NCBI GenBank assembly: GCA_032718475.1
Contig: JAUCBJ010001614.1
Coordinates: forward strand, 1-49,068
Direction of reading: 5' to 3'
From: Nemertoderma westbladi
Lineage: Eukaryota; Animalia; Xenacoelomorpha
Length of the DNA stretch: 49,068 nt
In this document: positions 1 through 49,068 of the stretch, piece by piece
Numbering within the stretch: position 1 is the stretch's first letter
How the letters are laid out: each line of letters begins with the position of its first letter
Position numbers and translations under genes: made by a program
Notes under the pieces: model-generated
The model's database searches: none
What the model was told of the DNA's origin: nothing
What the model saw: only the letters and a program-made list of their open reading frames with translations

Positions 1-519
1 CCATAAAGTTAAGCCGATAAGCAATATTGGGGGCCACGAGATTGGGTAATCAACCAACTCGTGCCACCCCAATAAAATGGGAAGGAGAAACACAATGAGG
101 GTCAGGGGCCAAACCCCTAACCCAGAGAGAACAGGTGGAGTGAACGGAAACACTCCAAAGGGCGCCAACAAGGGTATCAACCAATCAGAGGGGGGAAAGG
201 CATCGATTAGGTAGAGTAACAAGGCCAACCGTGCAATATAGCCACTTGGCAGTAATCATTTCAGTTCAGTTATCTCAGTATCATATTGGTGCTAGTTAGG
301 TTAGTTAGTTTAGCTAGGGAAGGACCGGGACTTTAATTACCGTATCCCGCCTTCTGTATACGACAACATTATTCATATACCTATATCTATATACCCTATA
401 TCTATATCAGTTATTATATACGACGAACGACACGAACTCCTTTCACCTTTCATACACACGGCGGGGACGCGTGAACTAAACAACCGGATAAACCGGGATC
501 CTTCCTGGATCCCGTCACA
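1..519 (+). repeat. 5' LTR (first 28 bp lie outside the window)
   Basis: Matches 13563-14081 without indels; two substitutions seen (245 C/G, 389 A/T); ends in ...GTCACA. Confidence 0.97.
180..271 (+). promoter_or_regulatory. Putative LTR Pol II promoter (CCAAT box, TATA-like element, TCAGTT initiators)
   Basis: CCAATC at about 181, CAATATAG at 234-241, and TCAGTT at 261-266 and 266-271, about 25 nt downstream of the TATA-like element. Confidence 0.45.
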
Positions 520-582
520 GTAATTAAACTCAAAGCTGCCGCCCTAGCTAGCTAAACTACCAGCCACCAATCACCAAGCGAG

Positions 583-2271
583 ATGAGCCAGTCGGGAGAG
601 ACAACGCCGACGCGGACCCCGGACGAAGAATTAACGATCCGCGAGGCCGCAACCAGGCGGTACAGGCCCACAACGCCGGACCCATCGGTAACGGGTCATC
701 CGGCAGTCCAGGATGAGGGGGGCCGCCTGGAACCCGAGGTCGAGCCAAGAGAAGGAGAGAGCGAGACGGAGGGAGACGGAGACGAGTCGACACGAGACGT
801 GGGTCGACGTACCGATGTCGCCGGCCAGCCACAGGCCGAGGGCGACGAGCGGCCCACCGAAACGGCGACGGTGGGGCCGACGGTACGACGCCGGACCCGA
901 AGAGACGGAGGAGATGTCGGTACCGATGTCGCCGGCCAGCCACAGGCCGAGAGCGACGAGCGGCCCACCGAAACGGCGACGGTGGGGCCGACGGTACGAC
1001 GCCGGACCCGGAGAGACGGACGAGAGGTCGGCGACGAGGACGTCGGGGTTTCTGATCGACTTCGACGGGCCTACAACGCGACCCGGAGACTATTAGAGGA
1101 GGCCAGAGGAGGGGCGACGATAGACAAGGTAAAACTAAAGAGAAGACTAGGTGAGTCGAATAGACACTTTTATTATCTAATGCGCTTCGGGCAAAGAGGA
1201 CTGGCCGAGGAGAGAGCGAGAGGGGTTGCCGAGGAACTGTATGACTTATGGCGGTATAGGGGTATAGAACCTAGCGTAGTGTACGTAGGGCCGTACTTAG
1301 TCGATGCCCGGGGAGTAAAATTAGTGGGTTGGGAGAGACCTGAGGAGGACGAATCCGAGGTTAACCCCGAGGATTCAGCCTCGTCGGTCGGAGGAAGTTC
1401 CGGGAGGCGGGGGAAGGTTAGTAGGACGGGGAGGCGGAGGGAATCCGTTACAACCGATAAGTCTGCTACATCCTCCGTGAAAGAAAGACGGGTGAGAGAT
1501 ATAAATGCCGCGTACCGTCTCGATTTAATAGAGCAAGGTCAAAGGGAAGTAGGTAGACGGTTAGAGGAGGGGAGAGTGCTGCTAGAGAGGGAAATGGCGT
1601 TGATTAAGGAAACCGGAGAGAGGGCCGAAAGGGCCGCGAGAAGCCTTAGGGAGTGTGAGGAAGTAGGGAGGAAGGAACAAGAAGAGCGCGAGGAGAGAGA
1701 GAAAAACGAGCGCAAAGAGCGTGAGGCGGAACGTAGGGAGCGCGAGGCGAGAGAGAAAACTGAGCGCAAAGAGCGTGAGGCGGAACGTAGGGAACGCGAG
1801 GTGAGAGAGAAAAATGAGCGCGAAGAGCGTGAGGCGGAACGTAGGGAACGTGAGGCGAAAGAGGAAAACGAGTGCAGAGAGCGCGAGGAGAGGAGGGAAA
1901 ATGAACGCAGAGAGCGCGAGGAGAGGGAGGAAAACGAACGCAGGGAGCGTGAGGCGAGACGAAGGGAGGGGGCTAGAAGAGAGTTGGAATTGGCCGAACG
2001 GGACGCACGGGAGTGTAAAGAGAGGATGGCAAGGAAGGAGTGTGAGCAAAAGGAACTAGAGAAACGTCAAGGTGAGCTTACAGGGTACAAAGCTGTACAT
2101 ACGCGCGAACGGGAATTGGCGCGAGTAGGGGCGTCTGAGAGTGGGACTAGCTCGAGTATTTTCGAGGAGCCAGGGGCCGTGGATACATTTATTAATATCC
2201 CACTTACAGGGACCGCACGACAGACCCAAGACTGGTGTGACCATACGGGCGGGGGGGGGGGGGGGGGGTAA
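583..2271 (+). CDS. Gag-pol N-terminal segment: low-complexity region, 111-bp duplication, E/R-rich coiled coil
   Basis: First ATG after the 5' LTR; 562-aa ORF that stops just after a G18 run, where another frame continues; 111-bp tandem duplication starting at 809 and 920; EREAERRE repeats at about 1690-1970. Confidence 0.7.
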   Translation: MSQSGETTPTRTPDEELTIREAATRRYRPTTPDPSVTGHPAVQDEGGRLEPEVEPREGESETEGDGDESTRDVGRRTDVAGQPQAEGDERPTETATVGPTVRRRTRRDGGDVGTDVAGQPQAESDERPTETATVGPTVRRRTRRDGREVGDEDVGVSDRLRRAYNATRRLLEEARGGATIDKVKLKRRLGESNRHFYYLMRFGQRGLAEERARGVAEELYDLWRYRGIEPSVVYVGPYLVDARGVKLVGWERPEEDESEVNPEDSASSVGGSSGRRGKVSRTGRRRESVTTDKSATSSVKERRVRDINAAYRLDLIEQGQREVGRRLEEGRVLLEREMALIKETGERAERAARSLRECEEVGRKEQEEREEREKNERKEREAERREREAREKTERKEREAERREREVREKNEREEREAERREREAKEENECREREERRENERREREEREENERREREARRREGARRELELAERDARECKERMARKECEQKELEKRQGELTGYKAVHTRERELARVGASESGTSSSIFEEPGAVDTFINIPLTGTARQTQDWCDHTGGGGGGG

Positions 2272-3925
2272 TAATAATGCTATAGTAGACATCGTTAATA
2301 TTAATAGTACCGTATGGGATAACTCTAACCAAACCTTTATTGCAGCGAATAATGCTTTACCTAGTAGCAGTAATTTAAATTTAAGTACAAATAATAATTT
2401 CAATTTGAACGTGCAAAATAATTCAAATAATTTAAATAATGATCCAAGTCCGAATTTACAAAATAATTCAAATGATTTTGTTTCAAACGAACAAATTAAT
2501 TCCGTTTCCAATATGGGTGCTATTAACATGAACACGTTGGGCGTGTATGGCCAGGCAGACGGGGGCCTGGTAGGCCGTACAATTGGTAGGTCAGAAGTGG
2601 CGGGATTGAGCCAACCCAGAGAGGGCCTGGTAGGCCACGTAGTTGATAGGCAGGGAGCGGCTGGGTTGGACAGACCCAGCGAGGGCCTGGTAGGCAACGT
2701 AGTTGGTAGGCAGGGAGTAGAGGGCCTGGTAGGCCACGCAATAGCAGAGGGGGAGGCGGGGGTGAATAGACCCGACCGCGGTAGGGTTGATGTGTCGACT
2801 AGAGAGGGATATAGTAGCGGGGTGAGGGATAGCGAAGTTAGATGTGGCGAGTGGGGGGGGCTACAGGGGCCCCACAACAGCGAGTTAGCGGCGAAAGGGG
2901 GGGGGGGCAGGGAGTGCTCCACAGCCGTCAGCGGACAATGCGCGGGCCGAAATAGGTAAACCACAACATCCGGCGATGGAGAGTAATAGGGGGATTGCGA
3001 GTATCCCCAGCGGCGTGCGACCGAGCAGAGAGAGACAGGTTGACGTCGCGAGAGGGCGGACGAAACGTCGAGCCCGATCAGAAGAGGGAAGAAGAACAGT
3101 GGGGTTTAACCGGGAGGTCGACGAGAGATCTCACGAGCGGGAATACTACACTGGAGGGAGAGGAAGAGAAGACAGTAGTAAAAGTATCGCCGCGAACGAT
3201 AGAAGAGCGAGGACGGATAGCGAGCCGTCGGTAGTCGAGATGAGAACGGAGAGTCAGTGGGGTCGGACTCCGGGAGATTGCCGTCGCCCCGGAGAGATGC
3301 GACCTGGTGAGGTGCATTATGCGCCGATGGAGGGGTACGCGATGTACCGGTACGAGGACGAGAACAGTAGAGAGGGAGGTCGAAGAGAAACTTTCCGACG
3401 GAATGTACCTACCGATCGAGAATACGGTAGCCGCGGGGAGGATTATTCGAGAAGAATAAACTTCGATCCCGAGCGACACATGCAGACTGTAGGACATACT
3501 GTAGGCCTTACTGCACATACCATAGGCCATACTGAGAGAAGCAATGTAGGCGATAGGATAGCGCGGACAACGGGATTAAACCCGGAAGTCGCGGAATACA
3601 TACCGACGGGTAGGCCAGAAGCTGATAGGCCTATACCGGTACCAGTACAGCAGTATGACTACAGCATGCAGGGACATAACATATACCCAGGGGAGGGGGG
3701 AATTATTGCGGATAGGTGTATGGGCCCCAACATATTAACATCAACCCCAGTACCAAACATACCGGTGGGGGGGGGGGGGGGGGACAGGGTGACATTCCCC
3801 CATCACAATATCAACAATATACCCCGATAGGAGCAAGAACAACGAGACCCTTGGATGAAAATAGGTCGTGTGACACGACCGCTACCCCCGATGACATACC
3901 CAAGTCAAAGAAGATCAAGAAATAG
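2269..3925 (+). pseudogene. Middle of gag, split by frameshifts at poly-G runs
   Basis: Successive open frames (2141-2959, about 2907-3830, 3716-3925) switch at G18 (2251-2268), G11 (2897-2907) and G17 (3767-3783); N-rich and G/R-rich low-complexity peptide. Confidence 0.55.
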
Positions 3926-4927
3926 GACGGACGAACCGCACCAGACAGGAGAAACTATACAGCATCCATCGAACCCATTGGAAGTGCAGGCGATGGGGAT
4001 GGCCACGTTGATCGATGCGTTGAAAACGAGGATCGAGTTACCACCCATGGAACCATTCAAATTCGATGGGAGTAGGCCGGAAGAATATCTACAGTTTCGG
4101 CGCATGTATAGTAACGAAATACTAACAAAAAACTTGACGCAGGCGGAGTGCCTAAAGTATCTGCAATATACACGGGAGGCCCAGCATACGATATCGTGAG
4201 GCAATATCAAGGAATAGAGGGCGGCTTCACGACAGCGTGGCGGGCACTGGACAGGGAATACGGGCACCCGGCCAAGATCATCAGACAGACACTGAGAGGC
4301 ATAACATCGGGTGGCCTACAGGATAATCCTGTTAGCATTAAGACGTTCGCTAACAAAGTCGAAAAGGCGCTAATCGTGCTGAAGACGCTAGACGCGCCAT
4401 ACGAGCTCAACGCGTCCAATAACATCACCACGATAGCACAGGCACTACCGAACTGGCTGCGCAACAAGTGGAGGAAGATCGCTTTATCCACTCGAGACGA
4501 GAAGGGTGTGGAACCGGGTTTAGAAGAAATGTCAAGCTTCTTAAACTACGAGGCTGAACTAATAACTGACCCAGTCTATAGCGAAGATAGCCTGGGAAAG
4601 GGACCGAAGACGGATTACCATAGACCGAAACCAGAGCACAATACATCAAACGCATTACCGAGGCTCAGGCAATCATTGCCATATGCAGCGACGCAGGGGA
4701 CTGCAAGTCCACAGCTAGCCGAAGATAAGACAACACCATGGAACGGACAGGGGAATAATAACAACATAAATAAATAAAACCCCAGTACGTCCAGTAGGAC
4801 GAATCCAAACAATAAGAATAGTAGGGACTTTGGTACAAACGCAGCTGCGATACGCAATGCACTGTATAAAGAGGGCTACGACCCAAAGAGCAAATGCCAG
4901 CTACACGCAAATGCGCTTCATCAAACC
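3855..4927 (+). pseudogene. Bel/Pao Gag core (DUF1759-like capsid) and start of the nucleocapsid region, disrupted
   Basis: IELPPMEPFKFDGSRPEEYLQF...LKYL, then YTGGPA...AWRALDREYGHP...LPNWLRNKW; frameshift near 4170; a single in-frame TAA at 4775-4777, after which the frame runs into pol through CQLHANALHQTMNC. Confidence 0.8.
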
Positions 4928-7900
4928 ATGAACTGCAGGTACTGGCAGGCGCTACCTAGGCAAGATCAGATAGATTATGCGTTGAGCAACAATATCTGCT
5001 CGCGATGTGTAATGAGTGGACATAGAGCAAGGGAGTGCAAGGAGAAGCCGGTAAAGTTTGGTCAGAGGAGAGGCCAGACGATGGCGACGAGCACAGTAGG
5101 GGCAAAGAAGAGAGGAACGGTGTTACTTGGAGTAGTACCCGTGCGAGTGATTGGGGAGGGTAATCGATCAGTAACAACACTAATGCTGGTTGATAGTGGA
5201 GCTGCCTTCACATTAGTCGAGGAATGGGTGGCCGAAGAGATAGGATTGAGAACAAGGCCAAGCAGAATGGCAGTAACAACCATCTCTAGCAAAGATGAGA
5301 TCCTGGAGATGAGAACAGGACGGTGCGCAATTGCAGCGGTGGCACCGGGATGCGACTATGGGGCAACCATCGACCCCATCCAAGTGATAGAGTCAATTAA
5401 TATCAATACCAGGCGGCCAACCAACATCGAGGTCGAGCAATATAAATTCCTGGACGACATTGACTTCTCAATCCCAGATGTGGACGTTAGGAAGGTATCC
5501 ATCATAGTAGGAATGGATTGCCCAACGGCCCACGAAAGAATGCAAACGGTCTTCGGCGAAGACAAGCAGTGTGACCCGGTGGCGATATTAACACCATTCG
5601 GGTGGACGCTGAGTGGCCCAATCAAGAGTAAGATACCATTTAGGATGTCGGAGACATCAGGATGCATGTCCGCGGGAACAATGCAGGAAATGGGTGATGA
5701 GGGAGCAGAGGAGCAGCTTAAAAGACTGCTCAGGCAAGATTTCGAGGGACTAAAAGAGACCGGGGTCGGGACCTCGGTAGAAGACAAGCAGGCTTTACAA
5801 AGCGTGGAGGAATCGATGACATGCAATGAGGGGCGGTATACTATAGGAATGGTATGGAAACTACCGAAGATACCGCTGCCCGATAATAGAGGGATGGTAC
5901 TCACGAGACTCCGCAAGCTGAAACAAACACTAAAACGGAGCCCCGAGAAGAATGAGTACATCCACAGAACGATTAAGAAGTACGTCGAGAAAGGATGGGC
6001 AGTGGAGTTACCGGTCGACGAGCCGAACACGGACAGGACATATTACCTGCCACTCCACGTGGCTTTAGACCCAAAGAAAGGTAAACTACGGATGGTAGTC
6101 GACGCATCGGCAAAGACCGACGGAAAATGCTTAAACGACTACCTGTTAGAAGGCCCAAACATATACAACTCGGGCATAGAGGTCCTACTTAGATTTAGGA
6201 ATGGGAAACACGCCTTCACGTGTGACATAGAAGGCATGTTCAACCAAGTCCGTGTAACGGAGGAAGATAGCGACAGTCAGCGCTTCTTATGGTATAACGG
6301 CGAGGAAGAACCGTCGATAATACCGGCATATAAGATGGTAGTACAAAACATGGGGGCCAAGTCGTCTTCATTTACGACGACTATGGCAGTGAGAGACACA
6401 GTGAAGGGGAAGGAAGATAGATACAGCACTAGGGCCGTCGATATGATTCAACGCGGCTTCTACGTAGACGACGGAATGGAGTCTGGAAATATGGTTAAGG
6501 AGATACTGGACACGGGGCGCGAGGTTCGCGACATCCTAAAAGGATCCGGCTTTAACCTGACCAAATTCCAATCCAGTTCGGAAGAATTTATCAAGGCAAT
6601 AGAGGACAGGAGGCCAGAATCGACCATGGATAATCCCACAACCGCCAAAGGGCAGGACATGGCGATTAAGAGAACAGAATCTCAACAGAAGGCATTGGGA
6701 ATCGTGTGGAACAGAGAGACAGACGAACTGAAGTATCAGCTGAGCCAGGAGGGCGCAGACATCCACACGAAGAGGGGCTATGTATCGTATATAGCAAGGA
6801 TATACGATCCCCTAGGCCTAGCATCCCCATTATTAGTCACGGGGAAACAGATACTCAAGAGAGTATACAAATTGAAGGATGAGTGGGACGTAGAGGTACC
6901 AGAGGAAATCAAGAAACAATGGAGTAAGTGGACAGGAGACTTGGAGAAGATGGGAACATACAACATGCCACGAGTGTATTTCCTGGATGGGAACATGACG
7001 AACCTGGACCTGCACATGTTCTCCAATGCGTCGTTGGAGGCGTACGGAGCGGCACTCTACTTAGTGCAACGAGAGGGGGCTCATAAGCCCAGACTAGCCT
7101 TTAGCAAAGCGAAGTCAACGCTGTCAGATTCAGCATCAGTTCCCAAATTAGAATTGACAGCTGCGAGACTAGGAGTTAGAGCCACAGCCTACCTAGTGGA
7201 TACTATTCCCAACATAGTGGAGACACACTACTGGACGGACTCCATGGTAGTACTTGGTTGGCTACATAACGAAAGGACGAGATACCCAATATTTGTCGCA
7301 AATAGAGTGGACGAAATAAGGGCGACCACAGAACTGGAAAGGTGGCACTACTGCCCAACGGACGAGAACCCAGCGGACTTGTTGTCGAGGGGCGTGGTAC
7401 GCCACACTTTCTTGAAGAAGGAAGTATTGTGGCAACATGGGCCACAATTTCTGAGCGATAAGGAGGCCTGGCCGCCGATGAGAAAGGTGGACCCGGGCTC
7501 AGAAGTGGTGTCAGAGGGAGAAGAGGGAGATTCAGAGGGAGAAGAGATATACTCCCAGATGGTGAGGGAGATTAGGGACGTGCAACCAAAATCAGAAGAA
7601 CTGTGCGGTAACCCGACGGATAAACTCCTCAGCTACAGTTCTAGTTGGTATAAGACCAAGAAACTAGTGGCGTACTGGAGAGCCTTCGGGAATTTCCTCG
7701 CGGGAGTTGGCAGAGACAAGAAGATCAGGACATCCATAGATCTGGAAGGAGCGGCAAAGGCAATCATCCGCTATGAACAACAGAAGAACTACGGCGACGA
7801 GGTAGAACGTGTCGGTAACCAACAACACCTCCGACGGGACAGCGAGCTGATCACGCTGTCGCCACAACTTAATGACGACGGGATTCTAGTAATGAACTCT

Positions 7901-9088
7901 AGGGTGGGATACAACAACAGCATAATCGTACCACCGAAACCCATCATCATTCCAACAGGATCGCCAATAGTTCACCAGATTATCTGGGACTCCCACAAGT
8001 CGATATTGCACGGGGGCACCAACCGAACCCTCACCGAGATAAGGAGGACCTTTTGGGTCAAACAGTTGAGGAAGAAGGTAAAAGCGGTGGTGGGGCAGTG
8101 CCAGACCTGCCGACGAGCGAAGAAGGAGCGAGCCATACAAGAGATGGCGCCACTACCAGCGAGTAGGGTAAGACAGCACGACCTGCCATTTACGCATTGC
8201 GGTGTGGACATGTTCGGGCCGATAAAGATCAAGGTGATGCGGCACACGGAGAAACGCTACGGTATCATCTTCGTATGTAACAACACGCGGGCGGTAGGGA
8301 TAGAACTCGCCCAAGATGCAACCGCATCAGCATTCATTAATGCCTTAGAAAGGTTCAGGGACCGCAAAGGTGGGACGATCGCAGTGATATACAGCGACAA
8401 CGGGACCAACTTTGTGGGCGCAGAGAATGAGATGGCAGAGGCCTTGGACATCCTGGAAGGAGAAGAAGTCAGGGCAGCCATGAGACGACGACAAGTAAAG
8501 TGGGAGAGAAGGACACCGTATGCACCACATACGCTAGGGTGCGTCGAGAGACTGGTGGGCAGTTCAAAGCGTCTTATGACGAAGCTAATGAACACCCACA
8601 TGGTCACTGAGGACGTCTTACGGACAGTGCTTGCGAAGTGCGAGGGGATCATTAATAGCAGACCGCTATACCCGGAGAATGATGACCCTGAGTCATTAGA
8701 CGTGCTGACGCCTAGCCATTTCCTGATGGAAAGGCCAGCGACCATCGATATGCGGGGTGTAGACCCAGATGACATACACTCCCGCCAAAGTTGGAAAGCC
8801 GCTAAAGCAATAAGCGCAGAGTATTGGAGGAGGTGGGTAGAGGAATACCTACCCACACTCCATAAAAGGAGTAAGTGGAGGAAGCCAAATAGGGAGTTAA
8901 GAGAGGGAGATCTCGTAATCGTTACGGATGATACTATCATCAACAACCAGTGGCGGTTGGCGAGAGTTGTAGGCACTTACTCCGACGAGGACGGAAGAGT
9001 CCGATCGGTAGAAGTGCGGATACGTGGTAAGATAGGTGCGAAGGACAGAAAAACCTACAGGAGAGCAGTAGGAAATGCTGTCTGTTAG
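4928..9088 (+). CDS. pol: Pol polyprotein: CCHC knuckle, aspartic protease, reverse transcriptase, RNase H, integrase (Bel/Pao)
   Basis: CSRCVMSGHRAREC; protease LVDSGA; RT CDIEGMFNQV and FYVDD; RNase H LHMFSNAS, LEL, WTDS, NPAD; integrase H..LHGG...CQTC, GVDMFGP, SDNG, CVERLVG; C-terminal WRRW..EYL and WRLARV. Confidence 0.96.
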   Translation: MNCRYWQALPRQDQIDYALSNNICSRCVMSGHRARECKEKPVKFGQRRGQTMATSTVGAKKRGTVLLGVVPVRVIGEGNRSVTTLMLVDSGAAFTLVEEWVAEEIGLRTRPSRMAVTTISSKDEILEMRTGRCAIAAVAPGCDYGATIDPIQVIESININTRRPTNIEVEQYKFLDDIDFSIPDVDVRKVSIIVGMDCPTAHERMQTVFGEDKQCDPVAILTPFGWTLSGPIKSKIPFRMSETSGCMSAGTMQEMGDEGAEEQLKRLLRQDFEGLKETGVGTSVEDKQALQSVEESMTCNEGRYTIGMVWKLPKIPLPDNRGMVLTRLRKLKQTLKRSPEKNEYIHRTIKKYVEKGWAVELPVDEPNTDRTYYLPLHVALDPKKGKLRMVVDASAKTDGKCLNDYLLEGPNIYNSGIEVLLRFRNGKHAFTCDIEGMFNQVRVTEEDSDSQRFLWYNGEEEPSIIPAYKMVVQNMGAKSSSFTTTMAVRDTVKGKEDRYSTRAVDMIQRGFYVDDGMESGNMVKEILDTGREVRDILKGSGFNLTKFQSSSEEFIKAIEDRRPESTMDNPTTAKGQDMAIKRTESQQKALGIVWNRETDELKYQLSQEGADIHTKRGYVSYIARIYDPLGLASPLLVTGKQILKRVYKLKDEWDVEVPEEIKKQWSKWTGDLEKMGTYNMPRVYFLDGNMTNLDLHMFSNASLEAYGAALYLVQREGAHKPRLAFSKAKSTLSDSASVPKLELTAARLGVRATAYLVDTIPNIVETHYWTDSMVVLGWLHNERTRYPIFVANRVDEIRATTELERWHYCPTDENPADLLSRGVVRHTFLKKEVLWQHGPQFLSDKEAWPPMRKVDPGSEVVSEGEEGDSEGEEIYSQMVREIRDVQPKSEELCGNPTDKLLSYSSSWYKTKKLVAYWRAFGNFLAGVGRDKKIRTSIDLEGAAKAIIRYEQQKNYGDEVERVGNQQHLRRDSELITLSPQLNDDGILVMNSRVGYNNSIIVPPKPIIIPTGSPIVHQIIWDSHKSILHGGTNRTLTEIRRTFWVKQLRKKVKAVVGQCQTCRRAKKERAIQEMAPLPASRVRQHDLPFTHCGVDMFGPIKIKVMRHTEKRYGIIFVCNNTRAVGIELAQDATASAFINALERFRDRKGGTIAVIYSDNGTNFVGAENEMAEALDILEGEEVRAAMRRRQVKWERRTPYAPHTLGCVERLVGSSKRLMTKLMNTHMVTEDVLRTVLAKCEGIINSRPLYPENDDPESLDVLTPSHFLMERPATIDMRGVDPDDIHSRQSWKAAKAISAEYWRRWVEEYLPTLHKRSKWRKPNRELREGDLVIVTDDTIINNQWRLARVVGTYSDEDGRVRSVEVRIRGKIGAKDRKTYRRAVGNAVC

Positions 9089-9270
9089 AAGGGGCACCTT
9101 AGTGGAGTTGGTAATGAGTTTAGTCGTCCAAGCTTTGGACTGAGGGGCGTGGGATTGAGGGCGAGACGCCCTTCCCACACATAAAAATAGAAAATAAAAA
9201 TAGAAAATAAAAATAAAATAATAGTACATAGTAGGTACGCAGTTAGTAGGCAGAAGTTAGTCAGTAAGAA

Positions 9271-9790
9271 GGTACGTAGTACCTAGAGTTAGTCAGTTAG
9301 TTAGGAGGTACGTAGTACCGCTAGTTAAGTAGAGAGTTAGAGGGTACGTAGTACCGTTAGTTAGAGGAGAGTTAGAAGGTACGTAGTACCTAGAGTTAGT
9401 CAGTTAGTTAGGAGGTACGTAGTACCGCTAGTTAAGTAGAGAGTTAGAGGGTACATAGTACCGTTAGTTAGAGGAGAGTCAGAGGGTACGTAGTACCGTT
9501 AGTTAGAGAAGAGTTAGAGGGTACGTAGTACCGTTAGTTAGAGAGTTAGAGGGTACGTAGTACCGTTAGTTAGAGGAGAGTTAGAGGGTACGTAGTACCA
9601 TTAGTTAGAGAAGAGTCAGAGGGTATGTAGTACCGTTAGTTAGAGAAGAGTTAGAGGGTACGTAGTACCGTTAGTTAGAGAAGAGTTAGAGGGTACGTAG
9701 TACCATTAGTTAGAGAGTTAGAGGGTACGTAGTACCGTTAGTTAGAGAGTTAGAGGGTACGTAGTACCGTTAGTTAGAGCAGAGTTAGAG
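9271..9790 (+). repeat. Tandem array of about 15 units of 32-36 bp with a GGTAC-GTA-GTACC hairpin, between pol and ORF3
   Basis: Consensus AGAGTTAGAGGGTACGTAGTACCGTTAGTTAG(AGA) read repeatedly. Confidence 0.92.
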
Positions 9791-10268
9791 GTAGAAGGGT
9801 ATATAAGATATAGATATTAGTTAGCAGTTAGTAGCGAGAGGGGGGGCATATGAGTACAGTTGGATAGATCGTGTAGGCCGCGCGACATATACTGCTGTAC
9901 TGCACAGGCCCACAGAGTAGGCCAGAATGTGGATTAGAGAAAAGAACAATCCATAGGCAATAGTAAGTAGTAGGACAGTAGAATTAAAATTAAAATTAAA
10001 TTAAAATTAAATAGAATAGGGCTGAAAGTTACAAATAATGGCAACACAAAGAAAGTTATTCTGGAACATAATAAAAGTAACGGACAGAAATTGTAAATTA
10101 GGCTCATTTACTAGCTTCAAAATTAATTAGTTATAATTTAGGTTAAAAGGCGCAGTTAAGTAAGGAATAGGCCATTATCGGACCGTACAGAACATCCTAG
10201 ATACATCACTCATCTGTATTGCGCCTTGGTAAGGCACCACCTTGCAGGTGAGCGAGTGAGTGTTCGGA

Positions 10269-11249
10269 ATGGCGAGCAAATTGATCAGAAAGAGAAAGGC
10301 GGAGTCAGGAGGAAAGGAGATGCTGGTGGATTTCACCGAGAGGCATCCGGAAGAGAAGACGAGAGGATACTACGAGAGGTTGGAAAGGGGTCACGCGGCA
10401 CGAGCGCTGCAGGATCACTTCCGGGAGATGCACGAACAGCGGCTGGTCGGGACCTACGGGACGCCGTCGCTGGATAACGCGATCTTCCAACACTTCCACT
10501 ACGTGGTGAAAGGGGACAAGGCGAAGTTCGGGATTCCGAAGTACCCGAGGGAATCACCGAGGAAGGACTGGAAGAGATTCATAGAGTCCGTCAACAGAGG
10601 AGGATATATGATCCTAGACGACGAGGGAACCGTGGAAGACGAGGCGGGTTCGAGACGAGGAACGGCGGGGTCGGCCAGGACCATACTCCTACATTTGGCC
10701 GCGCCAAATGGGGACATCTTCTTATTCGATCTAGGAACGTATGGGAAGAAGGACGGGCCGAAATTAAACCGGTTACCGAAAGCGGTACAAGTCTTGGTAA
10801 GAGAGAAGTCGACGACGAAAGTGGGATCAGCGATTCACGAGGATGCGGAGAGAATCATCGGTCCGGACGCCACCAACCTCCTGGATATGCAGAAGGTCTT
10901 TATGGCTATGACGGCACCGGATGGGTTGGGGGTAGTCGAAAACACAGGCCAATGCGGGGCGGTGGCAATGGGCCAATTATTGGGGCTCGTGTGCCACAAA
11001 CCGATGGATTGGGGGAAGTTCAGGGAAGAATACGGAGCAGAACTAGCGAACTCGCTAAAGTGGGGAGCGAGACCGGGAAAGCAAGAGGTATATCAATTCC
11101 GCAGAGGAGCGATAAAGGTATATCAGAAGCGATATATCCTGCAGGAAGATTGGATGATGATAAGTTTGCTTAACTTATTTATGACCGTGGTTATCGAGAG
11201 GGAACCAGGGGCATTTCTGTTATCGGGATCACCCCTAAGCTACATGTGA
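10269..11249 (+). CDS. Retrotransposon ORF3, N-terminal part: DEDDy 3'-5' exonuclease-like domain (WRN/Mut-7/EXD/RNase D-like)
   Basis: ExoI YMILDDEG; LLHLAAPNGDIFLFDL; LPKAVQVLVREKSTTKVGSAIHEDAERI (ExoII); NLLDMQKVF; ExoIII-like QKRYILQED. ATG at 10269 in the context GGAATGG. Confidence 0.75.
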   Translation: MASKLIRKRKAESGGKEMLVDFTERHPEEKTRGYYERLERGHAARALQDHFREMHEQRLVGTYGTPSLDNAIFQHFHYVVKGDKAKFGIPKYPRESPRKDWKRFIESVNRGGYMILDDEGTVEDEAGSRRGTAGSARTILLHLAAPNGDIFLFDLGTYGKKDGPKLNRLPKAVQVLVREKSTTKVGSAIHEDAERIIGPDATNLLDMQKVFMAMTAPDGLGVVENTGQCGAVAMGQLLGLVCHKPMDWGKFREEYGAELANSLKWGARPGKQEVYQFRRGAIKVYQKRYILQEDWMMISLLNLFMTVVIEREPGAFLLSGSPLSYM

Positions 11250-12823
11250 GCCTTTAAAATGGCCTTCGACGGTCTGGTAGACCACCCGGGGCTGAAGGGC
11301 GAGTCGGTGTACTATAACAGCCGGCATCTGGTAGACGGGGAGACAGATACGCCGTATCAGAGATGGGAGCAGCTAGAAACGGATAGACGAGAAGCAAAGC
11401 GACTGGAAGAAGTCGCTAGACGGGAGAGGATAGAAGCAGAGGAGAGGGAAGAGGAGGCCAGGACACAGAGTCGAGGAGACACGGCTTCGAGGAACAGGCG
11501 GGCTTAGACGAGCTTCATTGGACTTCGTCAGGGAGTTCGGGGGAGTCTCTAGGGCGAGAACTGGGATGGACGGTGGGATCACCGAAACAATCGACGTCGG
11601 GGTTGCAAGCGATGCCCATACCAGCGGGCGCCGAAGGCGACCAACCGCCAAGGAAGTTAAGGGAGTTAGAGGGATGGAGAGCCACGGGTGAGAGCCAAGG
11701 CGGGAAGGGACATAGTGGATCCATCGCGATACCGGGGTTGGAGCCACTGCCAGAGGAGGAGGAGGGCGACGACGAGTTCGGAGAGATGCCGCCCATCGAG
11801 AGGATAGGCCACTCGGACACGGACTGGGTTGGCGGAAGGGTGGTGACGGCCAGTGGGGCGAGGGCCTTCTGGAACAGATCTGGCAAGCGGACCTGGGTGC
11901 ACGAGGAGCCGGCGATGGATTTCGCGGGGAGCACTATCAGGTTGGGCGAGCAACCGGGGACGGCACCACGGATAGTATTCGGGGAGACGATGCCCGAGAG
12001 GGGCGGAGAGATCGACGTAGACAGAGACACCAACGTGGAGAAGTTCGCCTACCAGCGACTCCACAGACCGTGGAGGTCGCTTGGGACGAAAGACGACGTG
12101 GGGCGGGAGACATTGGTACTCGGCTGCGACTACTGTGGGAGACAGACCCACCAGGAAAGGAGCTGCCTGTACCGGTTCCAAAAGGGAACCTTTTGTCTCT
12201 ACTGCCGAGAACCAAGCCACAGGATGGGGGCGTGTCCACGGTTGCATAACCGATGTCCAAAGTGCCACTTTCGGGGACACTACGGACGCCAGTGCGACGG
12301 GATGGACGACGAAGAGAAGTTCAGGAGATTCGAGGAGTGGGCCGACGTTGGGGCTATGACGCGCCAGCGCATGAAGGCCCAGGAGTTCAAGTGGGGTTTC
12401 TTCCTTATCAATCAGGAGGCTCACATGGAAATCATAAAGCGGAGGCTACCGTTTACCTATCGAGAGCTAGCAACGGCGGCGTCGTATGCTGGAGTAATGA
12501 ACACACAAAGATATTTGGACAGGTGGACGCCACAGAACCGAGGGGAGTTTAGGGATTTCTTGGCGGAGCACGTACCGCAAGCAATGAAGATGATCCTATG
12601 GGACGCCACCAGAGGGAGACAACAGGGCCACTCTGAGGGGCCACCGGCGAAGCGATATCGGGCACTAATAACACCAGCACCCAAGGAGCCAACAACCGGA
12701 ATCAGCAGGGAGGTGGCGGCGAAGGTCCGAAAGCAGAAAGCGGATCCCAGAGGAGCGGTGGTAACCAAGAAACGACCCAGGGAAGAGGACGCCAGGGGGA
12801 ACTATCCCCAGAGGAACAGATAG
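11250..12823 (+). CDS. Retrotransposon ORF3, C-terminal part with three CCHC zinc knuckles (one stop and one frameshift separate it from the exonuclease)
   Basis: The frame continues past TGA 11247-11249 (same frame as 11259-11507). The frame of 11573-12823 is open back to at least 11465. Knuckles CDYCGRQTHQERSC, CLYCREPSHRMGAC, CPKCHFRGHYGRQC. Confidence 0.75.
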
Positions 12824-13525
12824 GTTCCCAGGGCTGAGGGAGAGAAACTGGGACTTGGACGTGGTACGCCTGGAAGGCGCCGCGTGGGACGTACGAACTA
12901 TTAAGTACAAATCTAATTAATGCAAATAATCATATAAGTGCAATTCGTATGTACGTACGTAGTAATTAGTAATCTACAAATATACGTTCGGAGTAAGTAC
13001 TATAGTCATACAACCTTTCTCAATTAGCTACTGGGACTGGGGGGATAACTGACTATGGCACTATGGACGAGACACCAGACAATTTCACACTTCTTGAGTG
13101 CGACGGCACAAGAGGGGGGGGGAGATTCGTCAGAAGGGATGAGGCAATCGAAGTGGGGTTGAGGAACGGAGCAATAGTGCGAAGTGCGGAGAGAGTGCGG
13201 ACGCAATTCTAGTGTGTGGGGGGGGGGAGAATAAGAGGCTGAGTGAGGGACGAGGAGGTCCGAGGGTATGAGAGAGTTAGGGTGAGAGTGGAGAAGAGAT
13301 AGGGCGAAAGTGTTGGGGAAACAAAAGTCGCGTGAGAGGTGAGCGCGATCGGCCCGACATGAGACGCCAGGCATACAGGGTAGCGTTATCATACCCATAG
13401 GGAGCGGCCTGGAAAGCCGGCTCCGAGAGAAAAGAATTCCACCCCACACCCGATACTAGATCGGGATCCAGCGGGATTGTAGCGCACTTAAGGTGGATGC
13501 TATCTTCTCACCGGGAAGATAGCAT

Positions 13526-13534
13526 GGGGGGGAG
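13526..13534 (+). promoter_or_regulatory. Polypurine tract (plus-strand primer)
   Basis: GGGGGGGAG directly before the TG of the 3' LTR. Confidence 0.85.
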
Positions 13535-14081
13535 TGTTAGCTTATTCAATCCCGCTAACACCCCATAAAGTTAAGCCGATAAGCAATATTGGGGGCCACG
13601 AGATTGGGTAATCAACCAACTCGTGCCACCCCAATAAAATGGGAAGGAGAAACACAATGAGGGTCAGGGGCCAAACCCCTAACCCAGAGAGAACAGGTGG
13701 AGTGAACGGAAACACTCCAAAGGGCGCCAACAAGGGTATCAACCAATCAGAGGGGGGAAAGGCATCGATTAGGTAGAGTAACAAGGCCAACCGTGCAATA
13801 TAGCCAGTTGGCAGTAATCATTTCAGTTCAGTTATCTCAGTATCATATTGGTGCTAGTTAGGTTAGTTAGTTTAGCTAGGGAAGGACCGGGACTTTAATT
13901 ACCGTATCCCGCCTTCTGTATACGACAACATTATTCATATACCTATATCTTTATACCCTATATCTATATCAGTTATTATATACGACGAACGACACGAACT
14001 CCTTTCACCTTTCATACACACGGCGGGGACGCGTGAACTAAACAACCGGATAAACCGGGATCCTTCCTGGATCCCGTCACA
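13535..14081 (+). repeat. 3' LTR, 547 bp, TGTTAG...GTCACA
   Basis: TG/CA termini; identity to 1-519 ends exactly at 14081. Confidence 0.97.
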
Positions 14082-15318
14082 TAGAATGCTATGAAAAAAG
14101 CATGTCAAAACTTTTGAACCAAAACTATAACCATCACAGCTAGCTATCCGATAATGACATATTGTAAGACAACTCAAAAGCGAAATCCTGAACAACTTAT
14201 GGGTGAATGAGATTAAATGATTGGATGCAATGTAAAAAACATTGCCAAGCACTCTGAACGTGAACATGCCATCTCTGGAATTCTCTTGCACGCAAGTATT
14301 GCATTTGCTTAGTATTTGTGCCATGACTCATCAGTGGACTATGAATACATTTAAATTCATGTTGACTCCATATCCACTCATACCTATACAGACAACCTAC
14401 ATGAAAATGGATTACCAGAATGATCTGAGACCTCCAAGTCCACATGATCCTTCTGACAACAAAGATATTAGATTTCGTTCCTTCATGCAAGCCGTGGCTC
14501 AAGACCTTATATATACCTATATAGATATATTATATAGACCTTATAAATATTAATAATTTGGTAGGACATGCATTGATGACCCATTTTTAGCGCCAATATG
14601 ATCTCGCCAGTTGGCAGGTGCCTCATCCATACGTATGAAGGGATGCTAAGAATGTAATGAAACATTCCAACATTCCAATATTCCTGAAAATGTCTGTAGA
14701 AGAATGTTTCGCAATAACCTTCAATTTACACTCTATGGTATAGGGGGAGGGGGGGGGGGGGGTGGATGTTAATAAAAAAAATTTATTGTGAAAAAAAGTT
14801 TCGGACAAGTAAGCAGGCCGCTACTCTTGCAATAAAGATTTGTATTTCTCATTTGTATTTTCTAAAAACGTTTCCTGTTAAGAATAATAAAAAACAAGCA
14901 ACTAAGACCGACGGATGAAGAAACAAATGCATATTAAATGCGCTTCACATAAGCTCTCTCTAAAACTATTTATCTGGTATGGTAGGTATTGGTATAGAGT
15001 ATTACATATTCCCGTAGTATCGCCCTTACAGTAGTAATTCGTGACACGCCTCACTCCGAACTCCCACTAACGTGGAGCTGCAGAACATGCCGACACCAAC
15101 ATAATTGATTTCAATCAGTTTTAAGTAAATATAAAGCCTCTTATATCCCCTACTCAGTCAGCCCTACAATGAGCCACTCCTGTCTGTTGTACCTCCCATC
15201 CTTAAGTAATTACTGAGGAGATTTAAGAATCACGAAGGAAGCATGGCTCTGTGGTGATTGCAAAGGTTACGAAAGTTGTTGAAGTCATTAAAAGCAAACT
15301 TTTAACGTAAATTTTCAG

Positions 15319-15595
15319 GCCCATGTGAAGAATACCAGACTTTCTTCCGTTATATTTCACTTGGCAGTTACCCCCATGTGAAGAATACCAGGTTTTCACC
15401 AAAACCACAGGTTACAGAAGGGCTGAATCTAACCAAAACAATAAACGAATTAGTATATGTACAGGTTATAAGACAGAAATAAGCGCTATAAAAAACTTAA
15501 TAAAGATAAATTTAAAAAAAATAAAAAATCTTCATATATAAAATTCCAATAAAAAGTCGACCGAAAAGTGAAATCCTGGTATTCTTCACATGGGC
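15319..15595. mobile_element. MITE-like element with 20-bp inverted repeats
   Basis: GCCCATGTGAAGAATACCAG at 15319-15338, an inner direct copy near 15373, and the reverse complement at 15576-15595. Confidence 0.55.
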
Positions 15596-15597
15596 GA

Positions 15598-15735
15598 ATT
15601 TTCACTGACTTTAATCAATTTTTCACTAATTGTAATCAATTTTTCACTAATTGTAATCAATTTTTCCCTAATTGTAATCAATTTTTCACTAATTGAAATC
15701 GATTTTTCACTAATTGTAATGAATTTTTGACTGAT
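15598..15735. repeat. 21-bp tandem repeat (AATTTTTCACTAATTGTAATC), about 6 copies
   Basis: Directly visible. Confidence 0.8.
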
Positions 15736-17802
15736 TTATCAACACTATATTGCATCATTTGTACCATTAATAAGATCTATTATGTTATTATGTTATTATT
15801 ACTATTATGCAATCATTATGTTGTTGCTCTCAGACACAGAAAATAAGAGTTTCCTCACCATTTCTATAATGTTTAAAGAACGCCTTAAGGAACTGAATGT
15901 CAATTCGAACAGGAAATAATTAAAATAGGCTTGTTCCGGGGGATCGATTTACATAAATCCATCTAGAGATAAGTGCATCATCAGACAGTGTACATCGATT
16001 TCAACAGGTCAGAGAGTAACAAAATTTGCACACCTGCGGATTGATTAGTTCGCATGAAATAGCAATCGGAAAAGGGCGGTCCACGCCTGGAGAAAAACTC
16101 CTCTGCCATTGCTGAGGTGTTGGGGATAAAATTCCCTCATACACTGTGCTAATTCCCTCACTGTGTACATTCAATACACAGTTACCTCTTGTACTGGTTA
16201 CCAGGGGTTAGTAGTTTAGTAGTAGCATGGTAATTTGAATGGTAAATGGTAAACATAAAAGAGGTAAACATCCTCGCTCAAATATCTGTCAACTTTTCTC
16301 ATATTTGGATCTCTCGTGTCAAATGTTCTTCGGGATCTCCGGAGGATAGCGCGTTCACCACTACCCCAATGACTACTGTCGTAAAGCAGTCAGACTGTGT
16401 TGTTGGCGATAAGGAAAGAGCCAACTGGAGGGAGGAAAGGTGGAGAGGTCTGTCATTGACAATCCTGAAACGTCTGATAAAAGACTAATAGTCTTCATAA
16501 TGCAGATGAGTTGAGGATCTGATCCCGTACTGCGGTGGTGTTGTGTTGCGGGGGCGGTTGTCATTACCTGGGCATTACATGATAGACTTTCCTACAGACC
16601 GACCGACCCAGAAACAAAGCTGCCCCAATCCACTCGATCAGAAAATTCATTTTCCAAGTTCGGCGATGTTATAAAGTATGTTTTGTCTTGAACAGCCGGG
16701 AGCCGGCGATGGAAAGTTATTGACAGTCCACCACCATGTCTGATGAAACCAGGAGAATTCCGTAGCACAGGGTTGTGAACAGCAGTTTTAGGCGGCGGGA
16801 TTACAAAGAGGTCCATTTTGGCAATGAGACGTCACCAAAATTATAACAAAGCATCTTTATTTCTTGTCCCTTGCACTATGGTCGCGCCCTTTTCCTAATA
16901 GATAGTTAATTTATTTCCCATAAAAGCCATCGTATAACCTTCATCCACAATATTATAAGTGCAGCTTATCCAATATTGTGTACCTTGCGTAACATTTGGT
17001 ATATTCAGCAGTGCCCAGCAAGAAGCAGCGCAGGCTCTACTGCTTCACATAAAATCCGCACCCTTGGGCTGATTTCTAGATTATACACGTTAAGATGATT
17101 ACATTATAGTGGTGTGGGCCTGTAATAGTGTGCAGTGCAGTGGTATATGGATAATTGGATTGGTATGTAGATATTGGTAGATTATTTTTAATATTATTAT
17201 AATTAAATAATAATATAATTTTTACAATTAGTATAATTAAAACGTATTTTTAAGAGGAACGAGTTGTAATACTATAGGAATAGATACACCTCACATTCGG
17301 CAATTGTACCCTATCGCTAATGACTCCCTGGACAAGCCTCTCATTTTTAGCGTACAAACGAATTCCTGGACGAACTCAACTACAAGATTCATTGACACAG
17401 ACGATGGCAATTAAATTTGCCCATTTCATTATCACCCTCCGTAATATTTCACACTCCATAAAACTCAAACCATCATCGCAAACACATATAAACCAAGAAA
17501 CATTGGATCTCAATATGGTATAATATAATACTTTACTTAAGAGTTGATCTTGTACCGGTATACTATAAACTGTAGACAGCCCGCTGGCAGGCTCTATACC
17601 AAGGTATATGAAGACAGGGAGGGGTGCATTAGATAATGATACTTTTTTTACCTTGTTAGATTTAACTTTACTCTCGCTGACCAGGACCATCTATTCCCGT
17701 CACTTACACGGAAATTTTGTTATACTAGCCTATATATTAAGGCTTTTATATCTAATGAATTATTCACCAGGCAACCCTTTTCTCTGAGGCGATTGCTGAG
17801 AT

Positions 17803-18053
17803 TATTTAGTTAGGATCCTATTAATATTTAGTTAGGATCCTATTAATATTTAGTTAGGATCCTATTAATATTTAGTTAGGATCCTATTAATATTTAATTA
17901 GGATCCTATTAATATTTAGTTAAGATCCTATGAATATCTAGTTAGGATCCTATTAATATTTAGTTAGGATCCTATTAATATTTAGTTAGGATCCTATTAA
18001 TATTTAGTTAGGATCCTATTAATATTTAGTTAGGATCCTATTAATATTTAGTT
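17803..18053. repeat. 22-bp minisatellite (TTAATATTTAGTTAGGATCCTA), about 11 copies; resumes at 19239-19272
   Basis: Directly visible; interrupted by the LINE insertion. Confidence 0.92.
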
Positions 18054-19238
18054 GATAAATGAGGTATCTGGTCGGAAAAGTTGTGCAAAGGGGCGCCTCA
18101 AAGCCGATAGTCCTGAAGAACGTGTTGGGAAGTGGAAAAATCAGTTCAGCAACTTGCTTGGGCAGCCACCAAACATCGAGGTCAGCCCCACAAGGAAAAT
18201 ATATGACAATACACTACCTATAGAAACAGGGGACTTCACACCTGCCGAACTCCAAAGAAGCATTAAAAGCATGTCCAATAATAAAGCGAGTGGATTAGAT
18301 GAAATCCCGGCGGAGGTATGGAAAACCGGAGTGCTAAACAGACCATTGTTTGCAACCGGATCTTAAAAGGGGAAAGGCCACCACCAATTTGGACTAAAGG
18401 TCAACTAAAGCCTCTCCCCAAGAAAGGAGACCTCGGCATACCACCAAACTATCGTGGGACCTGTCTGCTTGTGGTAGCTGCCAAAATATACAATAAAATG
18501 ATTCTATATAGGATTAGGCCTCACATAGAGAAACTACTGCGTAAGAGCCAAAACGGATTTCGACCAAGTAGATCAACAATAGCTCAGATACTAGCACCGA
18601 ATCATGACCTTTAATGTTGATGAAAACTTGACAATCATTGATAATAATCAACTAAGGAAGGTCAATGATTTCCAGTTCCTGGGATCATGGATAGAGAGTA
18701 GCAAAAAGGACATAGAAGTTAGGAAAGTAAAGGCTTGGGTAGCTCTATCAAAAATGGATACCATCTGGAAATCAGATCTCTCCAGGCACCTGAAGACTAA
18801 GTTCTTTCGAGTCACAGTGGAAAGTGTATTTTTATACGGGGGTGAGACCTGGACACTGACTAAATCACTTGAACAACGAATTGATGGTTGCTACACAAGA
18901 CTACTAAGGGCAGCCCTAAACATCAGCTGGAGACAACACATGACAAACGCCGAGCTTTATGGTACAATACCACTTGTATCAACCACACTCTGTGAACGCA
19001 GATTAACATTCAGTGGGTACTGCTGGCGAAGTAGAGATGAGGTCATACCAGATCTACTTCTCTGGCAACCAACTCATGGAAAGCGTAGTCGTGGACGACC
19101 GGCCATAACATATATAGATCAACTTGAAAGGGATACTGAACTTTGGAGAAACGAAATTGCGACAACTATGGAGAATCGGAAGCCTGGAAGGATCTCATTT
19201 CCACTGTCCGAGTTCGCTCGACCTAGTAGTAGTAATAG
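18054..19238 (+). mobile_element. 5'-truncated, internally deleted RTE-like non-LTR retrotransposon
   Basis: NKASGLDEIPAEVWK, PLPKKGD...NYRG, QNGFRPSRSTIAQI, then directly FQFLGSWI...LYGGETWTLT...GKRSRGRP; (AGT)n-like tail; flanked by TAATATTTAGTT on both sides (possible TSD). Confidence 0.88.
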
Positions 19239-19279
19239 TAATATTTAGTTAGGATCCTATTAATATTTAGTTCACGTAC

Positions 19280-19654
19280 CTGATAACGGTCCCAACTCAT
19301 ACAAGTGAGGATGAATGTGGTACTCGCCAGCGTGACTATCTGCCCGTAAACCAGAATCTTACACGCCTCCGGACCCAAAACCCACTCCCCGAAGGCGACA
19401 AACAATATCTCTGTAGTCATGGTAACCAGACAAACAGCGAGGTCCCCGACGGCGAGGTTTATCATAAATATTCCGACTCGGGTTTGGGGAGTTCGTTTAC
19501 GGGACTTTCCCACGAGGACTTTGATGATGATGGTGTTGCCGACAATAGTGGTTACCATGGTTACGGCTATTATGCACACTCTGATTTTGTCCCAGTAGGT
19601 TAGGTTGTCGGCTGGAGGGGATGCAGCAGTCACGTTGACTGCGAAATCAGCCAT
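19280..19654 (-). CDS. First coding exon (N-terminus to TM3/DRY) of a class A neuropeptide GPCR of the vasopressin/GnRH/CCAP receptor superfamily
   Basis: MADFAVNVT...IVGN (TM1), FMINLAVGDL (TM2), WVLGPEACK, MSWDRYQ; phase-0 GTACGT donor after Q; TTTTTAG acceptor at 19691-19697; in-frame stop upstream of the ATG. Confidence 0.92.
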
Positions 19655-21820
19655 TCCCCTTGCCAATATATACCTCTTCTACTCTTATACCTAAAAATTA
19701 ATATATAAAAAAGTTACCAAAGTTACCAATGCAAAGCAAACCAAAATATCTGGATAAAATATAGTCTCGTTTTATTGTTTTTTAGAAAACGTGGTGATTT
19801 ACATATTGTGTTTCGTAGATTTAGTAAGATGGCGCTATTGGTGGATATATTGGTGCAGAATCTGAGTTTTCATTGATTTCGATTCATCGATTTCGAGTCT
19901 TCGATTACATTAATTAAAGCTTACTTTCATATTATGTGGGTTTTGTAAATGGCGAGTGTGTTCACTAATGAGCTGCGCATTGTATGGCTTTGAATGGCTA
20001 ATCTCGCACTGAATACCTGAAATGAATGTACGTGTTGCAAAAATTGCGATTATATGAATAAATCCCTTATTATGCGGATGCAAATACAGAGCTTCACTCT
20101 TCTAATAATCTCAGAAAATGTTCCAATTACAGCAGTTGATTAGCTAAAGCCTTGATGTACATCACAAGGATACAATAAAAAAATAAGTTAAGAAAGTCAT
20201 CATCCTCATGCATAAAACCTTCCATTTATTTGTAACACATAAATGTCTACTGTAGTTACTGTATAACCTCGGTTAACGAAAATTATAATTATAACGTCCT
20301 TATATATATTTCGGCCTTACTGTTTTAAGAGGAATTGGAAATTTAAACGAGTGTTTACATAAAATTAAATTTCTAAAATATACATTTTTGGTACCACATT
20401 TTGTATCATCGGAAATTATGTTATCTGAAAAATAATGATAAATTGAGGAAGACTAGTCAGCGTGGCCATGGGATATAATATTGACATATTTTTCTGACAG
20501 TATGTCATAGATGACAGATATTAATCTTAGAATTTAATAATCAGGATCTGCAGAAGTCCGTCTTCTCCGGAAATAAATTTAATTAAAAAGTGAAGCTTTT
20601 ATGTGGATTAATCTTAGTTAATGCATCGTACTTAACAAGTACCAAGATTATAATCTGGCTTAACTTCAAGGTATTGAGACAGATGCCTCAGGAGGGCTTT
20701 AGGGAATGTTTACTGCCGCAGTAAAACTAAAAAATTATTGTCGACTCTGATAAATTCAAAAAAATGAACGATTGGAATTCTTATATTCAATCTATCAACC
20801 AGACACAATGGGCAGCATCCAATGAGAGACGAAGTCAGCTGATATAACTAAAAAATGAGGACGAAGTTGGCGTTCTGGAAAAAGTGCCATAATAATTGGT
20901 ATAAATCTAGGTAATAATTACTATATCTATAATATATTTATTATTATTATTGGTGTCAATTTAGTTCGTGGTTATGCCATCACAACAACCACAGAGTGAA
21001 TTATTGTCACGATATTTGCTGAAAAGATACAAATATCACGGTTGCAATAAACACAATGACGACTACATCGGGTTATTGGAATTTATTTGCATCATTTGAA
21101 CAAATTCAGGGGTGTAAGGCATCCATGCGGTCATGATGTTTCATTCTATATTTCAAGAATGGATCAGCACATCGACTGGATTGATGATGTCTGCCCCCAC
21201 TAAATCCACTACTGTGATTCCACAGTTTGTACAGTAATGTAATGTACAATAAAAAAAATAAGCATATCAGGAAAAAGGTTGCGAATTATCGCGACCAGAC
21301 ATTTTTTGCAGAAATTGGAATGGAATTCATTTCCAGGTTTTGGTATCAAATAATTTTTGTTGGCCTTGGCCTATGAGAAATGAACAACCTATCATAAGTG
21401 CAATGATAATTTTATGGTTCAATAGGTTTGGGGCTCAGAAAATTAGCATTGAACAGTTGGTTGAAACTGCAAGGGATTTTACATGGTCTATCTCATTCAC
21501 CCCAAGAAACAGCTCCAGAAATACTTGGCCACATACAGATCTGCCATCTCGAAAATTTGCTATCGCGATAGCTGAAATTCACAATCAATTACGAGCTAAA
21601 ATTAGGGCTAAAATAAATCGGCTAATTCGAATTATGGCAATTTGGAAACTAGTTGGTACATTTAATTACTGTACAGTACAATATTAATTAGGCCTACATT
21701 CCATGCAAATAAAGGTCTCCATTAGAAATTACACACGATTACAAATTTAATCATGTGAATTTAGTGATGAATTTGTTTCACTTTCATAATTGTGCAGTGA
21801 TAAACTGTCTGAGTTATAAC

Positions 21821-22061
21821 TACTAATAGGAGCGGCATGCTGCTTCATTACAGCTGCATTATATATATATATTACATATATTATAAGAATGCTGTGCCGG
21901 CTTGTCGACAAAATTGCGCCGCCGCAACTCCCTATCCCCATGACATTTGCTAGATCATCCGATCTTCAAGGCCAGTGTCCTTTAAGATGCGTCTCAAGAA
22001 AGTCATGGACTGTACACCATGCTTATTCACTCCATGAGGTCGCTAAAGCACAAGATTATGC

Positions 22062-22063
<2 letters not shown>
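21821..22063 (-). mobile_element. 3'-end fragment of an RTE-like LINE (same family as 36320-36931)
   Basis: Reverse complement aligns with 36731-36931, including the 3' UTR AATGCAGCTG...GCAGCATGCC. Confidence 0.85.
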
Positions 22064-22465
<402 letters not shown>

Positions 22466-23567
22466 AGACAACTCGTTAATGGTACCCATATGCTAAGCCT
22501 TTGCTCACTATGTGGCTCACCCCACAAGGGAACAGGGCAATATAATACCAGGTTGGAGATAGATTCCAACATATCTCAGGGAGGAAGCTAGCATAGGGCC
22601 AGAGGAAACAGGGAGTAGTGGAGGGAAAACCAACCAATGGAGGGACAGTGTGTATACAATTAACGCACATCTCTTGGTAGGTTAATAAGTAGGTAGGAAT
22701 ATGTAAGCTAGTTTTGTCAGTATTTATATATATAACCGTTACTCAATGTTGATTATGTTCAGTTGGCAAATAATTTCCGTGGAAGTCGGATGTTTTGACC
22801 GTCGTCATAGTCATCACCGTTGCTATACTGATTGTGCTGTATTTACCGGTACTTATATATATATATATCAGCTATTATTAATAACGATAAAACTATAAAA
22901 CTCTTTGTTACACCAGCCTAGGGCCTTTCACCCTCTTACAGTCACTGGAACGCGGCGACGCGTACATCATACAACACAACACATACCGGTCGGGATTCTG
23001 TGCCAACTCGAATCCCGTCACATACGCCGAAAGCAATGTTTAGCTGAGATATAAACCGGGCAACAGTTTCAACGTAACATTTCTAGATGTCAACTGTCAT
23101 ATAATCGACGCCATCTCTTACAATTAAACTGCAGTCATTTTTTCACACTAAATATTAATCACATTTCTCCTATTTGACACCCACACACTAAAGAAATAGC
23201 GGCACGGAAAATAAGAAAACACCCAATCAGCCTAGGTTTCAATGATTTACCCAAGTTCCCAGTAATTCAGTTATTTGCATTCCATTGAATTAAATCTTCT
23301 CCACGAGATGAAAGTAAAAGGCCTGATCAATAATGCGAAGAGAATACCTCGAATGCGCTGGAAGCTGAGGTTACAGATAACTTAATTGGATCAGGTCTTT
23401 AGAATTGTCGTCCTTTCACAATCGTACTAGCACTTAGTTGTGACGGTATGTCGGTTTGGTTGACTGAATGATTCCCATCTTCATAATACATTCAATTTGA
23501 GCAACCCACATTAATTTTTGTGCTTTAATATATAAATACTATATTATTTGTGCTTTTATTAGGAAGT

Positions 23568-23829
23568 GGCTACTGACCGGACCCATTGACCAGACCCATA
23601 GACCGGACCTATTGACCGGACCCTCTAAATACCGTATTGAAGCGTTATATTTGATTTAGATTTTACTTATGTATTATTGACCGGACCCTTATTATTACCT
23701 CAACTTTATGACAACACCCATAATCTTGTGTTAAGTTTCGTTTATTGCTTTGGTTCCCCAAATACGCCTCTGTAACCTGCTCCTTTATTAACCTGCTCCT
23801 TTAAATGGCGCTGGGTCCGGTCAGTAGCC
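23568..23829. mobile_element. MITE-like element with 18-bp inverted repeats and internal TGACCGGACC repeats
   Basis: GGCTACTGACCGGACCCA ... TGGGTCCGGTCAGTAGCC; CTTTTATTA on both flanks (23553-23561, 23836-23844) as a possible 9-bp TSD. Confidence 0.55.
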
Positions 23830-24449
23830 TTTGCACTTTTATTATATTGATTTATGATAACATCTAGAGTTATATTGTTTAATTTCAAAAAAAAAATCCA
23901 CAATAACCATTAAATATAATAATAATATATAGGCCTATAGAATATGTATGTAAAACTGTTAAAGCGAATGTTAATGAAAACTAATCAAAACTAAAACTAA
24001 GTTTTAACAAAAATTTGTATAAAATTTACATCTTTAAAAAATGTTTAAACCGCAGCATGTTGTCACCTGCATATATTTCATTTACCCAGCATGAATTTGC
24101 ACCAGTCAATGAGTGCCCTCCAGGATTCTTAGTACATTATAAGCTGATTTTCTCTATGTAATATATAAAAATATTGAAGATGGAATTCCGATAGTAGTAG
24201 TAGTAGTTAGACTCTTTCAATCTATTTTTAGCATCATATAAGTTAAATTTGATGCTGATTATTTATTTCACTGTTTTCCTGAGGGTTTATAATGTTTTCC
24301 CTATGTTTTATGGTGATTACTTAAGGGGTACTGTGCGAGCAGTACATTTAGGATTACCAATTCAGAGTAGTATATGTATTAGATTTCCTGCTGATTAATA
24401 TTTTCACTGTTTTCCGGGTGTTTTACAGTGTTTTTCCAATATTTTCCAA

Positions 24450-25200
24450 GTGTTTTACTGTTTTACTAGTGTATTATTACTGTTTTAATGTTTTACTAGT
24501 GTTTTACTGTTTTACTAGTGTTTTACTGTTTTACTAGTGTTTTACTGTTTTAATGTTTTACTGTTTTACTAGTGTTTTACTGTTTTACTAGTGTTTTACT
24601 GTTTTACTAGTGTTTTACTGTTTTACTAGTGTTTTACTGTTTTACTAGTGTTTTACTGTTTTACTAGGGTTTTACTGTTTTACTAGTGTTTTACTGCTTT
24701 ACTAGTGTTTTACTGTTTTACTAGTGTTTTACTGTTTTACTAGTGTTTTACTGTTTTAATGTTTTACTAGTGTTTTACTGTTTTACTAGTGTTTTACTGT
24801 TTTACTAGTGTTTTACTGTTTTACTGTTTTAATGTTTTACTAGTGTTTCACTGTTTTACTAGTGTTTTACTGTTTTACTAGTGTTTTACTGTTTTACTAG
24901 TGTTTTAATGTTTTACTAGTGGTTTACTGTTTTACTAGTGTTTTTTACTGTTTTACTAGTGTTTTACTGTTTTACTAGTGTTTTACTGTTTTACTAGTGT
25001 TTTACTGTTTTACTAGTGTTTTAATGTTTTACTAGTGGTTTACTGTTTTACTAGTGTTTTACTGTTTTACTAGTGTTTTACTGTTTTACTAGTGTTTTAA
25101 TGTTTTACTAGTGGTTTACTGTTTTACTAGTGTTTTTTACTGTTTTACTAGTGTTTTACTGTTTTACTAGTGTTTTTTACTGTTTTACTAGTGTTTTTTA
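24450..25200. repeat. 19-bp minisatellite (GTTTTACTAGTGTTTTACT)
   Basis: Directly visible; built from GTTTTACT subunits. Confidence 0.92.
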
Positions 25201-26282
25201 ATGTTTAATTTAGAATCATCCCTTTCGAAATGGTTGTATTTTACAAATTTCTTACCTTAAGTTATTAATCAAGGAACCTTTCTGGAGGAATATTCTAATA
25301 AAATCGGATTAGTCTGGATAACGTTGCGAATGAAGAGACAATGTGTCAATCATTAGATTTACATTAGCTTCCATAGGACTTACTGTATGCCTTTAAGTAA
25401 TTATTACGATTCCGGGACCTGAGAGTTTACGCTAATCCGTGGGAAGCTGGTCCGGATGAAATGAAGCTCAAGAAAATCCTGTCATAATAAATAAATAAAA
25501 CAACAGGAAAAATTAAGTCGTTAATTAATTGAAGTCGAAAAACTTCGAAAACATATAAAAAATATAATATAATAATGTGAAATATTATATGCGAAAAAAT
25601 ATATTAGACAATCATAAAAGCGCATCTATCTGTCAGTCATGCATCCTTCCCTTCCTCCATTCTCATATTTTCTTGTCTGCGACCGCGGTCACAGATGTTA
25701 TCTCAAAAAAGATAAGTACGAGCTAAAAGTGTTTGATCGATTTCTGAGGCATCTCAATTAAACAGGACCACGCAAACACAAAGCATGTATGCATAATTTA
25801 ACATCAGATGTTGTGTTATTGCACCCGTACACATATATTTTTGTCATACGTCAGAAATCTAATATATTTATCAATGTCGCTCAATCAGAGTCAATTTGCC
25901 AAGGAATAATTTCATTCCTGGATTATCCCCGGCATCCATTATTCACTAATATAGTCAGTCACACCTCGGCTCACGTCGATTTTAAATTAACGTATCGCGG
26001 CCATGTTAATTTAATAATATTAAATTATTAAAGAACTAAATTTTACCCATTTATAACTATTAATGAAAATCAGTTAAGAAGATGACCCTGGGAGATGTCC
26101 GCGTACCACGGCAAAGAAATGAGGCAAAAAATTGCAAAACATGATCTTATAGTGACATCCAAAGGAATGGAAAAATCAACGCCGGTGGTTATATAAAGCG
26201 ATTATAATTCTAAATATCGATACTACATAAACCATAACGAATAAATAGATATGCCATAATTCACAATATTACAACTTTTATT

Positions 26283-26353
26283 GGGCCAGGTGGGATCGAA
26301 CCGGTGACCTCCGGGTTGGAATTCTGACGCTATAACCATTCAGCTAGCGGCTC
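26283..26353 (-). pseudogene. tRNA-derived sequence (SINE head or tRNA pseudogene)
   Basis: Minus strand GAGCCGCTAGCTGAATGG (A box)...GGTTCGATCCC (B box); acceptor and anticodon stems pair poorly. Confidence 0.6.
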
Positions 26354-27442
26354 ATGTAATCCTGGAAATCTACCTGATACCGTGTATAATTCACAATAGA
26401 ACACTTTAGGTGTGATAGCGCTTATACCAGCTAGCTTAAGCTATGTTGATGATACTACCAACCACGTCAAAGACCGGTACCTCATTCCTATAACATTATG
26501 TGGAGCGACGCTGTAAGCGAGATTTTTAGCACACGGGTGTTCCGGTGCTTCAACCGTACCGGTACCGGTGTCTCACCGCGGTCTGTCTGTCTGTCTGTCT
26601 TTCGGCAAATATTTGGTGGCCAATTTTTTTATGAATTTGAACCAAACTTGTTACCAAATAGTTTATGTTTCCCTGACAGAGGGCGACTAGCGAAGCTTGG
26701 TCTACTACTGTGCGAAGGTCCCACCAATATGGATATGTACTGTAGTGTGTGTATACGGCCACGGTGAATATATTGAGATATACATATCTAATTCTAATTA
26801 TAACTCGGACATAGACAATCGCGACGGGAGCACCAGTAAGGAAAACCTACGGAAAGCAGCTGATACCGCCACCAGATTAATATATTTTACCAACCCGACT
26901 ACTCAGAGGGGTGCTCCAAATTAATTGTGTCTGAATCTGAAAAAAAAACGTAAATTTCGATAAAGTTGGTATTCTAGTCTACATAACTGCGATGTATTCA
27001 CAGAAAATATATTCTAATTATAAATAACCCCTCTGGGTAAATCTTGTTTTCGGTAGAATGAGTTGATTTTGTGTGGCCTATTTTTATCAGACAATTGTAA
27101 TCAGTTATGGGGGTTTGATAATGAAACTTGTTACTCGTTTAATGATCTTATTGAGTAGCAATAAGTACCCCCATGGGAACGAATGCCATCACCGGAGCGG
27201 TATCTGATGCACTTTGACCTTCAGCTAGATTCTTACTGAATATCATCGTATGTTCCAGGATCTGATAAGTAGGCTACCGGTAGTGGAACCACGGTCTCAG
27301 GTGGCCAGAGAACGATGTAAATGTAGAGTACTGTAAACAGTACTACCGACCGCTTCAGGTAAAGTACCCTGAAATTGTTGTGTCTGGTCATGTTCAGCTA
27401 AGTCCTGTGAAAGTGTACTGAATACGGCTGCGTGGTGCGGCT

Positions 27443-28217
27443 GTGTACAGGCTGCTCAGTGTACAGGCTGCTCAGTGTACAGGCTGCTCAGTGTACAGGC
27501 TGCTCAGTGTACAGGCTGCCCAGTGTACAGGCTGCCCAGTGTACAGGCTGCTCAGTGTACAGGCTGCTCAGTGTACAGGCTGCTCAGTGTACAGGCTGCT
27601 CAGTGTACAGGCTGCCCAGTGTACAGGCTGCCCAGTGTACAGGCTGCTCAGTGTACAGGCTGCCCAGTGTAAGGCTGGTCAGTGTACTGTACAGGCTGCT
27701 CAGTGTTCAGGCTGCCCAGTGTACATGCTACTCATTGTTCAGACTGCCCAGTGTAAGGCTGCTCAGTGTTCAGGCGGCCCAGTGTAAGGCTGCCCAGTGT
27801 AAAGAGTGCCCAGTGTTCAGGCTGCCCAGTATACAGTGTAAGGCTGCTCAGTGTTCAGGCTGCCCAGTGTAAGGCTGTCCAGTGTACAGACTGCCCAGTG
27901 TAAGGCTGATCAGTGTACAGTCTGATCAGTGTTCAGACTACCCAGTGTACAGGCTGCTCAGTATACAGGCTGCTCGGTGTAAGGTTGCTTAGTGTACAGG
28001 CTGCCCAGTGTAAGGCTGCTCAGGCTCAGTGTTCAGGCTGCCCAGTGTAAGGTTGCTTAGTGTACAGGCTTCTCAGTGTACAGACTGCCCAGTGTAAGGA
28101 TGCTCAATGTACAGGCTGCCCAGTGTACATGCTGCTCAGTGTAAAGGCTGTTCAGATTACAGGGTGCTCAGTGTTCAGGCTGCTCAGTGTACAGGCTGCT
28201 CAGTGTAAGGCTGCTCA
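27443..28217. repeat. 16-bp minisatellite (GTGTACAGGCTGCYCA), degenerating rightwards
   Basis: Directly visible; explains the overlapping repetitive ORFs. Confidence 0.92.
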
Positions 28218-30561
28218 GAAAGATAAATGTGCAAATGGAAAGTGGGATGACCTACAACCTATTTCCCACCTGATTTTGATATAATGGTACCTGTATGACG
28301 ATAAGCTTGTTTACTTCGTCCGCGGAGCTTGCTTACTTGCATACAGTCCCCCACGAACGTGTTCTGATGGTGTGTACCGCTGATTACACGAAATACAGTA
28401 AACATTAACAAGTTATAAGGGGAATTAGGCCTCGTCGGTTATTCTTATCAATATCAATATCGTATATCAATATGTAATGCTGAACACAGAATACAGGTCG
28501 ACGCATGTCGATTTTACCCTGGAGAGGTATAATTTTGATTGCAACAATAATATTCATCCCCATCTGCTACAATTTGAAGAAGACTATTACATAATAATAC
28601 CTATAATTAAAACAATTAATTATTATAATTCTATAGTTAATAAAAACAGTATATCATTCGGGGGATGGAATTTATAGGTCATCTAATTAATTGTTTAAAG
28701 ATTAGCAAACAATACGATGTACTTGCATTGATAAAACCCATAAATAAAACTTGGATATAAAATGTAAAATCGGGATGCAAAAGATCACTTTCTGAGCTAC
28801 GAAAGGAAAATTGGATACAACTTATCTGGATACAAGCGGTCCGTTTACCTTATAAATGAAAAATACGAATGTGCGAAGTTAAGAACTGTCGGGGGGGGGG
28901 GGGAGGGGGGGGGGGAGTGTCCGGGGGGAAGTGTCCGAACACCAAATAAACACTTAAGTAATAAAACTAACCAAGACTGCATATACTTACAATCATAATA
29001 CTTGATAACAAGACAGACAACAGAAATTACATGAGATATAACGATAAAATTTAATATTTCCGGTAAATAAAATACTTATTATACCTTCTCGTCTATCTAT
29101 CTCATTTACCTCGCTAGCTGCGCACGCCCGGTAAATATGTGATGTCGAAAAGAGCGGTAAATTAGGCACTTTTTATTTTCCTTACAAAATTAGTTATAAA
29201 ATGTACTTTCACTCACATCTTGTTATAATATAATAGATTTACTTTGTTTCTCAAACAATTATTGATAACTATTCAATAAAATAATAATTAGTGTCATTTT
29301 ATGAAGCGCAGTAGCTGCAGTGCTATCGCTGTATCTCCTGTTTGTATAGAGAAATTAAATGTATCATATCGTGGAGGAAGTAAACAGCTGCATGATGCAG
29401 CATACAAGCAATCCGTGTATTTAATATGATATAACGACCTCCAGTTAGGGTTCATTATTTACAGTATTTGACTGGCGTAGTCACATGCTCCGAGAAAAGA
29501 ATACTGGAAAGCACCGGCACAATGAACAATTTAGTAGGTAAACAATAATCATTATGTTGATAGCTTGCATAGCAGGCGAAAATACAAAGTTATTCACTTC
29601 TAATTGGCCAACAGGATTACAGAGAATGTGAGAAGTAAGTGATAAACCCAAATACCAGCTGATTACTCTCAAAAATATAACTGTAATCTATTCTATGGAC
29701 TTCCCCCCCCCCCCCTCCCCCTCCCCCTGTCTCCCTAGTTTAGGCCTCACAATAACGGAGTACCATTATAATTCAACGGAACTGTATTGGCTAATATTTA
29801 TTTAGGACAATCTTACCTGATAATAAAGTTGTTTTATTCCAATTTGAAAAGTAAGAAGTTCTGTGAAGTCAAAAGCAACAGCTAGTATAAATTTAACTAT
29901 TTTTATGAAAACTGAGAAATAATGGTAGCGGCTCATTTACTTTATGGAACTGATGTGAAGTAGTTTGGTTCGTTTCATTTTGATTGGCTGCTTTCTCTCT
30001 ATACACTCAGAGAAACAACTGTGGTGCATCAGTCAGGCAAAGGAAAGCCGACTGCTGAGGAAAACCATTGGGAAACAGCCGAGCAGCAGATGGGAAGGAA
30101 GGAGGAATTTGCCCAATTAAAAATAACATCCATTTCGGGAAAACATTAGAAAATGGCGCAATAACATCATGAAATTTTATATATTGATAGAAAGTACAAA
30201 CACGTTTGGAAATACCAATAATATAAAATTATCAATTTTCAAAAAAAAATTATCTATCAATTCGTATTCTCAAATTTGAGAAATTCCCCCCTAAATATTT
30301 AACTCTTTTTTTTAACAAAGCAGCTTGATAAGAAATCGAACCGAAATTTTACATTTTTTTAAATAAAAATAATAAATAATAATAATTTTAGTGCTCTCGT
30401 TGTGTTACTTGCACTCACTCACTCGTACATTAAAGATTATTATATTAGCCTTCAATTGTTGAACAGTAGGTCTCACTTCTAATACACTCAGCAACAACTA
30501 GGCCCTACTACCGTAAAGACTACCATTTAGATAGTTCAAAAGCCAAATTTTACAAACAAAG

Positions 30562-32922
30562 GGAGAGGAGCCTTTGGGTTGCCTGTGGTAGAGAGAGACG
30601 CCTTCGGGTAGCCTGTGGTAGAGAGAGGAGCCTTTGGGTAGCCTGTGGTACAGAGAGGAGCCTTTGGGTTGTCTGTGGTAGAGAGAGGAGCCTTTGGGTT
30701 GCCTGTGGTAGAGAGAGGAGCCTTTGGGTAGCCTGTGGTACAGAGAGTAGCCTTTGGGTTGTCTGTGGTAGAGAGAGGAGCCTTTGGGTTGCCTGTGGTA
30801 GAGAGAGGAGCCTTTGGGTTGTCTGTGGTAGAGAGGGGAGCCTTTGGGTTGCCTGTGGTAAAGAGAGGAGCCTTTGGGTTGCCTGTGGTAGAGAGAGGAG
30901 CCTTTGGGTTGTCTGTGGTAGAGAGGGGAGCCTTTGGGTTGTCTGTGGTAGAGAGAGGAGCTTTTGGGTAGCCTGTGGTACAGAGAGGAGCCTTTGGGTT
31001 GTCTGTGGTAGAGAGAGGAGCCTTTGGGTTGTCTGCAGTAGAGAGAGGAGCCTTTGGGTTGCCTGCAGTAGAGAGAGATGCCTTCGGGTTGACTGTGTTA
31101 GAGAGAGGAGCATTCGGGTTGCCTGCGGTAGAGAGAGGAGCCTTTGGGTTGCCTGCAGTGGAGAGAGGAGCCTTTGGGTTGCCTGTGGTAGAGAGAGGAG
31201 CCTTTGGGTTGCCTGTGGTAGAGAGAGACGCCCTCGGGTTGCCTGCAGTAGAGAGAGCAGCCTTTGGGTTGTCTGTGGTAGAGAGAGACGCCCTCGGGTT
31301 GCCTGCAGTAGAGAGAGGAGCCTTTGGGTTGTCTGTGGTAGAGAGAGGAGCCTTTGGGTTGTCTGTGGTAGAGAGAGGAGCCTTTGGGTTGCCTGTGGTA
31401 GAGAGAGGAGGCTTTGGGTTGCCTGTGGTAGAGAGAGGAACCTTTAGGTTGCCTGCAGTAGAGAGAGACGCCTTCGGGTTGCCTGCGGTAGAGAGAGGAG
31501 CCTTTGGGTTGTCTGTGGTAGAGAGAGGAGCCTTTGGGTTGTCTGTGGTAGAGAGAGGAGCCTTTGGGTTGCCTGCAGTAGAGAGAGACGCCTTCGGGTT
31601 GCCTGCGGTAGAGAGAGGAGCCTTTGGGTTGCCTGTGGTAGAGAGAGGAGCCTTTGGGTTGCCTGTGGTAGAGAGAGGAGACTTTGGGTTGCCTGTGGTA
31701 GAGAGAGGAACCTTTGGGTTGCCTGCAGTAGAGAGAGACGCCTTCGGGTTGCCTGCGGTAGAGAGAGGAGCCTTTGGGTTGCCTGTGGTAGAGAGAGGAG
31801 CCTTTGGGTTGCCTGTGGTAGAGAGAGACGCCCTCGGGTTGCCTGCAGTAGAGAGAGGAGCCTTTGGGTTGTCTGTGGTAGAGAGAGGAGCCTTTGGGTT
31901 GCCTGTGGTAGAGAGAGGAGCCTTTGGTTTGCCTGCAGTGGAGAGAGGAGCCTTTGGGTTGCCTGCAGTGGAGAGAGGAGCCTTTGGGTTGCCTGTGGTA
32001 GAGAGAGGAGCCTTTGGGTTGCCTGTGGTAGAGAGAGGAGACTTTGGGTTGCCTGTGGTAGAGAGAGGAGCCTTTGGATTGCCTGCAGTGGAGAGAGGAG
32101 CCTTTGGGTTGCCTGTGGTAGAGAGAGGAGCCTTTGGGTTGCCTGTGGTAGAGAGAGGAGACTTTGGGTTGCCTGTGGTAGAGAGAGGAGCCTTTGGATT
32201 GCCTGCAGTGGAGAGAGGAGCCTTTGGGTTGCCTGTGGTAGAGAGAGGAGCCTTTGGGTAGCCTGTGGTACAGAGAGGAGCCTTTGGGTTGTCTGTGGTA
32301 GAGAGAGAAGCCTTTGGGTTGCCTGTGGTAGAGAGTGGAGCCTTTGGGTTGCCTGCAGTGGAGAGAGGAGCCTTTGGGTTGCCTGTGGTAGAGAGAGGAG
32401 ACTTTGGGTTGCCTGTGGTACAGAGAGGAGCCTTTGGGTTGCCTGTGGTACAGAAAGGAGCCTTTGGGTTGTCTGTGATAAAATTAGACGCATCCGGGTT
32501 GCTGCAGTTGAGAGAGATGCCTTCGGGTTGACTGCGGTGGAGAGAGGAGCCCTTGGGTTGCCTGTGATAGAGAGATGAGCCTTCGGGTTGCCTGCGGTAC
32601 AGAGAGGAGCATTCGGGTTGCCTGTGGTAGAGAGAGGAACCTTTGGGTTGCCTGTGGTAGAGATAGGAGCCTTTGGGTTGCCTGTGGTAGAGAGAGGAGC
32701 CTTTGGGTGTCTGTGGTAGAGAGAGGAGTCTTTGGGTTGCCTGTGGTAGTGAGAGGAGGCTTTGGGTTGGCTGTGGTACAGAGAGGAGCATTCGGGTTGC
32801 CTGTGGTAGAGAGAGGAGCATTCGGGTTGCCTGTGGTATACAGAGAGGAGTCTTTGGGTTGCCTGTGGTAGAGAGAGGAGCCTTTGGGTTGCCTGTGGTA
32901 GAGAGAGGAGCCTTTGGGTTGC
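30562..32922. repeat. 30-bp minisatellite (GAGAGAGGAGCCTTTGGGTTGCCTGTGGTA), about 78 copies
   Basis: Directly visible, in register with the 60-nt lines. Confidence 0.96.
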
Positions 32923-35900
32923 TTGCGAGGTTCTTTTGCCTGAGATTCGCAATATTTAACAGCTGCCCGATGCTTGAAAGTTCATAAACCGGGTGTTTTC
33001 CTTGCTGTTTCACGTATGTAGGATTATAATTTTGCAGACATTACAATAAATGATTGGTTTAAATTAAGTACCAGTCTGTATGAGCTTCTCTATACCAACC
33101 TTAACAGTTTAGTTTATTGTGACCGAATAAATTAGAGTCCACAACCAATCAAATTCCTAAAAGACAACAGGAAAGTTTCAAAATAAATGACTAAATTACT
33201 AAATAATGAAACATTTAAACAACTGTTGATAGTATCCTACCTACTGATTCTGGCTCTAGTCTCTTTCTGGTGTACGACGAATCTCTAATGAAACATTGGT
33301 GAGGAAATTGTAATTATTTATGCATTTAGATTGCTGCTCAAATAATGAGTTTAATCAGACGAATAGTAAAGAAAATGTCGGATGGTTTATGCTATGCAAT
33401 GCATGAAGGCGTTGTCTTGTCAATAAAGAGCTTATTAGGCCTACAAGACGCTATATTATCGCTACATCACTTTCTGTAAATGTATCAGACTTATTTCAAG
33501 GATTAATACTTAGATCGCCTGTCTGACTTCATTATAAAAAACATTCCACTTACAGACTCCCAAGTACTTCTCCTTTTAATACATATTCTTGGACAAAATG
33601 AACATTGAAACATTAAATTCTGGGAATAAAAATGTGTTTTTTTTCTCCGAAGAATTAAATATAAGTCATGAATCTACAAAACAATTTACATGGAAAAAAT
33701 GTATTTTTATATATTATATTATTTATGTATGGCATTTGACAAGGTAACATACAAAATACAGGCACGAAGTTACTCATAAATTATCGATGTCGGAAAACAT
33801 ATGTGAGTTGATCGTCATTATCGTTAAGAAACCGAGACAAGGTACAGACGGCGTGATTAAAACATGCCACAAATGAGAAACTGCTACAATCCTATGTAGA
33901 TATTTATTACACCTACTACTGAGGTGGAAACAAGCAACATAGACCACATGGTAACATCATGATGGTCATACTCTTCATCCCGTTACGAAAACAAAATTCA
34001 GGTGGAGGAAGTGAAAAATAGTATGCAAATCATATTGGAAGAATGTATTGAGGCATACATCGACTAGCCTAACTAAATAAATAGATTGTTTCATGTATAA
34101 AATAAAAATATACGGTAGGCCTATATTAATTTTGGACTTTATCGAGCATAAAGTAAGTAGGTGGAAATAGCATGATAAAATGGAGGCTGGTACTGTAGCA
34201 TAAATTCTTTGGTCTGATATCGTATGAATAAAAACTCCCTGCCCAGGGGCCAAGCCATAGGGGGGGGGGGGGGCGACACATCTGGAAGTAATGGGATGGT
34301 GACACATCTATCACTGCTACGGTTAGTAGGCCTATTACAACTGGAATAAAAACTATTTTTCACCAAGAAAATGTATATTATGGTAGATTGTGAGTTGAAC
34401 TCACCGAATATTGGAGGAATGGAAATCAATTGAATAATCAATCATCCGACCAAATCATAAATTAATGCTCACACTACGATTATGCTACGCATGACTTCGT
34501 GGCTCGCCCCACATGGACGGGTGTTGGATAATAATGTTCCATTCAACTGAACCATTCATAAATTAATTGTGCACATCATACAGTACTGTATTTTTATTGT
34601 TTTGTATGTATTCATATCATATGTTTTAAAACATTGACCTGTAAGTTATACAGTATGAAATAATGTATTTTTGTGTTTCGCTAACACATTGATAGGCCTA
34701 AAAATAATTCCTTAAATATTTATTTTATATTACTTTCAAATAACGGCAAGATAAATATTAAGCTCATTAATTAAAATTAAAATAGGCCTAAATAAATGAA
34801 TATTTTTGTTAATCAGAGATAATCAATTAATTTATAAATAATTGGGGTCACCTACAGTGAAGGAAAATAAATACGAAATTCGTAATTTAAAAAATTATTA
34901 GATTCCACATGGCCTATAGGCCATGGATTCCATTCCGTTATTATTATATGTTTTTTTGAAAAAACAAAACGAACCTCATCAGGAACTACAGTACCACAAA
35001 ATATTATTAAGTCCATATTTCCCCAATATGATATTAGGTAATTTATTAATTATCCTATAAATGAGATGGCAAATCATGACAAAATAACAAAGTAATGCGA
35101 TATATGGTATATTAATCTTAATTAATTAACTGTATTATCAATCAGATTATGATTAATTTATCGTTTAAATTAAAAAATAACGATTAAATTCCTATTCAAT
35201 CTCTATTTGCTTACGATTTATCTATATTTGTTAATTGTTAATATGTAATACATACTGTAGATATGAAACAAACACCATCCGATGGTTGTGCAAATCGTCG
35301 TTAATGTTATAATCATTACAGTTTGTCAATGTAGTACAGTATGTATAATATATATAAATTCCTGGAAAAGATCTGTGTGGGACCACCGGTTAGTGCTGAA
35401 GTGATGATGACGACAACCTTTGGTACCTGACCGTTGTAACCATTTTGGAGGTTACGTACTATTTTATGTTAACGATAATACCACAGATAACAATATACTG
35501 TAACTTAATCCAATTGAGTTCATTGAATATAATAGTAGCTAATATTAAAACAGGCACCTAGGTATTGTCACTTTAAATTCAATAAAAATTTATTTTAGAA
35601 TAGGTCAACCGGTGGTGGCCAACATTTTAATCGAACATACTGCTCCTTTCTCTCAATTAGTAATGTTAGCGTTTATTGTTTTGGTTAGAAAAACCCGCCT
35701 GTTACCTGCTACTTTTCTTAATTTGGTAATGTGACCATTTATATGTAGTTTTGTAAATTTGACAGTCCCGAAATTTTGAATGATTTGGCACATGCATGGT
35801 GAAATCAACTGTCTGACAGTCCAGAAATCACCAGTCTGACAATTTGAAGAAAAGCATACATAAAAAGTCATTCCGCGGACAACAAAATTCATTATGCAAA

Positions 35901-36319
35901 ATTTGTAAAGAATTTCGGACAAAAAGAGACAAAAAGACAAAAGAACTGACATAAAAAATCACTGCCTATGTTTTTGAACTGAAGATAAACGGCATTGAAA
36001 CAAAGGCCGTTTAAACCAAAATCGGATCAATCAACGTGCATCCTAGTGGACAAATGCAGAATTACATAATACCGCATTTTAAGAAAAGCATTCGAACGCA
36101 AGAGGGTGTGTGGGTGAGGCAAGAATTCATTTGAAACCTTAAAAACATTACAGACGAATGTGAGATCAATTCCGACCAATCAAATTAAGATGACATTTTT
36201 TAATCGTTCGTAATTTCCCAGGTCAGAATTGTCCGGGTCGGAATTGCCCGTTTCGGAATTGTCCGGTCGAAATTTTCCGGTTTCAAGTAGCCGGATGAGC
36301 ATAAGTTCAACTAGGATGG

Positions 36320-36931
36320 TATGCTTGAGCATGTTGACGACTTCTGTTACCTGGGATCATGGATCCGGAAGTCAGGTGAGGACCTTCGAATATGTAAGGG
36401 AAAGGCATGGGCGGCCTTGAATAGGCTTTCCAGGATTTGGAAGTTACAGAGAATTAATCGGAAACTTAAGGTCCGATTATTTATAGCAGCAGTAGTTCCA
36501 GTACTCCTCTATGGGAGTCCATGCTGGGCTTAACTGCTGAGGACACCAAATCTCTGGATGGCACATTCACAAGAATGCTACGAAGGGTTCATTGTGTCAA
36601 GTACAATGCACACATCACCAACCAGACACTATATAACATGGGAGATGTCTCATTGGTTCCCCCAAGCTTGACACTAGAACAAAATCGCCTCCGCTTTGTA
36701 GGACATTGCTTTCGCCGTGAGGACCAGCCAGTGCATAATCTTGTACTTTGGCAGCCTCATGGAGTGAATAAGCATGGTGAACAGACAGTCCATGACGACA
36801 CTGGCCTTGAAGATGCGGATGATCTAGCAAATGTCATGGGTGATAGGGGGTTGTGGCGGCGCAATTTTGTCGACAAGCCGGCACAGCATTCTTAAAAATG
36901 CAGCTGCAATGCAGCATGCCGATCCTAGTAG
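36320..36931 (+). mobile_element. 5'-truncated RTE-like LINE fragment (RT thumb and C-terminus, plus 3' UTR)
   Basis: LEHVDDFCYLGSWI...KAWAALNRLSRIWK...VLLYGSPCW, frameshift, LDGTFTRMLRRV...RLRFVGHCFR. Confidence 0.85.
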
Positions 36932-37866
36932 ACAGCAAATGATTTCATTAGAAAATATGATTGTTTTCTTCGAAAAGTACTCTATGAAGTTGTCTTCTGC
37001 CTAAAGCTACTCACAAAACGCGGTTGTCATATTATGCACTCATTTAACTGTATTTTTGAAGTTTTAGAGGTAAGGGCGAATAACACCAGATTTCAGAAAG
37101 TTAACCAATTTTGATGCTTCTGGTTTTTTGTATTAAATTTGTAAACTGCATCATAACATGATCTGAAAATTGATATGAGAAGCAATATTTCACTTTTTCA
37201 AATTTGGCACTGCGGTTGACATTTGCATGGAATGACGGATATAGTTGGTATAGACACCATCAAAATGACAGTATGAGTAGAGTAATTAGTTCCCGAGATA
37301 TACTGTAGTAGAAAATGTGAAGGGTTGATCGACTCAATATTTGAGTGCTAACAGTACTGTCGATTTGATCGTGTCTACACCAACTAAATCGCCAATTGTG
37401 GATCGAGTGAGCAAATATTTAATTTTGTGTGATAATTAGAAGCATCTTTTTTGAATGATGCGCTAATGGTACGTTAAGCTACCATTTACTTTTTGTGTAG
37501 GGCCCTAATATCTCGAAAACTAATAATTCTTGTGTTGTTTGAGCATGGTGCCTACCCCCTTTAACCCCATCTGGCCCGGACTATTTTAGAACGTAATTCG
37601 CCTGGGGGGATCATTTTAGAAATTTTTTAGATCACGGCTCAAAAATTACAATTTTGATGGTATAAGGGTTTTCGAGGGCGCTGATAACGATAAAACTTGT
37701 TAAACATTTTTTGGAAAGGCAACCATCATTACTAGTGTTATTTTGGTCCCCCAGAGCGTAAAATACAAGTAAAAAAGTCAAACTACAACGTTTTGTGTTT
37801 GGTTTAATAATTCTGAACGTATACGGGTTTTCGAGGTCGCCATTAAACTAGGCCTACTGTATAATA

Positions 37867-38067
37867 CAGTGACAGAAATATGATATCAGAAAATCAGAAA
37901 ATTCAGAATATCAGTGTAATAATACATCAACGTGAGGGTACAGGGTATGCATGCTGCGTTGTTGGCGGCTGTAGGCCGCTTCGTCACAGTGACGAAGCTA
38001 GCAGTGAATTAGAGTATTATCAGTAGTAATCAGGAAAATATTTTCTGATATCATATTTCCGTCACTG
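37867..38067. mobile_element. Tc1/mariner-type MITE candidate
   Basis: TA|CAGTGACAGAAATATGATATCAGAAAAT ... ATTTTCTGATATCATATTTCCGTCACTG|TA with one mismatch; internal palindrome GCTTCGTCAC-A-GTGACGAAGC. Confidence 0.55.
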
Positions 38068-38793
38068 TATTAGATATAGTTTAATTCAGTAATTCTATTA
38101 CCGGTATGTGATACTCTGTAATTTGGTTTAGAATTTTATACACATATTTGAAGAGTCCGAAGTAGGCCGGAACGTTACTCATCATATAGATCGAGTGTTT
38201 TCTCGTCAGCGATAGACCCTCTTGTCCCTTACTACCCTTACCGTTTATAACATGACAATCCCGCTGACTTAAGCCTGTCGCTACATTTTGAAAATCTGTA
38301 GACAGTTTGGATCCTGAAAATCTTGAAATAATTTTGTGAAATGTTGAATGAAGGATTGGTTTTTGTTACGATTACAGTATTATCACCTTCTATTTTCACT
38401 TATTCCATTTGCCAATCTCGATTATGTCAACATTAGGCCTGCTGATCTGTCTCTGAATCGCCCCTCTATTTGAACTCATATAATTATTATTTATGTTAAT
38501 AACTTCTACTAATTAACAAGATATAATTATAGTTATAATTAAGTTAGTAGATATAATAGACGAGGCCGTGACCTATAATACGACATCTGAAAAGTTAATA
38601 TGTGACAATTTTTCAGATTTTTCGAGTTTTTGAAAAAAGTGAGTGTTTCGGTACCACCCATATGCCAACCCAATCAAAACTTTTTCTTATGAAAATCTTC
38701 ACAATCACCATATAACATTGTAAAAAAATAGGGGAATATGTAAAATTACGAATGTTAATTGGTCGGCTTAAATCTTTTTATAATCAGCAATAC

Positions 38794-38836
38794 ATGTATG
38801 TATGTATGTATGTATGTATGTATGTATGTATGTATG
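38794..38836. repeat. (ATGT)n microsatellite
   Basis: Directly visible. Confidence 0.85.
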
Positions 38837-39332
38837 TGTAATATATATTATAATAAATAATATCAATAATAATAATATTAATAATAGTATCTATTTATTA
38901 TAATAATAAATAGATACGTCTGGCGGAAGTTTACAAACTTACAGTAGATAATGAAAATAAAATAACTATGTACCTACATTAATAATAACTTTAACATGAT
39001 GATGTGAGTTTGTTTGGAAACAAACTATTTACATCAGTGTATATCATAAAACTGAACGTAGACTAAATAAAATAAGTAAACTAATTCGTAAACAGGGTTA
39101 AATAATATAGATAAGCGATTCAAAATGTATTTGAACCCAATATAGAATACAGGTGCGAATTATGTCAAAATTACAGGGGAAATGGACTCGAATCTCATCA
39201 CGGCAAATTAATATATCGTCTCAGTGTTAAATTATCAATTAAGGGAAAGGTTACACTTACAATTGCACGTTAGTACAACCAAAACAATATTAAGTGATCA
39301 TATTTTAATTGTGTCTATTTTCCACTGGAGAT

Positions 39333-39540
39333 CTTTGCCCGCGTCCAATCTTCGCCCGTGTCCAGTCCGCGCCCGCGCCCAATCTCCGCCCGCGTACAAC
39401 CTTCGCCCGCGTCCAATCTTCGCCCGCGTACAACCTTCGCCCGCGTACAATCTTCGCCTGCCGCTCTCAAAATGAGCAACTATCGCCCGGTGGATACCTT
39501 CGCCCGCAGGCAATCTTCGCCCACGTGCAACCTTCGCCCA
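39333..39540. repeat. 17-bp GC-rich tandem repeat (CTTCGCCCGCGTMCAAY)
   Basis: About 9 imperfect copies; probably part of a non-autonomous element. Confidence 0.75.
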
Positions 39541-39822
39541 ATAAACAATTATAGTTTTTGTTAGTCCCCCATCCATCTATCTGCTTACTAGATTTCCTTT
39601 CACCGAAGAGTTTTAGATTTCCTAAAATCCACACGTGTTGATATTATTTAGGACACTTCTGGTTGAAGTGTTTGTAATGTCATCCTCGATTTCTCCGCAG
39701 TTAGTTACATAGACATTGAGCTCGAGGTACTCCTGTGTATCTATCAATCTTTGTCGATTGCAATCACAAATACTGTATCTATCAACCTTTGTCGATTGCA
39801 ATCACAAAAAAGTGTTTGTATG

Positions 39823-40000
39823 AGTAGTAGGGTCTTGTGCGGCTCGGCGACAGTTAGACCTCACTGACTGGCGCCAGACTGTCTGGGTGACACCCAATGA
39901 CACCTATGGGTGTCATTGGGTGTCATTGGGTGTCACCCAGACAGTCTGGCGCCAGTCAGTGAGGTCTAACTGTCGCCGAGCCGCCCAAGACCCTACTACT
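39823..40000. mobile_element. 178-bp foldback element with target-site duplication
   Basis: Arms of about 80 bp, AGTAGTAGGGTCTTG...CAAGACCCTACTACT, one mismatch; TGTATG on both flanks (39817-39822, 40001-40006). Confidence 0.88.
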
Positions 40001-40268
40001 TGTATGAATTCGAGAATATGCTGTGACATCTGATCGTACATGGATAGCGATGGGTAATAAATTTAGATTTTCCCTTGTCGGCTTTCCTTTTGATATGTAA
40101 TTTCAGAGTAAGGATTCGTTCACAACTATTTAGCATTTGTAATATTGTTGCTAGTCATGTATATAAGGGGCGTAAGGTTGACTCGGCGATGCTGCTGACA
40201 TCAGTGACATAATGAAATGGCTGGGTCTTCTTGGCTCTAAAGAAAATAAACGTTTACAAAGCTCCCAC

Positions 40269-40697
40269 GGTGTGGGAGACGGTGTGGGAAGTATGGGGGG
40301 ATCTGTGGAGGGTGTGGGAGACGGAGTGGGAAGTACAGGAGGATCTGTGGAGGGTGTGGGAGACGGAGTGGGGAGTACAGGGGGATCTGTGGAGGGTGTG
40401 GGAGACGGAGTGGAAAGTACAGGAGGATCTGTGGAGGGTGTGGGAGACGGAGTGGGAAGTACAGGAGGATCTGTGGAGGGTGTGGGAGACGGAGTGGGGA
40501 GTACAGGAGGATCTGTGGAGGGTGTGGGAGACGGAGTGGGAAGTACAGGAGGATCTGTGGAGGGTGTGGGAGACGGAGTGGGAGGTATGGGGGGATCTAT
40601 GGAGGGTGGGGAAGACGGAGTGGGAAGTACAGGAGGATCTGTGGAGGGTGTGGGAGACGGAGTGGGAGGTATGGGGGGATCTATGGAGGGTGGAGAT
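40269..40697. repeat. 42-bp G-rich minisatellite, about 10 copies
   Basis: Unit GGAGGGTGTGGGAGACGGAGTGGGAAGTACAGGAGGATCTGT. Confidence 0.92.
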
Positions 40698-43600
40698 GAA
40701 ACTGATGAAGAATTTACAGGTTTTGACTAACTGCTCTGCTATAGTGATATATAACAGTTATAAACTTCATAGTAAACAGAAAGTCATAGTAATAAACAGT
40801 AATATAATAATAAGTAATAAACAGGAATAAGGACCATAAAGATTTTTTTTGCTTTGTTGCATGGTGGGACAAATTGTTACAGGCATCGGAAATCACCATT
40901 CAAGGGCTCTGATTGGCTGATATCGGGCTTTACATTGTGGGACAAGTGTTACAGGAATGGACATCAGTTTTTCTCAATTATTTGTTCGGGGCTACTGGGA
41001 AATTACCACCATTGAATTCAGCGTATTGAGAGCTTTCTGGTGATATATAATATTACATACTTTGGGAAACTTTTTTTTTCACAAAGAAATAAATTTTTTT
41101 GGCCACTTTTTGTGAGTGTGAGCCATATATGATTACATTTATGAGGCAGGCATCGATAACTTTTTTTAAGGATAATGGGGTTATCCATTTTCCATTAGAA
41201 AAGCATAGATTTTCATAATAAATTTCAATACTGACAATAATTTTCATTTCTAATTGTACCCCATCCCCCCCCCCCCCCGTTCCGGAATATAGTACCGTAA
41301 TTCGGTGACTCGACCCCCTTCCCCACTCCCTGAAATGTTCTAGAACATGGTGAATTTATTTACTAGAATAAATTGACTGCAGTGGAATCAAATAAATACA
41401 TGCAACTTTATAACGCCCATAATATTGCGGCCATTCCCAACCAAATTCAAATATTTTTGGAATCCTTGCACAACCAGCTTTCCATTGTTACCAACAAATT
41501 AATTAATATAAGGTTAAGGAATAACTGCGGTGTCACTGGTGCAAAATCTTCGGAGACAACTTTTTCAAAGTTTTTACCTATACATTGAAAGCGAAAATAA
41601 AAATCCTGAATTGTTAAAGTCGGCTTGATGTAAATTTCTAATCTGAAATGCCGCCGTATATATTAAAATGACAGTTTAGTTTCGAGACAAACATATTAGC
41701 TCATTGAATTTGTGATACTTGACACAAAATTAAAGGCACAAATACTAACAATACCCAGCACAGTATGTCACAAAATAATGTACATCCCAATAAACCATTT
41801 GTATGATATAATAATGGACTAGAAGACAATTAAAAACAACATAACAACAACTGTAGTACCAAACAACTAATTATAATAGGATTAGTGTCAGACAAATGAA
41901 ACCAACACAATTGAATTAGTTATGTTTATTATATCCCAATATATACCCAAATGACAAATTATAGATAAAATTATCAAACTCTTAAATGCATTTGAAGGGA
42001 CTCGTTTATTTTTACCTAGCATGTATGGCTGTATGTTTGTTTGTTTGTTTGCATATAAATTAAATTGAAGTGTGCCATTTCCTATTGTTTATCAAAATAT
42101 TATAAAAAAAAGTGTAATTCAAATATCATTGGCAAATGATATGATGATAGTGGTTTCGGGAAGTTACACGTTTTCTACGACTGATTGTGCTGAAATGAAT
42201 TATATTCCCAAGAATATTATTGCGCTGCACAACTTTTTATCATTCAATATAAAAAGAATAATAAATTTATCAAGTTAAGTTTAAATTAGAGTTGCTAATT
42301 CCTCATTGGTTATATACATTCTCGAATGAAAATACATTTGTGCTCCAGTATCCATAGCAACAAACAGTTTCATCGGTTTAACATTATTAAACCGAATTTA
42401 TAATATTTACAAAAATATAAAGAGGTTGTTATATTTGAATACGTTGTTATGGTTACGCTAAATTAAGATATTACAATTATACCATATACCACAATTTGAC
42501 AAGATGACGGTTCGGTAGATAACAGCGCTACTCGTGAATCGGAATGGAGAATTCCAATGAAATTTCCCTTTTGTACACTATCACTAGAGATATAACATAT
42601 GTAACCTATAACAACTGTGACAATGTTCTATAAAATGGAATAATAATGATTAAATGGCAGCCATAGAATATTCATAAATATTAATTTAATAATATTAATT
42701 ATTAAATAAATACGCCTAACATTCTTCCACCAGTGCGATGTTCTGGGATTGTTGAATCTTTACCAAATCGTTCTACTCTCGTCCTACAAGAGAACTTCGG
42801 TCCGTCATCTACGATGTGCACCTAGGAAAGCCATCATCCAGCACATTTATGCGAACTCCTCACTGACTATCGCAGATCATAGGACATACGCAACGCATTT
42901 AAAATATCCAATGTCGACCATTTTCGGAATCTGCATTATATTCAAACAACCACCAATTGAGGTGGTCCAGTTTTGCTAAATAGAGACTTATATTTACGGT
43001 TTGCTCTAACGAATTAAGTTGAAAATTGAAATATCCGACATGGCCAACAGTAAGAAAACAAATTAGGTAGCATTTTGTTGAAAATGACAAAAATAAGGGG
43101 GTGGAGGGGTGCTCTGTGTGAAGCTTTATGGCATTCACAAGAATAAATTGGGGCGAGATGTTTGTTTAATGCGAATGTGCACATCGAAAATAAATGGGAA
43201 TGTTTCCAATAGCAACAATATCTACTCCAGAATTCTAAAATACAATTTCTAGTCCATTTGATTAAAATTTCTTTCTTAGAATTCAGAAATAAATTCAGGA
43301 GGAAATCACTTATGTGTCTTTCCCTTTGGTTCCCATTTTAGCTTTTATTAATTTAATTTAGTTAATTTCATTATATTATTTATTACGTTAAAGTGCTGGA
43401 ATCAAGAAATAATGTGTGCGACTGTGTGGATATAATATTATATACCCTTGGTCGCGCACACAATTTTTAAAAACATAATTTATTAAAACTCTAATCAATT
43501 AATAGTGTCTCCATATACAGCCTGGTCTGTAACCGAATATTGATTGAGATGATTTTTTGATTAATGTCATTGTTCCGGTTGTTAGTTAGGCCTATTACAA

Positions 43601-44864
43601 GAAGTGTTTCCTAAATCACCAATTTAGCACAAAGCTGAGCTGCAGTTTAAATAATAATAAATTATTATTATTAGATGAAAAGTAATGGAAAAAAATTATT
43701 TACTTTAAATTCCATCGAAGACGTAATATTTGTTAGTCTATACCTCGGGTTTATTCGTAAATCTGTAGTTTCATTTATTTCGACGACATTTCAATTTACT
43801 ACAGAAAATATATTATATTCTGAGATAATCGAACACAATTTACCATCAACTAAAATAAATAGTACTATAGCGCACAGTAAAGCACCAAGCAAGAAACGGA
43901 CGACACTTTCCGAAAAATGTAACGTAACAATGAGAAGAACACAATGGAATACTATAATATTGAAAGATAGTTTTCCATGTAAGTAAGAAATACATAAAAA
44001 TATTCCAACGTTTACTAGGGTCCACAACTCCACACGCAGGTTAAACACAAAACCTATCGCCAACATTATAATAAATAATTAACGCCAACTCCAAACGGAA
44101 AACAGAAGTTCCAATAATTAATCAGACATTACTGTACTTGAATACCAGAAACACATAAAATAATCAAATATTCGGATGAAAACATATGAGAATAAAGTCG
44201 AGGTCCAAACATTATGTTGTACCAGCGAATATTAAACGCGACAAAATGTATATTTCAACATTCATTTAGTCGTCGGAGCACAAAAAAATAAAAAAATACA
44301 CATTTTCTTGAGAAAATTCGAAAGAAGACATAATGTTTCTGAAAATTACTTGTTTTTTTTACTCTACATTGAGTTGAGTCGCCTATTTTATATTTATTGA
44401 CTGACTATTTATTACAATGTACCAAATATTACTTCTTCGCATACACATTAATTAATTCCTTAGTTTAATTAACATTAAGATCAGCGTAAAAATAACAAGC
44501 AATTTCAAATAAAATTACATATCACAATGAAAAAAGTTGCCATTTTAACTCCCACTATTTGATAAAGGAGTTAAGAAGTCTTATTTCTCAGAAAGTGAAC
44601 AGCTGTGAATACCAATGACGCCAGTCATTGTGGGACCAATAAACCTACCAGAAAAATAGACTGTAAACCAAAAAATAGTTAAATAGATAGCTAAGTGACC
44701 TAGATAAGGTTTCATTAAGAGTAAAAATCTCTTAAACAGCGGTTCAAACCCAAATACCTGACGTAAATTCGATTCTCAGAATGATATTGTGAGTTGCGAT
44801 TAACGGATGTAGGTGACGTAAGATGGAACAGTGCAGCAACCCTGTAATGTGTTCTTATCGTGGG

Positions 44865-44948
44865 TTATAACTCGTCGCGTTTAAATGTATAACGTTGCTC
44901 GTTAGGAGCGAGTTTTTGGAATACAGTTTCTGGTGGTGACGTAATCTG
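44865..44948 (-). CDS. ERP44: ERp44 last coding exon (QITSPPETVFQKLAPNEQRYTFKRDEL*)
   Basis: TTTTTCCACAG acceptor; peptide matches my recollection of the ERp44 C-tail (SPPESSFQKLAPSEYRYTLLRDRDEL); RDEL retention signal then TAA. Absent from the ORF track. Confidence 0.92.
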   Translation of the reverse strand, partial: QITSPPETVFQKLAPNEQRYTFKRDEL

Positions 44949-45491
44949 CTGTGGAAAAATACAAACACAAAATAAATTAATTTAATTTAATTGGCAAAAG
45001 AACCAGGGGAAATTGGGTCGCCATTAGATAGCAGGTTACAGCAGAATGTCTGAGCAGTCAGCAGTTGACGGGATTACATTTATTGTTGGGTCGCTACTAG
45101 ATAGCAGGGTTAAAGCAGAATGTACCTGTTGACGGGATTACGAAAAGTCTGATTCCGTTGAAACACTAACTAGTAAACCTGCCAGGTAGGGTCCTCCACA
45201 ATTGTTGCATCGTCGCCCGCAATCGTTGCGTCCACAGTTGCATATTATGATACACATAGAAGCTAATCGGTTTATACAATCAATGTGGCACCGTATTGCT
45301 AAAACCCCACTCTACCCCGCAATACCACCTCTTAGAGATTAGCACTGAGGTGGTTAAATTTTCCGCAATGTTAGTAAGTAAATATGATTATCGATATCAG
45401 TAATTATTCCGATTCAACAAAATATTACACTGCCCCTTTAAGGGATAGGGGCCAAGGGAGGGGAGACTGTGGGTGCGGTACAGACACTCAC

Positions 45492-45636
45492 CGGGGCTTT
45501 ACTGTCAGCCGCTTTCGGTTGATCGCCTCCACTAGGTGGTACACTATCTGTCTCCGGCTCGGGTTGCCCATGGAAGCGTCTGTGTAAAGAACCGTTGTGT
45601 AAGTCTTCAATGAAGCGGCGCAGTTTACCCGGTACA
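45492..45636 (-). CDS. ERP44: ERp44 penultimate coding exon (VPGKLRRFIEDLHNGSLHRRFHGQPEP...)
   Basis: TTTATTTGCAG acceptor and GTGAGT donor; 145 nt ending in phase 0, in frame with the last exon; resembles ERp44 IPGKLKQFVFDLHSGKLHREFHHGPDP. Confidence 0.92.
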
Positions 45637-45700
45637 CTGCAAATAAAATAAACAATTCTTAGACAAATAGTGTAAGCGTAAAGGATAGTAGGTAAAGAGT

Positions 45701-47043
<1,343 letters not shown>

Positions 47044-49068
47044 TGTAATTAATTACTTAATGATTTTTGTCAATTTCGATTTAAATGAATCTGTGCTCTT
47101 GCTTTGATACTATCATATTACATACTAGATATCATTCCAGGACATTGTGTATCTGTATAGGATGATGAACTTTCGATATGCGTTCGATGCCAGTGAAATA
47201 GTATTTTAAAAGTTTATTAAATCAGATGGAATACCAAGCCCTTTGACAAAACGTGTGCTCTAATAAAGGAAACTGGTGTGAATGCCCATGGGAACGCAGT
47301 TACATTAAATGAAATGGAGTTCGTTTTAATATCCGCAACGATTGCACATTGAATTCCTAGCTAATGTAACTTTCACTTTATGAAAAGTAATATCATCAAA
47401 CACTACGAAAGAGGTTTACCTAAGATATGTATTATACTACCGAAACATTAGCGCTATTAAGCCGTGTATGACTTACTTGAGCTCTTTTATATCCGGAAAT
47501 ATGTACATGTGTCGGAATGAATCAATGGCTAACAGCGGTAGATCCTTCACGCTTTTACCAAGGTGGTGGAGAGGGTGTGCGAATTGGAGGCCATCGGCAG
47601 TGAGGAAGTTTACGTTATCTGAAAAGTTATAAAATATATCACTGGTAATGGAATATGGAAAATATTATTCGGTTAGGATTTAAGGTTAAGGGTTTGTATA
47701 TTAAAACCTTTGATTTTCAACAAAATATGTATGTAAGTTAAGTTACACGCTTATGAAAGGATAGCGGATTGCCTAAGTAGTTAATGTTATCGTGCAATTT
47801 GTAGCTCATGTCTCAAAAGTAATAAAGCTATTTACTTCAAAACATCTAGTGTTGGTTAATAGTTAGTGACGTTATACAGGTAGTTCTCATATCTCGTACA
47901 GGTGCCTACCGGTACCGTTATGAGGACTATTAATTATTATATAGTTCGAGGTGATAAAGTAGGCAGACATACAGCAATCAGAACATCCCTTACTACATTA
48001 TTGTATGAAAAGAACACACTATTCAGCGTTTATGACCTTTGTATGTTTATGTAAACCTCCCTCGCTGTGATCTCTCGGTAAATAAATACACCCGAGCCAT
48101 AACGCTGAAAAGAGCGACTTTTCACGCAACGATCTCGATAGTGATTACTCACTAAAATTGCTTTGCCACTGAAATTCTGATCGAAAGCCCCAAAACGTGT
48201 ATTGTATCGGAAAATCGGAAAACACATTTAGATGGGTAGGGTAGAACCGCGTTACATACTGTATTACGCATTGCTAGGCAACCACTAGAAATAGGAACGC
48301 TATTGGAAAATAGCGTTCTCAATTAATTGTTCTAGTTATAAAAACATGTTGTTCAGTTTAAAGGACACGAAAGATTAAGACAACACTAGTGTATAGTGAG
48401 TGAGCCACGCAATGTTGAGTATATTATAGTAGTAGTAGTATAACGTGAAAAGTAAAGTAAGATAAGGTTGATATTATTATTGTGAGAGAATAACATGGCA
48501 GTTTAGCTGAACAACAAAATATTGCTGATCGCAAAAATATTCATCACGAAAGGCTATTGAAAATCCCGCACCTGGAAAACACAGTATATATATTAACTAG
48601 CCACATCATGTACTCAAACCGAATATATACCCTTTTAGCTATTCCGAGAAAACGCTATAATTTCAAAACCGCCTATATCCAGATGGAAATAGTTGATTTA
48701 AACAAATATTTTAAACCAATCTGTATCCATCAACCAGTCTGCACTCTGCAGGATCTGAAGTCAGGCAGACAGCGAGGTACGTATTGATACAGATAAAGGT
48801 GTATTAATAATCATTCAATGATGAAACTGAAAGTTTTTCCCATTATTCGTAGACCGGTATCAAGAAAGAAGCCTACAGGCTATCATGTTGTCTAATTCTT
48901 CACAGGAATTACTAGTTGGATATAGAGACAGTTTTCCAATTTAGTGTTGCGTTTATAAACGCGCAGGTGTAATATTAATTTTTTTTTTAATTATGTCCCT
49001 TTAGGGGCTCTGTCCGTACCTTTCTGCCCTCTGAATGATGTCCGGACAATTGAGACCCGGACAATTGC

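Follow-up and report, generated by a model that had tools for sequence, protein, structure and literature searches.

A BEL/Pao-type LTR retrotransposon from Nemertoderma westbladi that may use its own RNA as the minus-strand primer

INTRODUCTION

How does an LTR retrotransposon start minus-strand DNA synthesis if no TGG follows its 5' LTR? The question is raised by a locus of Nemertoderma westbladi (GenBank assembly GCA_032718475.1, contig JAUCBJ010001614.1), of which a stretch of 49,068 nucleotides, the window, was analyzed. BEL/Pao elements are described as being primed by host tRNA, and their replication is poorly understood (ICTV profile, PMC8742986). The initial annotation, made from the letters alone, proposed that this element primes itself from a transcript of its own LTR and knew of no such case in BEL/Pao. 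A full-text literature search of sources other than subscription journals, Repbase reports, and supplements likewise found no report; the main texts of PMC554778 and PMC3118150 never mention PBS, tRNA, or priming, and passages of PMC8220671 and PMC5443660 add nothing on BEL/Pao priming. We consider priming of minus-strand synthesis by the element's own RNA to be the best explanation of the data, with a probability of about 0.76.

A recently copied element of the BEL/Pao type

A single LTR retrotransposon, truncated by the window edge within its 5' LTR, extends to 14081 and has the following parts:

1 to 519, + strand: 5' LTR, the first 28 nt of which lie beyond the window edge
583 to 4777, + strand: gag-like region, in the pieces 583-2271, 2129-2959, 2889-3830, and 4115-4777
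4778 to 9088, + strand: pol reading frame with protease, RT, Peptidase_A17, integrase, and DUF5641
10269 to 11249, + strand: extra ORF, possible DEDDy/WRN-like 3'-5' exonuclease (Atlas feature score of 0.94)
13526 to 13534, + strand: polypurine tract (PPT), offset 0 from the 3' LTR
13535 to 14081, + strand: complete 3' LTR of 547 nt, TG..CA, with the purine tract directly 5' of it

Positions 1 to 519 are identical to 13563 to 14081 at 517 of 519 sites (the differences are at 245 and 389), and the match stops at the CA of 519/14081, where the initial annotation had placed the LTR end. Since the LTRs differ at only 2 of 519 sites, the element is judged to be young and recently copied. Its Pol domains are, in order, PF13650, PF00078 (weak), PF05380 (E = 6e-38), PF17921 (E = 2e-12), PF00665 (weak), and PF18701 (E = 8e-23); among the matches listed, PF05380 is found in 120 of 120 homologues, and the best homologues share 32 to 38% identity in RT-RH and 31 to 43% in integrase. 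By these domains, together with a Pfam match to DUF1759 (E = 9e-6) in the last gag-like piece (4115-4777), the element is of the BEL/Pao type. In an 85-row tree without named references or outgroup, from which six loci with short matches were excluded, L089 included, it forms an unplaced long branch (2.64).

The gag-like region is unusually long (~4.2 kb) and contains a 111-nt duplication (809-1031) and an R/E-rich repeat. Its frame breaks lie beside G runs near 2240-2268, 2896-2909, and 3768-3783, and the fragmented reading of gag in this copy may reflect either decay or sequencing errors in G runs. Pol is followed by two extra ORFs before the 3' LTR begins. The first (10269-11249) matches a WRN-like exonuclease cluster by Atlas features, with PF01612 in 38% of the members, and its acidic motifs, judged by eye, presumably resemble those of a DEDDy 3'-5' exonuclease. 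For the same ORF, no match in Pfam or PDB and no sequence homologues were found; the one 18-residue match is likely spurious, and the structure prediction (pLDDT of 31) is unusable. The second (11420-12823) has several Cys/His clusters like zinc knuckles, with zf-CCHC_5 at an E value of only 0.49, and matches no known family. Between pol and the first of these ORFs, 9240-9800 is an array of imperfect repeats of ~27 to 30 nt with the palindromic core GGTACGTAGTACC. Directly 5' of the PPT is a 13-bp hairpin (13497-13525; −17.8 kcal/mol for 13490-13534), which may position plus-strand priming. In the DNA flanking the element, there are large tandem arrays of 30-nt and 8-nt repeats as well as an inverted repeat of 82 bp (99% perfect, 14-nt spacer), at 30440-33040, 45655-47050, and 39823-40000 of the window. 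No relatives of the element were found in viral contigs, and a 22-base pattern spanning the LTR-leader junction had 0 matches in metagenome contigs.

Complementarity between the leader and the LTR

No TGG follows the LTR, as had been stated in the initial annotation; the sole TGG in 481 to 700 is at 506, within the LTR. The segments that are involved in the proposed pairing are listed below:

268 to 340, + strand: predicted self-primer, ~73 nt and intron-less, the best LTR segment against the leader (3-nt grid)
285 to 291, + strand: third helix, upstream arm (partner 565-571)
311 to 319, + strand: second helix, upstream arm (partner 542-550)
332 to 340, + strand: predicted primer 3' end, complement of 520-528, with polymorphic site 336
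520 to 528, + strand: primer-binding position, offset 0 from the LTR CA, starting with GT, with polymorphic site 524
542 to 564, + strand: leader arm predicted to pair with 295-319 (MFE pair list)
565 to 586, + strand: leader arm predicted to pair with 270-291 (MFE pair list), spanning the first ATG (583-585)

The complementarities claimed at the outset are exact for 520-528 with 332-340, for 542-550 with 311-319 (mean pair probability of 0.96), and for 565-571 with 285-291 (0.95). The alternative register proposed for the second helix, 548-559 with 306-317, is also exact as a complement, but its formation is not predicted (p = 0.00). Within the element, the complement of 520-528 occurs in the two LTRs only. 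Taken alone, the 9-mer is modest evidence, being present in 133 of 20,000 shuffled LTRs (P ~0.007), and in a looser search 4 of 300 shuffled leaders, and 0 of 17 cross tests, scored as well. The duplex of 268-340 with 520-590 has a predicted energy of −48.2 kcal/mol, which is equalled by none of 2,603 other 71-nt windows of the element and is reached by only 1 of 2,000 shuffled leaders. Among LTR segments that do not overlap 268-340, the best one attains −26.9 kcal/mol. With the first 12 leader bases removed, the extended leader pairing still has a z score of −4.7, and 0 of 40 shuffles are as good. The pairing between leader and LTR starts at 270, only two bases past the predicted transcription start at A268, and the energy reaches a plateau for segment starts between 249 and 270.

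It is imaginable that all of this is chance or a relic, with low-complexity repeats that pair accidentally in a copy that has lost its normal TGG site. Indeed, the arms hold short TAG-type repeats, gag is broken in this copy, and the P value of the 9-mer alone would leave room for an accident. However, the shuffle tests and the relatives described below make chance unlikely, and the recent copying of the element speaks against a relic.

An element-encoded tRNA-like primer, an idea that originates from the element Cer7, was considered as a candidate and rejected: ARAGORN reported none, Rfam (E of ≤10, positions 1 to 14300) gave four weak and unrelated hits, no tRNA was found in the window or in the 21 loci scanned, and a literature search on such primers yielded nothing relevant.

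Predicted folding of uncut and nicked RNA

Three further segments of the LTR take part in the predicted structures:

341 to 351, + strand: stem just 3' of the predicted cut (partner 460-469), in the MFE and the forced structures
471 to 480, + strand: decoy, a near copy of the primer site that competes with 520-528 for 332-340 (MFE pairs)
494 to 514, + strand: 8-bp hairpin before the LTR end, U5-IR-like (−15.6 kcal/mol)

In the uncut RNA, the outer helices of the fold-back proposed in the initial annotation are predicted with probabilities of 0.95 to 0.96, but the innermost helix, 332-340 with 520-528, has a probability of 0.00 in all five fold lengths. The MFE structure pairs 332-340 with 471-480 instead, and forcing the primer-site helix costs 5 kcal/mol. 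In nicked RNA, the probability of the primer-site helix is 0.43 for a nick at 340, peaks at 0.51 for one at 341, and falls almost to zero if the nick lies at ≤338 or ≥344; a free 268-340 strand binds the primer site at 0.98 if the decoy is left out. On these models, the decoy would prevent the primer-site helix from forming before a nick or a remodelling of the RNA, which would probably occur in the particle. The decoy contains a possible poly(A)-signal-like word (475-480), and the family has many substitutions and indels in 472-484. No variant among those listed falls into 341-354 or 455-472; in 494-523 no substitutions are listed, and the indels at 505-506 fall into the loop of the hairpin.

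The same structures might be explained without self-priming, by a fold-back that serves the 5' leader in translation control, dimerisation, or packaging, with a host tRNA fragment or small RNA as the primer that binds from 520 onward without a TGG. The outer helices are stable and cover the AUG, and the uncut RNA lacks a predicted primer-site helix, all of which fits a leader structure. The anticodon loop of tRNAs has an invariant U33 and a purine at position 37, and by eye the complement of 520-540 misfits this pattern; furthermore, no tRNA-like sequence lies within the element. Host-RNA priming also leaves unexplained the complementarity of 336 and 524 and the different sites of 13 relatives that match their own LTRs, both described below. 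Half-tRNA priming without a match to the tRNA 3' end is known in Ty1/copia lineages (PMC6317226), a precedent that speaks for this explanation. On balance, we regard it as improbable.

Variation within the family

The family was followed in four DNA runs (X1 to X4) of short contigs, which carry the same organism label and come from at most three samples and at most three studies; one of them may be the source of the window. It is a high-copy family with an LTR depth far above the leader depth in the runs. The share of 336 A>G is 0.69, 0.83, 0.79, and 1.0 in X1 to X4, and that of 524 T>C is 0.81, 0.86, 0.86, and 0.64. The two positions are partners in the primer-site helix, which has A-U in this copy and G-C in most of the (unphased) depth. 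Hence, the search for compensatory changes called for in the initial annotation finds complementary changes at these partners dominating the family.

With a cut-off of 4%, 336 A>G is the only substitution listed for 305-354 in three runs, no substitution is listed for 494-523 with 524 T>C as the next one, and 36 of the 40 rows listed lie in 355-493; this list omits 526, 533, and 551, which are present in another list, and a stretch without entries does not establish invariance. In 268-590, this copy has the minor letter at six sites, namely, 336, 524, 355, 444, 533, and 588. If six minor-letter sites are drawn at random, both members of a pair are hit in the primer-site helix in 0.3% and in any of the 51 model pairs in 1.5% of the draws, in a test that was picked after the data had been seen and with depth shares from contigs that are rough. 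Because this copy also has minor letters elsewhere, linkage by descent is expected among these sites, and only the positional coincidence of 336 and 524 counts. The variants at 314, 526, 548, 551, and 555 retain a standard or G-U pair in the predicted fold; those at 296, 571, and 579 break outer predicted pairs.

There is a rival partner for 336. In the decoy helix, a G at 336 would turn the mismatch with C476 into a pair, and the share of 476 C>T (0.23 to 0.27) is close to that of 336 A (0.17 to 0.31). In this copy, 336-476 is mismatched and 336-524 is matched, but 336 could co-vary with 476 as well. As for the origin of the change at 524, plus-strand synthesis in retroviruses copies the end of the primer tRNA; if it copies the primer end here, too, the replication cycle itself would transfer a change at 336 to position 524.

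The runs also bear on the possibility, raised in the initial annotation, that other copies carry a normal TGG site that this copy has lost. Contigs of all four runs cover the LTR-leader junction, the changes there are only scattered, and no TGG-creating change is among the variants listed. With this, we consider chance or a relic largely refuted and the least probable of the explanations weighed here.

Relatives that match their own LTRs

Altogether, scans yielded 90 BEL/Pao loci; 38 have a distant direct repeat, and 17 of them, which have a readable LTR end inside the contig, were scored. L090 and the remaining loci were left out because the 3' end of the LTR was not visible or not resolved, and L029, L071, and the second repeat of L089, scored for contiguous matches alone (≤5 nt), were dropped as non-LTR ends. 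The relatives are 30 to 37% identical to the element in Pol. Fifteen have no TGG, and 13 of these 15 have a 10- to 15-nt match to their own LTR, with a site 0 to 4 nt after the LTR; the two TGG-bearing relatives (2 of 17) have a self-match of 4 nt. The two loci among the 15 that fall short are L033, with 6 nt and a doubtful boundary, and L085, for which the script gives 8 nt. By eye, L085 has 11 nt across an intron with one mismatch, and it was counted as matching only in the analysis of GT starts and offsets. In cross tests, the leaders of other elements never reach the score of the matching element's own leader, and shuffles do so in 0 to 2 of 300 cases. The 13 loci represent about 11 families, two of which are sister pairs; in the sisters L082 and L083, two letters differ on both sides, and the match is kept. 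In L001, a TGG lies 14 nt past the LTR.

The site starts with GT in 13 of 14 relatives, as it does in the element studied here. Furthermore, the offset of the site from the LTR tracks the distance from the G run of the PPT to the LTR (rho = 0.88, n = 13, with phylogenetically non-independent loci and three offsets set by eye), as expected if the primer site defines the end of the linear DNA; in our element, the offset is 0 at both ends. Among 16 relatives examined for extended leader pairing, L089 alone had 0 of 40 shuffles as good (z = −2.7, compared to −4.7 in our element), and L001 is borderline (1 of 40).

Only 3 of the 13 self-matches are contiguous. The other 10 (L001, L011, L013, L043, L057, L068, L074, L082, L083, and L089) appear once an LTR intron of the GT-AG type, 67 to 451 nt in length, is removed. 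This raises the possibility that splicing builds or releases the primer in our element as well, either by removal of an intron inside the primer or by first-step cleavage at GT 342, which would free a 3' end at 341; the helix probability of 0.51 for a nick at 341 would fit. However, a spliced primer was rejected for this element, in which a splice-aware search gains nothing over the contiguous 9 nt, and a cut at 341 leaves the 3' base unpaired. The 9-mer of this copy has no AG, yet the match is kept through T524, and GT directly follows the match in only 2 of the 13 relatives. No GT-AG joint is among the rows listed for the contigs, which are DNA and cannot reveal RNA splicing. For this element, splicing is thus highly unlikely.

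Two side observations concern individual loci. In L022, the upstream repeat (145-326) starts behind a splice-acceptor-like sequence and the downstream LTR (6694-7103) has a ready-made match to the primer site, as if one LTR had lost its intron; the assembly may also mix copies. Eleven contigs in prokaryote genome bins (L080 to L090) encode a BEL/Pao Pol, which probably reflects contamination of the bins with DNA of host animals.

A model of self-priming

Self-priming, as proposed in the initial annotation, is supported because 336 and 524 are complementary, because 13 of 15 non-TGG relatives match themselves, and because the offset of the site follows the PPT spacing; it is still something that we infer. 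The 9-nt core, shorter than the 10 to 15 nt of the relatives, speaks against it, as do the zero probability of the primer-site helix in uncut RNA, the rival partner at 476, and the variants that break outer pairs. The primer would start with the transcript, for which one element is predicted upstream of the pairing region:

181 to 271, + strand: predicted core promoter with CCAAT (181-185), a weak TATA-like word (237-240), and initiator-like TCAGTT (261-266 and 266-271)

Based on what we take to be the promoter consensus and spacing, transcription is predicted to start at A268, 31 bases past the weak TATA-like word and ~85 past the CCAAT box, or at A263, and either start would yield a primer of 73 to 78 nt. 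TATA-like words (382-415) and another TCAGTT (407) would also permit a start downstream of 340, although they lie in the most variable part of the LTR.

In our model, a transcript starting at about 268 would fold back with 270-340 onto the leader 520-586. A cut at 340|341, between the primer-site helix and the stem 341-351/460-469 and next to the U5 hairpin 494-514, would leave the 3' end C340 paired to G520, from which reverse transcriptase would extend into U5 exactly at the LTR CA; strand transfer would then proceed via the remaining R. Because cleavage of the Tf1 type needs a duplex beforehand, a chaperone-driven switch has to be assumed. If the element does prime itself, the analogy with Tf1 points to its own RNase H as the most probable nuclease, with somewhat better than even odds; trimming by the exonuclease-like extra ORF would be an outside chance, and another nuclease is a further alternative. 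As the predicted fold covers the gag AUG, priming would be tied to a non-translated state of the RNA.

In a variant of self-priming, counted within its probability, the primer would act in trans, as a separate short RNA transcribed from LTR promoters (also those of solo LTRs), or would come from the opposite end, as the 3' R end of a genomic RNA; it would be trimmed to 340, possibly by the extra ORF. The high binding of the free 268-340 strand without a decoy fits such a primer, as does the LTR depth far above the leader depth in the runs. The Atlas resemblance of the extra ORF to WRN-like exonucleases is in line with trimming, and DEDDy ORFs are present in rotifer LTR elements (PMC5408684). 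On the other hand, the exonuclease call is unsupported by Pfam, PDB, and homologue searches as well as by the structure prediction, and trimming must get past the stem 341-351. We therefore take this variant to be unlikely.

More tentatively, and with less than even odds, all observations may be joined into one reading. A deep BEL/Pao lineage would have replaced the host tRNA by a primer of tRNA length (~73 nt) from its own leader, which clamps the 5' UTR and the gag AUG; a built-in decoy would shut the site as long as the RNA is not cut or trimmed, a step in which a captured exonuclease may take part; and much of Belpaoviridae would usually prime itself, with primers that are short, spliced, or long.

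If self-priming holds true, a third LTR superfamily primes itself, and 13 of the 17 relatives sampled do likewise. It would also change annotation, since a missing PBS would not mean a defective element, and it would bear on the proposal that hairpin priming preceded tRNA priming (PMC3601003). With a primer that also masks the start codon, the decision between translation and reverse transcription of an RNA would depend on one fold.

Comparison with known systems

Self-priming as such is already known from Tf1-like elements; new here would be the length of the extended primer and the covariation at the population level. As in Tf1/Tf2 of Schizosaccharomyces pombe, the Tf1/sushi group, and Tcn1 (all Ty3/gypsy), the PBS adjoins the LTR and complements the element's own 5' RNA. 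A U5 hairpin adjoins the primer site in our element, and Tf1 reportedly has a counterpart. In contrast to Tf1/sushi, Pol is of the BEL/Pao type and a chromodomain match is absent, so that the element is not a chromovirus. The predicted primer of ~73 nt, with ~50 predicted pairs that span the entire leader as well as the AUG, differs from the 11 nt of Tf1, and a decoy site is predicted to compete for the primer end. Hence, the element likely works like Tf1 but outside the Tf1/sushi group. In Tf1, RNase H makes the primer by a cut between bases 11 and 12 (PMC7175516). Tf1/sushi elements have been described as self-priming, and the same has been predicted for Tcn1 and for the TAR lineage of copia (PMC6317226). 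The TAR lineage (Houba and Osr-1, plant Ty1/copia) is likewise predicted to prime itself through a PBS complementary to the LTR but belongs to another superfamily and kingdom; the survey in PMC6317226 required at least 10 bases, compared to a core of 9 plus extended pairing here.

Among Belpaoviridae, our element shares the LTR size, the PPT, gag plus pol, the order PR-RT-RH-IN, and the Pfam domains typical of the family. It differs from the ICTV profile, which gives an 18-nt PBS for tRNA-Arg or tRNA-Gly, a genome of 4.2 to 10 kb, and LTRs of 0.2 to 1.2 kb (PMC8742986), in having no TGG site, ~14.1 kb from LTR to LTR, and two extra 3' ORFs.

The 13 self-matching BEL/Pao relatives share with it a non-TGG site 0 to 4 nt after the LTR, usually starting with GT; 10 of these 13 need an intron removed, whereas our element needs none. 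A different solution is presumably represented by the half-tRNA-primed types, which we take to include Osser, Bryco, and Bianca, with a PBS against an internal part of a host tRNA.

Follow-up and report, generated by a model that had tools for sequence, protein, structure and literature searches.

A predicted DEDDy exonuclease joined to CCHC zinc knuckles in the env position of a Nemertoderma westbladi BEL/Pao retrotransposon

A long reading frame occupies the env position of a retrotransposon in Nemertoderma westbladi, and the question is what protein it encodes and what that protein may do for the element. We analyzed a window of 49,068 nucleotides (assembly GCA_032718475.1, contig JAUCBJ010001614.1, positions 1 to 49,068). 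The carrier, whose type the initial annotation left unnamed, is a BEL/Pao (Belpaoviridae) retrotransposon, with LTRs around gag and a pol that has Pao-specific domains. The order PR-RT-RH-IN is found between the LTRs, and Pfam matched Peptidase_A17 (E 6e-38) and DUF5641 (E 8e-23). The features outside the third gene are the following.

1-519, + strand: 3' part of the 5' LTR (the window starts inside it), ending in CA, 99.6% identical to 13563-14081
583-4777, + strand: long gag region, split into several ORFs in this copy (ORF list)
4115-4774, + strand: DUF1759 in gag (Pfam)
4778-9088, + strand: gag knuckle and pol, with protease, reverse transcriptase (RT), Peptidase_A17 (the BEL/Pao RNase H region), integrase, and DUF5641 (Pfam)
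4997, + strand: gag CCHC knuckle (motif scan)
9263-9791, + strand: 35-bp tandem array of 15.3 copies, the spacer between pol and the third gene
13563-14081, + strand: portion of the 3' LTR paired with the 5' LTR, the true start lying further upstream (LTR comparison)

The element measures at least 14,081 bases, beyond the 4.2-10 kb genome range of Belpaoviridae (PMC8742986), which is descriptive and not a criterion of membership. Between the two LTRs, 2 of 519 bases are different, which indicates a recent insertion. Contig depth was in the tens of thousands on the element versus 10-27 on the flank; such summed depths do not count copies and were read as "high-copy" only. The family is young and has many copies. 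Viral contigs searched with a pol query yielded no relative.

The third gene (ORF3) occupies 10269-12823 on the sense strand, with pol before it and the 3' LTR (end 14081) behind it. The initial annotation had rebuilt a sense ORF of about 850 codons here by crossing a TGA at 11247 and a frameshift at about 11450-11505. This reconstruction was borne out, with the break placed at about 11472-11480. From the ATG at 10269, 326 amino acids are encoded up to the TGA (11247-11249), followed by 85 same-frame codons to 11507, and an ORF of 467 codons in another frame covers 11420-12823. Five other ATGs occur between the pol stop and ORF3. The parts of the gene are listed below.

10240-10250, + strand: putative splice-acceptor-like site, about 20 bases upstream of the ORF3 ATG (sequence)
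10269-11249, + strand: first segment, 326 aa, opening with a basic region of about 110 aa and continuing into the predicted DEDDy/WRN-like domain (about 10600-11220)
10617-10625, + strand: ExoI-like D117-x-E119 (LDDEG), in a low-confidence part of the model; the other register is E123-x-E125 at 10635-10643
10812-10850, + strand: ExoII-like block (KVGSAIHED, D192 at 10842), the top-scoring block (11.4 bits, next position 1.2; HMM match)
11133-11153, + strand: ExoIII-like Y289...E293-D294-W295 (RYILQED), with Glu in the catalytic Asp column (profile alignment)
11250-11471, + strand: middle segment, charged, same frame as the first (codon model; 10 of 17 variant sites silent)
11472-11480, + strand: frame break, absent in bridging copies
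11481-12823, + strand: last segment, with an acidic Gly/Pro/Ser-rich linker, three CCHC knuckles, and a basic tail; stop at 12821-12823
12125-12295, + strand: three Cx2Cx4Hx4C zinc knuckles (12125-12166, 12194-12235, 12254-12295; exact motifs)

An env-like glycoprotein is characterized by a signal peptide and a membrane anchor, and neither had been evident at the first inspection. Our results agree: the top 19-residue hydropathy window of ORF3 reaches only 1.3, which leaves no clear membrane anchor, and the N-terminus is charged, with no signal peptide as judged by eye.

Other copies of the family cover both breaks. At the stop (11247), all four runs (17, 16, 11, and 1 contigs) depart from the window in 100% of their depth. 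For the frame break, three DNA runs do so in 96-98% of the depth that covers it; among the contigs listed, one spans the break with more than 31 bases on either side. Run X6, guessed to be RNA and labelled as another species, has no bearing on expression. As the stop and frameshift are missing from the other copies covering them, about 850 codons form a single gene in the family; the contigs that show both breaks to be absent elsewhere come from three DNA runs. Two separate ORFs or a programmed frameshift were rejected because the bridging copies lack the frame break. A third frame at 11434-11691 was also rejected, as only 5 of 20 variant sites are silent there, compared with 13 of 20 when read in the frame of the knuckles.

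Selection was measured over the middle 500 bases (11250-11760), where silent changes account for 23 of the 37 variant sites, against an expected fraction of 0.315 (P=1.2e-4). The silent excess is confined to the two joined frames, and the crude dN/dS over the same interval, a comparison across copies that had been proposed beforehand, is 0.28. ORF3 is a family-wide gene under selection, as supported at 11250-11760. Additionally, a codon model trained on gag and pol prefers the joined frames, save near 11470-11600 and 12070-12190.

These observations bear on a quite improbable alternative, in which ORF3 is a passenger or nested insertion without a role, or its N-terminal part has another fold and resembles a nuclease by chance. 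The silent-variant excess argues against a passenger, as does the purine-rich strand skew, which is the same in ORF3 and gag-pol and stops at the LTR. No pol-to-LTR joint was present among the best 15 of 110 joints, and no repeats flank ORF3, which also speaks against a nested insertion. A passenger would, however, fit the contigs in one respect, as no single one joins ORF3 to pol in another copy.

As for the encoded protein, the N-terminal domain of ORF3 is predicted, with good confidence, to adopt a DEDDy fold, although the signal in the sequence is weak. LDDEG, KVGSAIHED, and RYILQED were all found where they had first been read, with LDDEG outside the top four positions for the ExoI block. 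A profile of 51 bacterial WRN-like exonucleases scored 7.4 bits, equalled by 2 of 2000 shuffles; the glocal score was equalled by 8 of 1000 shuffles and by 0 of 27 other element windows, and hhalign gave a colinear alignment of 149 columns (P=0.017), these P values of about 0.001-0.02 being taken before allowing for three profile families, of which the WRN-like was the third tried. Significance was not reached with RNase D-type profiles (equalled by 91 and 56 of 1000 shuffles and by 41 of 500; P 0.5 and 0.27). One BLASTP comparison matched 40 residues to E. coli RNase D at E 7e-4; it was set aside, its register conflicting with the multiple alignment.

In the ESM Atlas, 25 of 30 matches fell in the PF01612 set, the best of them at 0.94 with 179 shared features in a cluster that carries PF01612 on 34% of its members; the top three matches were unnamed clusters (0.94-0.95). 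Together with the WRN-like score, this match to the family predicted beforehand argues against chance resemblance. On the side of chance, shuffled proteins scored at least 0.9 in 4-10 of 100 cases, and library matches and homologues are lacking. The Pfam check suggested in the initial annotation failed for the nuclease domain, as no PF01612 match was listed (E up to 10, filters on) and the Pfam cut-off was not reached. PDB sequences and PHROGs searched with this domain were blank. No homologue was found for the first segment in the protein database (longer and near lengths) or among 1.84 billion representative proteins, for residues 130-400 of the last segment in the protein database (near lengths, up to 818), or for ORF3 in viral, metagenome, and prokaryote contigs; tblastn against phage and plasmid gave one chance-level match each (E 5).

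Structure prediction, also proposed at the outset, gave a divided answer. The model from the single sequence had a pLDDT of 31, too low to be of use. The alignment-guided model reached 62, with the ExoI region below 50, and matched WRN (Z 11.6, rmsd 3.1, 156 aligned); this match and that to Nibbler are circular, because the alignment that guided the model consisted of WRN-like proteins. Foldseek with the alignment-guided model found no PDB match at E<=0.001. The DEDDy assignment of the initial annotation is supported by the Atlas and the WRN-like profile, whereas the absence of a standard library match and the ExoIII Glu weigh on the other side.

A metal-binding active site composed of D117, E119, D192, Y289, and E293 or D294 is somewhat favored by the alignment to the DEDDy set. 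In this alignment, D192 and Y289 match, E293 stands in the fourth column with D294 adjacent, and the ExoI register is ambiguous. Catalytic activity of the predicted exonuclease is uncertain because of the Glu in the ExoIII Asp column and the unsettled ExoI register.

EXD1, Maelstrom, and Egalitarian are RNA-binding adaptors. ORF3 could likewise have the DEDDy fold but be a catalytically weak or dead adaptor that escorts, exports, or packages the element RNA, its knuckles acting as nucleocapsid-like grips, a reading that we regard as rather unlikely. The altered ExoIII column and the ambiguous ExoI register point that way, as do several insertions relative to WRN-like enzymes and the basic N- and C-terminal regions (K+R 0.20-0.22). 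EXD1 and Maelstrom are described in the rotifer report as inactive DEDD derivatives retaining RNA binding (PMC5408684). However, all four catalytic columns are acidic and the Tyr is kept at an overall identity of about 20%, and the DEED acidic sets of rotifer elements are read by their authors as possibly active (PMC5408684).

The three knuckles of the initial annotation are exact, at 12125, 12194, and 12254. Two or more such motifs occurred in 0 of 100,000 shuffles of the 467-codon ORF. Pfam knuckle models match them below their cut-offs only, and weak PDB matches include nucleocapsids and trypanosome RNase D. The latter enzyme (TbRND of Trypanosoma brucei, PDB 7c42) has a DEDD domain and four CCHC knuckles, which bind the stretch of RNA that precedes the 3' end and without which trimming is incomplete (PMC7797062). 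The fusion, at first not recognised, accordingly has a cellular analogue.

This solved case also bears on a highly improbable reading, namely that ORF3 acts on DNA, proofreading or trimming cDNA 3' ends or removing aborted cDNA and so maintaining an unusually long genome. The best-matching profile is that of WRN-like enzymes, for which single-stranded DNA can be a substrate (PMC5408684); the length of at least 14 kb versus 4.2-10 kb (PMC8742986) would suit this role. In contrast, the knuckles joined to the DEDD domain of TbRND bind RNA (PMC7797062), and many transitions are found among the copies.

The apparent lack of a tRNA primer site suggested a bolder alternative, in which ORF3 helps replication by producing or cleaning the RT primer. 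The site concerned is as follows.

520-531, + strand: primer-site position without TGG, 11/12 complementary to LTR 329-340 / 13891-13902

The first TGG downstream of the 5' LTR is at position 728, whereas BEL/Pao elements have an 18-nt primer site for tRNA-Arg/Gly (ICTV profile, PMC8742986). No tRNA gene was found in 1-16000, and Rfam and ARAGORN scans of the element were blank. At 520-531, 11 of 12 bases pair with the LTR 12-mer, and the perfect 9-bp part reaches the LTR junction; such a complement arose in 39 of 20,000 Markov LTRs, for a match spotted post hoc. The helper would trim the element RNA to this duplex, so that the 3' end falls exactly on the LTR boundary. We consider this unlikely, as the pairing is missing from the minimum-energy fold predicted for 320-560, and the sole AATAAA of the 3' region, at LTR position 71, is upstream of the 12-mer and would put it in U5. 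Moreover, self-priming of the Tf1 type requires RNase H alone. A full version, in which a BEL/Pao lineage without tRNA priming makes its own primer (the knuckles gripping the RNA, the exonuclease trimming to the paired 12-base LTR stretch, and RT starting there), is more doubtful still.

Nibbler, EXD1, and Mut-7 are players in small-RNA pathways. By analogy, our preferred reading, with a probability of about 0.4, is that ORF3 encodes a predicted WRN/Nibbler-like 3'-5' exonuclease, an acidic linker, and three CCHC knuckles, serving as a counter-silencing nuclease. ORF3 would be expressed from its own, probably spliced, message. As in trypanosome RNase D, the knuckles may grip single-stranded RNA and so present its 3' end to the nuclease. 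Possible substrates are host piRNA or siRNA guides or their precursors, or trigger RNAs of the element itself; trimming them would blunt silencing and allow the family to keep multiplying. A link of mut-7 and EXD1 to small-RNA pathways is also given in the rotifer report, where DEDDy cargo is common to LTR and Penelope-like elements (PMC5408684), and we infer from one cargo type in both that a general role is favored over one bound to a mode of priming.

Since the 2017 rotifer report, the question has been what nuclease cargo does in the env slot, and the present case extends that question to BEL/Pao. In a young, high-copy family, selection is measurable over many copies, and the knuckle fusion is a layout with a solved mechanism, which leads to a direct assay prediction. 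If counter-silencing is true, a retrotransposon would encode, in ORF3, an antagonist of small-RNA defence made from the host's own trimming fold; if primer-making is true, it would represent a new way to prime reverse transcription and the first defined job for a repeatedly captured nuclease cargo.

Among known systems, the element resembles Belpaoviridae (PMC8742986) in its LTRs, gag with DUF1759 and a knuckle, PR-RT-RH-IN order, Peptidase_A17, and DUF5641; it differs in its size of at least 14 kb, a third gene that is not env-like, and the lack of a TGG-type tRNA primer site. The predicted nuclease shares the ExoI-II-III order and spacing with the WRN exonuclease, EXD2, Nibbler (Mut-7), and EXD1 group (PF01612), which gave the best profile and Atlas matches; it differs in its low identity, below the Pfam threshold, in the Glu of the ExoIII Asp column, and in the insertions. 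TbRND has the layout predicted for ORF3, with several CCHC knuckles downstream of a DEDD exonuclease domain. However, it acts on guide RNAs in the cell and has four knuckles and a linker of 28 residues, whereas ORF3 has three knuckles about 300 residues past the domain. Their sequence likeness is limited to the knuckles (E 0.46), which makes convergence likely.

The precedent in rotifers named by the initial annotation exists, as Juno/Vesta LTR retrotransposons and Athena/Terminon elements of bdelloid rotifers have a DEDDy ORF3 (Rodriguez, Kenefick, Arkhipova 2017, PMC5408684). The nematode precedent was not found in the literature searched, the text of PMC6086898 having 0 occurrences of "DEDD" or "exonuclease", and neither was a DEDDy ORF3 in BEL/Pao nor a DEDDy-CCHC knuckle fusion of this sort. 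The following comparison uses the published description (PMC5408684). Both ORF3 types are non-env third genes behind pol, DEDDy-type (as predicted here) with an altered acidic set and without membrane or signal features, and the present one is a separate gene common to its family; the activity and role of both are putative. The acidic set is changed in ExoIII here and is DEED in the rotifer ORF3s. In the text of that paper, "CCHC" has 0 occurrences, a Cys-His-Cys motif is given for Vesta2 and Vesta5, and BEL/Pao is not named among the elements. The paper reports no clear link of rotifer DEDDy ORF3s with copy number, which speaks against the counter-silencing reading. Unlike the rotifer ORF3s, the present gene has about 850 codons and belongs to a high-copy family. 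Nuclease cargo was thus already known from rotifer elements of other families, and the BEL/Pao carrier and the predicted knuckle fusion add to it.

The third gene of the element (ORF3, 10269-12823, sense, between pol and the 3' LTR) opens at the ATG at 10269 and meets a stop at 11247 after 326 codons. Past this stop, the same frame is open to 11507, and another frame then runs to 12823. Other copies were sampled through contigs of four public runs from three samples (X1 and X3 share a sample), aligned to the element; the three DNA runs (X1, X2, and X3) covered 30 of 30 bins of 1-14400. At the 11247 stop codon, 100% of the covering depth differed from the window (17, 16, 11, and 1 contigs). Near 11472-11480, 96-98% differed in X1, X2, and X3 (5, 2, and 5 contigs), and these differing contigs keep the reading frame unbroken. 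At least one of the contigs listed spans the frame break with more than 31 bases on either side; contig depth falls there, probably due to clipping of short contigs. Because contigs lack both the stop and the frame break, ORF3 is continuous in other copies, and the fusion of about 850 codons, which the initial annotation had rebuilt across the TGA and a frameshift, is real. The contigs are short, and linkage of ORF3 to pol within one contig was seen in no other copy. The three CCHC knuckles, also read in the initial annotation, are exact; among 100,000 shuffles, 13 gave one motif and none gave two. The highest 19-residue hydropathy is only 1.3 and falls on what is predicted to be the final helix of the nuclease domain, in agreement with the earlier view that no env-type membrane anchor is evident.

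No repeats flank ORF3, and none of the best 15 of 110 joints in the contig data skips it whole, whereas three of these 15 remove its 3' part (about 1% of depth). These minor family variants, at 12095-12867, occur in all three DNA runs, the deletion running from inside the third knuckle to past the ORF3 stop. For the selection test, 40 of 41 variants at 11200-11760 were taken and 3 at the breaks were removed, leaving 37. Silent variants numbered 23 of 37, where a share of 0.315 was expected (P=1.2e-4; crude dN/dS 0.28); this result applies to the linker region alone, and to neither the knuckles nor the nuclease domain. The silent share was 10/17 and 13/20 per segment, and the excess was confined to the two frames that join. 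ORF3 is real, family-wide, and under selection in the tested linker region; that it is a passenger, or has no nuclease, is very unlikely.

The nuclease domain had no match in Pfam, PHROGs, or PDB sequences, and no homologue search returned an ORF3 homologue. In the ESM Atlas, 25 of 30 matches of residues 95-326 fell in the PF01612 set (best 0.94, 179 of 256 features), whose best cluster carries PF01612 on 34% of its members; three unnamed clusters (0.94-0.95) held the top ranks. Of 100 shuffled proteins, 4-10 score 0.9 or more, a calibration that applies to whole proteins rather than protein parts. Profiles were constructed from bacterial PF01612 proteins, comprising two RNase D-type sets and 51 WRN-like proteins. 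ORF3 was not distinguishable from shuffles with the two RNase D-type profiles, whereas the WRN-like profile scored 7.4 bits, a value that 2 of 2000 shuffles attained. The hhalign alignment with the latter was colinear across 149 columns (P=0.017), and its glocal score was equalled by 8 of 1000 shuffles and 0 of 27 other element windows. D192 aligns with the catalytic block ExoII and Y289 with ExoIII, and E293, adjoined by D294, occupies the fourth catalytic column. ExoI has two possible registers: D117-x-E119, which follows a hydrophobic run, and E123-x-E125, the MAFFT placement. The block scored alone favours neither.

The single-sequence structure model was unusable (pLDDT 31). The model guided by the WRN-like alignment averaged a pLDDT of 62; 111 of its 246 residues lay at 70-90, and the ExoI region stayed below 50. 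It resembled mouse WRN (Z 11.6, rmsd 3.1, 156 aligned) and Aedes Nibbler (Z 11.6, rmsd 3.8, 193 aligned), which indicates compatibility with the fold only, because the alignment imposed it. Foldseek returned no PDB match for this model at E<=0.001; it gave a single match at 0.001, RNase H-like and from a giant virus. The DEDDy domain of the initial annotation is backed by the PF01612 Atlas matches and the WRN-like profile, and weakened by the blank Pfam and PDB searches. The ambiguous ExoI register and the Glu in the fourth catalytic column make its activity uncertain. The N-terminal domain very probably has the predicted DEDDy fold, and its predicted catalysis is somewhat likely; that the protein is a dead RNA adaptor seems rather doubtful. 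The knuckles weakly match retroviral nucleocapsids, LIN-28, and trypanosome RNase D (E 0.06-3.4). The Atlas matches of the C-terminal half, all below 0.9 and mostly to CCHC or DUF8363 clusters, are leads only.

The window starts within an LTR, and the insertion is recent, as 1-519 and 13563-14081 differ at only 2 positions. The domains predicted by Pfam (DUF1759, protease, RT, Peptidase_A17, integrase, and DUF5641) are the BEL/Pao set. A purine-rich strand skew spans 1-14000, including ORF3, and stops at the LTR. In the window copy, gag is also broken. The gag region (583-4777) is very long, at about 1400 codons. It holds tandem repeats of 111 and 54 bp, an Asn-rich stretch, and runs of G around 2250 and 3765; in this copy, several stops or frame changes interrupt it, and a stop at 4775 precedes the knuckle-pol ORF. 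Further features of the window are as follows.

9263-9791, 35-bp tandem unit, 15.3 copies, between pol and ORF3; array length differs among copies
493-513 and 14055-14075, 8-bp perfect hairpin (5-base loop) within each LTR, close to its 3' end
19223-19678, minus strand, rhodopsin-family receptor exon (Pfam 7tm_1, E 2e-17)
22050-22480, long trinucleotide run
30440-32800, 30-bp tandem array, about 70-80 copies
39823-40000, near-perfect inverted repeat of 82 bp around a 14-base spacer
45650-46800, 8-bp array

The LTR hairpin resembles a U5 inverted repeat. The receptor exon, presumably of a neuropeptide receptor, points to an animal host. The fragments at 18595-19248 (plus), which had no Pfam match, and 36470-36895 (minus) resemble the C-terminal part of ORFs from RTE-type LINEs.

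ORF3 starts 1.2 kb past the pol stop, five ATGs intervene, and an acceptor-like site lies immediately upstream of its ATG; from these features, ORF3 would be expressed from a separate, probably spliced message, as is typical of retroelement ORF3s according to the parts consulted of the 2017 rotifer ORF3 paper (PMC5408684). The knuckles of trypanosome RNase D contact the RNA at five to nine bases from its 3' end, and full trimming requires them (PMC7797062). By analogy, the ORF3 knuckles would bind RNA and the nuclease domain would trim it. The substrate, again by analogy, may be host small RNAs or silencing triggers (probability roughly 0.4), a reading preferred because enzymes that trim small RNAs are among the nearest folds and because such cargo is common to elements with different priming modes. 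Primer trimming would fit the absence of TGG after the 5' LTR and the complementarity of 520-531 (11 of 12) to the LTR stretch 329-340 / 13891-13902, ending at the junction, a match found post hoc and reached by chance in 39 of 20,000 cases. However, the predicted fold lacks this pair and the sole AATAAA lies upstream of the complementary LTR stretch, and we consider this role unlikely; DNA proofreading is highly improbable. The complementarity itself may point to self-priming or to a stem between U5 and the leader.

Compared with the 4.2-10 kb that the ICTV profile gives for BEL/Pao genomes, whose third genes it describes as solely env-like (PMC8742986), the element here is longer, at least 14 kb. 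Searches of the open-access literature, subscription journals being outside their scope, yielded neither a BEL/Pao element with a DEDDy-type third gene nor a retroelement DEDDy-CCHC fusion. The word "exonuclease" is absent from the portion covered of a BEL/Pao survey (PMC3118150), and precedent could exist in its supplementary element sequences, in Repbase, or in the Terminon paper, which lay outside the comparison. The rotifer precedent named in the initial annotation holds: in the parts consulted of PMC5408684, where "CCHC" does not occur, DEDDy ORF3s of unproven activity are described in Juno, Vesta, and Terminons, and three reviews, also covered in part, repeat the finding (PMC6431247, PMC5718144, PMC6338049). 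There, DEDD is altered to DEED, whereas here E293 occupies the fourth catalytic column. This kind of nuclease cargo is already known from rotifer retroelements. Within the literature compared, what appears new is its carriage by BEL/Pao, its WRN-like subtype, and its fusion to three knuckles.
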